UHGV virus genome: UHGV-0180032
Reading direction: 5' to 3' (one strand)
Source: a virus
DNA length: 64,000 nucleotides
Shown: in pieces, positions 1 to 64,000 of the stretch
Layout of the letters: each line of letters opens with the position of its first letter
Position numbering within the stretch: the stretch's first letter is position 1
Program-made: the position numbers and the translations under genes
Notes under the pieces: model-generated
What the model was told of the DNA's origin: nothing
What the model saw: the letters and a program-made list of their open reading frames with translations, nothing else
Databases searched by the model: none

Positions 1-1
1 T

Positions 2-964
2 GATGATTTCTACAACACCTTAGGCGTTGGGTTCTTGTCAATGGATGAGGTGCACGAGCATTTCCATCTGGTGTACATGGCAGGAATAATGCTCAACCCA
101 CCACCGTCTGTTGAGATGTCTGCGACGTTACAGCCGGGTGAATCAAAAGCGTTTTTAGCCGAACGGTATCGAGAGCGTTTTCCACAAGAGTCACGTATAT
201 TCATTCCGATTATTCCTGCTGTGCATGTTAAAGCGTTGTACTACAGCATTGAGAATAAACGGTTTGCGTGGTGGGCGAATAAGATGACGCCGTATAACCA
301 CAAGCTATTCGAAGGTAAGTTAATAAGTGAGAACATGCACTTATCTTACGCGGATATGGTGTGGGACGTCATCGAGCGAACGTATTTGGCGAGTTACCAG
401 CCTGGTCAGAAAGTGTTGGTGTTGTTTGCAACCGTTGCGATGTGTGAGTTCTTTACAGAGTACGTGCGAGAGAAACTGGCACAGTCTGATAAGTTCCACG
501 CGTTGATGGTTGCGAAATACAACGCGGGGGATTCGTATGACGACTTTATTCAAGCGGATTTCTCGATTTCAACACCAGGGAAAGCAGGCACTGCGGTTGA
601 CAAACCGGGGTTGGTTCACATGTACATTACCACCCCTGTGGAAGACCAGCAGTTAAACCGTCAGATGGCCGGTCGTCCGCGTAAGATACTTCACAACGAT
701 TGGGGTGAACTCGATCCCGTTGTGTGGTTATTCCATTCACTCTCGATAGGGAAACACTGCAATTACTTGAACGCGCGTCAGAAGTCGCTGAGTGATTCCG
801 TGTTGTCGTTTAAGATAGCCTCTTCACCGTATGTTGTAAGGAAAACCAATGTTACTACCGCCGCAGCCGACCGAGCCAGCAGCACCGTATGCCGGGCTGA
901 ACTTAGCAAGTTTTCTCGAAAAGGTTTTAAAGGCATACCCAGACGTCGAAAACGTCGTCGATAA
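2..964 (+). CDS. SF2 helicase, C-terminal domain (5' partial; gene begins upstream of window)
   Basis: Frame is open from window edge with no upstream stop; helicase motif VI-like QMAGRPRK preceded by motif V-like STPGKAGTAVD; last ~115 nt overlap next ORF in another frame. Confidence 0.55.
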   Translation, partial: DDFYNTLGVGFLSMDEVHEHFHLVYMAGIMLNPPPSVEMSATLQPGESKAFLAERYRERFPQESRIFIPIIPAVHVKALYYSIENKRFAWWANKMTPYNHKLFEGKLISENMHLSYADMVWDVIERTYLASYQPGQKVLVLFATVAMCEFFTEYVREKLAQSDKFHALMVAKYNAGDSYDDFIQADFSISTPGKAGTAVDKPGLVHMYITTPVEDQQLNRQMAGRPRKILHNDWGELDPVVWLFHSLSIGKHCNYLNARQKSLSDSVLSFKIASSPYVVRKTNVTTAAADRASSTVCRAELSKFSRKGFKGIPRRRKRRR

Positions 965-1232
965 ACTGTGTACCGACCCAACAATGTCCGTAGCGTTCCA
1001 CTACTACATGGTAACGGAACACTTCGCCGGTATGCAGATTTTCCAACGTGGTAAATGTTATTACATTACGCGTAACTCCAGTATCCGCAATACCTCGTCT
1101 TACGAGCTTTACAGCTGGGTACTGTGGTCTGAAAACCCTGCGGGTAATATTGACGAAAACCCGAAGGTGGCTTATCGACTATACTCTGAGAAATGGCACA
1201 GTTGGGTAGCCGTTCCTCACGATAGCAATTAA
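849..1232 (+). CDS. hypothetical protein (127 aa)
   Basis: ATG at 849 directly after in-frame stop TAA 837-839; SD-like AGGA 7 nt upstream; followed by terminator hairpin. Confidence 0.5.
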   Translation: MLLPPQPTEPAAPYAGLNLASFLEKVLKAYPDVENVVDKLCTDPTMSVAFHYYMVTEHFAGMQIFQRGKCYYITRNSSIRNTSSYELYSWVLWSENPAGNIDENPKVAYRLYSEKWHSWVAVPHDSN

Positions 1233-1244
1233 AAAGTACAGAAC

Positions 1245-1277
1245 GGGTGTATATTGTGTACACCCTTTCTTTTTTTG
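1245..1277 (+). terminator. rho-independent terminator
   Basis: stem gggtgta/tacaccc followed by tttctttttttg. Confidence 0.6.
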
Positions 1278-1293
1278 TTAAAGGAATATTAAA

Positions 1294-1866
1294 ATGTCTC
1301 GTCGTAAGAAGAAACCCGCTTATAACCCACGTGCTCTGGCGAAAAAAGAACTTCGCGATAGCGTGAAATCCGTGTATAAACTACTGGTTATCTTTGAAGA
1401 ACAGATGAAGATTCTGGCGGAGCGTATCGACAAAGAACGTGAAGTCCTGGAAGCTCTGGAGGAGCCAGAATACAAAGCCTTCGCTATTAAAGCGTTGGAC
1501 GAAGCCAAAGCTGCGTTCGTTGGCCTGATGGCAGAAGGGAAAGAAAAACTGGGTGCAAAACTTATTGAGATCGATAAGGTTGCAACCAATGCAAAAACCA
1601 TGCTGGAAAACAACAGCTGGGCGTCTGTGAAAGACGAGTTTAGCGTGGAAAGCATGAACGTAACCACGTTAGAGACCGAAGCTGTGTGGCTGGGTAAAGA
1701 TATCCAGGGCGCTGCCATTGAAATCCTGTCGCTGTATAACGGCCGTGCTGATTTTGTAAAACGTGCGATGCACCAGGGCCACACCTTCGCAGAAGCCTAC
1801 GAACTGCTTCAACAAGCTGAAGCCGCAGTAAAACAACCCGACACTGAAGTCGTTACCGAGGTATAA
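1294..1866 (+). CDS. hypothetical protein (190 aa), probably highly expressed
   Basis: ATG with AGGA upstream; host-optimal codons (ctg, cgt, gaa, aaa). Confidence 0.75.
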   Translation: MSRRKKKPAYNPRALAKKELRDSVKSVYKLLVIFEEQMKILAERIDKEREVLEALEEPEYKAFAIKALDEAKAAFVGLMAEGKEKLGAKLIEIDKVATNAKTMLENNSWASVKDEFSVESMNVTTLETEAVWLGKDIQGAAIEILSLYNGRADFVKRAMHQGHTFAEAYELLQQAEAAVKQPDTEVVTEV

Positions 1867-1868
1867 AG

Positions 1869-3827
1869 ATGTCTGATTCATTAGACCAACGTCCTGGCAA
1901 TGGACGCCGTCGTCTACAGACGGAACCTGTACAGGTTCACATCCCTGAGCTCGACTACAGCACTATGTCAGCGGACGATGGGATTATGGCCATTAAACGT
2001 GCCAACCCACAACTGTCCTTTGCAGAAGCTGAAGAAGCGTACAAAGGACTGAATGTGGTGAAAGAAGAACCTATTCTTCAACCCCCTACGTTTGAAGAAG
2101 AACCCCTTCCTGAATCTCTACAGACCGAACTGACTGGACATCCTGTCATTGCTGAAGTTGTAGAGCGTAAAGAAGTGGTGGTTGAAGAACGTAAGCCGGA
2201 ACCTGTCCTGGTGGCGGAGAAAACGCGGGAAGAATATGTTCCACCGGCTCCTGAACCTCAGGCACCTGCGGCGGATCATGAACCAGAAGCGACACCCGCA
2301 GTAAAAGAGAAAGCTTCTACCGATCGTATCAACTTCGGCGATCAGCCCGCTCACGAAGAGTTCTCGGAATTGGAAGAGGATTCAGAAGCGGCGATTATGG
2401 CCAGCTTCCGTACGCTTATCGGTCTTTGCCAGGACCCGAACCTGGTTGGAAACGATCTGAAGAAATTCTTCTCAAGTATCCCAACGAGCAAAGACGGACG
2501 TCTGTTGTTCAAGTCTGAAGAACAGCGCGATTTGTACGAACGTCTGCGTCGTGCTTTGAACATGACGCCACCGCGTTTGCAGAATAACCTGCAAGCATTT
2601 GATGTGGCACTGTCACGTGACGACACAGCGTGGGAGCAGCGAGTACAGTTGCCGGGGATGAATAAACCGGTAGGTCTGATCAGTACCCGTCTCAACCAGC
2701 AGACAGGTGCAATTGCAGCCCTGCGCCGCCGCCGTAAATCCGGTATTCCTAACTGGGTATGGTTGCCTGCTACGGGTATCTTCGTCGGCTTCCGTGCACC
2801 GCTGGAACGTGAGATTTGTGACTTCGATATTGAACTGGCGTTAGAAACCGCGAAGATTGGGATGCAGACTTACGGTCTGATGCTCTCTGCATCTTCTGGT
2901 GTGTACTTAAGCCACATGATCGAATTTGCCTTACGGTTTGTTACCGATTGCAGCCTAGACTGCGAAGGTAACGACATGAAGACCGTACTGATGGATACCA
3001 TCGACATTGCAGACTACTGGTTACTGTTAATCGGTGTTATGCAGGCGAAGTTCCCAGGCGGTTTACCGTGGACGCTGATTTGTGGTCACGAAGGTTGTGG
3101 TCATCAGGAAGACGTTCGTCTGAACCTGGCACGTTGTATCCGTATGGGGACTTCTCTGTATACGGACATTCAGCGTAACCTGTGGGCACTTCAACGCGGT
3201 AAAGACGACGCGACTATTACCCGTGCTGACCAGCGTAAGTTTGTTGAAGAACACATCAAAGACCCATCGGCGATTTTTGAACAAGACGGGATTATCGTTA
3301 AGTTCGGTCGTTCTACCCTGGGTAAATTCTTCGACAACACCGAACGTTGGATTGAAGAAACCAACGCGGCCACGACCTCTGCTTTAGCAGAGAAGGGCAC
3401 CGAGCGTGAGCGTGAAGACCACTTACGCTTAACCGCTGAGGCACGTCGTCTAACTCGTTATGCGCACATGGTTGAATCTATTACCGTTATGGAAGAAATC
3501 TACGACGGTGAAGAATCCCACGAAGAACCTATCGTAGAGAAAGATTACGATAAGATCGTCCAGATGCTGGAAGAACTGTCGTCCGATCGTAAATACGTGG
3601 CTAACTTCGAAGGCGCTATTGCGACGTACAACGACCGTAGCCGCCTGGCGGTGTTCGGGTATATGGGCCAACGTTGCCCAGCGTGTGGTAAAGCCGATGA
3701 AGGTGAGAAAGAAGGCGTGTATCGCGGTATCGTAACGATTTCCCCGGACCGCGTTTTTTTCGAGCTATCTCGAGTGGTGTTCGAGATTCAGCGGTTTATG
3801 AGGGATCAATTCGGCGTTACTGGCTAG
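1869..3827 (+). CDS. hypothetical protein (652 aa) with acidic/Pro-rich linker and C-terminal Cys clusters (CGHEGCGH, CPACG)
   Basis: ATG 1869 with GAGG upstream; long ORF; stop TAG 3825-3827. Confidence 0.75.
   Translation: MSDSLDQRPGNGRRRLQTEPVQVHIPELDYSTMSADDGIMAIKRANPQLSFAEAEEAYKGLNVVKEEPILQPPTFEEEPLPESLQTELTGHPVIAEVVERKEVVVEERKPEPVLVAEKTREEYVPPAPEPQAPAADHEPEATPAVKEKASTDRINFGDQPAHEEFSELEEDSEAAIMASFRTLIGLCQDPNLVGNDLKKFFSSIPTSKDGRLLFKSEEQRDLYERLRRALNMTPPRLQNNLQAFDVALSRDDTAWEQRVQLPGMNKPVGLISTRLNQQTGAIAALRRRRKSGIPNWVWLPATGIFVGFRAPLEREICDFDIELALETAKIGMQTYGLMLSASSGVYLSHMIEFALRFVTDCSLDCEGNDMKTVLMDTIDIADYWLLLIGVMQAKFPGGLPWTLICGHEGCGHQEDVRLNLARCIRMGTSLYTDIQRNLWALQRGKDDATITRADQRKFVEEHIKDPSAIFEQDGIIVKFGRSTLGKFFDNTERWIEETNAATTSALAEKGTEREREDHLRLTAEARRLTRYAHMVESITVMEEIYDGEESHEEPIVEKDYDKIVQMLEELSSDRKYVANFEGAIATYNDRSRLAVFGYMGQRCPACGKADEGEKEGVYRGIVTISPDRVFFELSRVVFEIQRFMRDQFGVTG
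3755..3787 (+). other. candidate -1 programmed ribosomal frameshift signal (slippery T TTT TTC plus hairpin)
   Basis: Heptamer 3755-3761 in register with zero-frame codons TTT TTC; 5-nt spacer; 7-bp stem atctcga/tcgagat 3767-3787; -1 frame open from 3707 to 4249. Confidence 0.35.
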
Positions 3828-3940
3828 ACCCGAGAGAGATTCCTTCAGACCACGTCATTAACACGCTTAAGTTAGACACCACCTCTTTATTCAAGCAACG
3901 CAGTACCCGCCCTATCACTTATCAGGAAGCGCATGACGAA

Positions 3941-4249
3941 TTGTTAGGTGCCTACGATTTGTCGATAGGGTTGGACACCGGTTCAAAGCACGTCGGTTTG
4001 TCAGATTTCGAAAACCCGGAATACGGGAGCTTACACGAAATCTGGATGGAAGTTTATTTGCGCGAGCAGATAAATGAACATTATCGACTCTCGTTTGACG
4101 AGTGGCTTAATCGTCCTCGTTGGGAGATTATGATGATGCTCCGTGTGCTTAATCGTCGTAAAGCGTCGATTAAGAAAATCATGAACGATGTTGCTGGCAG
4201 TGACCCAGAACTGCAAAATCTTGAGAAAGAGCTTAAGTTGAAAGGTTGA
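3941..4249 (+). CDS. open frame with no credible independent start; possible C-terminal extension of the 1869..3827 product via -1 frameshift
   Basis: Stop-to-stop open frame 3707..4249 in -1 frame relative to upstream gene; first in-frame start is TTG 3941 with no SD; ends immediately before terminator. Confidence 0.35.
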   Translation: MLGAYDLSIGLDTGSKHVGLSDFENPEYGSLHEIWMEVYLREQINEHYRLSFDEWLNRPRWEIMMMLRVLNRRKASIKKIMNDVAGSDPELQNLEKELKLKG

Positions 4250-4251
4250 AT

Positions 4252-4295
4252 TTAAGGGAGTCTATTAAGACTCCCTTAGCTTTTTCTTTTTTTTG
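4252..4295 (+). terminator. rho-independent terminator
   Basis: stem taagggagtct/agactccctta followed by T-run. Confidence 0.65.
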
Positions 4296-4328
4296 CTTTG
4301 GTATGAACCCCTTGTATTGGAAAAGGCT

Positions 4329-5180
4329 ATGATTGACATTTATACAGATTACGCCGCCGTTCTTACCGTCAATCGTTCGGAGGAACGTGCTGCACCGTTT
4401 CTGGATTTAGTCACGCTTTGCATGGACTACGGATACGACGTTGCGTTAAGTGATGTATACTGGCAACCGTCTTCTGACCCGGCAGACGAAACGGTTCGAT
4501 TAGAAGGCATTATCGTTAAGTGTGCGGTAGCGTTAGGTAACCGACTAGGGATAGCGTTAAATCCCCAGGAAGTTTACCATAAACCCAAAGAGACCGTACG
4601 TATTCTGGACGGTATTACTTCCAAGTTTGAAGAGTTCGAAGACACCGATACGCTTTACGGTATTGTGATGTCGGGCGAGACGCCGGAACACATTCTGGAA
4701 AGTATCTGTCGTTATGTTTACGGTGACGATAATATCCATTTCGAAGATCTGGTTGTTCGAGTGTCTCCTCGTGTAATGACCGTGATGAGAAACTACCTGT
4801 CTTCTGTGACCGTAGACGAACAATTAGCGGCAGGTAACGACAGACGTTTGTCTCGTATCGCTGATTACCTTCGTTTATATCCTCAAAACCCATCTGCATT
4901 CGTATTCCTTAACTTACCAGACCTGCCTGATTTGACCGTGGTTCAGCAGTCGCTGGTCTTCGATGTCGAGGACTACTCGGAAGCCGAGCTGTTGGAAATG
5001 TATGCAGTGGGCTTAACGATTATCGATAACGAGGATTACGAAGATGCGTATGGTGCGTTATCAGAGAACCTGGAGAAGCTCAACAACGAAGGGTTAAAAC
5101 CTATTCCTATCTTGCAACCTGCTCTGGAAAGCTTGAAGGAGATTTATAAGGTAGCGGAGGAAGACAATGACGAGATTTGA
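4329..5180 (+). CDS. hypothetical acidic protein (284 aa)
   Basis: ATG 4329 with AAAAGG upstream; ORF-track start at 4293 is TTG inside terminator T-run so internal ATG preferred. Confidence 0.7.
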   Translation: MIDIYTDYAAVLTVNRSEERAAPFLDLVTLCMDYGYDVALSDVYWQPSSDPADETVRLEGIIVKCAVALGNRLGIALNPQEVYHKPKETVRILDGITSKFEEFEDTDTLYGIVMSGETPEHILESICRYVYGDDNIHFEDLVVRVSPRVMTVMRNYLSSVTVDEQLAAGNDRRLSRIADYLRLYPQNPSAFVFLNLPDLPDLTVVQQSLVFDVEDYSEAELLEMYAVGLTIIDNEDYEDAYGALSENLEKLNNEGLKPIPILQPALESLKEIYKVAEEDNDEI

Positions 5181-6468
5181 GTTTCTGGTGGCGGCTTGTA
5201 AAGCCGAAGCCTGGCGTCGTTTAGTGTGGCGTATTGCAATATTCAACATGTCAGTGTTCCCGTCGAATCGTGAAGAACCCGAAGCGTACGATATTACGTA
5301 TATCGACGGAATGCCGCACTACTACGCGGTAGAAGATGGGAAAGGTGATTGGCAGCCGATTACTGATGGCGTGAAAGACCAAGAACTGTTTATTCCTGAA
5401 GAACAGTTTGAGTTGAAAGTCGATGACTACCCAGGATTAGAAGGACCGATTCCTACTACCGTAGGACGTTATATCTTTAACTGGGTTGTTATCTGGTATG
5501 CGTTCGGTACACGCTTGCCGTATATGGGCATTTCACAAAACCCATTAGAGTATCGTAAAGAGATGCACCGCCGTTGTTTGGATCACGAAACCGATGAACC
5601 TGAGAACGAAGGTGCTATTCGTCCGAGCATGATAGAACGCTTTGTAAGCGGCTTACACGAGCTTGCACCGTTAACCGCTGGTATTGCACCAACAGGTACA
5701 CTTAGAAGCCTTACAGTGCATCCTGATGCGTATAAAATACGTGATGCGTTGCTGTTAAAGCATAAGGACGAGTTAGACGACCCCGCTGTGATTGTTAAGA
5801 TAGAAAAAGCACTGGACGAACTGGATAAACAGTGGTTGTCGGGTGACCAATCTATCGAGTTCTATAACTCGCCAAAATCACGAATGCGTCGTCGTAAGTT
5901 GATGCTGATGTACGGGATTGAATCGTCTTTCCAGGAAGGGGGTAACTATACGTTAATTCCTAACGCACTGGTGGAAGTCGATAAGGCGGGAATGGATAAC
6001 CTGGTCGCGAAGTTTAACTCTATTCGTGAAGGTTCGTTCTCGCGTGGTGCGGAAACGGCGAAAGGTGGGGAACAGGTACGTATCATTCAGATGATCTTCC
6101 AGAACCACCGAATCGTTACAGGTGACTGCGGGACGAAACTCACGCACCCTGTGGTTATCACAAAAGACAACGTAAAACGTTACGTTGGGATGAACGCGAT
6201 GGTTAATGGGAAGTTAACCTCCCTGACGGAAGAGTTTTTGAATAGTCAGCTAGGGAAAGTTGTGCGCCTACGCCGACCCATCTTATGTCAATACGGCCAC
6301 ATCGACTGCTGTACTGCGTGCTCCTCCGAAGCGAAAGGTGAAGAACCTCGCGCTATCGCAGCGGATATTTCGTCAGCGTTCTCTAACGTTATGTCCGTGG
6401 CAATGGCCGCAATGCACGGTAAAGAAACCGTCGTTCACGAATACGATCCGTTGATCCATATCACCTAA
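5167..6468 (+). CDS. hypothetical protein (433 aa)
   Basis: ATG 5167 with GGAGG 6 nt upstream; overlaps upstream stop. Confidence 0.7.
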   Translation: MTRFEFLVAACKAEAWRRLVWRIAIFNMSVFPSNREEPEAYDITYIDGMPHYYAVEDGKGDWQPITDGVKDQELFIPEEQFELKVDDYPGLEGPIPTTVGRYIFNWVVIWYAFGTRLPYMGISQNPLEYRKEMHRRCLDHETDEPENEGAIRPSMIERFVSGLHELAPLTAGIAPTGTLRSLTVHPDAYKIRDALLLKHKDELDDPAVIVKIEKALDELDKQWLSGDQSIEFYNSPKSRMRRRKLMLMYGIESSFQEGGNYTLIPNALVEVDKAGMDNLVAKFNSIREGSFSRGAETAKGGEQVRIIQMIFQNHRIVTGDCGTKLTHPVVITKDNVKRYVGMNAMVNGKLTSLTEEFLNSQLGKVVRLRRPILCQYGHIDCCTACSSEAKGEEPRAIAADISSAFSNVMSVAMAAMHGKETVVHEYDPLIHIT

Positions 6469-6480
6469 GGATTATTAGTA

Positions 6481-6990
6481 ATGGCAACCAAAGACATTTC
6501 TACCCAAGATGCTCGTCCTGCTGCTGTTAAGCGCTCCGCAGAAGCGGCAGTAACTTATAGCCAAGACGACTCTTATCAGGTAAACCTTATTGCTGCGCAG
6601 TTAGACGAAGCAGGGAATACCATCGGTACCAACAAACCGAAAAATACGTCGGAAGCAGACGACGCTTTCCGCAAACTGCATCAGTCTTTCCGTAGCCTGT
6701 TTGAACTGCGCGGTCAAGCGTTTATCGACGCTTTTAACGTTTTCGTTGCTGCTGCGATTAAACACAAGCGTAGCATCTTCTATTACCCGAATGTGAACTA
6801 CCACCTGGATTGGTTCCACGATTCTGCTGAACGTGAAACTTACGTGGTGTTTATCAACATGCTGGTACGTTTTGCTAACTCTCAAGATAAAGCAAACTTC
6901 GCACAGCGTGACAACGTTAACCGTCTGCTGCAACGTGTAACCGACCCAGAACTGCAACAGCTGCTGGCGTACTGCTTCAACGCGGCTTAA
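6481..6990 (+). CDS. hypothetical protein (169 aa)
   Basis: ATG with SD-like AGGA upstream; optimal codons; terminator follows. Confidence 0.75.
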   Translation: MATKDISTQDARPAAVKRSAEAAVTYSQDDSYQVNLIAAQLDEAGNTIGTNKPKNTSEADDAFRKLHQSFRSLFELRGQAFIDAFNVFVAAAIKHKRSIFYYPNVNYHLDWFHDSAERETYVVFINMLVRFANSQDKANFAQRDNVNRLLQRVTDPELQQLLAYCFNAA

Positions 6991-6997
6991 TAAGCAT

Positions 6998-7037
6998 TAC
7001 CCTACTCCTCTCGGGAGTAGGGTAGCTTTTATTTTTT
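6998..7037 (+). terminator. rho-independent terminator between convergent genes
   Basis: stem taccctactcc/ggagtagggta followed by gcttttattttttc. Confidence 0.65.
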
Positions 7038-7038
7038 C

Positions 7039-8820
7039 TTAGTGAGTGGTTTTGATGTATTCAAACGGATCGGTAACGGCTTCTCCCTGACGACGTAAGA
7101 ACGCTTCTAACACAACGTTCTTATCCGGCAGTAAGAAGAAGTCCGTTGCGATTTCCATTGCATTAACTCGTCCTGCGGTAAGGTTAATCCCCACACGACG
7201 TCGTACTTCTTCAGGAACGCCATGAATACTCAGCAACTCGATTAACGTTGTTTCACGAGACTGGTTCATCATGTTCGTTGCAGAAGGATACGCCTGGGTT
7301 AAGTCCGCATCTGCGGTTTGCCCACGGAATGCAGTGTAGAAATCATCAAACTCTTTAATGATTCCTCGCAGCCCGTTTTCCGCGTTCATGCACGCAGTTA
7401 ACGTAACAATCCAACCGTCCGTGCCGATAACCTCTTCATCGAAATCATTACGCATTGCGCTACCTACACAACCGATAACCAATCCTTGCTCGTAAAGGTA
7501 ATAGGTGTAGGCAATACAAATACGTTTTGGTAACGAAGGGAAGATATCGTACATCGAATAACCTGCCAGTACGGAGATTGCCGAAGACAAGTCGTTCGTC
7601 TTTTTATCCAACAACACAATCATCAGGTTATCGAAGATGTTGTAAACGCAGTATTCGAGCGGGAACTCTTTCTGTGCTTTTAAGTGCCATTCCAGTTTCT
7701 CCTCGTAAGGCAGCTCTGGCAAGTCTAACTTGTTTAAGCCCAGTTCGGTTTCTAGAATAGCGTTAAGTTTGTAAGAAGGACGTTGACCTTCGTGAACACG
7801 CAGTGAACGAAATAGACACATTGCATCCACACAGTAGAACGATGCGGTACAATAAAGTACGTGCCACTGTTGTGAAGGTGCTTTGGTCAGTGATTTCGAT
7901 TCCGTTTTCTTCGATGCTTCGTCTTTCTTGAAGTAAACACGACGGTATTGTTTCGGTACATCAGGATGGCAAAAGACGTCTTCCGGTGGAATCCCTGCGG
8001 CTTCTAGCGCTTCTAACATGCGTGAAATATCGAACTCGTGGTTCCATGCAACTAATAAGTCAGGTAGACGAGGGTGAATCTCTTCAAACATGCGTTGGAT
8101 ACAGCAGCCAGAGTTTAAGCATTCGTAAACGAAGATTTTATATCCAGCGATAACGTCCTTGATTTCAGTCTTAGGATTGCCTTCTTTGTCTTTGCCACGA
8201 AAAGCAATTTTAGAAAGTAACTCCTGAGCACGTTTAATTAGTCGCGCTTCGAAGTTCTCACGACCACAACGCGCAACGTAGTCTTTCGTTGCGAAGAAAT
8301 GAATTTCGTCATCCAAAACAAAACTCATAATCCAGGGGTCTCGAGATTTGTCTTCTTCTCGAGTTTCCACGTCGTATACGCAAATGCGGTTAGGTGAAAC
8401 GGCGTTAGGCCATTTCTTTACATACCTTTCTTTAATCCAGCTGGTGATAGGTAAGTCAGCCCAGTAAACGTACGGAGAGGTGCAGACTTGACGTAATGAA
8501 CGTTTTTTGTCAGGAAATCTTGCCCCTAAACCCATCTGGATAGTTTGTGACATCATCACATCCGTGGTCATGTATTCCTGACACTTACTGCGTTCTTCGT
8601 ATTCTTTCTTTTCTTGATGGTTACGGTGTTGTGGTAAAGTAATGTAGATAGGCCGTTTCAGATTTTCACGCATGACGATACGCGGGATGAATCTGCCATC
8701 TTTAGTATGGACGACCTCCTTTATGAGCACGAAGTCGTTTTCTTTCTGCTGATCGGTTGCGTACGAAACAAATTTGCACTCTTTGGCAATAACGTCTTCC
8801 GGTGCGTAATAGTTATTCAT
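7039..8820 (-). CDS. DEDDy-type 3'-5' exonuclease domain protein (possibly DNA polymerase proofreading part)
   Basis: Exo I-like YDVET, Exo II-like WNHEFDISRM, Exo III-like YNIFDNLMIV; start refined to ATG at 8820 (MNNYY) with SD-like GAGTG upstream. Confidence 0.6.
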   Translation of the reverse strand: MNNYYAPEDVIAKECKFVSYATDQQKENDFVLIKEVVHTKDGRFIPRIVMRENLKRPIYITLPQHRNHQEKKEYEERSKCQEYMTTDVMMSQTIQMGLGARFPDKKRSLRQVCTSPYVYWADLPITSWIKERYVKKWPNAVSPNRICVYDVETREEDKSRDPWIMSFVLDDEIHFFATKDYVARCGRENFEARLIKRAQELLSKIAFRGKDKEGNPKTEIKDVIAGYKIFVYECLNSGCCIQRMFEEIHPRLPDLLVAWNHEFDISRMLEALEAAGIPPEDVFCHPDVPKQYRRVYFKKDEASKKTESKSLTKAPSQQWHVLYCTASFYCVDAMCLFRSLRVHEGQRPSYKLNAILETELGLNKLDLPELPYEEKLEWHLKAQKEFPLEYCVYNIFDNLMIVLLDKKTNDLSSAISVLAGYSMYDIFPSLPKRICIAYTYYLYEQGLVIGCVGSAMRNDFDEEVIGTDGWIVTLTACMNAENGLRGIIKEFDDFYTAFRGQTADADLTQAYPSATNMMNQSRETTLIELLSIHGVPEEVRRRVGINLTAGRVNAMEIATDFFLLPDKNVVLEAFLRRQGEAVTDPFEYIKTTH

Positions 8821-8891
8821 GTTTTCACTCTCAAATCTAGCGGCTGCTATACTGATTTGTGGGTAATGTAATTTCTCAAAAGGAAACACAA

Positions 8892-10226
8892 ATGGGATAC
8901 TGGCAAAATCACATTGCATCAGTTGCGGATGCAAAGGTTGTAGCCGCAGAATCAATTAAATTCCAAGATAAAAAGAAACTCGCAGAACTGGCAGACATTA
9001 TTGCTAAATTTCGTGCAGCCGGAGACTTCAGTCCGGCCGGTTACGAGAGTTCTGGTGTTTCTGATTGGGTATTTAAAACCAACGGCATTAGCATTAACTT
9101 TAAGAACGGTAGCGAACTCGGTTTATTCGACGTTGCCTTCGCAGGCGTAGAACCGCCTAAACTGGACGCGAATAGCCCGGTAATTGCGTCAATGGCGCGT
9201 GCACTGTACGCAGGCAATAAAGACCTGGACATGTACAGTAAGTTTATTAAAGAAAACGAACTGAACAGTACCATTGACGATTCCAGTGCGAAAATCAGCG
9301 GTGATTTGAGCAAAGTCAGTTCCCCGCTTTACCTGACCCCGGTACTGTTAGGGAAACTGGAGCTCACCGATTTGGAGGTTGCTGCGGTAATCCTTCACGA
9401 AGTCGGACACGTTTATTATTACTTCCGTACGCTGATGCGTACCGTGGTAACGGATTTACTGGCAGACGCTGCGGCTAACCGCATCATGGAAAGCGAAGAC
9501 CCAGCTGTTCGTTTACGTGTGGTTAAAGACGTTGAACGAATGCTGAACACGAAAGTGAATCAGCCTGAGACCATCTGCACTGAGTACAAGAAAGAAAACG
9601 TCTACATGCACCTGGTAACAGATTTGCTGTTAGACCGTCCGTTTATTAGCGGTAGTCAAGGCTTTGCAAACCGTACCTGGGAACGTGCTGCTGACGACTT
9701 CGCTGCCCGCTTTGGTGCTGCCCCGTACTTAGCTTCCGCGCTGTACAAAATGGAAACCAGCCCGTTCTATCTGCTGCGTAACTCGTCGTATATGAACATG
9801 GGTGTCCACCTGACGATTGAGTTGTTCCGTGTGACTGCGCTGATTGCCCAAGCCGCCATTCCGATTCTTCCGGTTATCTCCGTTACGTTTGGCATGATTC
9901 TGAACGACCCAGATAACACCATCTACGATCCGCCGCAGGAACGTTTTGAAGCGATGCGCCGTACGCTGGTAGAAGAACTGAATACCATCAAAGACAAAAA
10001 CACGAAAGCGGCTAACGAGCAACGTAAACGTATTCTGGATGGTATCGCGGTAATTGACCGAATTCTCCTTACGGTTAAAGATAAAGATAACCTGTATCAG
10101 TTTATCTGGAAGACGCTGACACCGAAAGGGCATCGTGACCGTGCTGCGGTGGATTATCAGCGCGCTATCGGGAAGTATATGTCGAATGACCTCCGTATCG
10201 CATCTGCCATGTTTAACGTCGATTAA
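8892..10226 (+). CDS. putative zinc metallopeptidase (HExxH)
   Basis: HEVGH motif in AAVILHEVGHVYYY; hydrophobic segment LIAQAAIPILPVISVTFGMIL; ATG 8892 with AAAGGAAAC upstream. Confidence 0.6.
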   Translation: MGYWQNHIASVADAKVVAAESIKFQDKKKLAELADIIAKFRAAGDFSPAGYESSGVSDWVFKTNGISINFKNGSELGLFDVAFAGVEPPKLDANSPVIASMARALYAGNKDLDMYSKFIKENELNSTIDDSSAKISGDLSKVSSPLYLTPVLLGKLELTDLEVAAVILHEVGHVYYYFRTLMRTVVTDLLADAAANRIMESEDPAVRLRVVKDVERMLNTKVNQPETICTEYKKENVYMHLVTDLLLDRPFISGSQGFANRTWERAADDFAARFGAAPYLASALYKMETSPFYLLRNSSYMNMGVHLTIELFRVTALIAQAAIPILPVISVTFGMILNDPDNTIYDPPQERFEAMRRTLVEELNTIKDKNTKAANEQRKRILDGIAVIDRILLTVKDKDNLYQFIWKTLTPKGHRDRAAVDYQRAIGKYMSNDLRIASAMFNVD

Positions 10227-10240
10227 GTAAAGGTAAAATC

Positions 10241-10684
10241 ATGACGCATAAAGTTTCTCTGAATTCGTTAGTTCTGGATTTTAAACGTGCTAACGAAGGT
10301 AAAGGTGTTCAGGCGCAGCGTGCCCTGACTGGCCTGGTTGCATTCTCGCTGGCGTATAATGCCGATATGCCAGACAACGGACCGTACGGTTCTAACGAAG
10401 TTTCACAAATCAAACTTCGTCCATTGATGAAAAACGTGGTATCCGACGTTAACGAACTTTACTGCGTTGACTTAGGCACTATTGAAGACCTGACCGTTGC
10501 GTTGTTCTGTAACCGTTACGACAGCGCCTGGGGCGGACGTCGTGCAATTGAAAACTTCTCCGTACGTGAGATTTTCAACGAAGCCTTAGGCGATGATGTT
10601 TGGAACACCGTCAACCTGTGGCTGGAACGTTTTGTCGACGCAGTGAAATTCTACATGGATGAAACGCGAGGCAAATTATCATGA
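10241..10684 (+). CDS. hypothetical protein (147 aa)
   Basis: ATG with AAAGG upstream; tightly coupled to neighbours. Confidence 0.7.
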   Translation: MTHKVSLNSLVLDFKRANEGKGVQAQRALTGLVAFSLAYNADMPDNGPYGSNEVSQIKLRPLMKNVVSDVNELYCVDLGTIEDLTVALFCNRYDSAWGGRRAIENFSVREIFNEALGDDVWNTVNLWLERFVDAVKFYMDETRGKLS

Positions 10685-12354
10685 GCATGGAAATGACAGC
10701 AAACATTGCACAACCGCAATGGAAACTCGACGAACTTCCAACCATTATCGAACAGCGAATGGAAGAACGTATCGATTCTGTCAGCCAGCTCAACCTCTAC
10801 ATGCAGCGTAACGAAGCCGATTTGATTTACGGTTCACGTATTATCGCGCAGATTGAAGCGATTCTTCGTGAAGTTCGTAAAGCGGGTCTAAACCGTGACG
10901 TTGCCGTAGCGACGGAATCTTTGCGTCCAGGTACTATTCCGAAAGCGGTGCAGAGCATCCTGACGTCGAACTACAGCCGTACTCATCAGAAAGAAACCGT
11001 CATCGCGCTAGAGTCTTACGCGAACTTCGGTAAGATCAGTCTTATCGTGATGGTAATGATGGGGATTATGAAAATCCTGAACTGGATTATCAGTAACGCT
11101 GTACCGTTTGCAGGGGCTGCTGACGTGGATGGGGACGAGTATCGTGACAAACTCCTAGAGAAGATCGATGCGGTACCTTTCATTGAACGTCTGAAAATCA
11201 CCGCGCTGAAAGAAGCGTATGTGGAAGCGTCGAAGGGACTGAAAGACGGCGAACTGAATAACCTGGAACTGGCTATTCTGATGGCGGATGAAGTCCTGAC
11301 GAACATGAACGCAGAAGACCTGTTGAACAAGCTCAGTGCAGCACTGGGTCGTTCTCCGTTCGTAGGGATGTTTAAAGACTACACGAAACGTCGTCAGAAC
11401 GAACAGCAGGTTATCCACGATATCCTCGATACATTGCTGCGCACTAATGTCGGTTGTGCGGTATTCAGTCAGCAGGTTTGTGACGAAGTGTACAAAGGTT
11501 TACCGGCGGACGTTCGTAAAGCAGGTGTCAACATTCCTAACGAAGCGTTCTACCGCCAGATGGGAAGAAACCTGGAGAGCTTCTCCGCAGGGTTAAAACG
11601 TTTAGAACAGTCGTTAAAAGACCTCAAGACGTATTACTTCTCGGGTGACCGCACGTTGGGCACGGATCAAGAAAACCGCATTAGCGCAACGGGCATCGTT
11701 CAAGCACTGGCGTTGCTTAACGGTGAAATTGAAATGGCATTAACCGATTTTGCATCGTGTCGTGGTGCACCGCTACCAACGATAATGGTGAAATCCGATC
11801 GTGACTTAATCGGCTATTCGTCTCGCGAGTTCGGTAATGGATTCATCATCGCTTCTGCGGGGGTTAACTCGTATTTCGGTTCTGCGGCTAACATGGAAAT
11901 TATGCGCCAGGAGCTGAGCTTTACCAGCGGTGATTCTCGTGAACTGTTAGCGTGTCTGATTACGTTAGTCCGTAGCGGGATTACTAAAGGACCGGCCGAT
12001 ACGTCTCTCGACCGCTTCAAAGTGGTGGAGAAACAGATCGAGAAAGTGGTTAGCCAGTTGAAAGACATGTCTCGTCAATCGCGTTCTGGTATGAACAGCA
12101 AAGCTTGGCAGATGATGGAACAAGCGTTCCGTGACGAAGCACAACGTTCAGATCTGTACGAATTGGGCTTTGGTCGTGAATTGACGACGATGACCGTGAT
12201 GGACCCCGACCGAAACGTGTGGGATTCTGTTGCGTTTACAACGGAACTGATTAAGTCCTGGACAACTGCCGCCGGTGCGCTGGCGACGATTCTGAAACGG
12301 GCTAAGAACAACCCGCTGGTAAAAGGTGGGAAGTTTAATAAACTCGTCGACTAA
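10681..12354 (+). CDS. hypothetical protein (557 aa)
   Basis: ATG overlaps upstream stop (ATGA); long ORF; terminator follows. Confidence 0.7.
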   Translation: MSMEMTANIAQPQWKLDELPTIIEQRMEERIDSVSQLNLYMQRNEADLIYGSRIIAQIEAILREVRKAGLNRDVAVATESLRPGTIPKAVQSILTSNYSRTHQKETVIALESYANFGKISLIVMVMMGIMKILNWIISNAVPFAGAADVDGDEYRDKLLEKIDAVPFIERLKITALKEAYVEASKGLKDGELNNLELAILMADEVLTNMNAEDLLNKLSAALGRSPFVGMFKDYTKRRQNEQQVIHDILDTLLRTNVGCAVFSQQVCDEVYKGLPADVRKAGVNIPNEAFYRQMGRNLESFSAGLKRLEQSLKDLKTYYFSGDRTLGTDQENRISATGIVQALALLNGEIEMALTDFASCRGAPLPTIMVKSDRDLIGYSSREFGNGFIIASAGVNSYFGSAANMEIMRQELSFTSGDSRELLACLITLVRSGITKGPADTSLDRFKVVEKQIEKVVSQLKDMSRQSRSGMNSKAWQMMEQAFRDEAQRSDLYELGFGRELTTMTVMDPDRNVWDSVAFTTELIKSWTTAAGALATILKRAKNNPLVKGGKFNKLVD

Positions 12355-12363
12355 AAAAGAAGT

Positions 12364-12405
12364 ACCCTACTCCCGAAAAGGAGTAGGGTAGCTTTTTATT
12401 TTTTT
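12364..12405. terminator. bidirectional rho-independent terminator
   Basis: stem taccctactcc/ggagtagggta flanked by A-run upstream and T-run downstream; lies between convergent genes. Confidence 0.65.
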
Positions 12406-15358
12406 AGTCTGCGGTGGTGTCGTGACGGTTGTAAACGATAACAACATCGTCTTTCAGACCGATGTCACCACTGGCTTCAATATCCAGTTTCTTACCAATC
12501 GTTGCGCGTGCAGCTTCGGATACCACAGTAAACAGACGCATGTCTTTGTCTGGCCCCATCGCATCCAACTCAACGCCGATAATCGACGTGTCAAGCGTTT
12601 CGCTGAGCTTATTACCAATTTCTGTTGCCGAGATAGTAAGATGTGAACCCAAGTAGTCGTTGATAACTTGAGATGTTTTCTTACGAATCTGCGTTAACAG
12701 ATCGCTGTTGCTACGGTTAGCCGCAGTGAGGTAATAACGAACGGTAAACTGGTTTTCAGCCGGTATCGGTGTAACCACCCCGTCTTCGGTACGTGCATCG
12801 ATATAACCCATCGTGGTGATAGGAACGAAATACCCTTCCGTACGCTCCAACAACATTGGTTTTAACGTCGGTAGAACCACGGTCACGTAGTTAACGATAT
12901 TCTCAATAACTGCGTTCAGATAGGATTTCGCAGACGCTGTGGTAGCGAATTTATAACGTGCGTCGAAGACCGCCATTTCACTACGGAACTTAATAGAACG
13001 GGATTTCGCAATCTTAGGATTACCGTACTCGTCTTTTACTAAGTCCCCTTCGTGGTGCAGGATAATCTGCTGGCCGGTTTCGTCAAGCTTAGGATCACCT
13101 TTACGGTGTTCGTAAGTGATTTGTAGCGGTGGTGTACGGCCTGCGTCATACGTGTAAACCGGAACCCCATTCTCATCACGTTTCACCACGTCAATTTCCC
13201 ACGTCGCTAATACGTCTTTGTCGTAATACTCGTAGTTGATGCTGTCAGTAACAGCACGAGCTTTACGCCAATAGTACGTCATCGCTTTACCCAGTTCGAT
13301 TTTGAATATCTCGTGGGTAATACCGATAGCGTCACGAGAAGGCGCTGTGATTAACGTATCCATCTCTACACGTTCGTAGTTCCCAGGGTAATAACCTGTG
13401 CAACCGTAGAACAGGTTAAAATCTGTCAGCAGTGGAACAGGTGTTTCCGTTGGGTTACTTCCGTTAATGCGAGTGTTGGTCAGTACCAGTTCGTCGTTAC
13501 GGTCAACGTCCAGGTTAGTTTCCAGCAAGAACTCCCAAACACGTTCACTGCCCTGCTTACCGACTAACGTACCGTTAATGTACGCCAAGGTGTTATCGGA
13601 ATTACGAGGACGGAAAGACAGCTGTGCAAAGACTTGGTCATCGGTCAGTGCCTGGTAAGGTGCCTCTGACTTCGTAATCGTACGCAACACATAACCTGCT
13701 TCCGTTTTCTCGATAGTGTAGTCAGCAGTAACGACGCTGAGCTCCGTCGAGACGTTGGTCGCAATAAAGCGTTTGGAGTTTAATAGCGGTTTATCCAACT
13801 GGTAAATACGCACGTCAATCGCTTTGTTGTTAATGTCAACAACGTAATGGAACGGCGTAAACAAATAACGGTTCGTGTTTGCTGCGTTAATCAAGTCTTC
13901 CTTACGCATAGTCTTCGCCAATACCGTCATCTCGGCATCTACAGTCAGACTGGTATCCGTAAAACGATACAGCGTATCAGGAAGAATGGTCAGGCGATTA
14001 CCGTTGACTTTCACTGTCGGGAGATTAACCAGCTCGTTCCAGGAGAAATAGAACGGGGCAGTAATCGTACCAATCGGTGAGCTGACGTTAGCAATCGTCG
14101 ATTCCAACATCGGTGCTGTCATGAAGTACGTACGACTGGTCACGTAGTCGTTAGGTTTAGACAGCGTGAGACCGTAATCGGAAACCGTAGCTTCGAGCTG
14201 CTTTTCCGTCACAGGTAATTTACGTGCACCCACAGCGTTGTTAACAACGCGAGTACGTAAATCGCTGAACGAAAGCTGACTGCGCCCACCCGATAGCATC
14301 TTCCCAGCTTTTGCTGCAAGCTGTTTAATCGAGAACGCTTTAATCGGGTTGATATAGTTCGCGTCGTACTCTTCGTTTAAGTCACGTAGACTGAAGCTAT
14401 ACTCATCAGACGGATAGGCAGAGATGTCCAGCTCCAACGGCCCTAAGGTCGTATAGACGTCCATCCTGATAGTCCCACTGACGAGATTCTTCGCCATGTA
14501 AATAGACGGAATCGTACAACGGATGTTACCGTTACCCACCTGAATCAATGCCGTTGGTGTGTTCGGGTCGTAAACATCCCGGCTGTGGGTGTGCTGAATC
14601 TCTACCCACTTGTTGCTGCCCGTTGCTTTCATCCAAACACGAACGTAGAAGAACTTGTTAGTGTAAGCACGGGTCATGACGAAAGTGTTGTTACCTTCGA
14701 CGGTGTTACTTTCTTCTTTCACCGCGTACTGCATAACCGGGATATGAATAGCCAGCAGCTGTGACGACGTTGTGTTAGTGGACGTTAGTTCCCATTCCAG
14801 TGCGTTTGTGGAAACCGGTGAAATCGGCGATTGTGTTTCAGTAATCCACAGTACCTGGAATGCCGGGTTCTCGTTCGTTCCGTATGGAAGTACACGGATT
14901 TCAATTGGATATTGAATAGCAAACGTGTAACCAGAAACCGTAAAAACGGTGTCACGTGGGATAACGACTTTACGAACCCCCGCGATTTGCAACGGAAACG
15001 CTTTCGAGATTAAGCTGTCAACATCAATTAACAGTAACAGCTCTGTAGTAGCAGGTTGCGCAAAGACGTCAACGTAATCCACGTCTGACATGTGTCGGAA
15101 CAGGTCATCGTAAGTCTGTGCCATTGACGGGAACGTTTTAGGAATAGATTCCTGGAGCCCCATCAACGTCGCGTGCCCCATCATTGTTCCCATTTCTGCC
15201 AAATAAACGACAGGGTCGGTAGGGTCACGGAGATAAATTTGACCATCGGCATCTTCAACATCTTGAAGCTGGTTTAGCAGCATTGTCTGCATCGCCGCAG
15301 GGTTGTGTGCGAACAGCAGAAGTTTCTTTGCCAAAGTATCGTAAGTTGTTGAACTCAT
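12404..15358 (-). CDS. hypothetical large protein (984 aa), possibly virion structural
   Basis: Long uninterrupted ORF; ATG overlaps stop of upstream minus-strand gene. Confidence 0.7.
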   Translation of the reverse strand: MSSTTYDTLAKKLLLFAHNPAAMQTMLLNQLQDVEDADGQIYLRDPTDPVVYLAEMGTMMGHATLMGLQESIPKTFPSMAQTYDDLFRHMSDVDYVDVFAQPATTELLLLIDVDSLISKAFPLQIAGVRKVVIPRDTVFTVSGYTFAIQYPIEIRVLPYGTNENPAFQVLWITETQSPISPVSTNALEWELTSTNTTSSQLLAIHIPVMQYAVKEESNTVEGNNTFVMTRAYTNKFFYVRVWMKATGSNKWVEIQHTHSRDVYDPNTPTALIQVGNGNIRCTIPSIYMAKNLVSGTIRMDVYTTLGPLELDISAYPSDEYSFSLRDLNEEYDANYINPIKAFSIKQLAAKAGKMLSGGRSQLSFSDLRTRVVNNAVGARKLPVTEKQLEATVSDYGLTLSKPNDYVTSRTYFMTAPMLESTIANVSSPIGTITAPFYFSWNELVNLPTVKVNGNRLTILPDTLYRFTDTSLTVDAEMTVLAKTMRKEDLINAANTNRYLFTPFHYVVDINNKAIDVRIYQLDKPLLNSKRFIATNVSTELSVVTADYTIEKTEAGYVLRTITKSEAPYQALTDDQVFAQLSFRPRNSDNTLAYINGTLVGKQGSERVWEFLLETNLDVDRNDELVLTNTRINGSNPTETPVPLLTDFNLFYGCTGYYPGNYERVEMDTLITAPSRDAIGITHEIFKIELGKAMTYYWRKARAVTDSINYEYYDKDVLATWEIDVVKRDENGVPVYTYDAGRTPPLQITYEHRKGDPKLDETGQQIILHHEGDLVKDEYGNPKIAKSRSIKFRSEMAVFDARYKFATTASAKSYLNAVIENIVNYVTVVLPTLKPMLLERTEGYFVPITTMGYIDARTEDGVVTPIPAENQFTVRYYLTAANRSNSDLLTQIRKKTSQVINDYLGSHLTISATEIGNKLSETLDTSIIGVELDAMGPDKDMRLFTVVSEAARATIGKKLDIEASGDIGLKDDVVIVYNRHDTTAD

Positions 15359-16662
15359 CAGTTAGTACCTGCCTCTGTAACAAGACCATTGACGCTGTCA
15401 AGTAATCCTGCTTTCTTGAGAATATATTGATAGTCTGCTTGGTAGACATACCAGGTAAGCTTGCGCCGTACGGAATCGATATGCGGATAGCCGTAATAGT
15501 TAAATAAAGGCAATAACTGTGGCGCGATAGGAACAAGTTGGCTGCTGGCCATCGGGATAAAATTCCCCGAAGCGACTGAGCCGGGTTGTGGGAGCATGTC
15601 CGGGTTAAACATCCCAACGGTTTTGTTGAACATTTCCATGTAAAGTGGATCGTTAAACCGTGCCCCGATTGCTTGCCAGTTGATGTTAATCGTCACGTCG
15701 TCATTTAACTGAGGTTTTGAGTTATCAACGTTCGCCATTTGTCCCGCGTTATCGTTCATCGGCCAGGCTACACAAATTGTCCAGAAACGGGTGATGTTCC
15801 CTAACGCATCGTAACGTAGACCGTAGATACGTGACTGGTAGTCAATGCGTCGTTGGATGGAGTTGCGCATCTTCGGACGGAACTTACCCATCTTAACGCC
15901 CGCCATATACTCCAACCACACGCCCATCATTCTCATTAACGGGTCACCGTAGGGGTTGTTTAGGGACATTGACACAGAGAACGCGTTGTTGATTTCGTGC
16001 GTAGAATCAACCATACCCCATTGTTCACGCATCAACCCTTCGCTGGCCATCCAGTTGTCGACGGACTGATCGGGTGTTCCGCTTAAACTGATCAGCTGTG
16101 TACTGAGTATTGGTATGAACGCTTGTAGATTATCGAATCTTACCTGCGGCATAAACGGAGTACCTAAGCGGTTTCTCCGTATCCCCGTTTTGCTCTCAAC
16201 AGGAGAGTCCGAAAACCCTAGTTCGAAATCAGGGTCGAGAGCAGCAAGTATCGAATAATCTAAAGAGTCCTTAGGCTGCAATGCCATGTTTGACATTTTA
16301 CGCGACTTGGCAATGTTGTCGTAGCACAGGTTGAAATCGGGCCGGGTAATAAATGTTAGACCGCCGTATTCTCGGTTGATTGGCGTGGGGTTAGACGCCA
16401 TCATATGGTTGAACCCCATGTAGGGGTTGGTCAAACGCTGCGCAGCAAGACCCAAACCTACAGTAAGGCGGATACGATCGTTCCATGCCGTAAGTTCGGT
16501 GTTTGCATCGTAAGGTGTCGCCGGATTGTTGTTGCTGAGTCGGTTATTAAAATACCCGGCAACAGAAGGCACCGCGTCCGCGTTATTCGGATTGTGGAGA
16601 GAATCGTCGTAATCAGTATTCGGGTCATACCCCGGATCGTTCTTATCTGTCTCGTCACTCAT
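15358..16662 (-). CDS. hypothetical protein (434 aa)
   Basis: ATG at 16662 with GGAG 6 nt upstream on minus strand. Confidence 0.7.
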   Translation of the reverse strand: MSDETDKNDPGYDPNTDYDDSLHNPNNADAVPSVAGYFNNRLSNNNPATPYDANTELTAWNDRIRLTVGLGLAAQRLTNPYMGFNHMMASNPTPINREYGGLTFITRPDFNLCYDNIAKSRKMSNMALQPKDSLDYSILAALDPDFELGFSDSPVESKTGIRRNRLGTPFMPQVRFDNLQAFIPILSTQLISLSGTPDQSVDNWMASEGLMREQWGMVDSTHEINNAFSVSMSLNNPYGDPLMRMMGVWLEYMAGVKMGKFRPKMRNSIQRRIDYQSRIYGLRYDALGNITRFWTICVAWPMNDNAGQMANVDNSKPQLNDDVTININWQAIGARFNDPLYMEMFNKTVGMFNPDMLPQPGSVASGNFIPMASSQLVPIAPQLLPLFNYYGYPHIDSVRRKLTWYVYQADYQYILKKAGLLDSVNGLVTEAGTN

Positions 16663-16688
16663 CTTTAACTCCGGAGTTCATTAGGAAA

Positions 16689-17795
16689 ATGTTAGAAAAA
16701 ACGTTTGAGACAAGCGTTGTCTCGTTCCTCTCCAGACTTCCCATGCTGTTTCGTTCGCGTGCGGAGTCGATGGAGGAATTTAACTCCGTGCTCTATAACG
16801 AGCACATTACCTTAGTCGAACAAAGCCTGCTGGGTTTAGATTACCTTCCGGGAATTCTGGAGAAAATCCAAGTTTTGCTGGCAGGAAACCAACTTACTGC
16901 AATCTCACTGTTAACGGGTGTGCCTGATGTTGATATTATCGGTACGCTGGATCAAGTAAGTACCCGTCGTAGCGCGCTCGATAACGCAGTGCGTAGCGGT
17001 TCACGCTTAGCAGCACTGGCAGTCGGCGAATCTTCCCGCCTAGGATTACCGTCATACGATAAAATCGGCATTGCTGTAGGTGAATCCACCCGTCGTGTCG
17101 CACAGGAATCCAAAGGTTCCGTTACTGGTGGTAAAGCAGACCCGATTAAACAACTGTTCGATCAGGAAGGACTGTCTAACGGGAAAATGTTCTCTGTAAC
17201 GTTTGAACGTGACGGTAATAAAGTCGAACTTCCAATGCGTTTACGTTTGGACGTTAAGTCTCTTCCGACTGAGCAGATTGAAACTCTGATTGCATTCAGC
17301 GACCAGACGAAAACGTTCTGGGAACGTTGGCTGCGTGCACGTGTAGGTGCACTGAGCTATGTTAAAGACATTGCGTTCTGTAACGACCTGGTAGAAGAAT
17401 ACCGTAAGAACCGTTATCGCGATAAGTCAGGTTACTATCGTAAGATGATGGAGAAGAAAAACGGTAACTGGCTGTCTGGCTTGCTGACGCTGGCACCGTC
17501 TATTAATAACGCTTCTTCTGTCATGGTGGTTTCTCAAGACACTATCGACGGTCTGACTGCCCAGCTAGGCGGTGAGTTTGACGATTTCAATATTCGTCAG
17601 CGTGTCTTCAAAGACACCTTAACCGTCTATTACGTGGTAGTGGACACCGCGTGGAACCGCGTTACTATTTATACTCGCGGTCAGAACGGTTCTCAGGAAC
17701 TTGATAAATCCGATTTCAGCAAAGCGAAGTCCGGTAGCGCCGATGTGAACAAAATCATTGAAGCGTATCGCTCTGGCGCACAGCCAGTTCTTTAA
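16689..17795 (+). CDS. hypothetical protein (368 aa)
   Basis: ATG with AGGAAA upstream; divergent from 15358..16662 across a 26-bp gap. Confidence 0.7.
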   Translation: MLEKTFETSVVSFLSRLPMLFRSRAESMEEFNSVLYNEHITLVEQSLLGLDYLPGILEKIQVLLAGNQLTAISLLTGVPDVDIIGTLDQVSTRRSALDNAVRSGSRLAALAVGESSRLGLPSYDKIGIAVGESTRRVAQESKGSVTGGKADPIKQLFDQEGLSNGKMFSVTFERDGNKVELPMRLRLDVKSLPTEQIETLIAFSDQTKTFWERWLRARVGALSYVKDIAFCNDLVEEYRKNRYRDKSGYYRKMMEKKNGNWLSGLLTLAPSINNASSVMVVSQDTIDGLTAQLGGEFDDFNIRQRVFKDTLTVYYVVVDTAWNRVTIYTRGQNGSQELDKSDFSKAKSGSADVNKIIEAYRSGAQPVL

Positions 17796-17805
17796 GGGGT
17801 AAGGC

Positions 17806-18741
17806 ATGGCATTCCCGAATATGCTCGCTATGTTGTTGCCGAGCTTTGAAGCAACAAACTTGAAAAATCAGCTTTCGTCCAACTGCGATGCAATTGGCGA
17901 ACAACTTTTACCACGTTTCCAGTCTTTACAAGAACTGGTAGCGTCGAAAGAAGGCAAACCGTTTAAATCGAAAACGGTACAAGAAATATCCGATGAAGTG
18001 GTTAACTACCTGCGGACTTCCGGTCTGGAAGCCAAAGGTCTCCGCAATCCATCGATGTTAGAGTACATTGTTTCCTCGATGGAAAACGTGTTGCAGTTGC
18101 GTTCTTTCTTAGACCAATGTATTGCGCGTGACATTGGTAAATCGTTAGTCACGTCTTCAATGACGTTTAATAAATTAACGGTGCTCAGACTGCTTGACCT
18201 GATTGATTTCTTCACAGGTTACAGTGCTACGTTACTTAACTACGTTACCGCAGAAGAGATTGCCGCTGTTGAAGGCTCGAATATTGAAGTGAAGGGCATC
18301 GGTCCGAATGACCTTCAATACCTCAATACTCGTTCGGTCTCTTACTGCATCGCCATCCGTGTTTTGGCAACGCCGGTAAATAAACTGAAAGCGGATTATG
18401 CCGAAATCCCAGAAGCGATTTTCAACGACGAAACTTACGGTGAGTTGGTTCAGCAGTTCGGTTCGGGCTCGACTGACCCGCTGGGAATGAGCAGTGTACC
18501 GTTCCCGATCTCACTGGTACTTCGCGTTCGTTTGAATATTGCTGAAAGGCAGATGGATAAATACGACGAGTGCGTAGAAGCAGCGAAAGCTGCGGAGTTG
18601 CGTATCCTGCTTTACAAAAAGCAAGTAGCGGAAGGTAAGGGAGATGCGCACATCGAAAAACTCATCGAGCTAAGTGAAAAGCATCTGTTGGAACTCAAGC
18701 ATAAGCGTGAGCGTCTTGAGAAGAAATACGGTTTAGCGTAA
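17806..18741 (+). CDS. hypothetical protein (311 aa)
   Basis: ATG with AAGGGG upstream. Confidence 0.7.
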   Translation: MAFPNMLAMLLPSFEATNLKNQLSSNCDAIGEQLLPRFQSLQELVASKEGKPFKSKTVQEISDEVVNYLRTSGLEAKGLRNPSMLEYIVSSMENVLQLRSFLDQCIARDIGKSLVTSSMTFNKLTVLRLLDLIDFFTGYSATLLNYVTAEEIAAVEGSNIEVKGIGPNDLQYLNTRSVSYCIAIRVLATPVNKLKADYAEIPEAIFNDETYGELVQQFGSGSTDPLGMSSVPFPISLVLRVRLNIAERQMDKYDECVEAAKAAELRILLYKKQVAEGKGDAHIEKLIELSEKHLLELKHKRERLEKKYGLA

Positions 18742-18758
18742 ACCGTTAGGAGAGCCTC

Positions 18759-19319
18759 ATGTTTGAGCACGATAGTCCCGATTTTAATGTGGCCGTAGAG
18801 CGCATTAAAACCTATATGTCGATTTTATCAAAAAACCCAATCGACACACACGATGACGAGCTTATTCACAAAACGCTGGAAGCGTGTGCGGTTGTATTAC
18901 CGTACTTTCGTCTGTTAGCTGCTGACTCTGTGCAGCAGGTATTATATGACGAATATCCGCAGGTCGGATTTACCTTTAATACGTTTTATAACGAAAGCGT
19001 AGCCTTCCTGCTTGATGGTAAACGACGCACCGTGACGTTAGGACAGTGGTCCGTATTGCTGTCGTCGTACATGAATGATGTTCGCAATACGAAGAACGTT
19101 GTACAGACGGGCTCATTGGGTGCACGTCTTCTTGCTGCTGCGTTTGGTCGCCGGGGTACTGTACGTAATATGGGTTCCGCTCACCAGTCTGTTGAGTGTA
19201 GCAAACGTCTTTTATCTTATGCAGACCATGAACTGCTGGCACGCTGGATGACACGCCCGAACGGGTTGTCCGACATGATCTCGTCGTTAGCAGTGTTTTT
19301 GAAAATCGCACGTCCCTAA
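18759..19319 (+). CDS. hypothetical protein (186 aa)
   Basis: ATG with AGGAGA upstream. Confidence 0.7.
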   Translation: MFEHDSPDFNVAVERIKTYMSILSKNPIDTHDDELIHKTLEACAVVLPYFRLLAADSVQQVLYDEYPQVGFTFNTFYNESVAFLLDGKRRTVTLGQWSVLLSSYMNDVRNTKNVVQTGSLGARLLAAAFGRRGTVRNMGSAHQSVECSKRLLSYADHELLARWMTRPNGLSDMISSLAVFLKIARP

Positions 19320-19378
19320 GGGGGCCCCTCATTCTAGGGGCGTGTAATTGGGTTATATAACCAAAGGAAATAAACGAA

Positions 19379-19425
19379 ATGGCAAATTTCGCAAAAACTC
19401 GCGCCGCTCGTGAATCGATGGAAGC
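19379..19425 (+). repeat. 47-nt direct repeat, identical to 20727..20773
   Basis: atggcaaatttcgcaaaaactcgcgccgctcgtgaatcgatggaagc present at both gene starts, then abrupt divergence. Confidence 0.9.
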
Positions 19426-20650
19426 GGCCGATGAAGTAATCGACGGTATCAGCAACGTTGAACCGGCAGAAGAGAACCTGGACGTCCAGCTTGCAGACGT
19501 TGCATCTATCGACGGTCAGCTCGAACAGCTGGAAACCGACGGTGAAACCCTGGCTGCCGATACCGAGCGTACTGAAGACGCTATCGAGCAGGCGGAAGAA
19601 GCCGTTGCTAACGGTGAAGAAATGCCGGAAGAAGCGGTTGCCCTGCACGAAGTGGCACAGGAATCCATCGCACGTCGTTGGAACCTGGAACGCACCAAAC
19701 TGGCTCGCGAATCCTATCGCCGTGGCCGTGGCATGACTGCTGCTGCGCAGGAAGGCTGGAAAGAAACCCTGAAAGGTCTTTACGAGCGCTTCATTCAGTT
19801 CTGTAAAGAAGTAATTGCGAAGATCAAAGACCTGAAACTGAAATATTTCAACGTCGGTAAGACCGCACAGAAACGTGCGAAGAAATATCAGGAAATGATC
19901 CGCAAGCTGGGCAAACAAGATAAAGACAACATTTCTGGCGGCTTTATCACCAAACTGTCCATCGAAGGTAAATTCGATGCTGCTGGCTCTATTGCCATTG
20001 CTAAAGAAGTGACCGCAGGTAAAGTTAAAGGTGCTATCAGTGCACTGGAAAAACAAGCTGGTGAAGCTGTGACTGCTGTTACCAAAGGTGACGATGACGC
20101 ATTCAAAGCGATGCGTGGCGATCAGCCGGTTGAACTGTTTGGTAAAGCAGCGTCTAAACTGCATTCTCTGCCGAACTTTGAAAACGGCGATGCGTCTAAA
20201 CTGCTGGCACTGCCGGGCAACGCTTACGTTCAGGCTGGTACTAAAGAACTGGCTGGCGGCCACAAGTTCACCGCAATTGCGTTCATGAGCACCGGTGACG
20301 CTTCTGACGATAAAGAAGTGGCTACTCCGTCTGTTTCCGAAATGGCTGGCGCGGCATCTGCTCTGGAAGCGATCGGTAAAGGCTTCGAAGCCGTACTGAA
20401 AGATTTCCGTGCTTACGATTCTGAAATCGTGAAACTGCAACAGGCTGCTGAAAAAGCGTCCAACGCGCTGAACAACGAAAAAGACGAAAGTAAGTGGGAA
20501 GGACTGCGTAATGCACGTCAGGCCGCTGATCAGTCTGTGAAGAACTACCAGACCCTGAACCGTGCCGTTAGCTATGTTGCTAACACCGTTATTAGCGGTC
20601 TGAACGGTTACCTGGGTGCTGGTATCGGCGCGTACAAAAAGTCTAAATAA
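19379..20650 (+). CDS. acidic virion-type protein, paralog 1 (423 aa)
   Basis: Host-optimal codons; paralogous to 20727..21989 (identical N-terminus MANFAKTRAARESMEA, shared KLGKQ.KD.ISGGFI and LNGY..AGI.AY.KSK). Confidence 0.8.
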   Translation: MANFAKTRAARESMEAADEVIDGISNVEPAEENLDVQLADVASIDGQLEQLETDGETLAADTERTEDAIEQAEEAVANGEEMPEEAVALHEVAQESIARRWNLERTKLARESYRRGRGMTAAAQEGWKETLKGLYERFIQFCKEVIAKIKDLKLKYFNVGKTAQKRAKKYQEMIRKLGKQDKDNISGGFITKLSIEGKFDAAGSIAIAKEVTAGKVKGAISALEKQAGEAVTAVTKGDDDAFKAMRGDQPVELFGKAASKLHSLPNFENGDASKLLALPGNAYVQAGTKELAGGHKFTAIAFMSTGDASDDKEVATPSVSEMAGAASALEAIGKGFEAVLKDFRAYDSEIVKLQQAAEKASNALNNEKDESKWEGLRNARQAADQSVKNYQTLNRAVSYVANTVISGLNGYLGAGIGAYKKSK

Positions 20651-20726
20651 TTAGACTTACGCTCGTACAGTTCTTGAAATAAATCAATAGGGGAACACGT
20701 CGTTCCCCTTAGAGGAAAAGCTTAAA

Positions 20727-20773
20727 ATGGCAAATTTCGCAAAAACTCGCGCCGCTCGTGAATCGATGGAAGC
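20727..20773 (+). repeat. 47-nt direct repeat, identical to 19379..19425
   Basis: Exact nucleotide identity read directly. Confidence 0.9.
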
Positions 20774-21989
20774 TACTGCTACTGTAGTTCCAGACGGCAT
20801 CGAACTGCCAGCAGAATCTGTTGAAGGTACTCTGGCCGATATCGAACATGATACCAAACCGATCGAAGCCCTGGACGCTGACGCTGAACTGCTGGCCGAA
20901 GACGGCGACGAAACCGATGCTCAGCTGGATGTCCTGGACGAAGCTCAGGCCGCTGCTGACGGTGAAGGTGCCGGTGAAGACGGCGAAGAGCCGATGGACG
21001 CTGAAGAAGATATGCCGGACGACGCAGCGACTGCGCTGGACGTTGCTCAGGAATCTATCCGTTCTCGTTGGAACTTCGAACACCGTTCTTCCGTTGCACA
21101 CGAATCCTACGGTTCTCGTAACCGTCGCCAGGTTGCTCGTGAATCCCTGTGGGAAGACATTAAAGCATTCCTGAAACGTATCTGGGAATGGCTGAAAGAA
21201 CAAGGCCGTAAGATCAAAGATCGTTGGCTGAAATTCTCCAACCAGGGTAAATCCATCCAGGCTCGTTCTAAGAAATACGACGAAGCTATTCGTAAACTGG
21301 GCAAACAGAAGAAAGATGAAATCTCTGGTGGCTTCATCAAGTCTCTGTCTATCGACGGTAAATTCGTTGGTGACGATCTGCCGCGCCTGAAGAATATCCT
21401 GAACCACGTTTCCACCTACTACAGTGGTAACGTTCAGAGCTTCCTGAACAACGGTACGGATATGGTTGGTAGCGTCGTTAAAGGCGATGGCGCTAAAGTT
21501 GAGAAACTGAAAGCAGACTTCGCTGCTCTGGCTAAAGAAGACGTTAGCAAGTTCAAACTTGGTAACATGGCGCTGAAGATGGAGTACGACGAAGAAGGCG
21601 GATTTAGCTCCAGCTATGTGGAAGCTGAAAACCGTGCTGAAACCAACGTGAAAACTCCGTCTGTTAGCGAACTGGCTAAGACCAATGCCTTCTTCAACGA
21701 AGTGGGTAAACAGATCGAGAAGAACGTTCTGGAATATCGTAAGACTGAACAGGCTCGCGAGAAATTCAGCCAGCAGATTGAGAAGCTGCTGAAAGAAATC
21801 GACAGCGTGAAGATCGACGAAAAACCGCAACTGACCGAATCTGTACGTACCGCACGTCGTTACATCAACAGCATTAACCAGGCAGTATCTCTGGGCGAGA
21901 AAGTTATTTCCTCTACTCAGAAACATCTGGCTGGCGGTCTGAACGGCTATATCTCCGCAGGTATCGCTGCTTACGAAAAATCTAAATAA
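20727..21989 (+). CDS. acidic virion-type protein, paralog 2 (420 aa)
   Basis: Paralogous to 19379..20650; optimal codons; strong terminator follows. Confidence 0.8.
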   Translation: MANFAKTRAARESMEATATVVPDGIELPAESVEGTLADIEHDTKPIEALDADAELLAEDGDETDAQLDVLDEAQAAADGEGAGEDGEEPMDAEEDMPDDAATALDVAQESIRSRWNFEHRSSVAHESYGSRNRRQVARESLWEDIKAFLKRIWEWLKEQGRKIKDRWLKFSNQGKSIQARSKKYDEAIRKLGKQKKDEISGGFIKSLSIDGKFVGDDLPRLKNILNHVSTYYSGNVQSFLNNGTDMVGSVVKGDGAKVEKLKADFAALAKEDVSKFKLGNMALKMEYDEEGGFSSSYVEAENRAETNVKTPSVSELAKTNAFFNEVGKQIEKNVLEYRKTEQAREKFSQQIEKLLKEIDSVKIDEKPQLTESVRTARRYINSINQAVSLGEKVISSTQKHLAGGLNGYISAGIAAYEKSK

Positions 21990-22007
21990 TCTCTGATTGT
22001 TTAGTAA

Positions 22008-22054
22008 GAGAACCACCCTGTAATGGGGTGGTTCTCCCTTTTCTTTTTTTTTTC
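22008..22054 (+). terminator. rho-independent terminator
   Basis: stem gagaaccaccc/ggggtggttctc followed by an ~18-nt T-run. Confidence 0.75.
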
Positions 22055-22071
22055 GCATTAAAAATAATCTT

Positions 22072-22107
22072 AGATATATATTACCTTAGTGAGATTACGC
22101 TGTAATC
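22072..22107 (+). promoter_or_regulatory. phage promoter motif (AGATATATATTACCTTAGTGAG) plus dyad gattac-N5-gtaatc
   Basis: One of five copies of the motif; contains TATATTAC; sits ~40 nt upstream of ATG 22145. Confidence 0.45.
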
Positions 22108-22144
22108 TTTTAACGACCTGTTTATTACGTTTAGGAGAATTATC

Positions 22145-22786
22145 ATGACACGTTACAATTTAGCTGACTTCTGCGATTGTGCCTTTTCTGTTGAAGGTGA
22201 CAAACTTGTAATGGCTGCGCCAAACGCAAGAGTCTTATCGTTGTATCAAGCCGAAGTTATTGCAATTTCGATTTGGTTAGCAAGGGCTATAGACGGCGGC
22301 TGTAAGGACCTTGATAAAGAAGTGTTGAAAGTCGGTCGTCGTGAATTTGTGTATAAAGCAGAAATCCAGAGCCGTTTACCGCAGACCTTTTTAAGCAACT
22401 TGCTTAAAGATGTCAACACCCCAGTTGTCAGCCGAACATTTGACGGGGTGAAATACTACTCTTTTGAAGATTCGCACATTGCTATCTGTGAAGGCGAGAA
22501 TAAGTTTTTTACGACCGTTATCTACTTTCGTATTGCCGAACCTACGAAAGAAGAACTGGTTTGCAACACTGCGAACGATGTGGCCGTGATGCGTATGGAC
22601 GATATCACCAGTGCACTATCTGGATTAAATGACATACCGCGTATTGTGGAGCGAGTCTTGGAAGGAGACGATTACTTTAAGCTGCTTCCGCTGGTAGCAA
22701 GCGAAGAAACAGAACAGGAAAGCGCTTTCATTCAGGTTAACCTTACCGCTGCGCAGGCGGTAGATCGTTTCTTCGAAGCTTTATAA
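22145..22786 (+). CDS. hypothetical protein (213 aa)
   Basis: ATG with AGGAGAA upstream; own promoter motif and terminator. Confidence 0.7.
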   Translation: MTRYNLADFCDCAFSVEGDKLVMAAPNARVLSLYQAEVIAISIWLARAIDGGCKDLDKEVLKVGRREFVYKAEIQSRLPQTFLSNLLKDVNTPVVSRTFDGVKYYSFEDSHIAICEGENKFFTTVIYFRIAEPTKEELVCNTANDVAVMRMDDITSALSGLNDIPRIVERVLEGDDYFKLLPLVASEETEQESAFIQVNLTAAQAVDRFFEAL

Positions 22787-22793
22787 TCAGAAT

Positions 22794-22819
22794 GCCCTCT
22801 ACGGAGGGCTTTATTTTTT
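22794..22819 (+). terminator. rho-independent terminator
   Basis: stem gccctc/gagggc followed by tttatttttt. Confidence 0.6.
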
Positions 22820-22839
22820 CGACCTTTAGGAGAATAGAA

Positions 22840-23391
22840 ATGAACAAATTTAATATCTTAGACGCTAAAATCGTATCCGAGTCTTCTATTCAGCAAGAAA
22901 TCTTTCGTGTTCAGTTCGGTGAGAAAGTTTTGAATATTCCGCGCCCAGTTATGATTGGGTTAGCGATATTCGTTAACAACAGCCATTGTAACGGTTCGGC
23001 GTTGTCGGTTCTTGAGTACGGTAACTATCAGTTCTATATTCCAGAACACCTCGAGTATAACCGTTTCATCGAACTTAAACCGTTCTATAAGTTCATGCTT
23101 GATGCGGGCTACTCGATTCTAACCAAAACGTATATTCGTGACTACTCGAAGTTAGAATCTTTCTATCGTGCTCGTGGTTTCCGTGTCCCACAACCGTTTG
23201 ACGGATACCAGACCCGTGTTGTGTTAACTGCACCGTTAACGAAAGAATTGGCTTCCTACAAACTGGATATCGAGCAGAAACTGCTGCGTGACGACTTACT
23301 GAAAATCTATAACCAGTTGTCCGTGGTGCCTTCTTCAACTATCTCGAACATTGAACCGGAGTACGGAATAAGACAATACATGGAAGGTTAA
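22840..23391 (+). CDS. hypothetical protein (183 aa)
   Basis: ATG 22840 with AGGAGAA upstream. Confidence 0.65.
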   Translation: MNKFNILDAKIVSESSIQQEIFRVQFGEKVLNIPRPVMIGLAIFVNNSHCNGSALSVLEYGNYQFYIPEHLEYNRFIELKPFYKFMLDAGYSILTKTYIRDYSKLESFYRARGFRVPQPFDGYQTRVVLTAPLTKELASYKLDIEQKLLRDDLLKIYNQLSVVPSSTISNIEPEYGIRQYMEG

Positions 23392-23392
23392 G

Positions 23393-23698
23393 ATGATACC
23401 GAGAGCCGACCGAATAGACGTGATACGTTTTGAAGAGTGTGAAACCGAGTACCAGGTTAAACGTATCGAATTACGTTTAGTTATCCCTAAGCTAAACGAA
23501 CCTGAGTGGAACGGTGAGCTAATGGTACCGCTTGCCGAACCAATTAAAACGGGGACAGGCGAGATTAATTATCTCCATTTAGAGGCGGCGGGTCGAAAAG
23601 TAACCGTTTGGCATCTTGCTGACGGTTACAAAACCAGTCAGCTTACACGTAAAGCATTTATTCGTAAATTGAGAGAATCGATAGGAGTTGTGAAATGA
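23393..23698 (+). CDS. hypothetical protein (101 aa)
   Basis: ATG with AGG upstream; overlaps DHFR start. Confidence 0.6.
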   Translation: MIPRADRIDVIRFEECETEYQVKRIELRLVIPKLNEPEWNGELMVPLAEPIKTGTGEINYLHLEAAGRKVTVWHLADGYKTSQLTRKAFIRKLRESIGVVK

Positions 23699-24231
23699 CA
23701 GTTACTGTATCTTTGATTGCAGCAGCGGGACTTAATAATGAAATAGGGAAAGACAATAAACTCCCTTGGCATATTCCTGATGATCTGAAGAACTTCAAAG
23801 CACTTACGTCAGGTAAGGTCATCGTGATGGGAAGCAAGACATGGAAATCGTTAGGGTATAAACCCCTACCCAATCGCCACCATGTCGTGTTAACGAGAAG
23901 ACCTGGTGGCGTGCCCGAAATAAACGGGGTGCTTAACCTTAAGGGTGAAATGGGTTCGATTATTGAATTCCTCAAAATCGAGGTTGAGAAAAAGGGTTAT
24001 CCTAAGGAAATCTTTATTATTGGCGGTGCAGAGATTTACCAACAAGCGATGCCTTATGCAGATAAGATTTACTTGTCTCGTGTTGAGGTTAAGGTAGAGG
24101 GTGCGGATGCGTTCTTCCCTGAAATCGATCGTGATGTGTTTAAATTGACTTATAACTTAACACACTGCTCGAAACCAGAAAGTGATATTCCGCGTTGGCA
24201 TTATCAGATTTGGAAAAGAGATGGGAACTGA
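23695..24231 (+). CDS. dihydrofolate reductase
   Basis: DHFR signatures: IAAAGLNNEIGKDNKLPW, VIVMGSKTWKSL, IIGGAEIYQ; ATG with GGAG upstream. Confidence 0.8.
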   Translation: MTVTVSLIAAAGLNNEIGKDNKLPWHIPDDLKNFKALTSGKVIVMGSKTWKSLGYKPLPNRHHVVLTRRPGGVPEINGVLNLKGEMGSIIEFLKIEVEKKGYPKEIFIIGGAEIYQQAMPYADKIYLSRVEVKVEGADAFFPEIDRDVFKLTYNLTHCSKPESDIPRWHYQIWKRDGN

Positions 24232-24517
24232 GTTTGTAACTTTAGAAAAACTCTTTTTAGGCAGCGTCGCGAAAAGGAAGATAGCCAGTTTCACTTGGAG
24301 CCCCACTCCCGTAAAATACGCGTTTCTACGTCGTTTACACTACGAGAAAAGCATCAAGCTGGTCTTGGTCGTGTTGTTCGAAAACAAACGCGGATTGTTG
24401 ATTAATAATCATCGTTTTGCGGCGGAAATCTGGGCGACCACATCTGGCGGTGAAGAAGCGTCTGTTGGCTTTGATAACGATAAGGTTATCTTTGAGGGTA
24501 TACCTTATCTGTTATAG
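24221..24517 (+). CDS. hypothetical protein (98 aa)
   Basis: ATG 24221 overlapping the DHFR 3' end; ORF-track start 24182 lies inside DHFR. Confidence 0.45.
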   Translation: MGTEFVTLEKLFLGSVAKRKIASFTWSPTPVKYAFLRRLHYEKSIKLVLVVLFENKRGLLINNHRFAAEIWATTSGGEEASVGFDNDKVIFEGIPYLL

Positions 24518-24530
24518 CACAGATAAACAT

Positions 24531-24566
24531 AAAAGGGGACTTCGGTTCCCTTTTATTTTTTTTTTC
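24531..24566 (+). terminator. rho-independent terminator
   Basis: stem aaaaggg/ccctttt followed by a long T-run. Confidence 0.6.
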
Positions 24567-24607
24567 ATTTCGCGCCTGTGATATGACTATAACGAAGGAA
24601 CAAGCCA

Positions 24608-26116
24608 ATGCAACAGTATTTTGAAATTCCGTCGTTAGACGCGACCATTCGCAAACCAATAATCGATGGCGTTATACAACGTGTACTTAATGAATCAGGT
24701 ATTGATAAAGCAGCGGTTGTTTTCCTTGATGAATTCAATAGCGCACATCAGCCCGATTCCACGTTAGGCGACGGTACAGAAGTTGAGTACAGCTCGCCTG
24801 AAAAGGTGTATGTTGAAGTAGAAGAAGAACGCGATGAGTGGGCCAGAATCAATCGTCAGGTTGGTCAACAAGCCGAACCGTACTTCTTTGAAAACTCCGT
24901 CGATCAGGTGCGTGCCTGGCCCGTTAGAACGATGTATAACGTAACGGTAACGTTACGACGTACCAGTGCTTCTCGTGATGAGTTATTGCGCTGGACAAAC
25001 CGTTTAGACTCGTTAGTGGACATGGGTCGTTATTCGACGATGACCGAGTCAGAAGCGTTTTATTATATTCCGAAACCGGCACTGAAGTTATTGAACGCCT
25101 GTTATGTTGCCGCAGGGACTCGTGTACCGACGTTTGATGATTTTAAAGCCTATCTCAAGGCGTACTTTACCCCCGACGTGTTCCGCGCTGCTAACGTTGC
25201 CGGTGGACAGGAATCTATTGCGGTACGCTATGCACCTACTCGCTTAGAGACCGTATACGACGTTCAGACACCTGCCTGGGATAAAGACGAGAACCACTGG
25301 GAAGCCACATTCGTTGTGCGTTTCTCTTATCAGCGTCCTGAAGAGATTGTGGTTTCGTATCCGTATATCATCAACCAGACACCGCTTCCTGATGAATACT
25401 GGCCAGAGATAGACCCACCGTGGGTGTCTAACGAAGAACTGGTGTATCGACATCCGCAACAAAAGAATCTCGATTCAACGTGGTGGATTAACGAAACCCG
25501 TCAGTATATTCGTTTACCGTATCTGCTGTCACCGACAGAACAGTTCCACCGTACGCATTCCCCGTTAAAAGATAAACTCCTGCACGTCTTCGGCACAGAC
25601 GTTGTATTCGATGAAGACAACATGAGCTCACCGAAAGTGTTATCTGTCGAGGATTTGCCGTACGAGTGGAATCCAGATTTGTTGCCGTACATCGAACACT
25701 GTCGAGTAATAGACCCTACCGGACAGACGGGCGTCTTCCGTGTAGAGCTGTTCGAAGAAGGCCAAATCATCGAACCCCGTTTCTATCATTGGGAAGACAA
25801 TACCTTCTTTTTGAAAGGACGTGATTTAAAAGTTAACAAGAGTTACTACCTAACCGAATCGGTGATGTTCGACTGGCGAGGGATGAACCTGTGGCCACTC
25901 CAGCTTTATCCTAAAGCCGCGAAAGTGTTGATAGAATGGTTATTCCCAAAATGGGATGTACCGGACTGGTGGTGGGATAAACCCGTATTACCGCCGAGTG
26001 TTATCGACGACATTAATAAACTGATTCCTAACGTAGAAGCCCGCGTCTTGCTGACGGTGCTGAACTCGACCGTGATTACCATGCGAGGGACAGAGAATGC
26101 TCAAAGCGAAGCGTGA
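24608..26116 (+). CDS. hypothetical protein (502 aa), first gene of a five-gene operon
   Basis: ATG with AAGGAA upstream; no terminator until 30165. Confidence 0.7.
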   Translation: MQQYFEIPSLDATIRKPIIDGVIQRVLNESGIDKAAVVFLDEFNSAHQPDSTLGDGTEVEYSSPEKVYVEVEEERDEWARINRQVGQQAEPYFFENSVDQVRAWPVRTMYNVTVTLRRTSASRDELLRWTNRLDSLVDMGRYSTMTESEAFYYIPKPALKLLNACYVAAGTRVPTFDDFKAYLKAYFTPDVFRAANVAGGQESIAVRYAPTRLETVYDVQTPAWDKDENHWEATFVVRFSYQRPEEIVVSYPYIINQTPLPDEYWPEIDPPWVSNEELVYRHPQQKNLDSTWWINETRQYIRLPYLLSPTEQFHRTHSPLKDKLLHVFGTDVVFDEDNMSSPKVLSVEDLPYEWNPDLLPYIEHCRVIDPTGQTGVFRVELFEEGQIIEPRFYHWEDNTFFLKGRDLKVNKSYYLTESVMFDWRGMNLWPLQLYPKAAKVLIEWLFPKWDVPDWWWDKPVLPPSVIDDINKLIPNVEARVLLTVLNSTVITMRGTENAQSEA

Positions 26117-27467
26117 TAAGCCGTCAACTTTTGAACCTGTAGACCGGCCTATCCCCGAGTTAAACAAACCCCAGGACGGCGTAAAAGAAACCACCAATAT
26201 CGTTACGCAACCTACACGTACAACCGTTACTGACTTAGACCGTATTCCAAAGCAATACCTAATGAAGTATCTGGAAGGGTCAGCGTGGACGGTGGACTTC
26301 TTTAACTTCCTGAAAGGAAGAAACGACGCTAAGAAGTTTTTCGATTCGAAAGTGCTTACACCTGACCAACAGGTAGAGAAAATCATCGGGTTGGAACTGC
26401 GTGTAACGACACCACTCGACCGTAGCCAGGACAGCACGAACAAAACGTTCAGCATGTCCGGTGCTGCAACAATTGCAAACTCGATTATCCCTAACGAGGG
26501 ATGCTTTTTCATCGCTCCTATCGGTGATGGTCGTTTTGCGTTGTTTAACGTTACCAACGTTGTGCGTATGTCGAATAACAAAGTCGCGACGTACAACATT
26601 GAATACACCTTACTTTTCGAAGTTGACCCAGAAACCGCAGAAACGATTCGTCGTTGCACCGTACGTGAATACTACTACGTTGCAGAGCGTGCCTGGACAG
26701 GTGGCGATACACTTCTCACACCGAAAGAGTACCGTGCGTTCCTGGAAGTCGTTGACGCGATTGAAGACATTGAGCAGACGTATGTAAAACGTTTCTACGA
26801 CGGTGAAACGGCCACGTTGCTGTTCCCACACGATCGGCAGAGTGATGGTTTGCGCAGCCGTGCTTACTACGACGTGTTTTTAGCGTTGTTTGTGCGTGCA
26901 CTGGGGTTACGTACCGTAGGTAAGGATATTCAGATTTATCCGCATCCGCCGATGAACGTGGAAGACATTGAAACGGTGTGGACAGCGCTGCTGCAACAGT
27001 CACCAACGTTCTTAGCAGATTACAAACGTGACAGTACGGTGTGGCAACCGAAAACTTTCCGTACGATGCAACATCGTAACTCGGTAACGTGGTCGTTGAT
27101 CTCTGATACCCGATTCTTTACGGAAGAGTTAAAGCCAGGTTACGGGATGGCACAACGTTTCCCTGGTCAGTGGCCAGAATGGAAACCGTTTGAACCGGTT
27201 GAAGTTGAAAACTATCGTGGGAACGAAGGGGAGTCTATCCCAGCTTTCCTACCGCTGTCCTTTAAACCGTATTTGCTGAGCGAGACGTTCTACGACGGTT
27301 CTTACAGTTCGTTGTTGGAATACGGCTTGTACTTGTACCTGCATAAACGTCCGCTGCCGTCGGTAATTGCGTTAAAACTGTTTGAGGAAGTTTATAAGCT
27401 CCCGAAAGACGCACAGTTCTATTACATTCCGATGGTGTATCTGCTTTTAAGATATTCGAGGGATTAA
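26097..27467 (+). CDS. hypothetical protein (456 aa)
   Basis: ATG 26097 overlapping upstream gene by 20 nt. Confidence 0.65.
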   Translation: MLKAKRDKPSTFEPVDRPIPELNKPQDGVKETTNIVTQPTRTTVTDLDRIPKQYLMKYLEGSAWTVDFFNFLKGRNDAKKFFDSKVLTPDQQVEKIIGLELRVTTPLDRSQDSTNKTFSMSGAATIANSIIPNEGCFFIAPIGDGRFALFNVTNVVRMSNNKVATYNIEYTLLFEVDPETAETIRRCTVREYYYVAERAWTGGDTLLTPKEYRAFLEVVDAIEDIEQTYVKRFYDGETATLLFPHDRQSDGLRSRAYYDVFLALFVRALGLRTVGKDIQIYPHPPMNVEDIETVWTALLQQSPTFLADYKRDSTVWQPKTFRTMQHRNSVTWSLISDTRFFTEELKPGYGMAQRFPGQWPEWKPFEPVEVENYRGNEGESIPAFLPLSFKPYLLSETFYDGSYSSLLEYGLYLYLHKRPLPSVIALKLFEEVYKLPKDAQFYYIPMVYLLLRYSRD

Positions 27468-27468
27468 T

Positions 27469-28008
27469 GTGTCAGTGAAACGTAGTGCAGCATTTATGCT
27501 GTTCCATAAGTGGGTAGCATGGCGTGTTCCTGAATGGACGACCATTACCCAGTATATGTCGCAAGAACACGGATTGTTCTTGCCGGATGACGAAAAGAAA
27601 GCACGGGCGATTTTGTTGAACAAGAAAACGGTGTATATGCGACCATTTGAAGTGGCGGTGTATGCAGAGACCGGTGCCGCGTTAGATGTTCACGATCCGA
27701 ATGACGGTATTATCGTTTACGGGTATATCATGGAACACCTGGCAGATTGGTTACATTACATGCAAGAGCCACATCTGACGACGCGTAAAGTGCCGATAGA
27801 AGGACTCCGCCAGTTCAACGCCTTAGCGTGTAAACTCTTTCCCGTTGCTAACCGATACGGTTACTTTAAGAAACCGGAAGTGACGATGGCGACGTCGGTA
27901 CAAGCGTTATTTGGAGAGGTGCGTTTAGAAGCGCAGCAACACCGTTTTAACGATACGATAATGCGACGTATAGAAACGATTTATCGTAAAAGGGGAGGTA
28001 TACTGTAA
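27469..28008 (+). CDS. hypothetical protein (179 aa)
   Basis: GTG start immediately after upstream stop. Confidence 0.55.
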   Translation: MSVKRSAAFMLFHKWVAWRVPEWTTITQYMSQEHGLFLPDDEKKARAILLNKKTVYMRPFEVAVYAETGAALDVHDPNDGIIVYGYIMEHLADWLHYMQEPHLTTRKVPIEGLRQFNALACKLFPVANRYGYFKKPEVTMATSVQALFGEVRLEAQQHRFNDTIMRRIETIYRKRGGIL

Positions 28009-29327
28009 TGTCGTTTGGTCGGTTACAGAACATAGCAAACGTGCATATCGCACAAGCGGCGGGATTACCGGCCATCGAATACGTACCCATCATTACGGTA
28101 CGTGGCACAGTTATCAGCGTATTTAAAACGTTGTCGATAATCCATGCCAGTAACTTCGCACAGGACTTAACGACTATCACCCATCTTACCGTGATGATAC
28201 CGTTAAGCCAACAGCGTGTGTTAACGTCCTCCGCAGACGGGGATTTGTCCGTGAAAATTCTAATGCGGACAATGAACAAGAAAACCGTTGCGAAACTCGA
28301 CTATCGGGGTATCGTCGTAAACAACTACGATCCTGATATGGAATCGCCCACGATGTTCTTAGGTGAGTCTGACCAGAAAGCGTTAGCGGTCGTCACCCTG
28401 GAACTGATGGACGAGTCAATGTGGTTCTTACGTTGCCGTCAAGTCGGTGGGATTTATCACGAGACAGACGGTCTTAGTGTTGTTCGTGCACTGCTGGCAG
28501 ATACGTTACCTACCGGTGATGCGCCAGAAGGTCAGTTGGTGGGCGTGGAATACGAGGAAGAGGAGCAACAACCGTATCGGGATATTTTGATTCCTGACTC
28601 GGAAAGTTTCCTGTCCGTGTTCGATTACCTTCAGAACCGTTACGGGGTTTATAGCCAAGGGCTGGGGGTGTTCCTTTACAAACACCGTTGGTATATTTTC
28701 CAACCTTGGGACTCTAAGAAGTTTTCATCAGCGAAGAATAAGCTGGTGATTATAAACCTACCGAAAGAGAAAGCGGCGTATCTGAATAAGACCTGTCACA
28801 TTGACGGTGACGTGATTTACCTGATATGTGGGGGTGATGTCCACACCTTCGAAGATAAAGACTCCTTAGCACTAAACCAAGGTACCGGTTATCGTGTGGG
28901 GTCTATCCGTGCGTTGGATGGTCGTGCATCCTCGTTCTCGTCGGGTGACGTTTCTGCTACAACGTCTGATTCGTTCGTGTCAGCGGCTGACCCGACGCAA
29001 TATCCGGGTGGGGTAGTTAACGCACCAATTGACCCGAACCAACACTTCTCAGACACAGATAAACCGCAACGGTCTAAGTTAGCGGCGGCGAAAGGAACGC
29101 TAACCGCAACAACTTGGAACGCATCAACGTATGGCTTACTCCGTCCGGGGATGGCAGTAAAATACATTTATGCGAATAACTATGGTGTATACACGCGTTA
29201 CGGAACATTAGTTGCAGAAGTTTTCCAAGGTGCAATTGATGGCGGTTCAGCGGCTTCACCACGGTTTAATACCATTAGTCAGTTGACGTTGTGGCTGACT
29301 AATGAAAATTTTACATCCACAACGTAA
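28008..29327 (+). CDS. hypothetical protein (439 aa)
   Basis: ATG overlapping upstream stop (TAATG). Confidence 0.7.
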   Translation: MSFGRLQNIANVHIAQAAGLPAIEYVPIITVRGTVISVFKTLSIIHASNFAQDLTTITHLTVMIPLSQQRVLTSSADGDLSVKILMRTMNKKTVAKLDYRGIVVNNYDPDMESPTMFLGESDQKALAVVTLELMDESMWFLRCRQVGGIYHETDGLSVVRALLADTLPTGDAPEGQLVGVEYEEEEQQPYRDILIPDSESFLSVFDYLQNRYGVYSQGLGVFLYKHRWYIFQPWDSKKFSSAKNKLVIINLPKEKAAYLNKTCHIDGDVIYLICGGDVHTFEDKDSLALNQGTGYRVGSIRALDGRASSFSSGDVSATTSDSFVSAADPTQYPGGVVNAPIDPNQHFSDTDKPQRSKLAAAKGTLTATTWNASTYGLLRPGMAVKYIYANNYGVYTRYGTLVAEVFQGAIDGGSAASPRFNTISQLTLWLTNENFTSTT

Positions 29328-29359
29328 GTTATGTCGACAGCCACCTAAAGGATTTGTTA

Positions 29360-30160
29360 ATGAGCAATTTACTTACTTTCCGCATGTCTGGTCAAACGTT
29401 AATGCAGATTGACGAGTACGAAAAAGAACATTTCGCTAAACCGTCTAAACTGTTGGAACGTTGCTTAAAGGTTATTCCAGGCGGCGAGCATTGTCAGCTA
29501 GATTTCGTTATGGCGTCTTCTGCTGACAAAACGGTCTCTGTTATCTACACGGTTGACGGAGTACAGGGCCATCGCTTATTACCGATTGAAGAAAAAGGTT
29601 CTTTGGGTAATTTGTTGTTCTTGCACGCAATCACGACAGCGGTAGTGACGGGTGCACTGGAAGCACAGTACGGTTTCGCGTATTGCTACTTCTACGCACA
29701 GAAGCTGGCGAATGCGGTAGTTCCAGGGGAACCAGAAACGTATCCGAAGTATATCGAACGTTTGCTTCCGACACACTTTGCTGAGTCTGACGACTATGAG
29801 TTCAATGCTTTCCGTTTCACGATGATTGGCGAAGCGCGCGATCCTGAAAACACCATTGCGCTACGTGCTGTTGTTCGTTACGCGGTAATTTCGTCTGACA
29901 GCGGAATGGCAAGCAACTTCAACGAAGTGTTCCCGGTTATGCAACTCGGTCCGTATATCACGTTTAACGCGTACGTACCGTTTACTTGTCAGTTAATCGG
30001 CCCGCAGGATAACGATTCTATCCTCCCGATTACTGAAGAGAAAGGTCTGCATATTCGTGACGCCGTAGAAGTCATCAACGATAAACGTTTTACGATCTCA
30101 TCGAAAAGCGGCATTGCTGATGAAGAACTTGCGGTCGTGAACAAAATGCAAGTGATGTAA
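29360..30160 (+). CDS. hypothetical protein (266 aa)
   Basis: ATG 29360 with AAAGGA upstream; terminator follows. Confidence 0.7.
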   Translation: MSNLLTFRMSGQTLMQIDEYEKEHFAKPSKLLERCLKVIPGGEHCQLDFVMASSADKTVSVIYTVDGVQGHRLLPIEEKGSLGNLLFLHAITTAVVTGALEAQYGFAYCYFYAQKLANAVVPGEPETYPKYIERLLPTHFAESDDYEFNAFRFTMIGEARDPENTIALRAVVRYAVISSDSGMASNFNEVFPVMQLGPYITFNAYVPFTCQLIGPQDNDSILPITEEKGLHIRDAVEVINDKRFTISSKSGIADEELAVVNKMQVM

Positions 30161-30164
30161 AATT

Positions 30165-30203
30165 ATCCCGTTACCTTTGTGGGTAACGGGATGTCCTTTT
30201 ATT
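30165..30203 (+). terminator. rho-independent terminator
   Basis: 11-bp stem atcccgttacc/ggtaacgggat followed by a T-rich tail. Confidence 0.6.
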
Positions 30204-30327
30204 TACTCGTAAATGCGTCTTAGACGCTGTTTTACACCTTAAGACGATTAATGGTGTTTAAAAAATAAAAGGTCGTCAGAATGCGATACAGCGCGTTTTA
30301 GAGGGTGATTTAATTAAAATATTTTCA

Positions 30328-30366
30328 GATATATATTACCTAGGTGAGAGAATTACGTAATACTCA
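30328..30366 (+). promoter_or_regulatory. phage promoter motif (AGATATATATTACCTAGGTGAG) plus palindrome ATTACGTAAT
   Basis: Second copy of motif; 10-bp perfect palindrome 30352-30361; ~30 nt upstream of ATG 30397. Confidence 0.45.
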
Positions 30367-30396
30367 TTTATCGAATACCTAATTAGGAGCTATATC

Positions 30397-30540
30397 ATGA
30401 TTTCTGTAAAACACAAAAAAGCTATCTTCGCTGTTGTTATCGCTGTTGTTCTGGGTTGCCTGTACCTGGATATCGATAAAGGCTACGACACTTGCATCGA
30501 CAACGGTAATTCCGTTGCACAGTGCACTGGTCGTGGTTAA
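30397..30540 (+). CDS. small putative lipoprotein (47 aa)
   Basis: SD AGGAG upstream; signal-like MISVKHKKAIFAVVIAVVLG followed by Cys (lipobox-like VLGC); own promoter motif and terminator; below ORF-track size cutoff. Confidence 0.5.
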   Translation: MISVKHKKAIFAVVIAVVLGCLYLDIDKGYDTCIDNGNSVAQCTGRG

Positions 30541-30547
30541 TGTATAA

Positions 30548-30577
30548 GGCACCTTCGGGTGCCCTTAATTTTTTATC
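30548..30577 (+). terminator. rho-independent terminator
   Basis: stem ggcacc/ggtgcc with ttcg loop, then cttaattttttatc. Confidence 0.65.
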
Positions 30578-30594
30578 TATTGGAGTATTTTTAA

Positions 30595-31410
30595 ATGAAA
30601 ACCATCAAAGACTATTTTCCGACCGGCATCAGTAGCGACCATTTCGTACCAGCGGATTCGATGGAAATTATCAGTAAGTCCGGTAGCGGTGAGTTTGTTA
30701 TTTACCTAACTAATGTAGGAGGTAGACCGAGTTTCATTCTCCTCGAGCCTAAAGAAGTAAGTGTCTGTACGGTTGCTGTAAATGTTTCTTGCGGCCTTAG
30801 CTGGTTGAAGTCCAGGCTGTTACGCTTGCTCGTGGTTAATACTGACCCAGTAGTACGCTTAGAGCGATTAAAAGCAATGAATGAGGTTATCCTAGGTTTT
30901 CTGCTACATCCTATTTACGGTAACCCTAAAGTCGCAGAAGCAATACAAAACGTACAGTTAGCAGAGTGGAGTGATATTGACTACGAGCGTGCCTCTGAAT
31001 TTGTATTACAGGCAGACGACAACACCGGTGTGTTCTCACAAACGTTGGATAACGTAACGGTAACCGCACGTGTGTTGTTTGGTCTGCAACGCGTAGAGTT
31101 TGAATTGAAACACGTCTACGTGAGCAATAAGCCAGAGATGGTGGAGACGTTGATTCGTGCGTTCGCTTATCCGTTAGACGGCGAATGGGAACAGCAGATT
31201 AATGAAGCGTTAGGAGCCATGCATTTCCTGGCTGAAACGTTAAGGAAGGATGAGAAATTGAAAGGTCGTGTTTATCCAGAACACGATTTTGTTTGTGAAG
31301 AATGTGGAGCACAGTATCAAATCCGTGTTCCTTTAACCGGCCTAACATTCCCGCAAGCCAACGTGCAATGTAAGGAATGTGGTCATGTTCAATACGTAGC
31401 GATTAAATAA
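30595..31410 (+). CDS. hypothetical protein (271 aa) with C-terminal zinc-ribbon-like CEECG...CKECG
   Basis: ATG with GGAG upstream; terminator follows. Confidence 0.7.
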   Translation: MKTIKDYFPTGISSDHFVPADSMEIISKSGSGEFVIYLTNVGGRPSFILLEPKEVSVCTVAVNVSCGLSWLKSRLLRLLVVNTDPVVRLERLKAMNEVILGFLLHPIYGNPKVAEAIQNVQLAEWSDIDYERASEFVLQADDNTGVFSQTLDNVTVTARVLFGLQRVEFELKHVYVSNKPEMVETLIRAFAYPLDGEWEQQINEALGAMHFLAETLRKDEKLKGRVYPEHDFVCEECGAQYQIRVPLTGLTFPQANVQCKECGHVQYVAIK

Positions 31411-31415
31411 AAGCA

Positions 31416-31460
31416 ACCCCTAATCCCGAAAAGGATTAGGGGTACACTTTATTTATTTTC
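31416..31460 (+). terminator. rho-independent terminator
   Basis: stem acccctaatcc/ggattaggggt followed by a T-rich tail. Confidence 0.65.
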
Positions 31461-31486
31461 GCAATTTCAACATAGGAGAAAAGTTC

Positions 31487-31645
31487 ATGAAACATGAACA
31501 GTTGTTTCAAAGGTTAAACGAGTTGTCCGTAAAACAGCTCGAATTTCAACGAAGGGTTAGTGAAATAGCGCAACCAACGTTAACTCAGCCCAAAGTTGCT
31601 TACCCAAGAAACACCCAGTTGATAGTTGAAAGGAGAAGTAACTGA
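31487..31645 (+). CDS. small protein, tandem paralog 1 of 3 (52 aa, ends ERRSN)
   Basis: ATG with AGGAGAA 6 nt upstream; paralogous to the next two small genes; G-rich hairpin follows; below ORF-track size cutoff. Confidence 0.45.
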   Translation: MKHEQLFQRLNELSVKQLEFQRRVSEIAQPTLTQPKVAYPRNTQLIVERRSN

Positions 31646-31649
31646 TAAA
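31628..31649 (+). repeat. 22-nt repeat gaaaggagaagtaactgataaa, identical to 31950..31971
   Basis: Exact identity at the 3' ends of two otherwise diverged paralogs. Confidence 0.9.
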
Positions 31650-31799
31650 AAAACAAGGGGGTGCTGTCACACCCCTTATCATAGCTTTATCTTTTCGAAA
31701 GAGAAGATAAAGCAGTAGGGACTGCGCCAACAGTCCTTACTTGTCATCGCTATTACTAAACGTGATAGCACAATTCTAATTTGTTAGAGGCGATCAGAA

Positions 31800-31967
31800 A
31801 TGTTCGACAGTATTACGCAAATTTTTAATACTACCGTAAACAATCACGCTCAGCAAGCGAGGTTTAATGAACGACTAAGAGAAGTTCAACAATTAGGATT
31901 AAATAAAAGATTAAATTCTTCCAATAATCCTCGAGTACAGATCTTCACCGAAAGGAGAAGTAACTGA
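31800..31967 (+). CDS. small protein, tandem paralog 2 of 3 (55 aa, ends ERRSN)
   Basis: ATG with GAGG upstream; shares Q.FN...RFN.R...LGL pattern with paralog 3; hairpin follows. Confidence 0.45.
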   Translation: MFDSITQIFNTTVNNHAQQARFNERLREVQQLGLNKRLNSSNNPRVQIFTERRSN

Positions 31968-31971
31968 TAAA
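31950..31971 (+). repeat. 22-nt repeat, identical to 31628..31649
   Basis: Exact identity read directly. Confidence 0.9.
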
Positions 31972-32065
31972 CACAAGGTTCGCTGTTGTAGCAGCGAACC
32001 TTTTACAACACCATTACGTTTCCGTAATGGATTTCTTTAATCACCCTACAAAGAGGGCTTATGCC

Positions 32066-32137
32066 ATGAACGATACGGTGCCAACGCATAAAGACGTTGG
32101 CGTTTCTTACAACGTTACTAAAGGTAATGAAAAATGA
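32066..32137 (+). CDS. candidate 23-codon leader ORF translationally coupled to paralog 3
   Basis: ATG with AGAGGG upstream; stop TGA 32135-32137 overlaps ATG 32134-32136 of next gene; begins with the same ATGAACGAT as that gene. Confidence 0.3.
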   Translation: MNDTVPTHKDVGVSYNVTKGNEK

Positions 32138-32304
32138 ACGATTATCAATTACAGATGTTTAATGCGGCGATGCGTAACCGTGAAAAACAAATTCAGTTCA
32201 ACCAACGCATGGATGAATATGTTCGTCTCGGTCTTGTTGCGGCACCTAAAACATCTAATAACCAGAATATACAGCAACCCTATGTAAGGAGAACTGGCTA
32301 CTAA
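32134..32304 (+). CDS. small protein, tandem paralog 3 of 3 (56 aa, ends VRRTGY)
   Basis: ATGA-coupled to upstream leader ORF; AGG-AGA pair near stop as in paralogs 1 and 2; G-rich hairpin 32316-32337 follows. Confidence 0.45.
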   Translation: MNDYQLQMFNAAMRNREKQIQFNQRMDEYVRLGLVAAPKTSNNQNIQQPYVRRTGY

Positions 32305-32442
32305 TTAACTAATACAGGGGGTGCACTACCACCCCCTACTTAGTTCAGTAGTTGTCTTTCGTTCATAATTATTAGGTGACTTGTTTTTTTTTGCTTTTCG
32401 GGACGCATAAGGGGTCGTAGGGGGAGCCGAAGCTCCCCAGAC

Positions 32443-34005
32443 TCAAAAGAGTTCGTCTCCCATACCGCCTGTAAAGACGTTAATCGACGATGCAGTCACT
32501 GTTTCTTCTTTATCGCAATCCCAAGGCAGAATGCCAACTTCACGGAAAGGTATTACTGTATAATGGTAAGCTTCTTTAGTATCGATAATTGTACGGTGTT
32601 TACCACGTTGTACTTCTAAGTAACTATGTCCATTGACAACACGTTTGTTAAAATACATCTCACCGTCAGCTTCGTTATCCAAGCTGGAGCAGTTATCGTA
32701 AAGACCGCGACCTGGTAAGTTCTTACAGAAACTTGCTGGGTCTAACGCTTTTAATTTTTTGCCTTCTGGTGAGATTTGGTGTGGTGCTAACAAGAAACCA
32801 CGGTTACGTACTACCTGGATGTTTCGAGCGATACGATAAATTTCTTTAATGTCGCTACCGGCAATCCCGTTACCGTGACCTGCTTTACTGATAGTCCCGA
32901 AATAGTCTCCGCGAATCCCAGCTACATGATAACCTCGACGCTTTAAGTCCAGTATTAAGTCGTTTAAGTAGTGTATTTTAAAATCTGAGTTTGTGTGTTT
33001 CTGAAAGATGTATTCCCAACCGTTAGCCCGCATTTTACTACAGAGGTAGTCCGACATTTTTGTGTTGTGTAAAGCTTTCTCTTCGTCGGTAGCGTTTTCA
33101 GAAGCAACCATAACCGGTGCTTCACCTTCAAAATGGCCGTAGAGCGCTTGGTACGCATACGCCAAGTTAACGTCCAGTTCGTTCTCTAAACTTAAATCGA
33201 GAATAACCGGCTGCAAATCCCCTTTAACGTTTTCCATTACTTTTTCAGGTGTATTGAATACCGGAATACTGATAGACAACAACAGACTAAAAAGTGATTT
33301 ACAGTTAAAGGGCAGTGCAGGCATTAACCAAAGTTCTTCGGTAATCCCTTTGTTACAACCCAGCATCTGGTTAATGGCTTTCCATCCGGTACGTAAACCG
33401 TTACCCGCTGCTTTCTTACTGATGGAGTCGAACACGTGTACGAACGGTGCACGGTTATCGGTAATAAGCTCGCCTACGAGTGAGGGAATCTTATTATGAG
33501 AGCGTTCACTGAACGTAGAGAGACTATCTCTGAGGTCGTTGAGCGCCGTTTGTAAATCAACGCGCGTTTCGGTTCCGTTCAGTGCGCCTAACGTACGACC
33601 TAATTTTTGTTTCAGTTGTACGCCTTGAATAGCTTGACGTAATTGGAAGTAGTATTGTGCTACTTGACGGTTAAGATGCTCGATGCGTGCTTCTGGTTCT
33701 TCTGGAATATCATCTTCCAGGAATTTGGTAATCGTATCGTATAGAGGACGTATTTGCGTAGTGGCCAACTTCAAACGTTTCATGACGTTTGTGTGGTCGT
33801 AAGGCATACCGCCGTCTATGATGGATGTGATGATATCCTTGATTTCGACGAGGGCGGCACGTTCGTCACCTTCCTCTACGTAATCAGGAAGCTTAGCCTC
33901 TAACAGCACTTTTCTTATGACCTCATGATCCTTCTCAGGGTCGGTCAACAGACTTTCAGTGTATAGTGTGGCTAATGCGGTTATCAACATCATTTTGTTA
34001 TTCAT
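32443..34005 (-). CDS. hypothetical protein (520 aa) with possible N-terminal signal peptide
   Basis: Single minus-strand gene between plus-strand units; ATG with AAGGA upstream; N-terminus MNNKMMLITALATLYT is signal-like. Confidence 0.65.
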   Translation of the reverse strand: MNNKMMLITALATLYTESLLTDPEKDHEVIRKVLLEAKLPDYVEEGDERAALVEIKDIITSIIDGGMPYDHTNVMKRLKLATTQIRPLYDTITKFLEDDIPEEPEARIEHLNRQVAQYYFQLRQAIQGVQLKQKLGRTLGALNGTETRVDLQTALNDLRDSLSTFSERSHNKIPSLVGELITDNRAPFVHVFDSISKKAAGNGLRTGWKAINQMLGCNKGITEELWLMPALPFNCKSLFSLLLSISIPVFNTPEKVMENVKGDLQPVILDLSLENELDVNLAYAYQALYGHFEGEAPVMVASENATDEEKALHNTKMSDYLCSKMRANGWEYIFQKHTNSDFKIHYLNDLILDLKRRGYHVAGIRGDYFGTISKAGHGNGIAGSDIKEIYRIARNIQVVRNRGFLLAPHQISPEGKKLKALDPASFCKNLPGRGLYDNCSSLDNEADGEMYFNKRVVNGHSYLEVQRGKHRTIIDTKEAYHYTVIPFREVGILPWDCDKEETVTASSINVFTGGMGDELF

Positions 34006-34018
34006 GGAGCATCCTTAA

Positions 34019-34543
34019 ATGCAAATTCGTTTTAGTCCACCGTGGGAAGTTCAGCCTAACATAGATAAAGGCGCTGCCGTTAAAAGTGTAGAATTGCTCC
34101 AGGCAGGGTTCTTTAACTGGTTATATGACTGTCCGAATGGTTTCAGTTCTATCATTATACCTGAAGTAAGTCGTTCTGCTATTTATAAAGCGTTAATGGC
34201 TCCGCCTGTGCTTCCAGGTAAATATTATGATCAGGTGTTACGTCTGGTCGAATCAGGCGAAAAGGTTTCCCTTGACGATTTATATGGGGAAACAATTCCT
34301 TGTCGCTTACGCTGGGTCTTTACCCAACGTGGTGATACGATTGTGGCGTCATTTGCAGAAGCGAAGTCCGGTTCGGGTTTTTCTTCGGGTGAAGACCACG
34401 CTGCGAAAAAGATGTTCTGCGCAGAACTTTTTAAATATATGCGTACCAAGACTCGCGTCGTGGATGACTGCTTCAGTACCTCAACGCAGTTTGCCGCTAA
34501 CGAAGTGCTGACGCAATTATACGCATGTCATTTATCTCATTAA
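34019..34543 (+). CDS. hypothetical protein (174 aa)
   Basis: ATG 13 nt from the divergent minus-strand start; immediately upstream of capsid-like gene. Confidence 0.7.
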   Translation: MQIRFSPPWEVQPNIDKGAAVKSVELLQAGFFNWLYDCPNGFSSIIIPEVSRSAIYKALMAPPVLPGKYYDQVLRLVESGEKVSLDDLYGETIPCRLRWVFTQRGDTIVASFAEAKSGSGFSSGEDHAAKKMFCAELFKYMRTKTRVVDDCFSTSTQFAANEVLTQLYACHLSH

Positions 34544-34555
34544 GGTATTAAACAA

Positions 34556-36841
34556 ATGAAAGATACCCGAATCTCTAATTTAGAGAAACTCGTAGAAGCC
34601 GGTACTAGTCTGGCCCAAAACGTCATCGGCAACAACACCGCCAGCGAAATGTGGAATACGATTGTTGCAGGCGAGTCCGTACGCAGCAACGCAAAAGTGT
34701 TTGGCGCTCTGCGTGACGAAGCATCACAGCACTATGCCAACGCTTTTGGTGGCAAGAAAATGTCTCATGCTGCGACTGTCGCCTCCGCAATGATTCTGGG
34801 CGCAGCTAACCACGGTAAAGACCTGCAAGAACGTGTTGCCCAGGAATACGCTAAGCCGGAATTCCACACCAAGTATAACCTGGATATTGGTATCCCTGGT
34901 GCGCAAGGTGGTGACTGGGGTCGTGAGCGCATGGTTGTTGCTCAGGAATACTACAGCAACAAAGACTACGACAAAAACCTGGGCCTGACCTGGACCCTGA
35001 ACGTACGTGCTCTGGAAACTCAGTCCAAGTTTGCTGAAACACTGTTCCCGACCATTACCGTTGACACCAACGATGTTGGTATTACCGTACGTACTAAAGT
35101 GACTACCGTTTCTCGCGGTATCATGCACGCGCTGCTGAGCAAAGACGTGGTTGAAGACCATCGTCGTCCGCTGCACAACGCACTGACTGACCACACCGTT
35201 CTCCAGGACGAAGCGATCAACATCGTTCCTTACGTAATGGAAACCGGTGAAAACCAGGAATACTTCGTAAGCGAAGAACTGGTTCCGAACGAAACCGTTC
35301 GCCTGGGTCGTGTACCTCCGTATCCGACTAACTACCTGAGCTTTGCAAACGACACGCTGAACCTGTTCCAGCTGTCTGCGCATCCGGGTATCGTTCAGGA
35401 AGGTTACGATGAAACTGATGAAATCGCACCGGGTTGTGCTCTGGGCAGCCTGCTGATTTCTGTACGTAAACCGACCGAAGAAGCGAAAGCGGGTAAATTC
35501 ATCAAACTGCACGTTCGTGACATGCAGTTCGCAACCTTCCAGCGTCCTGCTGAAGGTGACGGCCGTGAACTGGTTCTGCAATTCCGTCGTACCGCGTTCT
35601 CTCTGAATGCGAAAACTACTGACTGGACTGGTGCAGCTATTCCGGCTCTGCAAGCACTGGGTCAGAACTCCTACACCCTGCGCTACGTTATCACCATCAC
35701 CATGTCCCTGTTCACCAGCGGCCAGTTCGGTGGTAAAGTAGACATTTCCGGCCACAAACTGGAAATCGAAGGTCTGTACGATGCAACTGGTAACAAAGTT
35801 GATACCAAGTCTGGCACCGGTAAAGTTATCCTGGACGGCCTGAAACTCGAACTGATGGGCTGGCGCTTCGATGGTACTCGTACCAACGAAAACCGTCGTT
35901 CCCAGGGTCTGCTGCTTGACCCAATTTGGGAACAGGAAAACTACAAACTGCAATACGGTTCTCCGATTCTGACCAAGTCTCCGGTTGGTGTTGAATACGA
36001 CGACACTGAACGTCTGGACGACCTGATCTCTGCGGTGAACATCCGTAACGAACAGCTGGCGATTACTCAGACGCTGTCTTACACCGAAGCAGTACGTAAC
36101 GCAGCCGCTGCGATGATCACTCCGTGGGACAAACCGGCTATTCGTGGTCTGGGCCGTCACTGGGTTGCTCCGTGGTTCAAAGAGTCTGACTACAAAGTCG
36201 ATGAAGTTGTTCAGTCTCTGGATACCAAAGAAGCGCTGATCAACGCTCGTCAGGGTCTGTTGCAGCGTATCGGTAGCCAGGTAACTCAGGCTATCCAGGA
36301 TTCTCGTTTCATTCCTGCACTGCGCCTGCTGACCGCTGATCCGGACATTCTGCCGAAAGTTATCATCGCAACTGACGAACCGACTGCATCTATGCTGCTG
36401 CTGGTTCAGGGCGACCAACGTCTGCTGGGCGACCGTTATGAATACGAAGTCGTTACCACCAACGATGACCGCTGGCGTATCTACAACGCAGCTGACGATT
36501 CCTGGACTCGTCGTCTGCAATGGTTCCTGAAAGTTCCGACTGCGGACGATGGTTCCTACTGCGTACTGAACTGGGGTAACCACTTCTGGTCTCCGATCAT
36601 GGTTACCAACATCAACATCCAGCGTAACGGTTCTACCTCTAAAGAACTGGCTGTACAGCCGCGTAACGCGCATATCTGCCACTGCCCGATCACTGGTCTG
36701 ATTTGGGTTAAAGGCATCACCAAACTGGTTGAAGAAAAACTGGCTTACAACGTTTCTGTAGAACAGAACGGCCAGAAACAAACCGAAGGTGGTGTAGCAG
36801 GTAATGTTGCTGGCGACGGTAAAGACAAAGCTGGTAAATAA
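34556..36841 (+). CDS. major capsid protein candidate (761 aa, phiKZ-like size class)
   Basis: Very strong host-optimal codon bias (ctg, cgt, ggt, acc, aaa); length matches jumbo-phage major capsid proteins; strong terminator follows; product assignment is by size and expression signature only. Confidence 0.55.
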   Translation: MKDTRISNLEKLVEAGTSLAQNVIGNNTASEMWNTIVAGESVRSNAKVFGALRDEASQHYANAFGGKKMSHAATVASAMILGAANHGKDLQERVAQEYAKPEFHTKYNLDIGIPGAQGGDWGRERMVVAQEYYSNKDYDKNLGLTWTLNVRALETQSKFAETLFPTITVDTNDVGITVRTKVTTVSRGIMHALLSKDVVEDHRRPLHNALTDHTVLQDEAINIVPYVMETGENQEYFVSEELVPNETVRLGRVPPYPTNYLSFANDTLNLFQLSAHPGIVQEGYDETDEIAPGCALGSLLISVRKPTEEAKAGKFIKLHVRDMQFATFQRPAEGDGRELVLQFRRTAFSLNAKTTDWTGAAIPALQALGQNSYTLRYVITITMSLFTSGQFGGKVDISGHKLEIEGLYDATGNKVDTKSGTGKVILDGLKLELMGWRFDGTRTNENRRSQGLLLDPIWEQENYKLQYGSPILTKSPVGVEYDDTERLDDLISAVNIRNEQLAITQTLSYTEAVRNAAAAMITPWDKPAIRGLGRHWVAPWFKESDYKVDEVVQSLDTKEALINARQGLLQRIGSQVTQAIQDSRFIPALRLLTADPDILPKVIIATDEPTASMLLLVQGDQRLLGDRYEYEVVTTNDDRWRIYNAADDSWTRRLQWFLKVPTADDGSYCVLNWGNHFWSPIMVTNINIQRNGSTSKELAVQPRNAHICHCPITGLIWVKGITKLVEEKLAYNVSVEQNGQKQTEGGVAGNVAGDGKDKAGK

Positions 36842-36856
36842 TACCGAATAAAAAGT

Positions 36857-36897
36857 GTCTAAGCCCTTCGGGGCTTAGACCTTTTATTTTTTTCTTT
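36857..36897 (+). terminator. rho-independent terminator
   Basis: stem gtctaagccc/gggcttagac with ttcg loop, then a 17-nt T-rich run. Confidence 0.8.
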
Positions 36898-36910
36898 CTA
36901 TTATTTTTTG

Positions 36911-36940
36911 GATAGATATTATCAAAGGGAGACTGTCAGT
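36911..36940 (+). promoter_or_regulatory. degenerate copy of phage promoter motif (GATAGATATTATC)
   Basis: Resembles the AGATAGATATTACC copy at 57829; start of a low-GC island. Confidence 0.3.
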
Positions 36941-36958
36941 TGGTTTAAAGGAGACTTT

Positions 36959-37009
36959 ATGGAAAAAATACATTTAAGACTAAAGATATGTACCATTATT
37001 AAAACTTAA
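36959..37009 (+). CDS. candidate 16-codon upstream ORF (MEKIHLRLKICTIIKT)
   Basis: SD AAAGGAG 5 nt upstream; rich in rare codons ATA, AGA, CTA; ends 12 nt before ATG 37022, which lacks its own SD. Confidence 0.3.
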   Translation: MEKIHLRLKICTIIKT

Positions 37010-37021
37010 TCTGGCCCCTAC

Positions 37022-38032
37022 ATGAACCGTCTTGATATTGATGTGGTACCCAGTATTACTGACCGTTCGTTGTATCAAAGGTCAGGACTACAAAAACTCA
37101 TCACTTTTGAGAATAATACTGGTGTGCCAATTTACGTCACTGAAACCAGTGGCGGTAGCTTTATTTTAACTCCGTCCAAAAGCCCGGCTGATGAGCATGG
37201 GGTTGTTGTTTATGTAACGTATCAATCGTTCGGAAATCTGGCTAACCTGAACGGGTTTGCAGAAGTCTTACCAGAAAAACAATTCACTAAATTTTGTGCA
37301 GATTTAAAGGAGAAAGGAGAGGTCACACTCCGATACGTGGTTGACGATATCGGTGCTTTATTACGTGGGGACTTGGTTGTATTGAAGCAGCTAGGATTCG
37401 CATTTTCAATTACACCAGTTCGATTAGAAAGTACGCCACCGAGCGTAAGGCCAGGAGGTGAGAGAACTGAATTTACATTAGGTGTTATTGTTGTGCAGCG
37501 TTACGACGATCCCGAACTATATCGTTGGATTAGATTCTACGGAACGCGCATGGAAGTACAACCGATACTATCGCGGTATTACGAACCGGGTGTGTATATG
37601 GTAATCGGAGGAGGAGACAAAGTAGAAGGGAGTAGGATGATTCACTTCGAGTTCGATGACTTATTGTCACCGTTCCGTGTTTTTAAAGATAAAGAAACAG
37701 CCACTGCGTTTCGATGGCAAGAAACGTTACCGGATATTCACGAGATAAAGGAAAAGCTGGAAAGTCAATACAGAGAAAAATTAGAAAGTTTGGATTCGGC
37801 AAAAGACAAACTGGAAATAGAACACAAAAAACAACTACAGAATTTGGCTTTGGAAAAGGAGCGTTTGACTCTAGCGTATAAACAACAAGAACTAGAAGCA
37901 AAGTCTCGGGCAGAGGCACGAAAAGAATTCTACGAGACTCGTTCTTACATTCGTAAAGATGGGTCAGACCTATTTAAATCAGTCCCTGCGTATCTGGCGG
38001 CGGGTGTCGCATTTATAGGGATGCTAAAGTAA
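37022..38032 (+). CDS. hypothetical protein (336 aa) with C-terminal coiled coil and hydrophobic tail
   Basis: AT-rich, rare-codon-rich ORF; heptad-like EKLESQYREKLESLDSAKDKLE; C-terminal AYLAAGVAFIGMLK. Confidence 0.65.
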   Translation: MNRLDIDVVPSITDRSLYQRSGLQKLITFENNTGVPIYVTETSGGSFILTPSKSPADEHGVVVYVTYQSFGNLANLNGFAEVLPEKQFTKFCADLKEKGEVTLRYVVDDIGALLRGDLVVLKQLGFAFSITPVRLESTPPSVRPGGERTEFTLGVIVVQRYDDPELYRWIRFYGTRMEVQPILSRYYEPGVYMVIGGGDKVEGSRMIHFEFDDLLSPFRVFKDKETATAFRWQETLPDIHEIKEKLESQYREKLESLDSAKDKLEIEHKKQLQNLALEKERLTLAYKQQELEAKSRAEARKEFYETRSYIRKDGSDLFKSVPAYLAAGVAFIGMLK

Positions 38033-38042
38033 GGAGCGTGGC

Positions 38043-39818
38043 GTGTTTAAAGATGCAATCAGAAAGCTTAAAGAGGATGGCAAAATAGTACCCTTTAACC
38101 GAGCGATTGCGGAAGGTGTCGGTTATACACAAGCCAAAGACGGTATACACGAGCGTGTTCAGATTATCTTGAAACGTGAGCTGGATTATCATCCCGTTGA
38201 TAATCCGCGTGTTCCTGAAGGGCTGGCTGTATTAGGCGTACGGTTAATGTCACCGTTTGAAACGTTCATCTATAAGCTGTCTCGTTCTGAGAGCAGCAGA
38301 ATGGATAGACGCCGTGGTGTGATGTCCATTGCGAATACTGATGCGTATATGGTCATGTCAACATTCCGTATTCCAGGAGATTCTCGACCGATCTCAAGAC
38401 CGATTAACTTACCCTTTATCCGTCGTGGCGGTTTAATGAACTACTACGGTACGACGTATCACGTTGCACCGGTTATTCACCAGCCAGGTATCTGTCGCGA
38501 ACACGGTGGGGTATTTGTTAACTTTGACTTTAAACGTAAAGCCTCGTTGAAATTCTGTAAGCAACCTGTCCGTGTGTTAGTCAACGGCAAGAAAGAGGAG
38601 CTATTCTTACCAGGAACCAAAAACCTGTTCAAAGCGAAGAACGCAACACATCCTGATACTGACGAGAAACCGTTAATGTATTGGTTGTTCGGACGTTACG
38701 GATTTAAAGAAGCGATTAAACGCTATACTGGTGTTGACGTAGAAATTTATCCGTCGTTTAAGATCCCAGAACTCGATCTCAATGAGAAAGTTGTAATCAG
38801 TTCCGGTGAATCGAAATATAACCGTTCGATAATGTATGCGGTTGTCGTACCCGCAGAAGCATTGCCGAACGTGGATAAAGTCGGTTGGGATCAAAACGAG
38901 CATTTGTTGCTGGCCGCAATTGCTGCGTTCTTCAAAGCCGCTCACTACTATTGCAGTAAACAATCTATTAAGAACGGTAACGTCACGCCGCTCCCGCCGC
39001 TGTTTACCGCAATTAACGAGTTAGCGATGGAAGACGATATTGCTAACCTGAACTCTGCTCCGATTTGGCGTGAGATTCTGGGAAGAAGTATCGTGGGACT
39101 AAAACCTTCCGATATTGAGTTAGCACACAGTATGGCGAAACACTATACTGAATGCGATCGCTACGTTAACTCAACGTTCCGTGCAGAACTGAAGATGACC
39201 GATCCCGACATTCCAGACGATATGGATATGTTCGATTTCTTCTGGTATGCAACGAAACTGATGGTGCGTACCCGTCTGACCAAACAGGGTGATATTCCGT
39301 CAATGTACGGAAAACGTTTAACCGTAACTGACTATTTACTGTTAGGTGACCGTGGGTTTACACCAACGGTAGCGGCTATTCGTTTCCACCTGGGACAAAC
39401 GGAGAATCGTTCGCCAGAATCCTGCGCGAATATGATTCGTAGCGCTCTCAATAAAGAAATTGTCACGAGTCTGGTGTTGCGTAATATCACTGGTAACGGT
39501 GGTGTAAGTTATTTCAACGCATCAACAGAGTCCATGGTACTAGGAGTATCCACACACGCAATCAGTCAAACTGAAACGGAATCTAAACGTAACAGCAAAG
39601 GCGGTAAAACGGTTAACCTTAACGACCGTACGAAACACGCTTCTGCATCGCACCTCGAATGCGGTAACGTTTATTACATTCCGAAATCGTCCCCATTCAA
39701 ATGGGGTGTCCTTAACCCATACATGAAAACTAGCCGTCAGTTAGTGATGGTTCGTAATCCAAAACTTGACGAGTTAATCCAAGCAACCGAAGAAGACATT
39801 GCGAAGATTGGCCGTTAA
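38043..39818 (+). CDS. hypothetical protein (591 aa)
   Basis: GTG start with AAGGAG 8 nt upstream. Confidence 0.65.
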   Translation: MFKDAIRKLKEDGKIVPFNRAIAEGVGYTQAKDGIHERVQIILKRELDYHPVDNPRVPEGLAVLGVRLMSPFETFIYKLSRSESSRMDRRRGVMSIANTDAYMVMSTFRIPGDSRPISRPINLPFIRRGGLMNYYGTTYHVAPVIHQPGICREHGGVFVNFDFKRKASLKFCKQPVRVLVNGKKEELFLPGTKNLFKAKNATHPDTDEKPLMYWLFGRYGFKEAIKRYTGVDVEIYPSFKIPELDLNEKVVISSGESKYNRSIMYAVVVPAEALPNVDKVGWDQNEHLLLAAIAAFFKAAHYYCSKQSIKNGNVTPLPPLFTAINELAMEDDIANLNSAPIWREILGRSIVGLKPSDIELAHSMAKHYTECDRYVNSTFRAELKMTDPDIPDDMDMFDFFWYATKLMVRTRLTKQGDIPSMYGKRLTVTDYLLLGDRGFTPTVAAIRFHLGQTENRSPESCANMIRSALNKEIVTSLVLRNITGNGGVSYFNASTESMVLGVSTHAISQTETESKRNSKGGKTVNLNDRTKHASASHLECGNVYYIPKSSPFKWGVLNPYMKTSRQLVMVRNPKLDELIQATEEDIAKIGR

Positions 39819-39857
39819 CCACGAAAGACGTATTAAGACCTATTAGGAGAATTAAGA

Positions 39858-41468
39858 ATGGCAAGCTACAGCGAAACTCGTGAATTTATCTTGAAAGTTG
39901 TAATGGCTAAACAGGATCAGCTGTTGAACTATCTCGTCGACGCGATGAATGCGAAAGGGATAAAAGAAGATCCGTTTGTTAATGCAGCGTGCATTGTGGG
40001 TAACTGGTATCTGCAAAACCGTCGTCCTAATGACCAAACTAACGTTGCGGTTATCGAAACCTTTAAGGCAACACTCTATAGCCGTCTGTTAGGTTTAGGT
40101 CTGACTCCGTTGCAGCCGGACATTCATAGCGCGTTAGAGAAAGCGTTTGTGCTGGCGAATCAGCTTGCAGAAGAAGCACGTCGTGCTGGGCAGGGTGGCT
40201 TCGGTGTACGTACTGAGCCGGTTAACTTCGGTATTCAGAATTCGCAGAATGCGCAACCAACTGCACCGATTCAGGGTTCTTCTGTACCGATGGCCAGCTA
40301 TACTCCGGCCGGTGTAACAGTGCAACCTGTACAACCCGCTCCGGTATTCGGTGGTACTCCGCAAACTCAACCGCAAACGCAAACACAGCCTGCTATTATC
40401 CAGCCGACTGTTCCGCAGGAAGTGATGAACAAAAGCAAGCCTGTGGATATGAATAAGGAAACGATGGATGATATCATTCAACGTGCTAACCGTCCTCACC
40501 ATGACATTTTGCGGGTAGAAATTGTGGAAGACTATTTAGATCACGAGCTGAAAGAAAAGATTCAGCAAAACGTTGTTTCGCCGAAAGAAGCCAACACACG
40601 CGTCAAGAATTCTGTGTATGCAGAACATCGTGACTGGGGTGATAAGGTTAGTGAACTGGTTGAAGATAACGACAAACAATATTGCTCGTATGACGATGCG
40701 GGTATCATGGTGAAAGTCGAAAGCGAATACCGTCTGTATCCGATGGCACAGACTGAAACTTCTGCGGTGTATCTCCAGGAGTTTTATAGTTCGGTTCGCC
40801 AGATTATCGATGATCTCGATACCGTACGTGATATTGACGATATTGAAAAGCTGATGGAGCGTGTTTCTAATGACGTCTTCAGACTGCGTGACCTTGCACA
40901 ACGTTTGTTAATGTACTTCCTCACCAAATCTGATGAGAATGAAACGTATCGTAGCGAATGTTCAGCGTTTACTCGTCGTTTCATTGCGACATTAACCGTG
41001 CTGGTTCACAACGCTATCTCCGTGGCATCTGCTTACGGTAAAGACGTTCCGGGTACGAAATTCGTACAGTTGGAATGCTGCCTGGATGACATGACCTACT
41101 TTAAAGAGACAGTGTATGGTCGTACCATCGGTGAAAATGGTGTGAGCAAGTCTGCGGATTACTTCCGTGAAATGTTCCTGCTGATCGCACGTTCCCTGCG
41201 TAAGCTGCACATTCGTCTGACCTGTGACAACAAAGCCATTGAACTGTCTCAGGTAACGTACACGATTTCTCTGCAAGCAGATTATCAATCCGCTAACGAT
41301 CGTCATATCGTGGAAATCTCATCGTTTGGCAATAGCTTCGAACCGATTGTTTCAATCTACGAAGTCATTAACCAGAAAGCACCAGAAGCGTTCATTAAAC
41401 TTAAGACTCCGTCTCATGTTTATTCGCTGCTGAGCACAGGTGACGTTACTGCACCAGTTCGCTATTAA
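39858..41468 (+). CDS. hypothetical protein (536 aa) with Q/P/T-rich linker
   Basis: ATG with AGGAGAA upstream. Confidence 0.7.
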   Translation: MASYSETREFILKVVMAKQDQLLNYLVDAMNAKGIKEDPFVNAACIVGNWYLQNRRPNDQTNVAVIETFKATLYSRLLGLGLTPLQPDIHSALEKAFVLANQLAEEARRAGQGGFGVRTEPVNFGIQNSQNAQPTAPIQGSSVPMASYTPAGVTVQPVQPAPVFGGTPQTQPQTQTQPAIIQPTVPQEVMNKSKPVDMNKETMDDIIQRANRPHHDILRVEIVEDYLDHELKEKIQQNVVSPKEANTRVKNSVYAEHRDWGDKVSELVEDNDKQYCSYDDAGIMVKVESEYRLYPMAQTETSAVYLQEFYSSVRQIIDDLDTVRDIDDIEKLMERVSNDVFRLRDLAQRLLMYFLTKSDENETYRSECSAFTRRFIATLTVLVHNAISVASAYGKDVPGTKFVQLECCLDDMTYFKETVYGRTIGENGVSKSADYFREMFLLIARSLRKLHIRLTCDNKAIELSQVTYTISLQADYQSANDRHIVEISSFGNSFEPIVSIYEVINQKAPEAFIKLKTPSHVYSLLSTGDVTAPVRY

Positions 41469-41514
41469 GTTTGGATTGGGGGTGGAAACATCCCCATTTT
41501 TTTAAGGAGTGCGT

Positions 41515-41763
41515 ATGGCCGCTTATGTTGATTACAGTAAAGCCAAGATAGAGCTAAACGTAATTGATACCGTGGAGCGTTTAAAGCAACAACTTTCTTT
41601 GGAGTTATATCAACTTCGCGTCCGTATTCACGAGCGTGAACAACTTATTGAGAAACGTCCATTATTTATCGACGAGCAACAAGTAAAACTTATCACTGCG
41701 GAATTAGAAGTTATGGCCGCAGAGAAACTGTTGCTCGAAGAACGTATCGCTGCTATTGGTTAA
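41515..41763 (+). CDS. small coiled-coil protein (82 aa)
   Basis: ATG 41515 with AAGGAG upstream; terminator follows. Confidence 0.55.
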   Translation: MAAYVDYSKAKIELNVIDTVERLKQQLSLELYQLRVRIHEREQLIEKRPLFIDEQQVKLITAELEVMAAEKLLLEERIAAIG

Positions 41764-41774
41764 TCACCACACAA

Positions 41775-41808
41775 GGAGAGCCTAGGCTCTCCTCCTTTAT
41801 TTTTTATT
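41775..41808 (+). terminator. rho-independent terminator
   Basis: palindromic stem ggagag/ctctcc followed by tttattttttatt. Confidence 0.65.
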
Positions 41809-41852
41809 CCCCAATTTATTATAGCCGCCCACTATAGCGAGGGAATGAGGAA

Positions 41853-42158
41853 ATGATTAAATATGTTGTTATTAATGTAAACTACGAACGTAGCCCACGT
41901 TTTCGCTTCGAATTACCTGAAACCGAAGCAACCATGAAGTTTAATCGCTACTTTTTAGAGCATTCAAACACCAAAGTCAATCGCGGTAGATATTGGCTTA
42001 TCTACCATAATGTCCGTAATGAGTTATTGGAAGCCGTTAAGAAATCAGGTCAGTCAGAACTGTTAGCGAAACTGATGGCGTTTGATAACGATCCTTTAGC
42101 GATAGGAATTATGTTAGACCTTGTTATTAATAAAGACCATATAGCATGGTCCGATTAA
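41853..42158 (+). CDS. hypothetical protein (101 aa)
   Basis: ATG with GAGG upstream; AT-rich codons. Confidence 0.55.
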   Translation: MIKYVVINVNYERSPRFRFELPETEATMKFNRYFLEHSNTKVNRGRYWLIYHNVRNELLEAVKKSGQSELLAKLMAFDNDPLAIGIMLDLVINKDHIAWSD

Positions 42159-42166
42159 AGAAAAGC

Positions 42167-42214
42167 TACTCCGACCCCAGAAGGGTCGGAGTAAGCTCGA
42201 ATTATTTTTTTTTT
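42167..42214. terminator. bidirectional terminator between convergent genes
   Basis: stem tactccgaccc/gggtcggagta flanked by A-run upstream and an 11-nt T-run downstream. Confidence 0.65.
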
Positions 42215-42219
42215 GCTAT

Positions 42220-44937
42220 TTAGAGAGTTTCATCGGTGTTGTCATCTGCACCGGTATCCGTCTCGTCTGTGCCTTCAGTAGAAACGTCTTCTTCCGTCGC
42301 CGTATCGGTTTCCGTCGTTTCATCATCGGTCATGTCCAAGTCTTCATCACCGCCCAGATCGTCACCACCTAAGTCCTCATCGCCTCCTAAGCCACCGTCA
42401 TCTTCAGTGCCGCCACCAAAGTCGCTGCTACCGCCGAAGTTATTGGCGTCTTCAGGATTCAAATCAGCCGCTTTTGCTAACGTTTCAACTTTCCCTGTTA
42501 CACGTTTTGCCAACTGAATCAGTGTCTTAGATGCAGACGCAATTTCGTCAGAGATCATCTTAACGTTTTCACCGCGTTTCTCTTCATCGTAAATCAGGTC
42601 GAACATATCGTTCTCAATGCCCTGATTACGTAGCCAGTTGCGCGCGTAGAAGGTCTTAACCATCGTCTTGAGGTCATCAGGTGACATTTCAATACCTTCG
42701 TTCTGAAGCATATTAGCAATGTCATCCGTGACCACCAGATCTGCAAGTTTCTCGATAAATTCATAGCGTTTATCGAAGAGATCAGCTTGAGATGCTGTTG
42801 CAGAAGTATCAGGCGGCGGCAAGGTGACCTTCATACCGTTGATAAACTTCGCCATATACTCTGACGTTTGTTTTGTCATCTCTTCGCTAGATACATCCGG
42901 ATTCTGCTCACGGATATACTCAACGATAATACGGATGAGTTCTGCTTGCAGTTTCGGTGAAGCTTGCAGACTGTTTGTAACGTAGCGCGTAAGCGGGGTT
43001 GAGAGGATTTCCTGTTTCTTCACAATCTGTTGAGTAACCAACAGCGATTTAGAATAAATCTGAGAAGCAAACTCCAGGTTCTCCGGGGTAAGTACAAGGT
43101 CAGGATCAACACACGCGATGTGACATGTACGGCGTAACAGGTTCTCGTCAATTTGTTGATCAGGAACTTTATACTCCGGCGTGGTATCAGACACAGACAC
43201 TTTGTGGCTGGCGTAGTAATCGTTACCCGTCACGTTAAAGGCAATCCCCGCGTTAGCCCCCATTGACCAGGCGTCGTTGATATCGCCCCACATCGGCAGA
43301 CGTCGATTGTAGGAGTTAAGGATATCTGATTTAACTTGGTCAACAGTTTTTTGACCGTTTGCATCATCTGGTGACAGCTCAATGTCGTACTGCATGTGAC
43401 GTGCCGAGTTCAGTACAGATGAGTTCATCGTTGCGAACAGCAGCGCCATCCTGACAGTAGAGATAATAAAGGAGCGTTCAGTAATAGAAACCCCGATACC
43501 GTCTTCGTTAAAGTCCGTTGCAAAATAGCATAGGTTATTAACCGGAATGTAAACCACCTGAGTATGACGTTTTGCGAGATGACGCGCTAACAGAATACGA
43601 CCGAATGTTTCGGTAATATTCATGCTGATTTCTGCGCCACCTAGTGCCTGACTTAATGCGCGAGCAAATTCGTTTTCAGCGATTTCACCACAACGTGCAC
43701 TTAAACGGTTGGCGATTTCCGGGGTAATACGAGAAGTGTTCCCTAAGCCCAGATTAGAACGGTTAATGATGCTGTCCGTCATCCCGTCGTTGTTCAGGTA
43801 GTTCATAAAGTTCGCATCGCCGTACAGCGAGGAGCGAGCATTGATGAAGTTACCCATGTCATCTACGATGGTCAGATAACCGATAGGGTTACGAACGTCA
43901 TCGCCAATTACCAGTGGCAGCGTTGACTCTGCGGGCAGTAAACGTTCGATGTATTCGATTTTGTTATTCTCATCCATTGAGATAATAGGAATATCACCGT
44001 ACGTTTGTGTTTTCGGCGTTGACTTATACGCCTCGTTTAAATCGCCCAAGTTAATGAACCCTTTTTCAGCAGCGTCACGCTGACGGTCATCGAAAGATTG
44101 GTTAGGGTCGAACGGACTGCCACCGTTTGGTGTAGACGGCTTTTCATATGCGGCTTGCTCTAATTGCCCGTACAATCCTGTGCGTGCGTTCTCATGCGCA
44201 ATACGACGATACAAATCCGGCAGCATGGTAATGCGCGGGTTATCGGTAATCGTGATTTCCATCTGGAATTTATCCGAGAACATCGAATCGTGCTTACCGA
44301 AATCGATTTTCAACGTTTGAGGACCAGTAACGGCTCCGTGTAAACGGTTGAGAATTGATTCTACACCAACTCGCTGCCCTTCTTTCGGCGCATTAATAGG
44401 CCCGAGAATACCGAGCTGTTGTTCGAAGAACGCCGTTTGAGAACGACGAATAGATTCAGTAGCGACCTTTGTATTCAGGCCGAATAATTGGTCGAAGCCG
44501 GTATCCGAGATTATCATCACTGGACTTGCGCCTTTGGTTTTTAACGCATCGTAAATCCACTGATATAATTTCTTAGGTAGCTGACGAATGTTATCGTGAT
44601 AATCACGGGTCGGTGTCAGTAGCGCGTTACGCAGATCAATGGGGATGTCCGCGATGTTGTCGTAAATCAACGTCGTGTTGATTAAGTCTTTTGTTGATAG
44701 CAGGCTCGAAGTTGCAATAGTAACGATTGTTTCGAGTTCAGGTAACGCATCAAAGATACGTTCCGCATTTTTGATAGTACGAATACGTGAACTCGCAATT
44801 GCCGTGAGTTCTTGACGTGTTGGCGTAGAACCACCCTCGCTACGCGTACCGCGTTGTTGCTGAGGTGCTGGGCCCGTAGTTTTACGAAGAATTGCAGCTA
44901 CGGCGGGGTCGCCCGTTAATTTACTAATATCGTCCAT
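42220..44937 (-). CDS. hypothetical large protein (905 aa) with strongly acidic C-terminal tail; possibly virion-associated
   Basis: Long ORF; ATG with GGAGAC upstream; C-terminal ~70 aa dominated by D/E/G/T. Confidence 0.7.
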   Translation of the reverse strand: MDDISKLTGDPAVAAILRKTTGPAPQQQRGTRSEGGSTPTRQELTAIASSRIRTIKNAERIFDALPELETIVTIATSSLLSTKDLINTTLIYDNIADIPIDLRNALLTPTRDYHDNIRQLPKKLYQWIYDALKTKGASPVMIISDTGFDQLFGLNTKVATESIRRSQTAFFEQQLGILGPINAPKEGQRVGVESILNRLHGAVTGPQTLKIDFGKHDSMFSDKFQMEITITDNPRITMLPDLYRRIAHENARTGLYGQLEQAAYEKPSTPNGGSPFDPNQSFDDRQRDAAEKGFINLGDLNEAYKSTPKTQTYGDIPIISMDENNKIEYIERLLPAESTLPLVIGDDVRNPIGYLTIVDDMGNFINARSSLYGDANFMNYLNNDGMTDSIINRSNLGLGNTSRITPEIANRLSARCGEIAENEFARALSQALGGAEISMNITETFGRILLARHLAKRHTQVVYIPVNNLCYFATDFNEDGIGVSITERSFIISTVRMALLFATMNSSVLNSARHMQYDIELSPDDANGQKTVDQVKSDILNSYNRRLPMWGDINDAWSMGANAGIAFNVTGNDYYASHKVSVSDTTPEYKVPDQQIDENLLRRTCHIACVDPDLVLTPENLEFASQIYSKSLLVTQQIVKKQEILSTPLTRYVTNSLQASPKLQAELIRIIVEYIREQNPDVSSEEMTKQTSEYMAKFINGMKVTLPPPDTSATASQADLFDKRYEFIEKLADLVVTDDIANMLQNEGIEMSPDDLKTMVKTFYARNWLRNQGIENDMFDLIYDEEKRGENVKMISDEIASASKTLIQLAKRVTGKVETLAKAADLNPEDANNFGGSSDFGGGTEDDGGLGGDEDLGGDDLGGDEDLDMTDDETTETDTATEEDVSTEGTDETDTGADDNTDETL

Positions 44938-44948
44938 TGGGGTCTCCG

Positions 44949-47132
44949 ATGCAGAGATTTAACATATTTCGTGAACAGAACATCGCGTTGGCGAAATCAC
45001 TGATTATTAAATCAGAATCAATCGCACAACAGATGAATCTGGCAATAACCGAGAACGGCGGTTTCGTTTCCGATAACCGAAGTACGTGGCGATACTACCT
45101 GCATTTAGCAGGACAACGTCACGAATGGGATAAGCCCATTTACATAACGTCGCTCGACACGCAAGAGCAGATAGAATTAACGACAGCCAACCTGTCCCGT
45201 CATAAAAAGACCTCAAACGTATTTCGTTCGAACGGCGAGTACATTGAGGAGCTGATCAGAACGTATCCTGACTACGCGATTTATATCCGAGGTGTGTTTA
45301 ATCCGGTGGATATAAACTACGCCATCCGTGTGGCCGACTGCTCTATCCTCTATTACGACAGTTCATTAGTGGAGTCGCAAGAGACGTCGCTGATGTCGAG
45401 ATTGGAAGACAGAATAAGGGCAGCACACGTTCGCTATATGTCAGAAGGGTGGAAAGTTCACAACGATGCGTTCGTGTTAGCGTTCTACTGTATTCTGTAT
45501 CCGCAGTTACCCGGCATTATTGGTTACATCCGTTCTTCTTTACAGCATACCACGGAAACGCATTCTTTTTACGTGACAGAGTTCTTAGCATCGCACCAAG
45601 AACTTCACGAGTTTATGCCGTATCTGACCCAGAAACAGAAATTCATTCTGTATCGGAATATTCGTTACTGGGAGCGTAACTCAGGGAAAGAGGAGATTTT
45701 TGACTGGCAAATTGATGCGCTACTGACAGGTTGGGGGATGCCTGCGGTTGGGTATAATGTTGCGCAACAGATACACGAACCGAGGGATGATGACGATTCC
45801 ACGTTAACACCATTACCGATTGGTTATCAGCAATCGCTTAACTATACGGAAAAGGATTCTGGTCGAGATCTTGACATTGTAACGACGACGGACATTATCC
45901 AGAAGGAAGTCGCGTTAGCGTACAATAACCCGGCGTACGAACCAGAGTATCAGGAAGACTTAGACACCCGTTTAAGTTTAACGCAATACCCTAACCTGAA
46001 AACCAAACTCATTGAAGTGACAGCAGTCGATCCAGAAGCGATTGAGCGCTTCGAGTATCTGCATAACCTCTTTAACGAATGGGTACATCTCGTCGCGAAA
46101 GGGAAATACAACATTTACCACGAGATTCTTAACCCAACAAACGGGGATACCTTAAAGCTTAGCTCAAAAGAGTTATTGGCGCTGTTTTTGTACGCGGCGT
46201 ATAAAGGGTATTCTGACGTTGCGTTAGAAGAGATTCCTGTGTTCAACGTGTTCGGGGTGTTAATCAAACGCTGGGTTTCATTCGATGAAATGGAACAACA
46301 TTTAATCCCGAGCTGGGAAAACCGGTTCGATGCGTTGATTAACTATTATACCGATACGCACACAGAAGTCGTCGGAACGATTCTTAGTGCTGATGAACTT
46401 TACGACACGGTTAATGAAATCATTACCCAGAAACGTCGTCGTTGGCGTTATAGCCAAAACCGTCGGAAGATTCCTGACCGTGCAGCGGGCTTGATGCTGT
46501 TTAACTACCATTATCGTGACTACCGTTGCGATTTAAAACTGAACTACCGTAACTACGATGAGTTCTTTAAAACGTTTGGGTTAGACTATACGTTGGTTTC
46601 GGCGGAGACGTGGCAAGACATTGCTATTGACGCATTTAACACGGCGACTAACCTGGAAACCCGTGCAACGATTTCACAGTCTGAGATTCAGCGTGCAATG
46701 GTACGACTGATGACGAAGTTGTCATCCTACACCGTACATTTTGCTGCGCGAATGGGGTCAGATTCTTACGACGTTATGGACCCGCTCTGTCCTATCTTAG
46801 GGGATATCCCTATGAGTGGGGAGGGGTCGGTTACCATTATTGAACCCCTCTTAGGCGTACAGCAAGTTACGCGTCACCAGTATATGTCCACCGACACTGT
46901 GTTACCGGCAGCGCCTGTTATTAAAGAACTGTCGATGCCGCAGCACATCAAACTCAGGATGAACATTTACATGGGCATCCGAGTGAAAGTAACACAGCAA
47001 GTTGTGGTGGATATTAACGAGCCGACTACCGGGGTTGTTAAAGTGAAATCTTCGCTTGACGATTGGACGTTAAACGAACAGGTGAAAATTAACGATCTGG
47101 ACGGCTTCACGCTTGACCAGCTACCTAAGTGA
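44949..47132 (+). CDS. hypothetical protein (727 aa)
   Basis: ATG 44949, only 11 nt from the divergent minus-strand start. Confidence 0.65.
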   Translation: MQRFNIFREQNIALAKSLIIKSESIAQQMNLAITENGGFVSDNRSTWRYYLHLAGQRHEWDKPIYITSLDTQEQIELTTANLSRHKKTSNVFRSNGEYIEELIRTYPDYAIYIRGVFNPVDINYAIRVADCSILYYDSSLVESQETSLMSRLEDRIRAAHVRYMSEGWKVHNDAFVLAFYCILYPQLPGIIGYIRSSLQHTTETHSFYVTEFLASHQELHEFMPYLTQKQKFILYRNIRYWERNSGKEEIFDWQIDALLTGWGMPAVGYNVAQQIHEPRDDDDSTLTPLPIGYQQSLNYTEKDSGRDLDIVTTTDIIQKEVALAYNNPAYEPEYQEDLDTRLSLTQYPNLKTKLIEVTAVDPEAIERFEYLHNLFNEWVHLVAKGKYNIYHEILNPTNGDTLKLSSKELLALFLYAAYKGYSDVALEEIPVFNVFGVLIKRWVSFDEMEQHLIPSWENRFDALINYYTDTHTEVVGTILSADELYDTVNEIITQKRRRWRYSQNRRKIPDRAAGLMLFNYHYRDYRCDLKLNYRNYDEFFKTFGLDYTLVSAETWQDIAIDAFNTATNLETRATISQSEIQRAMVRLMTKLSSYTVHFAARMGSDSYDVMDPLCPILGDIPMSGEGSVTIIEPLLGVQQVTRHQYMSTDTVLPAAPVIKELSMPQHIKLRMNIYMGIRVKVTQQVVVDINEPTTGVVKVKSSLDDWTLNEQVKINDLDGFTLDQLPK

Positions 47133-47139
47133 GAAAACC

Positions 47140-47460
47140 ATGGCATATCGCGTCGACTTAACGAAAACTCCGAAACAAATTCTGGTAGATCGTATTAACT
47201 ACGTTTTCGGGGTATCCTATACCACTGACAACATCGATTTTAACGATAAAGGTGTGCAACCGCTGACCAAAGACGACATTATGATCGAGCCTATCAGTGA
47301 GGAACTCGATTCTTATGATGTTCGCTTAGTCCCGAATCACTTATCTTTTAAAGGAACGATTCCGGTCGTATTTACTGACCCCACACCACGCACGTTGGCG
47401 TCTCTCGTGACGAAACTTGCGCTGGACGGGTTCCGCCCTGGAGAATTAATCAATGTCTAA
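47140..47460 (+). CDS. hypothetical protein (106 aa)
   Basis: ATG 47140 with GAGAAAACC upstream. Confidence 0.6.
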   Translation: MAYRVDLTKTPKQILVDRINYVFGVSYTTDNIDFNDKGVQPLTKDDIMIEPISEELDSYDVRLVPNHLSFKGTIPVVFTDPTPRTLASLVTKLALDGFRPGELINV

Positions 47461-48340
47461 TGTCAAAGTTTACGACGGTAAACTCTCGACGGTAACACTT
47501 AATGCGATGCGTCTGGCTACCGCATTAATTACCGGTGCCGATGTGCAATACCCACAGAAGTCCACACTGAATGAGTTTTATAAGCTCATGCAAACCCCAG
47601 TGCCGGACGGTAAAGCACGTCCCCATTTGCAGTACATGGCGATTGGTAACCGTGGCCACATGGTCGACACATCAGACGTTGTTGCTGATGTTGTTCCTGT
47701 AGCTAAAGAACCTATCGCGTCCGGGATGTTTTCACGCGTTCCGTTTGTCCTGCGTACTAAAGACAACGATTTGTCTGATGAACAGCGTAAGAACTACGCT
47801 TTCCGTACTCTGGAAACCATCAACAAACGTGAGTATTGGGCGTACTATTTAAAACGCATTGACATGCGTGCAGTAAAAACTACCGACTACGACATTAAGC
47901 GTGAGAACGGTGTTGAAACTGTAGAAGACTTTGTCTATACGGATACTGAACTGAACCCGGTACCGAAAGTGTTGCCGGACTACGATTACGACGATGACGG
48001 TACCGTTGCAATTCCTGATGGCCGTTATGTGGAATCAGGTGCAGACTTGGTTATTCCGTGGACGGACTTTGACGTTCAGGAGTACATGAACGTGACCAGC
48101 ATTATGCGCGGTAGCCCTCGTAGTTCGATTATCTCTGAACTGGCACTGTGCTCTGGTTTAGACCAGGTAACGTCCGGTGACTCTGCCACAGGTTCGAAGT
48201 TCAGCTACACTGAAGCTATCGGTGTACAAGCCCTGTATTACATTTCGATGTTTACTAACCTGGCGCAGACGAACGATAAACTGTCACTGACAATCCGTAT
48301 CGGTCAACCTGCACCGTTCTTCTTAGGGACAGCGAATTAA
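47453..48340 (+). CDS. hypothetical protein (295 aa)
   Basis: ATG overlapping upstream 3' end. Confidence 0.7.
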   Translation: MSNVKVYDGKLSTVTLNAMRLATALITGADVQYPQKSTLNEFYKLMQTPVPDGKARPHLQYMAIGNRGHMVDTSDVVADVVPVAKEPIASGMFSRVPFVLRTKDNDLSDEQRKNYAFRTLETINKREYWAYYLKRIDMRAVKTTDYDIKRENGVETVEDFVYTDTELNPVPKVLPDYDYDDDGTVAIPDGRYVESGADLVIPWTDFDVQEYMNVTSIMRGSPRSSIISELALCSGLDQVTSGDSATGSKFSYTEAIGVQALYYISMFTNLAQTNDKLSLTIRIGQPAPFFLGTAN

Positions 48341-48984
48341 TGTTGATTCCTGAGCCGAGACTTCCCGATAAAATGGTCAGGATCGCGGCGATAGACCCCG
48401 GTACGAGCCATCTCGGGATGGCGGTGCTGGATTGGGAATATGGCAGCGACCAAGCCGAAGTGGTGTGGGCTGATACCATGCACGTATTAGACCCAACACA
48501 TCCAAGTGCGTTTGCAGAGTGTGTCGGTAAACGCGATGATCGCTTAGTAAAACTCGAAGCGTGCTACCGTGAGTTTCTTCGGATTGCGCGTCCGACGTTT
48601 GTTGCAACAGAAACGCCGTTTATGCGGCGGGCAAAACTCTCCGCGTATGAGTCTGGCGTAGAGTTACAGCTGATGTTAAGACGAGCGTTATGGGACGTGT
48701 TTCCAGAGAAAGTCTTACACGGGTTCAATCCGATTATTGTAAAATCATTCGTCGGTGTGGAAGCGAAAGGAACGGACAAAACAGATATGTTTCGTGCCGT
48801 AACGAAGTTGTATCGCGACCACGCGTTGTTTGATATTACAACGTTGGATGAGCACAGTATCGATGCCGTGGCGGTGGGGAATATCTTTGTCAGGGTAAAC
48901 CTGTTAAACTTGAATAGTCTCCTACCGCCAAAACAAAAGTCTGCTAAGACAGCAAAACGGCGGAGAAGACGTCGGAGGAAATAG
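48340..48984 (+). CDS. RuvC-like Holliday junction resolvase with poly-Arg C-terminus
   Basis: RuvC-like IAAIDPGTSHLGMAV near N-terminus, VATETPF and DAVAVGN acidic motifs; C-terminal KRRRRRRRK. Confidence 0.55.
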   Translation: MLIPEPRLPDKMVRIAAIDPGTSHLGMAVLDWEYGSDQAEVVWADTMHVLDPTHPSAFAECVGKRDDRLVKLEACYREFLRIARPTFVATETPFMRRAKLSAYESGVELQLMLRRALWDVFPEKVLHGFNPIIVKSFVGVEAKGTDKTDMFRAVTKLYRDHALFDITTLDEHSIDAVAVGNIFVRVNLLNLNSLLPPKQKSAKTAKRRRRRRRK

Positions 48985-48986
48985 CG

Positions 48987-49565
48987 ATGTCGCAACCAAC
49001 ACAAGACGTGTCAGCCGCAATTCTTGACATTCTTATCCAAGCAGGGAACAGAAAGTTAAGTAAAGAGCAGTCCGAAGAACTGTCTAAGATTCTCAAAGAC
49101 AACTTCGGTGACGACGTCTCTGTAGACGTAACGCGGTCGGGTACAAAGATTCTGTCGGAGTTACGCCCAACGCTTCTTGAGAACATTGGAAAGATGGCGG
49201 AAAACTTTCAGCAGCAAGCCACAAACGCTGTAGAAAGTTTAGGTGACGAAGTAAGCAAAGAAACGATGCTGACACTGTGGCCAAAACTTGCCGGTGCACA
49301 GAAGTTCATTATTGTTCTGCTTGCACTCGCCACCGTGGTCGTGACAGGCTTCTTAGCGTACGACACGCATCAGAACTATCCAACAGACAGTATGGAAGTG
49401 TTGTTTGTATCCTTACTTCCGCTGTTCGGACTGGTAGTATTTGCAACGTGGCCGATTAAAACATTGGCTTACAAGTCGTTGGAGATTGCTACCAAAGTTG
49501 TCGAGAAGAAACTTGAGAAATCAGGTCAGGTCGTCGCGAAGACGGAAACAAAGACAACGAAATAA
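48987..49565 (+). CDS. membrane protein (192 aa, two predicted TM helices)
   Basis: Hydrophobic segments FIIVLLALATVVVTGFLAY and VLFVSLLPLFGLVVFATW; terminator follows. Confidence 0.65.
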   Translation: MSQPTQDVSAAILDILIQAGNRKLSKEQSEELSKILKDNFGDDVSVDVTRSGTKILSELRPTLLENIGKMAENFQQQATNAVESLGDEVSKETMLTLWPKLAGAQKFIIVLLALATVVVTGFLAYDTHQNYPTDSMEVLFVSLLPLFGLVVFATWPIKTLAYKSLEIATKVVEKKLEKSGQVVAKTETKTTK

Positions 49566-49569
49566 AACC

Positions 49570-49609
49570 AACCTCTACCTTCGGGTAGAGGTTTTCTTCT
49601 TTTTATTTT
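49570..49609 (+). terminator. rho-independent terminator
   Basis: stem aacctctacc/ggtagaggtt with ttcg loop, then a T-run. Confidence 0.75.
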
Positions 49610-49653
49610 ACAATTTTTGATCATACTGTGAGACTTGAACATGGAGACTTATC

Positions 49654-50307
49654 ATGGAACCACTACGTTTAATGACCAGAACGCTACTGATTCCTATCTG
49701 GGAATTGAAGCTTACCCCATTGCCTGCCTCTAATGGGGAGTTCATCGATTTTATTAAAGACGAAGAATTTGTGTTGACGGCTTTCCAGGAGACGCTGCAT
49801 CGTTACTATAATGCGGTGCCTTTATCTGGCGGATTAGATTGCCCTGGTGTAGAAGGGAGTACGTCTGCGTTAATCGCAGAGTGTTTAGAACAGAAAGGAA
49901 TTGGGGTTGGGAAAGGTCGGGTTTATGTGGACGCTGATAAACTGAGGAGTTACCAGATTGAGCTGACGTTTCAGATAAGAAGATTACTTACCCAGTACGG
50001 TCTTTTCTCAATTAACTGTAAGGTTGATGACGTACGGATGTTAGACCACGGTTTTACCACCACCCTCAAAACTTGTCGCGGTAAAAGATTCGTACAGTTT
50101 GCGTGGTGGGTCCCGGTATTGCGTGGTGAGAGAAAAACGGTGGAGGGGTTGTACGGCTGGGCGCTATGGAGCGAGGTTCCAGTAAATAAACTCGATGCGG
50201 TTATTCCAAAGCACCGAAACGTTCCGCTTAGCAGTTTATTTACTTCCGGCGAGAACACTACGTGGGCTGAATTCGTTAATAACGTTATGTCAATTGGGGA
50301 ACAATAA
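49654..50307 (+). CDS. hypothetical protein (217 aa)
   Basis: ATG with GGAG 7 nt upstream. Confidence 0.65.
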   Translation: MEPLRLMTRTLLIPIWELKLTPLPASNGEFIDFIKDEEFVLTAFQETLHRYYNAVPLSGGLDCPGVEGSTSALIAECLEQKGIGVGKGRVYVDADKLRSYQIELTFQIRRLLTQYGLFSINCKVDDVRMLDHGFTTTLKTCRGKRFVQFAWWVPVLRGERKTVEGLYGWALWSEVPVNKLDAVIPKHRNVPLSSLFTSGENTTWAEFVNNVMSIGEQ

Positions 50308-50783
50308 TGCAGCAGTTAGATATTACTGAAGACAAAATCTCCGCTAAATTTCCACAATTACGTGAATACATCAAGGACTTAAACTCGATACGCGAATCAC
50401 CTGTTCGCATTACCTTAGCGGTAGAAGACGATATTACGCACGGTATTGCGATTTGGGAACCGGGTAATCTTATCTATTTGGTGGTGGCGGAAGGTTCTCG
50501 GCGTTTCGGTGTGGGTTCGTTCTTATTGCAGTACGTTCAGTTAAATTCCGATCGTCAAATGGTGACGTGTCGTGTCCACCCATCGAACATTGACGGTCTG
50601 TGTTTCTTTTCGAAAAAAGGCTACCAGATTGACCGTTGGTATATCGCCAGCGACTCTCGTCGGTATTTTCGTATGACGAACGGTAACGTTGTTTCGTCAT
50701 ACGCCCCGCCGGAAGAAGGATATTTGGTGGATTTTATCGAAAACACGCCCATCTTTCTCTCTGTTGCGGATAAAATTTATTAA
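50307..50783 (+). CDS. GNAT-family N-acetyltransferase
   Basis: GNAT motif A-like SRRFGVGSFLLQYV and motif B-like NIDGLCFFSKKGYQ. Confidence 0.6.
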   Translation: MQQLDITEDKISAKFPQLREYIKDLNSIRESPVRITLAVEDDITHGIAIWEPGNLIYLVVAEGSRRFGVGSFLLQYVQLNSDRQMVTCRVHPSNIDGLCFFSKKGYQIDRWYIASDSRRYFRMTNGNVVSSYAPPEEGYLVDFIENTPIFLSVADKIY

Positions 50784-50799
50784 CCGTTGAGAGTCTAAA

Positions 50800-51279
50800 A
50801 TGATACGTGTCGAGTATGAGACGCGGTGCTTAGAAGACAATCGAGCAAAAGCATTACGTTGTGTTGAAATTGTCCCCGCACACGAACTGGATATTCAAGC
50901 TGGTAAGGTTCGGGGCGTTCCGGTTAAGATCGTACAACATAGCCATTGTTCGCAATATAAAGAGAAAGCTGTCCCAGTAGTACGTTCCAGTAAACGAGAA
51001 GACTTTTCAGAACTCCGCAAGTGTTTTCAACGACACTACCGTCGGAGTAAATGGAAAGTGTTGGTATTAATGTTAGTCGACGATTTCATTAAAGACCTGG
51101 TTTGGGAAGAAGTGCTTAAAGAGCGTGGTTTTCAACCCAAACCGTTCTCGTATCACTGGGAACGTTTCAAAAAGAAATACCACGAGTCATTGCGTTGGTC
51201 TCCGAACACCCGGAATATGATGCCGCGTTTGGAATCAATGCCTTGGCTTCGTGTTTATCTCGATGAGGTAAACAGATGA
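50800..51279 (+). CDS. hypothetical basic protein (159 aa)
   Basis: ORF with SD-like upstream sequence. Confidence 0.6.
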   Translation: MIRVEYETRCLEDNRAKALRCVEIVPAHELDIQAGKVRGVPVKIVQHSHCSQYKEKAVPVVRSSKREDFSELRKCFQRHYRRSKWKVLVLMLVDDFIKDLVWEEVLKERGFQPKPFSYHWERFKKKYHESLRWSPNTRNMMPRLESMPWLRVYLDEVNR

Positions 51280-51665
51280 AACGTCTTATTACTCCATTTC
51301 TAATGTTACTTTCGTTTTCTGTATTAGCGGATTTTAAACCATTCGATATCAGTCGTTACGAACCCGCTGTTCCTGGCGATAAACCGGTTGTGTTTAAAGC
51401 AGATGACCAACCCGTCACTGCGGTTCAAAACGATGAGTTTGCAGTGGTGAATTACGGCAAAACGGACTTATGCCCTGCGGGTGGATTTTATCTGGTGAAC
51501 ATCAAACGCCGAACTTATCAGTTTGTTGATCCAGGTAGCTGCTCTGCAATGGTTAAGGTGACGTTAGAAACCGTACCTTACACGAATAAAAACATTAATA
51601 TACAACGTTTAACCTTTTATGCGGGTGATGAAATCACAGCACGTTATCCGTTATACGGGTATTAG
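51276..51665 (+). CDS. putative secreted/periplasmic protein (129 aa)
   Basis: N-terminal signal-peptide-like MKRLITPFLMLLSFSVLA followed by DF. Confidence 0.6.
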   Translation: MKRLITPFLMLLSFSVLADFKPFDISRYEPAVPGDKPVVFKADDQPVTAVQNDEFAVVNYGKTDLCPAGGFYLVNIKRRTYQFVDPGSCSAMVKVTLETVPYTNKNINIQRLTFYAGDEITARYPLYGY

Positions 51666-51689
51666 TGATTAGCCCCCCACGGAGTTCGT

Positions 51690-52325
51690 ATGTCTTTTGT
51701 AATTGATTTCGACGTTGGCCACAGACAGAACTTACTTAATCTCGTTAGTTATTGTAACAGCGACAGTGTACGGAAAAAGCTTTCGGCTGAAAAGGTAGAC
51801 GTTACGCTCGTCGGTGCCCCAACACCGGAAGGACGCTATAAGGTAAAGTTAACGAACCGTAACGACATAAACGATGCGGTACTGATTACCTACACAAAGC
51901 TTCAACTGAACGACTTCCTTGAGATTCCTGCCAAGTATCTGGATTGGTTTGATTTCGAAAACGGTCAACCTAAGAACTACGATACGTGGGCAGCTTCCGC
52001 TAAAGTCGCCGTAGAGAAAATGTGCCAAGACCGAGGTATGGGATATCGCGCTTGGGACACCGGTTCACAGTGCCACATTGAGTTTGACGAGTCTATCGAA
52101 CGCTATGTGGTTGTCTACGAGTGCGACTCTTTTATTTATAGTGCGAGAAACCGATTCATCTTACCCCTACACTTAGGGCAGGTGATTAACGACACGACAT
52201 TAGACGGTCTTGATTACAATAACGAACTGAACAAGAAACCATTGGCGGATTTGGACGGTGAGTTAGAAGTGTGGATGGGTCAGGCGTTGGTTGAGACAGT
52301 GGTCTTAAGCGGCCTGGAGATGTAA
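51690..52325 (+). CDS. hypothetical protein (211 aa)
   Basis: ATG with GGAG upstream; terminator follows. Confidence 0.65.
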   Translation: MSFVIDFDVGHRQNLLNLVSYCNSDSVRKKLSAEKVDVTLVGAPTPEGRYKVKLTNRNDINDAVLITYTKLQLNDFLEIPAKYLDWFDFENGQPKNYDTWAASAKVAVEKMCQDRGMGYRAWDTGSQCHIEFDESIERYVVVYECDSFIYSARNRFILPLHLGQVINDTTLDGLDYNNELNKKPLADLDGELEVWMGQALVETVVLSGLEM

Positions 52326-52337
52326 TAGTAACGGTGG

Positions 52338-52379
52338 GTAGAGAGAGCTTTCGGGCTCTCTCTACTTTTCTTTTTTTTC
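52338..52379 (+). terminator. rho-independent terminator
   Basis: stem gtagagagagc/gctctctctac followed by a 14-nt T-run. Confidence 0.8.
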
Positions 52380-52407
52380 ATTATCGACGGTCTTTATGGA
52401 GGTGACC

Positions 52408-52962
52408 ATGAAAGAATATAAAATCGCGATTATCGGGTCTCGAGAAACACCGGAAGACGTTATGCAGGAAATGTTAGACACGTTACGGGAAGGGTTTCGA
52501 ATCTTACGAAAGAAAGGTTACACGATTACCACCCGTTCTGGAGGGTGTTATAAAGGCCCAGACCAACTTCAGTTCATGTTAGCGCGTACCGAGGACGTTA
52601 AGAGCGTTTGTTATCTGCCGGATGAAAAGAAAATGTGGTTAGGGAAAATACACCCTAAGGTAGAGTTCCGTTATATCCCACAAGACGTGCAGTACCGAGC
52701 CGTTGTTGCTTCACTTCACCCAAACCCAGATAAGCTCTCACCGATTGCCTGGGCGTTACACGGTCGTAATCTGAACATCATCGCAGGTGACTGCTTAGAC
52801 GAACCGGTAGATGCAGTCTATTACTTTAGCGACCACGACAAACACGGAAACGCAAAAGGTGGTACTGCGATGGGTGTAAAATACGCGAAGTCAATCGACG
52901 TTCCTTGTTACTACCATACCGCCGATCGGGATAAGTGGTTAGAAAGTCTTCGTTTATTATGA
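52408..52962 (+). CDS. SLOG/DprA-like Rossmann-fold protein
   Basis: KIAIIGSRETP and TITTRSGGCYKGPDQ resemble the DprA/Smf GSR and SGGA.GID motifs; ATG 52408 with GGAGG upstream. Confidence 0.5.
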   Translation: MKEYKIAIIGSRETPEDVMQEMLDTLREGFRILRKKGYTITTRSGGCYKGPDQLQFMLARTEDVKSVCYLPDEKKMWLGKIHPKVEFRYIPQDVQYRAVVASLHPNPDKLSPIAWALHGRNLNIIAGDCLDEPVDAVYYFSDHDKHGNAKGGTAMGVKYAKSIDVPCYYHTADRDKWLESLRLL

Positions 52963-52998
52963 ACTTGACTTTAACCGTTTTACAAAGGAAATCTCGAT

Positions 52999-53883
52999 AT
53001 GCGTCGTAGTTGGATTGGCCAACAGGTGGGACACGAGTCTCGCGATCGTACCGACTCTTCTGCCTCGTATGGCCACCAGGTCTATTTGGAAATTATCGGT
53101 TTAGTGAACAACCGGTTACACGATGCTAAACGTGTTGTCACCGGCAAAATGAAAACGATGAAAGAAGACGCTGACCGATTAGAAGATCGGTTGAAAGACG
53201 TCAAAACGTTTTCTGCCAAAGTGGTTCCTGCGGGCACCTGGTGTGCGCGTGTGTGTTACGAAGACGTTCCTGATTTAAAAGAATGTCTTAAGTTAGTCGA
53301 TTCCGTAAACGGGTTCGAGGCGGCTGCGAAGAAATTCCTGGTTGTGACTAACCCGATGGCTATCGGCCCTAAAGAAGTTCACCGTAAAGTTGAAGACGGG
53401 ATGTTAAAAGAGTTGAGCTACTCCAGTAGTTCAGCGATTCACCGTGCGATGGGGTATATCCCTAATCTGATGGGAACGGAAGTTACTGCGTATCCGTTAG
53501 CAGGAAACGTCTACGTCGTTACGCAGGGTGAACTGGGTAAAAGTAAGACCACGTTCGGTATCGGTAACGGCGGAATGTATAAAGACACCATTGCCGCACT
53601 CACCGAGCGTGAATGTCACCAGGCGCTAAAAGCGGTGCGTAAGATTGCAGACATCATGGAATCTCGCAACGCGAAAAACGGACTTTTTGGCTACAGCGGT
53701 ATTTACCAAGAAGCTGAAAAGATTAAAGATAAAATGTACAAAGTCGATCGGGATGAAATCTCCGAGGTTAAACGCGCTTACAAAAACGTTATTAAGTTGG
53801 AAGACGCGGTGACCACTGCACTCGACCGAGTAGCGGATGGGTTGTTATCCTGGGTGAAAGCGACGATCAAAGCAAACGAGTAA
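52999..53883 (+). CDS. hypothetical protein, tandem paralog A (294 aa)
   Basis: Shares with 53890..55023 the pattern W..KVC.ED.P..K.C, AYP..GNV.VV, GY.GIY.E, YKN...LEDA.TT.L.RVA.GLL.W. Confidence 0.65.
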   Translation: MRRSWIGQQVGHESRDRTDSSASYGHQVYLEIIGLVNNRLHDAKRVVTGKMKTMKEDADRLEDRLKDVKTFSAKVVPAGTWCARVCYEDVPDLKECLKLVDSVNGFEAAAKKFLVVTNPMAIGPKEVHRKVEDGMLKELSYSSSSAIHRAMGYIPNLMGTEVTAYPLAGNVYVVTQGELGKSKTTFGIGNGGMYKDTIAALTERECHQALKAVRKIADIMESRNAKNGLFGYSGIYQEAEKIKDKMYKVDRDEISEVKRAYKNVIKLEDAVTTALDRVADGLLSWVKATIKANE

Positions 53884-53889
53884 ATTATC

Positions 53890-55023
53890 ATGTCAACGTT
53901 AGATAGCGACTTAGAAGTGCTTTGTGACGATTACGACCGACTCGTAGCGTTAGAATCCATTGGAGTAAAAGATAATTATCCGGCTATCGTTGCTATCCGT
54001 AAACGTTGGCTTTTGGATGATGTGGTTGTTGCGTCAGAGTCTGCGGCCATGATGCACCGTGCACAGTTTTTGTCAGACACGGAACCTGATAAAGGGATAG
54101 GCAAAGCGGCGGCGCGACTCACCGGACGTGCGGTTCGTGGCGTAAGTCGGGTAGCAGGACGTGCTGCCAGTGCAGGTGCAAAAGCATCCGCGAACTTTGC
54201 AGGTAAACATTCCAAACAACTTGCTCTACGTTTTGTGGATTTTGCTGAAGCTGCCGGTAAAGAAGTCATTAAGGAATTAAAAGAAGCGACGTCTAAAGCG
54301 ACGACCTTAGAACGCAAACTGCAAAAGTTAAATGCACGTTTAAGTTTAATCGGTGACAAAGACACCTTAAAACCGGTTGACTGCGACACGGGAAGCTGGA
54401 CGACCAAAGTTTGTTTAGAAGACAAACCTAACGTAAAAGCGTGTATTGAGTTCAGTAAGAACCTGAGCGCAATGGATGCGATGGTCAACGAGTATACCGT
54501 TAAAACGCGCACCATTATCGGTAAGAGCAAGAAAGTTACTGAGAGTGGCTTGGAGAAAGTAGGCCGGTCGACGAACTGGGCGATTAAACGTAGTGCAGGG
54601 TTGTTCGGTATTATCGATCCGTTTAAAACGGTGAAAGCGTATCCGTGGCCAGGTAACGTGGTGGTCGTTGAACACGACAACGGTAAGATTGAGTGGGCGA
54701 TTGCCCGTGATGGTGATTTTGGCCACACAATCAAATCTCTGAACTTACACGAAATCGGTTCAGCTCTCGAAGCCGTTGAAAAAATTATCCGAGCTTTACG
54801 TCAGCGTGGTACGAAGCGACGTAGCGTTGGTTATACCGGTATTTACGATGAAGTTCAGCGAATGAAAAAAGAGCTGAAGTCGTTAGACGGTCGTGAGTTA
54901 CGTGACGCTACCGTTCGGTATAAGAACGCACTGCGTTTAGAAGATGCGTTTACTACCTCGTTAGTGCGTGTTGCGGAAGGCTTACTGGAATGGTGCAGGT
55001 TGTCGCTGATTGAGGTTAAATAA
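53890..55023 (+). CDS. hypothetical protein, tandem paralog B (377 aa)
   Basis: Paralogous C-terminal ~220 aa to 52999..53883. Confidence 0.65.
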   Translation: MSTLDSDLEVLCDDYDRLVALESIGVKDNYPAIVAIRKRWLLDDVVVASESAAMMHRAQFLSDTEPDKGIGKAAARLTGRAVRGVSRVAGRAASAGAKASANFAGKHSKQLALRFVDFAEAAGKEVIKELKEATSKATTLERKLQKLNARLSLIGDKDTLKPVDCDTGSWTTKVCLEDKPNVKACIEFSKNLSAMDAMVNEYTVKTRTIIGKSKKVTESGLEKVGRSTNWAIKRSAGLFGIIDPFKTVKAYPWPGNVVVVEHDNGKIEWAIARDGDFGHTIKSLNLHEIGSALEAVEKIIRALRQRGTKRRSVGYTGIYDEVQRMKKELKSLDGRELRDATVRYKNALRLEDAFTTSLVRVAEGLLEWCRLSLIEVK

Positions 55024-55490
55024 TGCGCATCACTATTATTCTCAAACCCGACAGTAAATACGGAAAGTTATACGGCGACCAGGTACTCAAACTGCACAAC
55101 ATGTTGTTCGCAGAAGAGAAGGTGCGTATTAGTCAGTTAACTGGACGTGATACGTTCAACCCCATCGAACGTTTAGAAGAGATTTGGCCTCAAGATTATC
55201 TCTGTGCGTGTGCGGTGGGTGACAACGAACAGCTTCTGGGTTTTATGACGTTCTCATTGGGTTCTTGCTCAAAAGACACGTTTGTTTACATCGGGAATTA
55301 CTATGTGATTCCTGAAGCACGCTCTCAAGGGGTAGGGCGTGCGCTTATGGACAAAGTCCGTGAATACGGAAAGTCCAAAGGTTGTGGTTGGATGAGTCTG
55401 GATGTGTTAGACAACAACGTTAAAGCTATCTCCTTGTATGAGAAAATGGGATTCCGTACCGAATGCAGGGAAATGATAAAGGAAATCTAA
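55023..55490 (+). CDS. GNAT-family N-acetyltransferase
   Basis: ARSQGVGRALMDKV (R-x-x-G-x-G/A) and NNVKAISLYEKMGF motifs. Confidence 0.65.
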   Translation: MRITIILKPDSKYGKLYGDQVLKLHNMLFAEEKVRISQLTGRDTFNPIERLEEIWPQDYLCACAVGDNEQLLGFMTFSLGSCSKDTFVYIGNYYVIPEARSQGVGRALMDKVREYGKSKGCGWMSLDVLDNNVKAISLYEKMGFRTECREMIKEI

Positions 55491-55491
55491 A

Positions 55492-56124
55492 ATGGCTGCA
55501 AGATTCGTACCGTTTCATGACGGGTCTAGATATACTTTTGGTGTAGAGCGTTACGCTGTGGGTTTTCGTCCTGGTTGGAGAGTGGTACGGATCGATAAAG
55601 CGTGTTGGTGTTTACCGACCGGTATTTTTGATTACTTTACGCCTGAAGCTTTAACGCGGTTTGTTTCTCTGGGTTCTCCCACGCAACGTGCTGCGTGGGA
55701 AAAGAATATTCGTTGCCGTTATTTGGGTAAAACACGAAACGCGACGGTACGCGGTGTTTATCACGTAGGAAGCCGTTGGTTACACGTTGAGCCAACACAC
55801 CACCGTTGTGCGGTCACGCCCTTTAACGGTGAATATCACGGTCAGGTGTACACGGGGTTACATTTTGCGTTCCCGGATAACCCTGACCTTAATTATTTTC
55901 TGGCTACCCCGAAAGACGTTACATTAGCCACGTTCTATAAATACCTTTTGTTCTATCCTGCCTACGTCGTTGCAGAATACGAACACAAAGCATTTCCTCT
56001 GCCTTACGGTAGAGACAGGAGATTAGCAGGATGTTCTATCGAGAACTTCAGCAATACACCGACGCTCTCCGAAAAGCGACCATTGATGCTCACAACAACC
56101 TCAGAGATGTCGTTAGCGTTATAG
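55492..56124 (+). CDS. hypothetical Cys/His/Trp-rich protein (210 aa; 3' end uncertain)
   Basis: ATG immediately after upstream stop; last 94 nt overlap next gene in another frame. Confidence 0.5.
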   Translation: MAARFVPFHDGSRYTFGVERYAVGFRPGWRVVRIDKACWCLPTGIFDYFTPEALTRFVSLGSPTQRAAWEKNIRCRYLGKTRNATVRGVYHVGSRWLHVEPTHHRCAVTPFNGEYHGQVYTGLHFAFPDNPDLNYFLATPKDVTLATFYKYLLFYPAYVVAEYEHKAFPLPYGRDRRLAGCSIENFSNTPTLSEKRPLMLTTTSEMSLAL

Positions 56125-56402
56125 AACAGTGTTCGGATGTATTGTATGCGGAAACGATTGAAACGCCAACCCGCGACGGTGTGAAATCGCTCCAGCTACA
56201 CGTTTGTAGTAAACACGGCAGTCTGTCGTTAAACTTCCGTGTAGGTTTAGATTATTACATGGTTCGTAAGAGCTATTTAAGTTGTGACGGTGACCTCTAT
56301 CCGGTTGTCTGGAACAACGATTATTCTAAGTTTGTTTATCCACTTGAAGAACACCGACGCACGGTTTATGAATTTGTGAAAGCTGTTCTCGAGGGGTTCT
56401 AA
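56031..56402 (+). CDS. hypothetical protein (123 aa)
   Basis: ATG with AGGAGA upstream. Confidence 0.6.
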   Translation: MFYRELQQYTDALRKATIDAHNNLRDVVSVIEQCSDVLYAETIETPTRDGVKSLQLHVCSKHGSLSLNFRVGLDYYMVRKSYLSCDGDLYPVVWNNDYSKFVYPLEEHRRTVYEFVKAVLEGF

Positions 56403-56415
56403 AGAGGGTATTGTG

Positions 56416-57021
56416 ATGTCAGAGATGATTCTCGACTCATTACTGCTGATTACGGTGGCGTATATCAACAAAACCGGTAAGCTACCAAAGCGTGGGGTGA
56501 CGATTGAACGGGAGGGGTTTAAGCACCGCTACCCGTTAACGAAAGTTCTCGATTTGGCAGCGCGGTTAGCGAAGATGCGTAGACCGACGTCAGACGCAGC
56601 ACCGAAGTACGTCTTAGTGGTACTCCAACGTGCGATTTCTGAAGTTCGTCGTGCGCGTCGTCGTGCCTCGTTTCGCTTTTATCCAAACTCTACGCAACAG
56701 GTTGTGGGGGTCTATAACGAAATGGTTGTTGATTTACGTACCGAACACTGTAACGTTACAGGACTTGCGTATAACCGCCTCAAACGCATTCTGGACGACT
56801 CAGACGCGTTTACCACACCGCAAGAAGGTCAAGCGGCTTTAGCGCTTCTACGGGGCGCTGAGCTCGTTATTGTGGACACCGCAGTACAGGCCGCAAGAAT
56901 GCAGCACTATCTTGCTAAGCAAGGGTTAGTTTTACTGTGTGTACCGTCTGCACAGGCTGCTAATCTTACCGCACCGGAAACGTCAGAAGTGTGGAGTGGT
57001 CCAATTGTTGACCATCAATAA
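56416..57021 (+). CDS. hypothetical protein (201 aa)
   Basis: ATG 56416 with AGAGGG upstream; terminator follows. Confidence 0.6.
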   Translation: MSEMILDSLLLITVAYINKTGKLPKRGVTIEREGFKHRYPLTKVLDLAARLAKMRRPTSDAAPKYVLVVLQRAISEVRRARRRASFRFYPNSTQQVVGVYNEMVVDLRTEHCNVTGLAYNRLKRILDDSDAFTTPQEGQAALALLRGAELVIVDTAVQAARMQHYLAKQGLVLLCVPSAQAANLTAPETSEVWSGPIVDHQ

Positions 57022-57028
57022 AACCTTA

Positions 57029-57063
57029 CCCCTACCTCACGGTAGGGGCGGGTTTCTTTTTTA
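57029..57063 (+). terminator. rho-independent terminator
   Basis: stem cccctacc/ggtagggg followed by gggtttcttttttatc. Confidence 0.7.
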
Positions 57064-57159
57064 TCCTAAAATTTATTACAACCAATAGCTATTATGTGAA
57101 CGCCGGTATGGAATAAAGAAGTATCGGTTTAAATTTTTGTGCGTAAAGGTAAAACAATA

Positions 57160-57783
57160 ATGCTTAAGACAGTGTCTATTGATGGCCCTGACTTTTCTGG
57201 GAAATCGACGTTGTGCAAAATGGTAAAAGGTATGCTGGAATCTGCGGGGTTAAAGGTCTGCATCCGTAATCACCCTACGACGGAGACCGAAGCGGGTATC
57301 CGTGCACGCAGTTTAGTCATTCAGTCCGCAGCAAAAGCAAAAATTGCCGAAGCGATGTGCGACGATTTCCTTCACACATTAGACCATGTTGTTGACGATT
57401 ACGATGTTGTTATTTTCGACAGGTTCTGCCCCTCTACAGTCGTTTACCAGGGCGTCGACGGTAAAGACGAAGTTTTCCGACGTAAGCTAACGCGTCATTT
57501 CCACGCACCCGATTTGTACGTTTGGACGGACGTGGATTACGACGGCGCAGTAGCACGCTTTAAGAAACGGGTAGAAGAACAAGGTAAGAATTGGGACGAT
57601 GAAGTCCTTACCGTTAAGTATTTAAAAGACAGCCAAAGCTGGGAAGCGTTACGTGACCACTACCGTTTCGCACACCACATTCTCACTGAAGGCGGTTGTC
57701 TGCACCATTTATTACCCGTGAAGCAAGACGACGATTACCGTTTAAAAGCGGCTGAAATCGTTGCTTGTATTTTAGAGAATTAA
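57160..57783 (+). CDS. tmk: thymidylate (dTMP) kinase-like
   Basis: P-loop IDGPDFSGKST; DRF.PSTVVYQG matches the Tmk DR(Y/F)..S...YQG motif; ATG 57160. Confidence 0.7.
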   Translation: MLKTVSIDGPDFSGKSTLCKMVKGMLESAGLKVCIRNHPTTETEAGIRARSLVIQSAAKAKIAEAMCDDFLHTLDHVVDDYDVVIFDRFCPSTVVYQGVDGKDEVFRRKLTRHFHAPDLYVWTDVDYDGAVARFKKRVEEQGKNWDDEVLTVKYLKDSQSWEALRDHYRFAHHILTEGGCLHHLLPVKQDDDYRLKAAEIVACILEN

Positions 57784-57790
57784 TCACACA

Positions 57791-57826
57791 CCCCTACCTT
57801 CGGGTAGGGGGTTATTTAATTTTTTC
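57791..57826 (+). terminator. rho-independent terminator
   Basis: stem cccctacc/ggtagggg with ttcg loop, then a T-rich tail. Confidence 0.7.
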
Positions 57827-57828
57827 TC

Positions 57829-57866
57829 AGATAGATATTACCTTAGTGAGATTACGCTGTAATCTC
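57829..57866 (+). promoter_or_regulatory. phage promoter motif (AGATAGATATTACCTTAGTGAG) plus perfect inverted repeat GAGATTAC-GCT-GTAATCTC
   Basis: Near-identical over ~75 nt, including 5' UTR, to the copy at 22072; ~35 nt upstream of HTH gene ATG 57902. Confidence 0.5.
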
Positions 57867-57901
57867 TTTACGACTTGTTCTACAGATTAGGATTAATTAT
57901 C

Positions 57902-58261
57902 ATGGCTTACAATCACAACTCTATTGTTTTAGCAAAACGTAAATTCGGTCTTCATCTTTCTTACGTGATTCGTCATTTGACAGCGAAAGACATTACACAG
58001 CGTGAACTTGCTCAGCTTGCAAAAGTTTCACAACCGGTTATTTCATCCATTAAGAACGATCATAGCGAACGTCCGAGTCTACCAATAATGATGAAGGTTG
58101 CTGATGCAATTCGTCTGAAATATCAGATTACGTTTAATTCCGTTAAAGGACGTTGCTCAGTAACGGTTCACGTAGAGTCTGCGTTGGACTACGTTGCAAA
58201 TACGTCCCTTAAACGTACCGCGAAGAATATTCGTTTTGTTACTAACAGCGCAACACATTAA
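57902..58261 (+). CDS. XRE-family helix-turn-helix DNA-binding protein
   Basis: ITQRELAQLAKVSQPVISSIKNDHSERPSLPIMMKVADAI matches the HTH_XRE pattern; ATG 57902. Confidence 0.65.
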   Translation: MAYNHNSIVLAKRKFGLHLSYVIRHLTAKDITQRELAQLAKVSQPVISSIKNDHSERPSLPIMMKVADAIRLKYQITFNSVKGRCSVTVHVESALDYVANTSLKRTAKNIRFVTNSATH

Positions 58262-58282
58262 TCAACCTAAAGGAGTATTATC

Positions 58283-58966
58283 ATGGCACCGAGAACTAAG
58301 AAAACCGAAGTTAAAGAAGCCGTAGAAAAACCGGTTGATACTAAGGAAGCGGAAGTTAAGCAGACTGAGCCTAGCAAGAAGCTTGCGCTTATGCCGCCTG
58401 CCACAGAAATACACGGGGATAAAATCTTAAGTTACACTCCGCGCGCGAGTTTAACGATCGATATTTACCATTACCCAGTATTCGACCTGTACACGCTTGT
58501 CTGTCGACTCGACGATGAGATACTGGCAGTCGTGCCAGGCATCCACAAAGAAAAACTGCTTACGGGTTCAGTCATTAGCGAGATTTTCCTGCGTTTGATG
58601 TTTAAATCAGACGATAAGATGATCAGCCAGATTGCTAGTAAATTGACTGACTTCTTTGTTGAGGCTTCAACGTGGTTAGGCTTTCACCCAACGGCTTATT
58701 TCGTTTTCGACACCAAAATGTTGTATGCTGAAATGGGTGATAGTGTTAAGTATCCTATCTTGCTTAATGAAGAAGTCGTTCCGTTTTCCCTTACCAGTCC
58801 TAACAAACATCTTCGCTTTCATCCGGCGTTAGAAAGCCTGATTGAATACAATCGGTTGGAAAAATATTACGCTTATCATCGCATGTTCTTTGAACTTCTG
58901 CGTGATAAATTAAGAGGAAAAGTTCCAGATTCTAGTGCGGCATTCACTAGTTCTAAGCTTTGGTAG
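58283..58966 (+). CDS. hypothetical protein (227 aa) with Lys/Glu-rich N-terminus
   Basis: ATG with AGGAG upstream; terminator follows. Confidence 0.65.
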   Translation: MAPRTKKTEVKEAVEKPVDTKEAEVKQTEPSKKLALMPPATEIHGDKILSYTPRASLTIDIYHYPVFDLYTLVCRLDDEILAVVPGIHKEKLLTGSVISEIFLRLMFKSDDKMISQIASKLTDFFVEASTWLGFHPTAYFVFDTKMLYAEMGDSVKYPILLNEEVVPFSLTSPNKHLRFHPALESLIEYNRLEKYYAYHRMFFELLRDKLRGKVPDSSAAFTSSKLW

Positions 58967-58979
58967 TTTGTAACAAACA

Positions 58980-59007
58980 GGGAGCTTCGGCTCCCTTTTT
59001 CTTTTTA
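58980..59007 (+). terminator. rho-independent terminator
   Basis: stem gggagc/gctccc with ttcg loop, then tttttctttt. Confidence 0.7.
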
Positions 59008-59052
59008 CAACTTTTTCTTTTGTTGTGAGGAAAGCCGATAAGGAGTATTAAA

Positions 59053-60039
59053 ATGGTATATCGTAAAACGATAGAAAGAACCTCTTCTGATTTAACCGTA
59101 GGACGCTTAGCCCGTAGAGATATTCGCAATCCTCAACTTCAGGAATGTTTAACGGGTCCCAACGGTGCGGTGATTCGTGAAGCGCTGTGCAATACCGAGC
59201 TGAATACGTTCTCTTTACAAAAAGGAAAAACAATCCAAGGGTTTATCATCACAAAACACATTTACGGTGACCCAACGTTACACTGTTTGTATATGCATGA
59301 AATTGTACCTGGGTGTTTGAACAAACTGAGCCTTCTATTGGTACTTGACTATACGGGTTTTACGTACCTTAACCGAATTGCCAGAGGTGTGGAAGAAATT
59401 GCCGAGCTTAACGATTTAGGGTTTAGACATACCCGCACAGCATATCGTTTAGGTACACGTACGTTATCGGATGTCACTTTACCGACGAACGTGAAGAACG
59501 TCTCCGGCGATTTCTATAAAGACTTAACCGGAGCACAACGTGAACAGCTCATGATGTTGTTTGGCACTAGCGTCGTTGAAAACATCAATGCTGACCCTGT
59601 ATCGCGTTCTCGACAAATAATGCCGCAAGTTGAAACATTGGTGGAGTTAGTGCGACACGTCAATCACTACACTTACGTTTGGATGGACGGTAATGACGTC
59701 GTGGGTGTGGTGCAAGTTAAATCACGTAATCTTAGTGAGTGCGAACTAAAAGCCATTGCGGTAAGTGAATCACATCGGGGTCGTGGGATTGGGCGTGCGT
59801 TGTTGTACCGTGCTTTACAGATTGCATCGACAACAGCAGCGCCATTAGAAATAGGGTGTTACAATAACAACCCAGCATTTAGACACCTGGCCGTAGATTT
59901 GTTTAAATTCCGTCCCTACGAGTACGAATTTGTTTTAGTGCGCGACGACGATGTCGTCAGTTGGGAGCGTCGGAAAAACCGCGTCGAGTTAGTGTTAGGC
60001 AACGAAATGTCATCGTTACAAGGCGGAATTAATGCATAA
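59053..60039 (+). CDS. two-domain protein with C-terminal GNAT acetyltransferase domain (328 aa)
   Basis: C-terminal SHRGRGIGRALLYRAL GNAT motif; ATG with AAGGAG upstream; overlaps Dam start. Confidence 0.6.
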   Translation: MVYRKTIERTSSDLTVGRLARRDIRNPQLQECLTGPNGAVIREALCNTELNTFSLQKGKTIQGFIITKHIYGDPTLHCLYMHEIVPGCLNKLSLLLVLDYTGFTYLNRIARGVEEIAELNDLGFRHTRTAYRLGTRTLSDVTLPTNVKNVSGDFYKDLTGAQREQLMMLFGTSVVENINADPVSRSRQIMPQVETLVELVRHVNHYTYVWMDGNDVVGVVQVKSRNLSECELKAIAVSESHRGRGIGRALLYRALQIASTTAAPLEIGCYNNNPAFRHLAVDLFKFRPYEYEFVLVRDDDVVSWERRKNRVELVLGNEMSSLQGGINA

Positions 60040-60847
60040 ACCAATTATAAAGTGGATGGGTGGCAAATCGCGGATTATCGACACCTTACTACAAGTCTTA
60101 CCTGAACGTACCACTTTCGTTGAACCGTTTGTTGGAGCAGGGTCAGTGTTTTTGAACACACGTTATAAACGTTACATTCTTGCTGACTCTAACCCTGACT
60201 TAATCCAGTTGTTGAATGTGGCAAAAGACCAACCTGAAGAACTTATCTTAAAGTCGAAACCACTATTCGAAGACGGCAACGATTGTATTAAGTATATGGA
60301 GAGACGAGAACTGTTTAATCGCGAAACGGATATGGCTCCGTTAGACCGGGCAGCGATGTTTCTGTACTTAATGCGTCACGGTTTTAACGGGATGTGTCGT
60401 TACAACGGTAGCGGCGGATTTAACGTTCCGTTTGGTCGCTATCCTAACGGTGTGTATTACCCGTTAGAAGAGATTCGTGGATGGGCTAAACGTTGTCAAG
60501 AACCGGAATACTTAGAAATTGTTTGTGAAGATTTCCGAACAGTTTTAGAACGTACACCGGAAGACAGCGTGATTTACGCAGACCCACCGTATATACCGCT
60601 CTCAGAGACCGCTAAACACGCACAATACCATCGGAAGGAGTTTTCCCAGGCCGACCATCGAGAACTCGCCAGAGCGCTGTTTAAGCAGGTTGAGAAAGGG
60701 AATAGCGTTGTGTTGTCCAATGCGGATACGTTACTAACGCGTGAGATTTATTACGGTTTTGAATGGCGTTCTGTGGAAGTAGGACGGTATATGGGTGCGT
60801 CAGGTGCTGCTCGTAAAACGGTAACGGAATTGTTAGGAGTGCTCTAA
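60032..60847 (+). CDS. dam: Dam-type DNA N6-adenine methyltransferase
   Basis: KWMGGKSR, FVEPFVGAGSVF (AdoMet binding) and catalytic DPPY in ADPPYIPL. Confidence 0.8.
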   Translation: MHKPIIKWMGGKSRIIDTLLQVLPERTTFVEPFVGAGSVFLNTRYKRYILADSNPDLIQLLNVAKDQPEELILKSKPLFEDGNDCIKYMERRELFNRETDMAPLDRAAMFLYLMRHGFNGMCRYNGSGGFNVPFGRYPNGVYYPLEEIRGWAKRCQEPEYLEIVCEDFRTVLERTPEDSVIYADPPYIPLSETAKHAQYHRKEFSQADHRELARALFKQVEKGNSVVLSNADTLLTREIYYGFEWRSVEVGRYMGASGAARKTVTELLGVL

Positions 60848-61620
60848 TGCGTATAGTGGATATCCACGATTATCGTAATGACCATTTAGCGATTGGTGTC
60901 GAAGGGAAAATGGTTTCGTTAACCCGTGTACGCAAAGGGTTAATGGAAAAGGAAATCATTCGGGAATCTGAAGACCCCACCTTTATCATCCTTTCGAACA
61001 CTAACCAGTTACAGGGTATCTTTTCAGGGCGTGCTGACGGTAAGATTTTCTATATGTCCGCAATCGTTGTGTTTGCGAAGAAGAACATCAACTTCGCCCA
61101 ACTCAAACGTTTGTTAAACGTGAAGATGTTTGACGTTACATACCCTGCTAATGACCTAAAACGCCGTGATCAGTTAATGGCGTTTTTGGGTATGCAACCA
61201 ACGTCAATCGATTATGACCTTACGATTACTGAAAAGCCGGAAGTGCGCACTGACTTACCTGACGTGGTCGACGTTGAATCCCTAACGTTAGAAGAGACGT
61301 TTACGATTCCTAAGGTTGTTAATGTCAACCTGGACACGCACTGTTTAGGGTTGTTAGCTGTAGGTGCAGCAGAAGGGTTGTGTTGTCGTAAAGACGGTAA
61401 GGTTGAAGGAATCTTAGTCTATTCGAAAATCAACGAAAAGACGTTTGCCACCGAAGGCTTTTTCTATAACGAGTGTACTTACGGAAACGCGCTACTGACC
61501 ACGTATTTCCGTATTGCTTATCTGAAAGGCGCAACTGTTCGCCTCACGTTTCCATACACAGCACCACCGTCTATGGGTGGAGTTGAGGTAGAACCACTAA
61601 CAGGCCACTTTATCTTTTAA
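60847..61620 (+). CDS. hypothetical protein (257 aa)
   Basis: ATG overlapping Dam stop. Confidence 0.65.
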   Translation: MRIVDIHDYRNDHLAIGVEGKMVSLTRVRKGLMEKEIIRESEDPTFIILSNTNQLQGIFSGRADGKIFYMSAIVVFAKKNINFAQLKRLLNVKMFDVTYPANDLKRRDQLMAFLGMQPTSIDYDLTITEKPEVRTDLPDVVDVESLTLEETFTIPKVVNVNLDTHCLGLLAVGAAEGLCCRKDGKVEGILVYSKINEKTFATEGFFYNECTYGNALLTTYFRIAYLKGATVRLTFPYTAPPSMGGVEVEPLTGHFIF

Positions 61621-61629
61621 GGATGATGA

Positions 61630-61857
61630 ATGGAAATCAAACGTATTGTAACCAAAAACAAACAGATTGTTTACGTCGCGGGTGATAACGAATTCTCGGC
61701 GGTAATCAACAGCGAAAATGTGCTCGTTATCGGTTATCCGGGTAAAGTTATTACGCGCAGTCACCAACGTGTGATTGACAAACTTATCGCAAAAGCGAAA
61801 GCGCGTGACGGTGTTGGTTCAGTACAAACCCACACGGGGTTAACGCTGGCCCTCTAG
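61630..61857 (+). CDS. hypothetical protein (75 aa)
   Basis: ATG with GGATGA upstream. Confidence 0.5.
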   Translation: MEIKRIVTKNKQIVYVAGDNEFSAVINSENVLVIGYPGKVITRSHQRVIDKLIAKAKARDGVGSVQTHTGLTLAL

Positions 61858-61896
61858 TCAGCAGGTAATATGACCTCTTAACTGGAGACTTTAATA

Positions 61897-62403
61897 ATGA
61901 GTGAGACTCTGGATTTTAATCAGCTCGAACAACACGATTTCGACCTCGGTGTTCGTGATATCGATGCTGATCATGAAACACGTTGTAAAGAGCTGTTTAA
62001 CCGTTACGGTCAGCTCATCACCGGTGCATCTGACGACACCGAATTCAGTTTAGATGAGTTTGAAAAAGTTCTGTCGTGTTTTATCACTGACTGTCTGGCG
62101 AAGAAAGCGTTGCTGGTCGAACTGAACTTAGACTCCGTCGAACCTACTGATGCTCATGCTGTGTTGAAAGAATCCATTATCCCAACCGATGAGATTATGG
62201 ACACTGTCGCAGGTATTCGCGGTACGTTTGAAACTGCCGTAGAAGAATACACGGAACAGCTTCGTGAATCAGGACTGACGTTGTGTGCGCCAGCAGGTGA
62301 ATCATTACCGTCCGACGAAGAAACTGAAGAAGCGCGTAGTCGCTTAGCGCGTTATGTTATTACGTCTATCTTGGTAGATGATCGCGAAGAGAATCTGCTA
62401 TAA
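61897..62403 (+). CDS. strongly acidic protein (168 aa)
   Basis: Roughly a quarter of residues are D or E; last gene of the GNAT-Dam operon; terminator follows. Confidence 0.65.
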   Translation: MSETLDFNQLEQHDFDLGVRDIDADHETRCKELFNRYGQLITGASDDTEFSLDEFEKVLSCFITDCLAKKALLVELNLDSVEPTDAHAVLKESIIPTDEIMDTVAGIRGTFETAVEEYTEQLRESGLTLCAPAGESLPSDEETEEARSRLARYVITSILVDDREENLL

Positions 62404-62407
62404 GCTG

Positions 62408-62446
62408 CCCCTCTCTCCGTTTGGAGAGAGGGTGTATTTATTTTTA
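62408..62446 (+). terminator. rho-independent terminator
   Basis: stem cccctctctcc/ggagagaggg followed by tgtatttattttt. Confidence 0.7.
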
Positions 62447-62500
62447 CGCGTATAGCCGTAGTTATGCACAAGTAAACAAAATTAATTGAGGAACAATCTG

Positions 62501-62818
62501 ATGTGGTTAAGTGCTATTCACCGTGATTTGCCAAAACGTGACGTGTCGTTTACTGTTGAGGACGCACCGATCACGGTAGGTGTCGCTAAATTCGAAAGAA
62601 TCGAAGAAGGGCAGTTTGTTGTAATGGATGACAACGACAACGAATTTATGTTGTATCATCCCGAAGTGGACACCTCTGAAATTTGTGACGGTGTTCTTTT
62701 GTTGTCCTGGCAAAACCCTGAAACCAAAGAATGGAAGTGGTGCGTTGCTAAACCGACAAATGAAGCCGGAACCGCATACGTGTTTGGGGAAATTTATGTC
62801 GAACCAGAACCACACTAA
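62501..62818 (+). CDS. hypothetical protein (105 aa)
   Basis: ATG 62501 with GAGGAA upstream. Confidence 0.6.
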   Translation: MWLSAIHRDLPKRDVSFTVEDAPITVGVAKFERIEEGQFVVMDDNDNEFMLYHPEVDTSEICDGVLLLSWQNPETKEWKWCVAKPTNEAGTAYVFGEIYVEPEPH

Positions 62819-62864
62819 TTTCGATATAACTTCAGCATTGTGTTGTTAACGGTCTAAAAAATTT

Positions 62865-62896
62865 AAGATATATTTCATCTATGTGAGAATTCTCAC
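62865..62896 (+). promoter_or_regulatory. phage promoter motif variant (AGATATATTTCATCTATGTGAG) plus 14-bp perfect palindrome GTGAGAATTCTCAC
   Basis: Fifth copy of motif; palindrome 62883-62896; ~25 nt upstream of ATG 62920. Confidence 0.4.
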
Positions 62897-62919
62897 TTAA
62901 CTAAATGGAGTAATCTAAA

Positions 62920-63189
62920 ATGGCTAAGATTTACATTGTTGAAAAACGTTCAGGTAATGTTCTTTCTTATCACGAAGAAGGTAAACCCGAAAAAGTTAAA
63001 ACGCTCAAGCTTGAAGGTTTTGATGTGAAAAGCCTGCGTAAAGGCGTGAAGATTACTTTCAAAGGTTTGATTCGTGCAGGTAACTTACACATCATCAAAA
63101 CAGATGGAACGATGGTTGCGTTAGCACCGGCCACCGCTGCGAAAACGACAGCCGGTCGTGGTTGCTACGGCAGCAGTCGTAAGTTTTAA
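62920..63189 (+). CDS. hypothetical small basic protein (89 aa)
   Basis: ATG with AATGGAG upstream; terminator follows. Confidence 0.55.
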   Translation: MAKIYIVEKRSGNVLSYHEEGKPEKVKTLKLEGFDVKSLRKGVKITFKGLIRAGNLHIIKTDGTMVALAPATAAKTTAGRGCYGSSRKF

Positions 63190-63195
63190 GCAGTG

Positions 63196-63234
63196 CCCCT
63201 CTCTCCTAGCGGAGAGAGGGTACTTTTATTTTTC
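63196..63234 (+). terminator. rho-independent terminator
   Basis: stem cccctctctcc/ggagagaggg (same arms as 62408) followed by tacttttatttttc. Confidence 0.7.
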
Positions 63235-63247
63235 TTCGAGGTGTGCG

Positions 63248-63736
63248 ATGACAACGGTATTGGTAACAAAGGATTACATTTTAGCCGATCGGTTGGTTGA
63301 TTACGGCGGTACAGTTAAAGAGCTTCCTAAATTACACAAATACAAAAACAAATTCGTTGTTTACACTGGGGAACGTGTATTGGACTCGGATCTCTGGAAA
63401 ACGATGATAATATCCGCAGCAGAAAAATATTTGATTGAAGAAAAGCGAACTAAAGTTGAAGGGATATTTAAAGATCTTATCGAAAAAGAACGACTTTTCG
63501 ATCAGGTTATTATTTTTACAGCTAAGGAAACGTTTTGGCTAGGGTTGGTAGCAGATAAATTTGAAGCCCACACATTGAATAAAAACACAGTTTGGGCATC
63601 GGGTTCGGGTCAAGGTTTTGCCCGTGCAGCATGGGCGTCAGGCATAGCCGAAAAGAATATCGTCCCCTTAGTAGGTTCGATTGATACAGCTTCATCACAA
63701 ACGTACGACTTGTTTTACAGGAAGCAGTTACGATGA
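63248..63736 (+). CDS. hypothetical protein (162 aa)
   Basis: ATG 63248; ORF-track start 63158 lies upstream of the terminator. Confidence 0.6.
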   Translation: MTTVLVTKDYILADRLVDYGGTVKELPKLHKYKNKFVVYTGERVLDSDLWKTMIISAAEKYLIEEKRTKVEGIFKDLIEKERLFDQVIIFTAKETFWLGLVADKFEAHTLNKNTVWASGSGQGFARAAWASGIAEKNIVPLVGSIDTASSQTYDLFYRKQLR

Positions 63737-64000
63737 AAATAAATGCGGTTTTAATTGGCGATGAAATATTCGTGAATACAAAAACACAATATTTGTGTTA
63801 CGAAGGTATTACTGTAATAGACGACTATTACAGTAAATACGGTTGGTGGATTCCGTCACCTAACTCTTTGCGATTAGAAGAAGCAATAACTGCCGAAGAA
63901 AACAAACTGGATGATGAATGGACTTATATCAGCTCCGTAATTGACGTTAGCGGACGAATTAAAGACGTCTTCTGGGCTAAAAGTATAGGGTGGCGTGTTA
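63733..64000 (+). CDS. hypothetical protein (3' partial; runs off window end)
   Basis: ATG 63733 overlapping upstream stop (ATGA); open to 64000 with no stop. Confidence 0.5.
   Translation, partial: MKINAVLIGDEIFVNTKTQYLCYEGITVIDDYYSKYGWWIPSPNSLRLEEAITAEENKLDDEWTYISSVIDVSGRIKDVFWAKSIGWRV

Follow-up and report, generated by a model that had tools for sequence, protein, structure and literature searches.

A T run near the 3′ end of Chimalliviridae core gene cg18 as a probable site of −1 frameshifting

The DNA analyzed here is a stretch of 64,000 nucleotides of virus genome UHGV-0180032, which we call the window. A run of seven T nucleotides near the end of one of its genes very probably lets some ribosomes slip back by one base, which would generate a 793-residue form of a 652-residue protein. 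The sequence-only reading of the window had proposed such a −1 shift, and recoding at the T run has strong support from the comparative evidence given below. We think it probable that two proteins are made from the one mRNA of this gene by a ribosomal −1 shift on U_UUU_UUC. The features concerned are collected in Table 1.

Table 1. Positions of the features at and around the proposed shift site in the window
Feature	Position	Strand	Description
0-frame ORF	1869..3827	+	652 aa, stop TAG 3825–3827
T7 run and following C	3754..3761	+	heptamer T_TTT_TTC at 3755–3761, proposed shift site
−1 frame extension	3761..4249	+	162 codons and TGA; would be reached from the heptamer
Dual-coding overlap	3762..3827	+	21-codon 0-frame tail ELSRVVFEIQRFMRDQFGVTG and stop; −1 frame RAISSGVRDSAVYEGSIRRYWL
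Hairpin	3767..3787	+	ATCTCGA (3767–3773)/TCGAGAT (3781–3787), 5 nt past the heptamer
−1 frame segment before any start	3827..3940	+	38 codons, from the 0-frame stop to the first possible start
Intrinsic terminator	4252..4294	+	stem 4252–4279, 12 bp, and T tract

In the proposed mechanism the majority of ribosomes would read to the TAG at 3825–3827 and complete the 652-aa protein. A fraction would slip one base back on U_UUU_UUC, with the two tRNA-Phe on UUU-UUC re-pairing to UUU-UUU, and would then read on in the −1 frame to the TGA at 4247–4249. The 793-aa product would comprise the first 631 residues shared with the shorter form, a linker of ~25 residues and a helical domain of ~135 residues. 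We infer that both isoforms are functional.

Comparison of orthologs identifies the gene as Chimalliviridae core gene cg18, corresponding to phiKZ gp077, PhiPA3 gp074, 201phi2-1 gp136, Goslar gp081, RAY gp267 and SPN3US_0039. It is entered merely as a hypothetical protein in the core-genome paper, and its neighbors are a helicase, small ORFs, an RNA polymerase beta subunit and a DNA polymerase. The N-terminal ~170 aa of the protein are disordered, the structured core spans about 290–600, and there are four conserved cysteine residues (C405, C410, C603 and C606). In PHROGs the protein matches phrog_8054, a family without assigned function, and sequence searches of Pfam, NCBIfam and the PDB with the cg18 protein gave no match. 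Homologs of the 652-aa protein go under the name of baseplate or hub assembly protein in some database records. We found no description of a cg18 frameshift in the literature searched or in record annotations; the putative signal is present yet unannotated throughout the phage family, phiKZ included.

The 0-frame codons of the gene start at positions divisible by 3. The T7 run (3754–3760) is therefore read as GTT (3753–3755), TTT (3756–3758) and TTC (3759–3761), and T_TTT_TTC lies in X_XXY_YYZ register over Phe630–Phe631, confirming the register originally claimed. U_UU.U_UU.Y is in the most efficient class of heptamers in E. coli, where U_UU.Y is the second-best slippery tetramer (PMC4066793). 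The −1 frame is open from 3707 to 4249, bounded by TGA at 3704–3706 and TGA at 4247–4249. The chance of 181 open codons is ~1.7e-4, taking 3/64 stops per codon. The sequence-only reading had also described this frame as lacking a credible start before TTG 3941 and as ending just ahead of a terminator, and both statements hold. The window has no ATG, GTG or TTG in the −1 frame ahead of TTG 3941, which is codon 61 past the site, lies within the conserved domain and specifies the conserved Leu in YQEAHDELL; the closest AGGA is 13 nt upstream of it. The terminator at 4252 closes the transcription unit immediately past the −1 frame stop. The stretch between 3827 and 3941 yielded neither promoter-like nor terminator-like sites, and a conserved post-terminator motif, TTGGTATGAA, showed no enrichment in the window.

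The extension had been put at ~165 residues. It is real, but its length is corrected to 162 residues that replace a 21-residue tail, so that the trans-frame product has 631 + 162 = 793 aa, a net gain of 141. Its first ~25 residues are a low-confidence linker and are followed by an all-alpha domain of ~135 residues that ends in a long C-terminal helix. The domain belongs to phrog_7580, which has no assigned function, and its conserved motifs are Y.EA..EL..AYD, SLYE.W and FLDRPR, in that order. The −1 frame peptides AISSGVR, DSAVYEGSIR, YWLDPR and EIPSDHVINTLK all lie upstream of any start in the window. For the trans-frame product of phiKZ the junction peptide is FPHLIPIDMLSTFFYFGGLEVK and a further diagnostic peptide is LEATFTEDSGHILHPNFGYDK, and these too lie upstream of any start.

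We compared 19 phiKZ-like (Chimalliviridae) lineages that are 16–62% identical: the window, SPN3US, Asesino, Moabite, PDCC-1, PhiPA3, JHP1101, JM-2012, Xoo-sp14, RSL2, Psa21, phiKZ, 201phi2-1, Goslar, RAY, Eowyn, RP12, Yong-MS32 and LucasX. In 19/19 the small ORF is in the −1 frame of the large ORF, and in 19/19 the −1 frame opens 8–190 nt 5′ of a run of T5–T8. The run always falls on the same invariant Phe-Phe, which is F630/F631 in the window. Counted from the run, the extension has 149–176 codons (18 lineages measured) and the 0-frame tail 8 to 37; extension length and the −1 relation are kept constant despite indels in the 0-frame tail. Stops in the −1 frame of relatives, or relatives without the T run, were looked for and not found, and both the run and the frame are kept across the divergent lineages. 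When the −1 translation was used in tblastn, 70 phage records matched from residue 1, directly past the heptamer, with a coverage of at least 80% in 62 of them. The matched region begins 64 nt before the upstream match ends, which is also the layout of the window. The out-of-frame layout recurs in metagenomes and in genomes that many laboratories determined independently. In phiKZ there are 75 codons past the run without ATG, GTG or TTG, and the first start in RAY is at codon 69; in some lineages an ATG or GTG occurs 15–40 codons past the run. The N-termini that gene callers have given the small ORF are scattered within the conserved domain.

Selection acts on both the site and the frame. TTT occupies the P site in 17/18 lineages, the A site has TTT or TTC, and the base preceding the P-site codon is T in 15/18. 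The heptamer T_TTT_TTY is found in 15 of the 18 lineages surveyed, and variation in X_XXY_YYZ is confined to Z among these sites. The other three have the imperfect heptamers G_TTT_TTT (PhiPA3), A_TTT_TTT (Psa21) and A_CTT_TTT (JHP1101); at these, slippage would have to involve a single tRNA, or a mismatch in the P site would have to be tolerated. Of the other Phe-Phe pairs of these genes, 14/14 have TTC first. Elsewhere TTT is used in 0/14 cases in Xoo-sp14 and in 0/18 in RSL2, and GC-rich phages that have no TTT elsewhere still carry T7–T8 at the site. This codon comparison indicates that the T run is selected as nucleotides and maintained against the Phe codon bias.

Over the 38 codons that precede any start, pN/pS is 0.17 in the −1 frame, the values for the 0 and +1 frames being 1.14 and 1.91. 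Variation in this segment is concentrated at the third positions of the −1 frame (0.55, against 0.11 and 0.21), and the codon-position pattern switches from the 0 frame to the −1 frame across the site. By these measures purifying selection acts on the −1 frame before any start codon is reached. In the dual-coding overlap pN/pS is about 0.7 in both frames and pS is lowered to 0.33. The first 30 nt of the overlap are near-invariant among relatives, and its second half is clearly constrained in neither frame. The 0-frame tail past the run is itself conserved as F-F-T/E-L-x-R/Q, with synonymous ACC/ACT/ACG variation.

The stem-loop that had been claimed after a 5-nt spacer is present, but it is weak and is not conserved beyond the closest relatives. 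In the window it has 8 bp counting a G-U pair and −9.7 kcal/mol in a fold of 31 nt (z = −1.9; 10 of 200 shuffles fold equally well), and in a context of 76 nt z = +0.6. The hairpins of SPN3US and Caitlin have 5–6 bp and −5 to −6 kcal/mol with z > 0. No compensatory changes or covariation were seen in the hairpin among relatives, and when the 75 nt past the run were folded at 23 loci, no consistent 3′ hairpin emerged (z mostly −1 to +1.5). Nor was a conserved SD-like element seen in the family upstream of the site. The hairpin of the window is a possible weak local stimulator, real but modest. Since no conserved stimulator was seen, frameshifting is probably of low efficiency.

The same 793-aa fusion could arise if the phage RNA polymerase stuttered on the A7 template and added an extra U. 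We consider such transcriptional slippage somewhat unlikely. It would agree with a conserved element that is a homopolymer of T5–T8, with the failure to find a conserved ribosomal stimulator and with the three lineages that have no perfect heptamer. Moreover, phiKZ-like phages transcribe with their own divergent multisubunit RNA polymerases. The T7 at 3754 is the sole intragenic A/T run of at least 7 in the window, the 11 others being intergenic, and UUUUUUU is avoided in all frames of E. coli genes, possibly owing to slippage (PMC4066793). Yet the register and the pattern at the Z position are better explained by slippage of the ribosome, and JHP1101 retains only T5. Known bacterial cases of transcriptional slippage occur on runs of roughly 9 nt (reviewed in PMC5009743), longer than those found here, although a phage polymerase may differ. 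RTH11, the sole genome in which the run has the wrong length (T7 where T8 is needed), was set aside as a hint of slippage. It resembles a homopolymer miscall, which is made likelier by its relative LucasX having T8 and the normal layout. A ribosomal rather than a transcriptional shift is the favored reading.

It is quite improbable that the locus consists of two ordinary genes, with the small ORF using its own non-canonical or lineage-specific start or termination–reinitiation at TAG 3825, and the run kept for the sake of Phe-Phe. All public records do annotate two separate CDSs (for example SPN3US_0039/0040, Asesino gp56/gp57 and 201phi2-1 gp136/gp135), and two independent genes would fit the ATG or GTG codons that some lineages have past the run. 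The window also has an ATT codon at 3839–3841, but the homologous position is GTT or ATC in relatives. Against separate starts, the window, phiKZ and RAY lack ATG, GTG and TTG for 60–75 conserved codons that are under purifying selection in the −1 frame. A requirement for Phe-Phe would not account for TTT coming first in 0/14 of the other pairs while GC-rich phages keep the T7–T8 here, and the constancy of the −1 relation and of the extension length while the 0-frame tail varies by indels also argues against two genes. That the gene has been broken by mutation or sequencing error, the true gene being a continuous 793-codon ORF with T8, is hardly credible. Homopolymers are prone to error, the run length of RTH11 is anomalous and the annotation of SEGD1 shows one ORF of 795 aa. 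SEGD1 was rejected as a fusion, however, since it owes its single ORF to a garbled 19-nt stretch upstream and its run is still T7. The longer phmmer matches P0038 and P0039 were likewise rejected as natural fusions, being garbled assemblies. In-frame fused homologs were absent from a word search of 5.8 billion proteins and from a phmmer search of 1.84 billion representatives, and the latter result suggests that both products are kept. Taken with the recurrence of the layout in independent genomes and metagenomes and with the conserved 0-frame tail, the conservation data effectively refute a broken gene.

If a −1 shift occurs on the T run as proposed, a recoded gene would lie within the ~68-gene core of the nucleus-forming jumbo phages (phiKZ, PhiPA3, 201phi2-1, Goslar, RAY and SPN3US), and a core protein would come in a short and a long form, in proportions governed by a slippery site as old as the family. 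Paired 'hypothetical' ORFs such as phiKZ gp77 and ORF 076.4, or SPN3US gp39 and gp40, would merge, and many mis-called N-termini would be corrected. The family would also provide a clean natural experiment on how the ribosomes of many host genera shift at U_UUU_UUY with few stimulators or, alternatively, on slippage by unusual phage RNA polymerases.

The proposed shift may be compared with several known systems. Like the tail assembly chaperone frameshifts of lambda G/GT (G_GGA_AAG) and P2 E/E′, it would be an ancient −1 shift of tailed phages, conserved family-wide and giving short and long forms that share their N-terminal part, and the P2 E/E′ heptamer T_TTT_TTG is also a T run. Unlike G/GT, cg18 is not flanked by the genes for tail tube and tape measure, and its protein is ~4 times the size of gpG. 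To our knowledge the near-universal frameshift of G/GT type has not been recognized in T4-like or phiKZ-like myoviruses. Foldseek and record annotations provided a lead to the T4 baseplate-hub assembly chaperones gp26/gp51. It is unlikely that cg18 is their giant-phage counterpart, with a frameshift functionally equivalent to that of G/GT, isoforms that act together as an assembly chaperone and a helical extension that binds a second partner. Foldseek matches to a tail assembly chaperone fold were insignificant (E 0.7–3, probability ≤ 0.1), and cg18 matched no tail assembly chaperone family in Pfam or NCBIfam. PF12322 gave no match in 12 members of the cg18 family even at E ≤ 10. Comparison of cg18 with gp26/gp51 by hhalign gave probabilities of 0.7–31% that covered only the CxxCG motif, and kinship was left unconfirmed by Pfam and several hhalign set-ups.

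Tandem slippage of X_XXY_YYZ type on bacterial ribosomes would be shared with IS3/IS911 transposase orfA-orfB and with dnaX tau/gamma. U_UU.U_UU.C is one of the IS-element heptamers and falls in the class H_HH.U_UU.Y, which is efficient in E. coli (PMC4066793). The stimulators of these systems are strong and conserved, namely an upstream SD-like element and a 3′ structure (a hairpin, a pseudoknot or a three-way junction), whereas cg18 has no conserved stimulator, and the dnaX frameshift shortens its product, unlike that proposed for cg18. An intra-ORF homopolymer leading into an overlapping frame, with two isoforms, is also the arrangement in genes with transcriptional slippage. Examples are Thermus dnaX (A9), Shigella mxiE (T9), IS elements, paramyxovirus P/V and potyvirus P3N-PIPO. 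The T5–T8 runs of cg18 are shorter than those of the bacterial slippage genes, and the polymerase is phage-encoded and non-canonical.

Gene 10A/10B of phage T7 undergoes a −1 shift on G_GUU_UUC with no classical pseudoknot nearby (PMC5009743). As in T7 (and T3) 10A/10B, the U-rich heptamer of phage gene cg18 is only a few codons ahead of the 0-frame stop, and a C-terminally extended form would accompany the shorter product, the two being minor and major respectively in T7. A distant 3′ element is required in T7, and no comparable element was identified at cg18. The T7 extension adds 53 residues to a capsid protein, whereas cg18 would gain 162 residues containing a folded domain, and unlike that of T7 the cg18 site is conserved throughout a family whose hosts belong to many genera.

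The features of the locus are collected in the table, and what the sequence-only reading had stated about the sequence all holds when checked against the window. The zero-frame codons of the large gene begin at positions divisible by 3, and the T run spans GTT-TTT-TTC, giving T_TTT_TTC in the X_XXY_YYZ register. The −1 frame is open as had been claimed, with a TTG as its first ATG, GTG or TTG. A search between the zero-frame stop and that codon found no promoter-like or terminator-like site. The slip product reads ...SPDRVFF/RAISSGVR... and has 631 + 162 = 793 amino acids. The 64-kb window has eleven further A/T homopolymers of at least seven nucleotides, all intergenic; the T7 at the site alone falls within an ORF. 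The strong intrinsic terminator was found where expected. The hairpin proposed as the third element of a canonical shift site stands in part: the stem ATCTCGA/TCGAGAT is present 5 nt 3′ of the heptamer (−9.7 kcal/mol, z = −1.9), but its 76-nt context is unremarkable (z = +0.6) and no stimulator is conserved in the family. Directly 3′ of the terminator lies the motif CTTTGGTATGAA, kept in SPN3US and Asesino as GCCTTGGTATGAA. It contains TATG and may act as a promoter or start-site element of the phage. There is no enrichment of TTGGTATGAA in the window (7 matches at up to one mismatch, 5 expected).

Positions of features in the window and in the compared loci, each in its own coordinates
Feature	Record	Position
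Helicase gene	window	35-964
ORF after helicase gene	window	849-1232
Large gene (652 aa)	window	1869..3827 (+)
Part encoding the N-terminal region	window	1869-2400
−1 frame, stop to stop	window	3707..4249
T7 run	window	3754-3760
Heptamer	window	3755-3761
Extension (162 codons + TGA)	window	3761..4249
Zero-frame stop TAG	window	3825
First −1-frame start, TTG	window	3941
Terminator	window	4252
Post-terminator motif	window	4296-4307
Extension match, start	SPN3US	37958..
Upstream match, end	SPN3US	..38021
Single ORF	SEGD1 (L029)	596..2983
Shift site	SEGD1 (L029)	2494-2500
T7 run	RTH11 (L021)	2237-2243
T8 run	LucasX (L030)	1729-1736
gp26, gp51	T4 (L031)	7803-9229

The orthologous locus was fetched from 18 further lineages, 16–62% identical (SPN3US, Asesino, Moabite, PDCC-1, PhiPA3, Vibrio JHP1101, JM-2012, Xoo-sp14, RSL2, Psa21, phiKZ, 201phi2-1, Goslar, RAY, Eowyn, RP12, Yong-MS32 and LucasX). 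In this comparison, for which the sequence-only reading had called, every one retains the T run and the open −1 frame. The downstream small ORF is in the −1 frame relative to the large gene in all 18, and that frame opens 8–190 nt (8–60 nt in most) 5′ of a T5–T8 run. The run falls on the same alignment columns in all lineages, over an invariant Phe-Phe (F630/F631); L633 beyond it is invariant in the first seven aligned proteins and the consensus in the 19-lineage alignment. From the run, the −1 ORF has 149–176 codons (18 lineages, LucasX left out), even though the zero-frame tail ranges from 8 to 37. phiKZ has no ATG, GTG or TTG within the first 75 codons 3′ of the run, and its annotated ORF 076.4 (80 aa) covers no more than the distal half of the extension; in RAY the first start comes at codon 69. 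5′ of most annotated starts the −1 frame has conserved motifs; the Pseudomonas and Xanthomonas group, for example, shares SRL.IDL.DPNGH..FG. Searching 1.84 billion representatives with the extension (phmmer) returned only short stand-alone calls, their N-termini scattered and often within the conserved domain, and no genuine in-frame fusion. The 20-odd GenBank records inspected all have two separate CDSs, except for SEGD1.

The record of Enterobacteria phage SEGD1 (KU726251) joins the two ORFs in a single protein of 795 aa. Immediately 5′ of an unchanged T7, 19 nt (18 nt in SPN3US) have diverged, so that the frame changes ahead of the run and the conserved motif GIVTISPDRV is lost. The single ORF is probably an assembly error; if real, it would be a natural 'fused-only' variant. 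Xanthomonas phage RTH11 alone among the genomes has an 'off' run length, T7 versus T8 in its nearest relative LucasX. Neither its zero-frame tail nor its extension continues the reading frame of the upstream ORF; the CDS as annotated goes on in the third frame. A homopolymer miscall is most likely.

When the −1 translation beginning at the codon right after the heptamer was used as tblastn query, 70 phage records matched from its residue 1 onward. The extension match in SPN3US overlaps the upstream match by 64 nt, the same as in the window. The stretch GGAC.G.GTTTTTTTCG.GCT.TCTCG.GTGGTGT..GAGAT is nearly invariant in eight genomes of 43–100% protein identity. The small ORF has no conserved annotated start, the ATG of SPN3US being TTA in the window and the GTG of Asesino ATT. 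We then compared the window with seven relatives over a gap-free region. Upstream of the run, variation is mostly at zero-frame third positions (0.42 versus 0.17 and 0.15), and the first 30 nt 3′ of the heptamer have next to none at any position (0.00, 0.12, 0.18). Over the whole overlap pN/pS is about 0.7 in both frames and pS is depressed to 0.33, the signature of dual constraint. Across the 38 codons between the zero-frame stop and the TTG, variation is at −1-frame third positions (0.55 versus 0.11 and 0.21), and pN/pS is 0.17 in the −1 frame, 1.14 in the zero frame and 1.91 in the +1 frame. We therefore infer that these codons are translated in the −1 frame, with no preceding start codon. 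Individual substitutions agree with −1-frame selection. The first post-slip codon is CGA, CGT or CGC, always Arg in the −1 frame and Glu, Val or Ala in the zero frame, and the −1-frame SIRRYWLD is preserved through synonymous changes that alter the zero-frame tail (QFGVTG, QYADIG, QFANIG).

The P-site codon is TTT in 17 of the 18 lineages and CTT in one, the A-site codon is TTT in 12 and TTC in 6, and the base before the P-site codon is T in 15. Other Phe-Phe pairs in the same genes are TTC-first in 14 of 14. GC-rich Xoo-sp14 and RSL2 use TTT elsewhere in the gene in 0 of 14 and 0 of 18 cases, and still have T7 and T8 at the site. Judged by codon choice, the T run is selected as nucleotides.

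It is very probable that the T run mediates recoding, and the slippage is likely to be ribosomal. The site obeys X_XXY_YYZ, with X and Y fixed as T and Z alone varying (T or C), although three lineages have imperfect heptamers. The pattern fits −1 slippage of tRNA-Phe on the host ribosome. In E. coli the most efficient heptamer class is H_HH.U_UU.Y, U_UU.U_UU.Y included; among tetramers U_UU.Y ranks second, and IS elements make use of U_UU.U_UU.C (PMC4066793). Ribosomal −1 slippage carries across the many host genera of the family. Slippage by the phage RNA polymerases during transcription is rather unlikely: a homopolymeric element, the lack of a conserved stimulator and the three imperfect heptamers would suit it, but the runs are short (T5–T8), TTC frequently shortens them further, and the register is fixed. 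The short and extended products both appear to be kept. Immediately 3′ of the run the zero-frame tail shows conservation (F-F-T/E-L-x-R/Q, with ACC/ACT/ACG varying synonymously), whereas the −1 frame at this place differs in the manner of a linker (YP, YF, YV, YA, RA).

The window derives from a phiKZ-like jumbo phage, a member of the nucleus-forming Chimalliviridae. The 652-aa protein shares 54–64% identity with its counterparts in Erwinia phage Asesino and Salmonella phage SPN3US. No near-identical genome was found in the phage collection; a 98%-identical copy of the protein (P0003) is encoded by a contig of 221,768 bp whose deposited name is Salmonella enterica serovar Agona. A bacterial genome assembly thus contains the phage of the window or one closely related to it. 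The contig probably represents a jumbo phage that was carried along or came in as contamination, which suggests Salmonella as the host. The gene order is that of SPN3US and Asesino: helicase, two small ORFs, large gene, small ORF, another ORF and RNA polymerase beta subunit, with DNA polymerase on the opposite strand. The ORF after the helicase gene, in the +1 frame, shares 116 nt with the 3′ end of that gene. The SPN3US and Asesino annotations have the same kind of overlap, of 113 nt and 83 nt respectively; this could be a mis-called start or a further overlap.

The large gene is Chimalliviridae core gene cg18 (Goslar gp081, phiKZ gp077, RAY gp267), listed as 'hypothetical protein' (PMC10299810 supplement). 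Sequence searches of Pfam, NCBIfam and PDB gave no match, and PHROGs only families of unknown function. Its N-terminal region (residues 64–168) is Pro/Glu-rich and predicted to be disordered (pLDDT about 30); it is highly variable in length among relatives (total 476–705 aa) and absent in the Vibrio and Pseudomonas orthologs. In a Foldseek comparison of the model with viral models the orthologs came up, as did an entry called 'Baseplate hub assembly protein, bacteriophage T4-like' (E = 1.8e-5); a few GenBank records carry similar names. T4 gp26 and gp51, both PF12322, have a 2+2 Cys pattern like that of the large protein, and their C-terminal ...C.ECG...VHVI.GLKEFFKLL recalls its CPACG...GIVTISPDRVFFELS. 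Their ending ...EFFKLL also resembles ...RVFFELS at the shift site. Homology was unsupported in sequence-profile tests with Pfam and several hhalign set-ups, and the link is a lead, not a finding.

No earlier mention of the frameshift was found in a full-text literature search, most subscription journals being outside its scope, or in the core-genome, Asesino, Goslar and recoding-review papers. The putative recoding site deserves more than routine interest, since it is ancient, occurs throughout the family, affects a gene from the core set of model jumbo phages and can be tested at once. dnaX and IS3-type sites have strong stimulators, whereas the window site lacks them. It resembles the tail-assembly-chaperone frameshifts (lambda G/GT, P2 E/E′) in being conserved, and the P2 E/E′ heptamer is T_TTT_TTG. 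Membership of the tail-assembly-chaperone family itself was considered and rejected, on position and on fold. The closest in logic is gene 10A/10B of T7, where a heptamer rich in U lies close to the stop and the C-terminally extended isoform is the minor one.

Follow-up and report, generated by a model that had tools for sequence, protein, structure and literature searches.

Tandem SPN3US gp53/gp54-type internal head protein genes and evidence for a short gene conversion between their 5′ ends

Two adjacent genes in the 64,000-nt stretch of the virus genome UHGV-0180032 analyzed here (the window) encode, in our reading, the gp53/gp54-type internal head proteins of a jumbo phage like Salmonella phage SPN3US, and the 47 nt with which both genes begin reflect a recent gene conversion from the first gene, A, into the second, B; we put the probability of this reading at about 0.87. 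The pair belongs to a known family and is largely explained already by the work on SPN3US, and the conversion tract is the one new result. No prior report of gene conversion in these genes was found in the open-access literature. The tract offers a clean natural case in which a very short stretch has passed non-reciprocally from one tandem phage paralog to another that had diverged from it, with donor, recipient, boundaries and unconverted allele all visible.

Identity of the gene pair

Gene A (19379..20650, + strand) encodes a protein of 423 aa and 45.6 kDa, and gene B (20727..21989, + strand) one of 420 aa and 46.6 kDa. An earlier note on this DNA had described the two as tandem paralogs, and this description holds: both open reading frames are present on the + strand, and BLASTP aligns their products at 36% amino acid identity (E 5e-56) with a shared N-terminus, a central IRKLGKQ.KD.ISGGFI block and a GLNGY..AGI.AY.KSK C-terminus. 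Both proteins match PF12699 (phiKZ_IP; internal head/ejection protein precursors) over positions 2-387 of the 387 in the model, A with 248.9 bits (E 1.3e-73) and B with 200.6 bits (E 6.3e-59); the two scores exceed the curated gathering score of 27 bits, and the alignments cover most of the model. Gene A also matches phrog_2497, annotated as 'internal head protein' (E 4e-146).

The product of gene A shares 69% amino acid identity with SPN3US gp53, and the gene order of the window is that of the SPN3US and Asesino annotations, with the pair placed after the gp50-52 homologs and before the DHFR region; A and B are the orthologs of gp53 and gp54, respectively. In SPN3US these genes (Paralog family A, 'high abundance E proteins') have the same tandem arrangement and gene-order position, and their products are of nearly the same length (425/419 aa vs 423/420 aa in the window). 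Two adjacent copies were found by tblastn in 62 of 64 phage records. SPN3US and the window phage represent separate lineages, and that of the window reaches at most 74-77% nucleotide identity to deposited phages. It recurs as ~225 kb contigs in many Salmonella, E. coli and Shigella assemblies, and the gene B protein is identical to one (P0070) present in Salmonella assemblies.

SPN3US gp53 and gp54 are head proteins present in >600 copies each per head (PMC5694885) and cut by the prohead protease gp245 at A-X-E (PMC5694885, PMC10052503), and in protease-deficient capsids the inner T=1 shell consists of the two together (PMC7552025). The PF12699 matches and the synteny with these head-located, gp245-cut proteins support the earlier suggestion that A and B are processed head proteins. 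The pair can confidently be annotated as gp53/gp54-type major internal head (ejection) proteins; for the window phage, their occurrence in the virion, high copy number, cleavage and ejection are predicted from homology (69% identity to gp53; 36% between the paralogs).

Origin of the 47-nt identity

Counted from the ATG, A (19379..19425, + strand; leader MANFAKTRAARESMEA) and B (20727..20773, + strand) agree throughout their first 47 nt and differ at nt 48, and just 2 nt match upstream. Across the whole genes 51% of the nucleotides are identical, compared to 48% for nt 48-107, and the next-longest in-register identical run spans 13 nt, in agreement with the abrupt divergence that had been described. 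Taken by themselves, however, the two window genes make a weaker case for a copied tract than it appears, because codon bias already causes 63% of the identical residues elsewhere in A and B to use the same codon; against this background, the 13 of 14 same codons in the leader reach only P = 0.015. These two figures would also suit a coincidence of protein conservation and strong codon bias, with no DNA copied.

Comparison with close relatives argues otherwise. Five of them (L020, L021, L022, L029 and L030) carry the A-type 5′ end on A and a different 5′ end on B (MANFYKNKIARESMES), and their A and B differ at 16 sites in nt 6-46, as against 0 in the window. All 16 differences, 4 of them synonymous, are in A's state in window B, which is B-type again from nt 48. 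The boundaries are sharp, and the flanks of the tract are B-type on both sides and conserved, so that the informative sites extend over nt 6-46 and the maximum tract runs from -2 to +47. The donor tract is identical in the window and in L020, L021, L026, L027, L028, L029 and L030, with 1 synonymous change in L022. Coincidence would require 16 parallel changes within 41 nt next to 150 nt that hold 8 differences, which is not credible, and 6 residues set the B leader peptide of the nearest relatives apart (YKNKI..S vs AKTRA..A); we give this explanation practically no weight. At the sequence level, the comparison demonstrates a recent, short, non-reciprocal A-to-B transfer of 41-49 nt, by gene conversion or template switch.

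An assembly artefact was considered and rejected. Dozens of isolate assemblies contain the same tract, and so does L026, a contig from a separate ENA metagenome assembly, which has the same boundary but differs from the window in the 3′ half of B. Converted and ancestral leader alleles are both found among 54 B-type proteins compared, from many assemblies, and now exist side by side in the phage population.

Transfer from A to B is the parsimonious direction, since AKTRA is the gene A leader throughout the window clade, in the close relatives as well as in the four nearest A-type proteins, while the gene B leader is polymorphic and the divergent B of L027 also has YKNKI. Very little microhomology is present at the junctions (up to 7 nt on the 5′ side and ~1 nt on the 3′ side), and recombination, heteroduplex patch repair or copy-choice may have been the molecular route. 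The A-type leader could alternatively have reached B from a co-infecting relative, through ectopic intergenomic recombination or allele import. The locus is clearly mosaic, as this would predict: in L026, gene A and the 5′ half of B are shared with the window, but the 3′ half of B is divergent (dS 0.55-0.82 vs 0.03-0.1), and leader and C-terminal alleles occur in all four combinations. The donor would nevertheless still be a gene A 5′ end, matching the resident A at 47/47 nt, which makes it an A-to-B transfer either way, and outside the window clade no phage in the collections has this leader on B. We consider such an import improbable.

Besides gene conversion, the earlier note had offered selection on the translation-initiation region as a cause of the identity. 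On that view, both genes would need the best possible 5′ coding sequence, maintained at the nucleotide or mRNA level, to be expressed very strongly. The note's observation of host-optimal codons was borne out: Fop is 0.79 for A and 0.81 for B, compared to 0.53 +/- 0.08 in 60 ORFs of the window, ~3 sd above the mean and exceeded in the window only by the major capsid protein (0.83). With Fop as a proxy for abundance, both genes are probably very highly expressed, and the identity begins almost exactly at the ATG, as this form of selection would have it. In contrast, 17 relatives keep the leader peptide with 4-15 nt differences in the first 45 nt, and within the leader they use the same codon no more often than background (P 0.09-0.95); across the 18 phages of the same-codon test, background was found everywhere but in the window. 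In addition, the closest relatives are evidently viable with 16 A/B differences in the tract, and the upstream regions of A and B, including the Shine-Dalgarno context, are wholly different. Nucleotide-level selection on the 5′ end was rejected as highly improbable, and gene conversion, with all 16 sites in A's state and the relatives unconverted, is the cause that we retain.

Leader peptide and concerted evolution

The leader M(A)NF-x5-ARES-x-E is present on both paralogs in 36 of 36 sequences from 18 phages. N3, F4, A10, E12 and S13 are invariant in 51 homologs, position 11 is R in at least 90% and Q in a few, and the leader was found on no other ORF of the window. Identical N-termini of the gp53/gp54 pair have already been reported for SPN3US (PMC5694885); there the two leaders are the same peptide with 6 synonymous differences, whereas those of the window are identical as DNA through recent conversion.

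At the five variable leader residues, within-genome identity amounts to 51-55 of 70, compared to 28.6-28.9 +/- ~4 in shuffles. Small transfers between A and B would explain this co-variation, and derived codons common to both paralogs in SPN3US (GTA AAA AGT .. CTC) and SNUABM_9 (CTT) indicate, from few sites, that similar small transfers probably took place in SPN3US and pEa_SNUABM_9. In other lineages, parallel selection could partly yield the same pattern. The matched leaders suggest that both serve one shared partner, for example a targeting or docking site or the protease. A broader proposal, to which we assign rather less than even odds, is that the 12-residue leader is a recognition signal and that recurrent micro-gene-conversion of ~25-50 nt keeps the two leaders matched in genes that are otherwise 36% identical. 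If true, this would be concerted evolution of a signal peptide in a phage structural module, caught as a live polymorphism, and the leader would lend itself naturally to bringing foreign proteins into the heads of jumbo phages. The variable positions tolerate YKNKI or AKTRA, with M-A-N-F and A-R-E-S fixed, which narrows the possible targeting or docking signal.

[quoted passage not shown] 2017 (PMC5694885). The T4 proteins are abundant, basic and ejected with DNA, and a short N-terminal leader common to these divergent proteins is cut by the prohead protease after Glu; by this analogy, the leader of the window proteins may act as a prohead targeting signal. The likeness is one of function only: no IPI, IPII, IPIII or Alt family was among the Pfam or PHROG matches, and the T4 internal proteins lack the further acidic pro-region of ~110-125 residues that follows the window leader.

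Predicted proteolytic processing

Homologs from related phages were aligned, as the earlier note had advised, and the A/G-X-E columns were kept in both paralogs of 18 phages. The four columns containing the AQES and A(R/H)ESY motifs, which the note had taken for processing sites, read A/G-X-E followed by S (S/A in one column) in 36 of 36 sequences. In gene A, AQES corresponds to AQE-95 (codons 19655..19663, + strand), within a VA(Q/G)ESIR.RW column that is found in 36/36 sequences and has AGES in the A copies of the CR5/Derbicus group. By homology it would be cut inside the pro-region, AQE-95 of SPN3US gp53 being cleaved (PMC10052503, Table 2). ARESY corresponds to ARE-111 (19703..19711, + strand), a candidate internal cut in the conserved column A(R/Q/H)E(S/A)(Y/F), where the homologous gp54 site is AQE-124. 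In gene B, AQES is AQE-109 (21045..21053, + strand), a candidate internal cut homologous to gp53 AQE-95; cleavage of its gp54 counterpart was not detected by mass spectrometry in SPN3US (PMC10052503). AHESY is AHE-126 (21096..21104, + strand), predicted by homology to be cut internally. It aligns with gp54 AQE-124|SYGAR, whose cleavage was detected after chymotrypsin digestion (PMC10052503), SPN3US having Gln at P2 of this site where the window has His.

The motifs of the earlier note therefore do align with gp53 AQE-95 and gp54 AQE-124, but as pro-region cuts and not as the final ones. The mature ends are predicted one motif further on. In gene A, the maturation cut is predicted at AQE-125|GWKETLK (AQE-125 codons 19745..19753, + strand), a site with the position and flanks of SPN3US gp53 AQE-125|GWKETLKDLFER, and in gene B at ARE-139 (21135..21143, + strand), which aligns with gp54 ARE-137|SLWDDIK. 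Mass spectrometry has identified gp53 AQE-125|GWKETLK and gp54 ARE-137|SLWDDIK as the maturation cuts of SPN3US (PMC10052503). The predicted mature A starts with GWKETLK (residues 126-423, 31.9 kDa, pI 9.3), and the predicted mature B starts with SLWEDIK (residues 140-420, 31.6 kDa, pI 9.4). The earlier note also missed ARE-12 in the leader, at which a cut is predicted to free the 12-residue leader of A (19406..19414, + strand); ARE-12 cleavage has been detected in SPN3US gp53 (PMC10052503, Table 2). In B, which has the same leader, ARE-12 (20754..20762, + strand) is a candidate cut by homology only. SPN3US shares with the window the ARE-12 leader pattern, the A-X-E columns, the GWKETLK and SLW(E/D)DIK mature N-termini, and the combination of an acidic pro-region with a basic mature part.

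The major capsid protein of the window has AQE-131|YYSNK at the position of SPN3US ATE-130|YYTNK. No prohead protease gene is present within the 64-kb window, and by SPN3US synteny a gp245/gp175-type (MEROPS S80) gene is expected outside it. Annotation with the predicted G126 and S140 N-termini would be useful for proteomics and cryo-EM of the window lineage.

Like the window pair, the phiKZ inner-body or internal head proteins gp93, gp95, gp97 and gp162 are PF12699 proteins and multi-copy paralogs, although phiKZ has 5-8 paralogs and the window phage two. The S80 prohead protease of phiKZ cuts their N-terminus after Glu, including gp93 at SLE-13, ~13 residues in, with S/A/G-X-E as the cleavage motif in phiKZ vs A-X-E in SPN3US. 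The phiKZ proteins have a helix-rich C-terminal domain and are injected with DNA (PMC5694885; PMC11297242; bioRxiv 10.1101/2024.03.24.586471), and in gp93 residues 14-84 remain attached to the inner wall of the capsid (PMC11297242). Given this retention of gp93 14-84, the word 'removable' in the earlier suggestion of removable acidic propeptides may be too simple.

Each protein comprises a leader of 12 residues (M-A-N-F-x-[KQ]-x-x-x-A-R-E), the last three of which form an A-X-E protease site, then a helical and strongly acidic pro-region of ~110-125 residues with further A-X-E sites inside, and a basic, helix-rich mature domain of ~31-32 kDa. Based on homology with SPN3US and phiKZ, we infer the following pathway. 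The precursors would be produced late in infection in very large amounts and would co-assemble with the major capsid protein into an inner shell in the prohead. The prohead protease would then cut after Glu at ARE-12, AQE-95/109 and A(R/H)E-111/126, and last at AQE-125 in gene A and ARE-139 in gene B. The acidic pieces would exit the head, or some would stay on the capsid wall, and the basic mature domains would remain associated with the packaged DNA and accompany it into the cell.

Charge, constraint and fold

The acidic character that had been ascribed to these proteins applies to their N-terminal regions (pI 4.1-4.25, 25-27% D+E). Over their full length the proteins show just mild acidity (pI 5.1-5.3), and their predicted mature portions are basic (pI ~9.4). 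Net charge is -19 (A) and -27 (B) in the pro-region, and +10 and +11, respectively, in the mature parts. The B pro-region has a dN/dS of 0.01-0.09 vs 0.18-0.46 in the mature C-terminal parts. The pro-region is thus far more constrained than the ejected domain, which fits a structural role in assembly and speaks against a throw-away tag. Positive selection on the variable center of B (dN/dS 0.26-0.46, high dS) was considered and rejected; the pattern looks like a mosaic of old alleles combined with relaxed constraint.

The AlphaFold2 model is rich in α-helix (pLDDT 81.6, pTM 0.81). Searched against BFVD, it gave 104 matches at E<=1e-3, led by jumbo-phage internal head and virion proteins; all matches with a name are of this kind, among them proteins of 201phi2-1, PhiPA3, Ea35-70 and PhiEaH1. 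In sequence searches for a solved relative, phmmer against the PDB returned 0 hits and the clade profile weak hits only; PDB phiKZ chains were matched by neither, phiKZ being too distant for detection by sequence.

Some features of the family could suggest a different function after ejection, as membrane-active effectors with a ClyA/MakA-like pore-former or ESCRT-III-like fold that build or open the early infection vesicle. The top Foldseek PDB matches are the ClyA-family toxins SmhA, MakA/B, HblL1 and ClyA, and the phiKZ PF12699 paralogs are injected and co-localize with a lipid compartment (bioRxiv 10.1101/2024.03.24.586471). However, these Foldseek matches are not significant (E 0.2-2, probability <0.1, TM <=0.23), and neither protein has a hydrophobic segment, the maximum Kyte-Doolittle mean over 19 residues being 0.99 (A) and 0.44 (B). 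The family profile also matches Snf7 (E 0.005), but within the cut-off acidic pro-region and not the ejected domain; we treated this match as compositional or coiled-coil similarity. A membrane effector role appears very unlikely.

Transcription and translation signals

A TATAACC(A/T)AA sequence conserved upstream of gene A was considered as a shared late-promoter motif; it has a single occurrence in the window, and the region upstream of the capsid gene lacks it. A scan for sigma-70 promoters revealed nothing relevant, which is the expected outcome for a phage transcribing with RNA polymerases of its own. Between the two genes, a GC-rich hairpin, AGGGGAAC-ACGTC-GTTCCCCT (20689..20709, + strand), ends 1 nt before the invariant AGAGGA Shine-Dalgarno sequence of gene B (20711-20716, + strand). 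Its consensus fold across 15 phages has 7 pairs, and compensatory double changes occur at 4 of these; the hairpin folds in the window, and no U-tract follows it on the + strand. The two-gene unit is closed by a strong intrinsic terminator (22008..22046, + strand) with a 13-bp stem and a T-run (-22.6 kcal/mol, z = -4.3).

Tandem paralogs in the phiKZ-like internal head protein family

Gene A (19379..20650, + strand, 423 aa) and gene B (20727..21989, + strand, 420 aa) encode proteins that are 36% identical (BLASTP, E 5e-56) and share, in the BLASTP alignment, the N-terminus, an IRKLGKQ.KD.ISGGFI block and a GLNGY..AGI.AY.KSK C-terminus. An earlier note on this DNA had described them as tandem paralogs with these three conserved parts and as possible processed head proteins; the finding is real and its interpretation essentially right. 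Both proteins match PF12699 ('phiKZ-like phage internal head proteins') across the whole model (A, E 1.3e-73; B, E 6.3e-59) as well as phrog_2497 ('internal head protein'). The gene order of the window is that of Salmonella phage SPN3US and Erwinia phage Asesino, and A and B are therefore orthologs of SPN3US gp53 and gp54, which are themselves cleaved, supporting the assignment as processed head proteins. The window is from an SPN3US-like jumbo phage, to which the closest deposited phages are only ~74–77% identical in nucleotide sequence, and lies within IMG/VR contig UViG_3300045988_095954. By tblastn, the two genes are adjacent in 62 of 64 phage records from Seoulvirus, Erskinevirus, Machinavirus, Wellingtonvirus and Derbicusvirus, and the duplication is therefore old.

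Family membership, orthology, motif positions, charge split, codon bias and the conversion event described below come from the present analysis. For the SPN3US orthologs, this biology has been published before, the identical N-termini included: gp53 and gp54 constitute 'Paralog family A', both belong to PF12699, and each is estimated at >600 copies per head (PMC5694885). A 2017 paper pointed out that their first 15 residues are identical and likened them to T4 capsid targeting sequences (PMC5694885). The present analysis corrects the mature N-termini, adds the ARE-12 site within the leader (the first 12 residues), proves that the DNA-level identity in this phage is a recent micro-conversion, still polymorphic in the population, and gives evidence that events of this kind recur.

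The AlphaFold2 model of the gene A protein (pLDDT 81.6) contains long helices at residues 34–77 and 84–100 of the pro-region and at 119–175, 319–366 and 371–417, with a small beta region at 274–304; in BFVD it matches virion or internal head proteins from many jumbo phages. Weak likenesses to ClyA-family toxins and to ESCRT-III-type proteins were not adopted: neither A nor B contains a hydrophobic segment, and the Snf7 match falls in the cleaved pro-region.

Predicted cleavage sites, charge and expression

The SPN3US prohead protease gp245 cuts gp53 and gp54 C-terminal to A-X-E; the mapped sites are ARE-12, AQE-95 and the maturation site AQE-125 (followed by GWKETLKDLFER) in gp53, and AQE-124 and the maturation site ARE-137 (followed by SLWDDIK) in gp54 (PMC10052503, Table 2). 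From an alignment of 36 proteins from 18 phages, we place the predicted cuts of A after ARE-12 in the leader, AQE-95 and ARE-111 internally, and AQE-125 at maturation (followed by GWKETLK), and those of B after ARE-12, AQE-109 and AHE-126, and ARE-139 (followed by SLWEDIK), respectively. The AQES and A(R/H)ESY motifs, proposed earlier as processing sites, correspond to two internal alignment columns of the pro-region, where two of the four sites match cuts detected in SPN3US (gp53 AQE-95 and gp54 AQE-124); the mature N-termini, however, are predicted one motif further on.

The pro-regions are indeed strongly acidic (pI 4.1–4.25; net charge −19 in A and −27 in B), and the predicted mature parts are basic (31.9 and 31.6 kDa; pI 9.3–9.4; net charge +10 and +11). 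The major capsid protein of the window (34556..36841, + strand; phrog_3231, E 5e-279) reads AQE-131 followed by YYSNK where SPN3US reads ATE-130 followed by YYTNK; this conserved maturation motif (AQE-131 before YYSNKDYDKNLGLTWTLNV) is accompanied by a second AQE motif (AQE-97), and the retention at AQE-131 argues that the same protease specificity operates in this phage. The gp50 homolog (16689..17795, + strand) carries a 5-residue deletion around the SPN3US site annotated as ATE-127 and reads RRVAQE followed by SKG, a motif retained but displaced, as an example of cleavage-site drift.

Host-optimal codon usage was likewise confirmed. With optimal codons defined for E. coli, the capsid protein has the highest Fop in the window (0.83); B scores 0.81 and A 0.79, compared with a mean of 0.53 ± 0.08 for 60 window ORFs. 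This trio parallels the three most abundant SPN3US head proteins.

A short conversion tract at the 5' end of gene B

Nucleotides 1–47 from the ATG are identical in A and B, nt 48 differs, and just 2 nt match upstream of the ATG. The abrupt divergence reported before is real: identity is 48% over nt 48–107 and 51% overall (codon-aware alignment), and the second-longest in-register identical run is 13 nt. Because codon bias gives a background of 63% same-codon use at identical residues elsewhere in the pair, the tract is less striking on sequence alone (13 of 14 in the leader, P = 0.015).

Gene conversion and selection on the translation-initiation region had both been offered as causes. Other phages keep the leader peptide but not its DNA: their first 45 nt show 4–15 differences, and codons are shared no more often than background. 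The initiation region is therefore under no general constraint at the nucleotide level, and selection on it is not supported. Gene conversion is demonstrated by close relatives found in IMG/VR and other assemblies. In five of their loci (L020, L021, L022, L029 and L030) gene A begins exactly like that of the window, and gene B begins ATGGCGAATTTCTACAAAAACAAAATTGCTCGTGAGTCTATGGAGTCT (MANFYKNKIARESMES), with 16 differences from A within nt 6–46. Window B has the A base at 16/16 of these sites, and B-type sequence resumes at nt 48; the flanks (30 nt upstream, 150 nt downstream) hardly differ among the window and the compared relatives. Judged from these sequences, the 47-nt identity is a non-reciprocal A-to-B transfer of 41–49 nt. 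The B protein of the more divergent L027 also carries YKNKI at the variable leader positions, supporting this as the ancestral B state.

An assembly artefact is ruled out by L026, an independent metagenome contig with a divergent allele in the 3' half of B that nevertheless shares the tract and its boundary. Both leader alleles occur, in all combinations with C-terminal variants, in a set of 54 B-type proteins from the clade; the simplest reading is one conversion event, spread afterwards by ordinary recombination.

Leader co-variation in other lineages

At the five variable leader positions, the two paralogs of a genome co-vary: VKSKL/VKSKL in SPN3US, AQLKI/AQLKI in SNUABM_9 and AQRKV/AQRKV in Caitlin; in the Wellington and Derbicus groups, both paralogs lack Ala2. 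Paralogs from one genome are identical at 51–55/70 of the variable residues, compared with 28.6–28.9 ± ~4 when B proteins are shuffled among genomes. In SPN3US, four derived non-synonymous changes are common to both copies and the flanks keep paralog-specific synonymous states, which strongly suggests a further short conversion. Between the A genes of SNUABM_9 and SNUABM_4, four sites differ within nt 9–36, and at each of them SNUABM_9 has the state of a B copy (SNUABM_9 or SNUABM_4), including a CTT codon found only in the two SNUABM_9 copies; here, too, a further short conversion is probable. Parallel selection by a shared partner could also have produced the co-varying leaders of SPN3US and SNUABM_9. 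Among the window ORFs, only A and B carry the leader, and we infer that it may be a targeting or docking signal.

Proposed assembly and selection on gene B

In protease-deficient SPN3US capsids, uncleaved gp53 and gp54 build a T=1 inner shell (PMC7552025). In phiKZ, the PF12699 paralogs are injected together with DNA (bioRxiv 10.1101/2024.03.24.586471), and gp93 residues 14–84, directly after the SLE-13 cut, stay on the capsid inner wall (PMC11297242). By homology, A and B would be incorporated at high copy into the prohead as an inner shell and cleaved stepwise at the A-X-E sites; the acidic fragments would be lost, or retained in part, and the basic mature domains would stay with the DNA and be ejected along with it. 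The B pro-region is under far stronger purifying selection (dN/dS 0.01–0.09) than the mature C-terminal parts (0.18–0.46), a pattern consistent with a role in assembly and evidence against a disposable tag.

The mature centre of B (21340..21720, residues ~206–330) is hypervariable among the otherwise close phages L020–L030, with a mean pairwise identity of 76% (minimum 48%) versus 98% in the pro-region, and dS is high (0.7–1.07). In L026 the allele switches somewhere within residues ~140–205. Old alleles appear to have been combined here into a mosaic. Gene A has no comparable region.

Surrounding sequence and lineage distribution

A GC-rich hairpin (20689..20709, + strand) lies directly 5' of the invariant gene B Shine-Dalgarno sequence AGAGGA (20711..20716). 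It is conserved in 15 phages, with compensatory double changes in 4/7 pairs; its loop varies in sequence from one close relative to another, in linkage with the leader allele. No U-tract follows the hairpin, which may act in mRNA processing or stability, or as an attenuator for the phage RNAP between A and B. Long antisense ORFs opposite gene A (19334..20440, − strand, 368 aa) and gene B (20709..22058, − strand, 449 aa, longer than gene B) seem to be a side effect of extreme codon bias on the sense strand; a gene caller that goes by length could be misled by them. Just past the terminator, there is a 213-aa ORF (22145..22786, + strand) without a Pfam or PHROG match, and nowhere else does the window diverge as much from its close relatives; L029 and L030 have a 59-aa ORF in its place.

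Proteins of ~400 aa from Salmonella phages SPFM5–SPFM20 (P0110–P0116), annotated as 'hypothetical proteins', are scrambled, with pieces of the gp53 C-terminus at the N-terminus and vice versa, and look like annotation or assembly oddities in these records. The phage collection contains no cultured phage close to this SPN3US-like lineage. An identical copy of the gene B protein (P0070) is present on ~225 kb contigs in Salmonella assemblies, and contigs of the lineage (~220–228 kb; proteins P0054–P0109) are present in numerous assemblies from NCBI and ENA under the labels Salmonella enterica, E. coli, Shigella sonnei or S. flexneri, which suggests that clinical isolate cultures often carry the phage or are contaminated by it.

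Follow-up and report, generated by a model that had tools for sequence, protein, structure and literature searches.

A predicted 5'-terminal stem-loop coupled to one subclass of early promoters in SPN3US-type jumbo phages

What is the palindrome that follows a repeated promoter-like motif in a viral genome: part of the promoter, a site for a protein, or a structure in the messenger RNA? The question is raised by positions 22072 to 22107 of a 64,000-nucleotide stretch of the virus genome UHGV-0180032 (the window), and by similar sites elsewhere in it. A preliminary description, made from the letters alone, had counted five copies of the motif, each followed by a dyad whose symmetry is conserved and whose sequence is not. 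We analyzed these copies and compared them with those of related phages.

Five copies of an early-promoter motif

All five copies (c1 to c5 in order of position) were confirmed. They lie on the + strand in intergenic sequence, oriented toward the small genes that they precede (5 found, 0 expected). The 13-nt cores begin at 22072 (c1), 30327 (c2), 36910 (c3), 57829 (c4) and 62866 (c5); the positions first given were exact for 22072 and 57829, but off by one for c2 (30328), c3 (36911) and c5 (62865). A search with AGATATATATTACCT allowing up to 3 mismatches returned 5 matches against 1.14 expected, comprising c1, c2, c4, c5 and a chance match at 10079, and missed c3. The pattern GATAKATWTYAYCNNNGKGAGA, which covers all five and was composed after the sites had been seen, matched exactly c1 to c5, with 0.00 matches expected from 100 shuffles. 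No sixth copy was found in the window by a position-weight-matrix scan, in which a gap of more than 30 bits separated the copies from the next best site. A weak - strand match at 34557, antisense between two + strand genes, was treated as chance.

The full motif of the window reads (A/T tract)TTTC-AGATATATATTAC-CTAG-GTG-AG, and that of the clade is an A/T tract, AGATATATATTAC, N4 and GTG. Copy c3 was rightly called degenerate, having ATTATC for ATTACC and GGGAG for GTGAG, and c5 is degenerate as well, with 3 mismatches in the 13-nt core. Each copy stands 31-54 nt upstream of a start codon that is preceded by a Shine-Dalgarno sequence, and c1, c3 and c4 are found directly 3' of strong GC-rich terminators. 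The downstream genes are either of unknown function or, in one case, encode a helix-turn-helix (HTH) protein. The promoters, their neighbors and a polymerase gene fragment are as follows.

5167..6468, + strand: fragment resembling the beta subunit of a multisubunit RNA polymerase, of either the virion or the non-virion enzyme (phrog_2962, E=8.6e-170)
22008..22036, + strand: intrinsic terminator directly upstream of c1 (13-bp stem with 7 G-C pairs, T-run)
22058..22091, + strand: promoter c1 (A/T tract AAAAATAATCTT; core AGATATATATTAC at 22072-22084; spacer CTTAGT; predicted +1 at G22091)
22145..22786, + strand: first gene after c1 (213 aa, without a family match; its leader of 54 nt has AGGAG at 22133-22137)
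30313..30346, + strand: promoter c2 (core AGATATATATTAC at 30327-30339; spacer CTAGGT; predicted +1 at G30346)
30397..30540, + strand: first gene after c2 (small protein of 47 aa with a lipobox-like VVLGC; phrog_8574)
36857..36880, + strand (the - strand was flagged too): intrinsic terminator between the major head gene and c3, immediately before the latter
36896..36929, + strand: promoter-like copy c3, belonging to the subclass without a hairpin (GGATAGATATTAT at 36910-36922; spacer CAAAGG; G36929; without dyad)
57791..57810, + strand: GC-rich hairpin resembling a terminator, CCCCTACC-TTCG-GGTAGGGG, with T-rich sequence 3' of it, immediately before c4 (read by eye from the sequence)
57815..57848, + strand: promoter c4 (core AGATAGATATTAC at 57829-57841; spacer CTTAGT; predicted +1 at G57848)
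57902..58261, + strand: first gene after c4, encoding a Cro/C1-type HTH protein (HTH_3, E=4.7e-7; phrog_7126; counterpart of SPN3US gp165)
62852..62885, + strand: degenerate promoter-like copy c5 (AGATATATTTCAT at 62866-62878; spacer CTATGT; G62885)
62920..63189, + strand: first gene after c5 (89 aa, phrog_12339, function unknown; 44% identical to SPN3US gp154)

The window belongs to a jumbo phage of the SPN3US/phiEaH2/Asesino type; in megablast, its structural and replication genes matched those phages at about 74% nucleotide identity. It also encodes a jumbo-type major head protein, a DnaB-like helicase and polymerases. The match of 5167-6468 to phrog_2962 places a gene of the split beta/beta' polymerase kind in it, and the syntenic regions of SPN3US and phiEaH2 are likewise annotated with RNA polymerase subunits.

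Published early-promoter consensus sequences of such phages are TATATTAC for phiKZ, ..TATATTACDWHDGTG for 201phi2-1 (in fuller form ..TTTRARR.BTATATTACDWHDGTG) and ..TTTCARRYAKATATTATYWAAGTG(WA) for OBP and N1M2 (PMC7058600, Table 2). The AR9 early promoter is AAATATATATTAT-(6N)-G+1, and transcription in phiKZ and phiR1-37 also starts 6 nt 3' of the element (PMC5312081). According to a 2020 review, bioinformatic searches recover such a motif from every jumbo phage encoding RNA polymerases, it has proved to be the early promoter in all cases with transcript profiles, and it is presumably recognized by the virion polymerase; the phiKZ family transcribes independently of the host polymerase (PMC7598289). 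The copies in the window share an AT-rich element of about 10 nt, with TATATTAC/TATATTAT and centered near -10. It is TATATTAC in c1 and c2, GATATTAC in c4, GATATTAT in c3 (the T variant, as in AR9/OBP) and a degenerate TATTTCAT in c5. A G occupies the predicted start position, 6 nt after the element, in all five, within GTG in four and GGG in c3. The earlier comparison with phiKZ-type early promoters was therefore correct, as the motif aligns base for base with the published consensus and an RNA polymerase beta-like fragment is present in the window.

Further features are common to the window and the phiKZ family (phiKZ, 201phi2-1, OBP, N1M2, phiR1-37 and AR9). Both have the AT-rich core TATATTAC/T, a conserved G at -2, a G 6 nt downstream, an A/T-rich tract upstream and split beta/beta' polymerase genes, and in both many copies precede small genes of unknown function, often directly after terminators. 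The same motif was found by an exact-pattern scan (IMG/VR) in SPN3US (240,413 bp), phiEaH2 (243,050 bp), Caitlin (241,147 bp) and many metagenomic contigs of 220-246 kb. The SPN3US clade differs from the phiKZ family in its longer conserved block (AGATAKATATTAC...GTGAG). Taken together, the motif is very probably the variant of the phiKZ-family early promoter that belongs to the SPN3US clade. Applying the 6-nt spacing rule of the relatives, we infer that +1 is the last G of GTG (G22091, G30346, G36929, G57848 and G62885), which is where the dyads begin. This placement agrees with the conserved -2 position of 201phi2-1, in which ONT-cappable-seq resolves starts only to within 2 nt.

Pairing conserved at the predicted start

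The dyads in the window are the following.

22091..22109, + strand: c1 hairpin GAGAUUAC-GCU-GUAAUCUU, from the predicted +1 (-5.5 kcal/mol, z -3.0)
30346..30365, + strand: c2 dyad GAGAGAAUUACGUAAUACUC, containing the perfect DNA palindrome ATTACGTAAT (30352-30361); as RNA, a weak hairpin with a bulge (-1.5 kcal/mol, z -0.5)
57848..57866, + strand: c4 hairpin GAGAUUAC-GCU-GUAAUCUC, from the predicted +1 (-8.2 kcal/mol, z -4.3)
62883..62896, + strand: c5 palindrome GTGAGAATTCTCAC, beginning 2 nt before the predicted +1

A dyad thus follows four of the five copies as had been claimed, but not c3 (z = +0.6). Folded as RNA from the predicted +1, c1 and c4 are strong, with a stem GAGAUUAC/GUAAUCUY that begins exactly at that position. 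In c2 and c5 (-2.1 kcal/mol for the latter) the RNA hairpins are weak and the DNA palindromes perfect and loop-less. The stem of c5 uses bases -2 and -1, and a transcript begun 2 nt earlier folds with -5.9 kcal/mol (z -2.3). No match to Rfam 15 reached the gathering score anywhere in the window. With one stem common to c1 and c4, the claim that symmetry is kept while sequence drifts has thin support within the window; the support became strong once related phages were added. The leader cassette that c1 and c4 share shows 74% identity between core and ATG, and since this identity spans the whole leader it looks like a duplicated or gene-converted cassette.

For the comparison, the complete SPN3US genome was assembled and motif instances were collected from about 260 loci. 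SPN3US has about 20 motif sites genome-wide, and they fall into two subclasses. Seven are of the form '...ATTACYT..GTGAG' (4427, 56294, 65413, 94239, 113986, 165687 and 223277); all seven are followed by a hairpin and stand before hypothetical genes or the HTH gene gp165. About 12 are of the form AGATAGATATTATCT, without a consistent hairpin, and one of these, which follows the major head gene at 72486, corresponds in position to c3. The phrog_8574 gene found after c2 is conserved 3' of the orthologous promoters in relatives. The SPN3US sites at 92540 and 72684 have no convincing counterpart in the window.

The two subclasses differed in predicted folding over +1 to +30. Among 42 non-redundant sites of the ...ATTAC subclass the mean minimum free energy was -5.43 kcal/mol, compared with -2.05 kcal/mol for their own shuffles (p=3.4e-9), and the 30 nt that follow in these leaders gave -1.53 kcal/mol. 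The ...ATTAT (AGATAGATATTATCT) subclass (n=17) showed no hairpin enrichment (-3.72 versus -2.86 kcal/mol for shuffles, p=0.75). Chance motif matches in unrelated contigs (n=134) gave -2.41 versus -1.88 kcal/mol (p=0.055). In the 180 of 280 kb of phiKZ that were scanned, 24 TATATTAC sites, about 20 of them early-promoter-like, were not enriched either (-2.05 versus -1.63 kcal/mol, p=0.53). Unlike the ...ATTAC subclass, phiKZ early promoters as a class therefore lack a +1 hairpin. As neither phiKZ nor the AGATAGATATTATCT subclass has a general hairpin, the hairpin is dispensable for promoters of this kind. The division into ...ATTACYT and AGATAGATATTATCT sites, with a covarying +1 hairpin coupled to the first, is a further difference between the SPN3US clade and the phiKZ family. 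A few individual phiKZ sites do carry a +1 hairpin, including one before the nuclear shell gene gp054.

Across the family, the commonest single starting point of the best stem is the predicted +1 (16 of 40 non-redundant sites), with the others starting between -9 and +6; in several relatives the dyad reaches upstream of the predicted +1. Loops measure 3-9 nt. Applied to 26 unaligned leaders, MAFFT with RNAalifold revealed no structure, since loops of different length shifted the arms against each other, and an arm-swap test and a register-matched subset were used instead. With arms exchanged between sites the mean was -2.42 instead of -6.41 kcal/mol, and only 7% of the chimeras matched the native partner in stability. 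At 17 sites in the same register, 93.4% of cells were paired, a percentage inflated by choosing the subset on predicted structure, against 74.2% in column shuffles (0 of 500) and 42-51% with slid partners. The shuffle statistics overstate independence, because the subset was selected for structure and the sites are phylogenetically related; the informative part of this test is the covariation relative to the shuffled and slid controls. Six of the 8 pairs in this set had changed on both sides.

Orthologous promoters tell the same story of compensatory change. Before the HTH gene the stem is GAGATTAC/GTAATCTC in the window and GAGAGTT/AACTCTC in SPN3US (gp165), and in a relative, where the HTH protein is 91.6% identical, it is GAGAGTTA-CAAT-TAACTCTT. 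Altogether 28 distinct 5'-arm sequences occur among 32 hairpins. Judged by these comparisons between genomes, it is the pairing of the dyad, and not its sequence, that appears to be maintained by selection, and the dyad appears to be no part of the polymerase recognition site.

Hairpin in RNA, hairpin in DNA, or operator

The preference for an RNA stem-loop over a single protein operator is supported by the differing stems, the covarying arms, the 3-9 nt loops and the clustering of stem starts at the predicted +1. An operator would imply that the palindromes bind a dimeric phage regulator by which early promoters are shut off; the product of the HTH gene after c4 would be one candidate. It would suit the identical 19-bp palindrome GAGATTAC-GCT-GTAATCTC/T of c1 and c4, the Cro/C1-type HTH gene directly after c4, and a position over +1 that is typical of repressor sites; two relatives, moreover, again share c1-type and c4-type stems that differ in the centre alone. 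However, the arms vary too much in sequence and in spacing to be the operator of any single dimeric binder, the stem changes beside the nearly identical HTH protein and once more beside gp165, and the identity between c1 and c4 covers the whole leader, as expected of a duplicated or converted cassette. Operator function for the HTH protein is thus not supported as a general explanation, although the protein may bind at the c1/c4 pair, and we consider the operator reading improbable.

More difficult to separate is a hairpin or cruciform at the DNA level. Extruded in the supercoiled injected genome, it would assist the polymerase in recognition, or in melting and escape, in an N4-like manner. 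Being short and AT-rich, the stems would extrude easily, and the loop-less palindromes of c2 and c5, which make poor RNA hairpins, would be explained, as would the several dyads that extend upstream of the predicted +1. Folding of the sense and antisense strands did not differ significantly (p=0.11). Evidence on the side of the sense strand, or RNA, comes from G-T juxtapositions in the stems, which outnumber A-C by 4:0 and 8:2 (counts from overlapping, related sites), from the tolerance of bulged stems, and from the clustering of stem starts at the predicted +1. The dyad is also placed downstream of the conserved core and outside it, with a variable start, and enrichment is missing from the hairpin-less SPN3US subclass as well as from phiKZ, whose starts are experimentally mapped. 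RNA and DNA-level hairpins are only weakly distinguished by these data. We think it likely that a hairpin in the sense strand or RNA is conserved at or near the predicted +1, and consider a DNA-level hairpin unlikely.

Promoters of the N4 virion RNA polymerase resemble those described here in being early, in being read by an injected virion polymerase and in having a short inverted repeat. The N4 hairpin is a recognition element upstream of the start, and the enzyme is single-subunit and T7-like, unrelated to the multisubunit enzymes. Here, by contrast, a linear AT-rich block is conserved, and the dyad is located at or after the predicted +1 and is dispensable in sister promoters. An N4-type hairpin promoter was rejected on account of a dyad that lies downstream of the linear core, varies in sequence and loop (3-9 nt) and is absent from sister promoters.

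Two other readings leave the early promoter or its hairpin with a different role. As a promoter-proximal attenuator or pause site, the hairpin would be a weak terminator giving conditional read-through or short RNAs, and several SPN3US-type copies do end in ...AATCTTTTA, where 3-4 U follow the hairpin. Yet T makes up 0.36 of the 6 nt next to the stem and 0.31 of the sequence farther down the leaders, and at least 3 consecutive T occur at only 6 of 32 sites. The stems are AU-rich (36% G-C) with a mean of -6.4 kcal/mol, and none of the hairpins was flagged by a terminator scan, while the true terminators nearby have stems of 10-13 bp with 6-7 G-C pairs; attenuation is highly improbable. Alternatively, the sites might be host sigma-70 promoters of the T4-like early type with unrelated palindromes, since the core TATATT matches TATAAT at 5 of 6 positions and follows an A/T-rich tract resembling an UP element. 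A consensus scan of 21900-37100 detected no -35 hexamer at the right spacing at c1, c2 or c3, however, and found 18 promoter-like sites in that interval against 23 expected from shuffles. A 13-nt block plus GTGAG, conserved across phages of different hosts, is not sigma-70 architecture, and the phage family is documented as independent of the host polymerase. This last reading is barely credible.

Possible roles and significance of the stem-loop

Overall, the reading that best fits the comparisons, and one that we hold with fair confidence, is an early promoter which encodes a 5'-terminal mRNA stem-loop, perhaps a stabilizing one. By homology, an injected, virion-packaged multisubunit RNA polymerase would read the motif, and the copies would then define immediate-early transcription units for small accessory genes. 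Transcription would start, as in the relatives, 6 nt beyond the core, at the final G of GTG, so that the first ~20 nt of the early mRNA would form a terminal stem-loop of ~7 bp, AU-rich, with about -6 kcal/mol and a loop of 3-9 nt. In enterobacteria such as E. coli, a paired 5' terminus hinders RppH and 5'-end-dependent RNase E. A paired end may in the same way shield the early mRNA and prolong its life while a single genome copy is present. Among the roles considered for the hairpin, such 5'-end protection is the likeliest, though quite possible rather than probable. As a second possibility, the hairpin may ease promoter escape by a sigma-less polymerase.

The leaders of E. coli ompA and T7 phi10 are similar in combining a short hairpin, few or no unpaired 5' nucleotides, a single-stranded leader and a Shine-Dalgarno sequence, and in conserving structure and not sequence. 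They differ in that the hairpin studied here is systematically tied to one promoter class of a phage-encoded polymerase, with a 5' end that is predicted.

A bolder idea, to which we give little credence, is that the +1 stem-loop serves as a clade-wide cis-acting tag on immediate-early mRNAs made inside the early-infection vesicle. How mRNA leaves this vesicle is an open question (2026 review). A phage or host factor would bind the stem-loop, either for export and hand-over to ribosomes or for evasion of host RNA-targeting defenses. Beyond being a generic stabilizer, the hairpin would then mark a regulatory class of early genes (...ATTAC versus hairpin-less AGATAGATATTATCT).

The promoter itself is expected and of a known kind; the lineage-specific +1 hairpin and the split into two subclasses are the new element. 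Neither appears in the studies of AR9, phiKZ (dRNA-seq), 201phi2-1, phiR1-37 and N1M2 or in the reviews, although earlier sequence logos may show the dyad. A literature search returned nothing relevant on transcriptomics of the SPN3US clade or on 5' hairpins of jumbo-phage early transcripts. The comparison adds two early-promoter subclasses in the SPN3US/Erwinia clade, one of them coupled to a hairpin, a coupling that is missing in the reference phage phiKZ. For uncultured jumbo-phage contigs, this would allow immediate-early accessory genes, which are candidates for host take-over and anti-defense functions, to be picked by sequence alone, and it would offer a ready promoter-plus-leader cassette for engineering SPN3US-type phages. 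If the dyad is a 5'-terminal RNA structure, it would provide a testable handle on how such phages protect or route their first messages, at a time when there is one genome copy and there are no new proteins.

Promoter-like sites without a +1 hairpin

In addition to the early promoters of the hairpin subclass, we found a second promoter-like subclass, AGATAGATATTATCT, which is palindromic in part, with core position 13 a T rather than a C, and has no hairpin at +1, the transcript start predicted by homology. Its sites in the window and in the SPN3US genome are as follows.

Sites of the AGATAGATATTATCT subclass
Window: 36910 (+ strand), copy c3 of the phiKZ-family early-promoter motif
SPN3US genome: 7390, 15614, 23810, 25226, 28969, 72486, 72684, 92540, 109893, 161919, 191602 and 238181

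Among the genes behind these sites, which differ from those of the hairpin subclass, are ones for RNA polymerase subunits and the one that follows the major head gene. The two subclasses may differ in timing or strength. A micro-ORF of 16 codons (36959-37009) lies directly behind c3 and has AAGGAG as a good Shine-Dalgarno sequence; SPN3US has, at the equivalent position in its 72405-72738 gap, an ATG that is not annotated but likewise comes with a Shine-Dalgarno sequence.

The majority of phiKZ early promoters are without a +1 hairpin. Unlike them, the promoter of gp054, the nuclear shell gene (NC_004629, 45568), has a long hairpin starting from +1, GAAUCUAGUAUACUAAGUACUUAGGUUC, of -8.8 kcal/mol. 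A +1 hairpin is present at phiKZ sites 266882 and 23585 too.

Small genes and a weak antisense match

A 47-aa protein of phrog_8574 is encoded at 30397-30540. Its N-terminus resembles a signal peptide with a lipobox (..AVVLGC..), conservation of the protein among close relatives is 100%, and matches occur in the loci of several other relatives. The SPN3US counterpart, gp200, likewise lies downstream of the orthologous early promoter. The protein is apparently a small lipoprotein, conserved and immediate-early.

Three small ORFs (52-56 aa) are paralogous and lie in tandem, none of them with an early-promoter motif upstream.

Tandem paralogous ORFs in the window
31487-31645, first ORF
31800-31967, second ORF
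32134-32304, third ORF

Two of the three end in a C-terminal ..ERRSN. Hairpins flagged as terminators, or terminator-like, lie between and behind them, several of which score on both strands.

The 12 nt that separate the gp192-like gene from the major head gene contain, antisense at 34557 on the minus strand, a weak match to the motif, TTTAATACCTTAATGAGAT. It is probably a chance match, because its score is far below those of the five real copies.

Relationships among hairpins and leader cassettes

The short palindrome of motif copy c5 (62866-62896) is GTGAGAATTCTCAC, and a longer hairpin, GTGAGAGTTCAGCTACTCTCAC, occurs at another promoter on the same IMG/VR contig (UViG_3300045988_095954), outside the window. 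The c5 palindrome seems to have arisen from the longer one by deletion. CTTAAC follows both. SPN3US gp154, the counterpart of c5's gene, is preceded only by a degenerate motif of the hairpin-less AGATAGATGTTAT type.

Motif copies c1 (22058-22147) and c4 (57815-57904) have in common both the palindrome and the entire promoter-leader cassette. Their leaders are of equal length (54 nt) and both carry TTTACGACYTGTT behind the hairpin; at the start codon both have ATTATCATG, and identity from core to ATG is 74%. The genes behind them are unrelated, encoding a 213-aa protein of unknown function and a 119-aa HTH protein, respectively. Sharing of this cassette ahead of unrelated genes suggests that regulatory cassettes have been duplicated or have undergone gene conversion.
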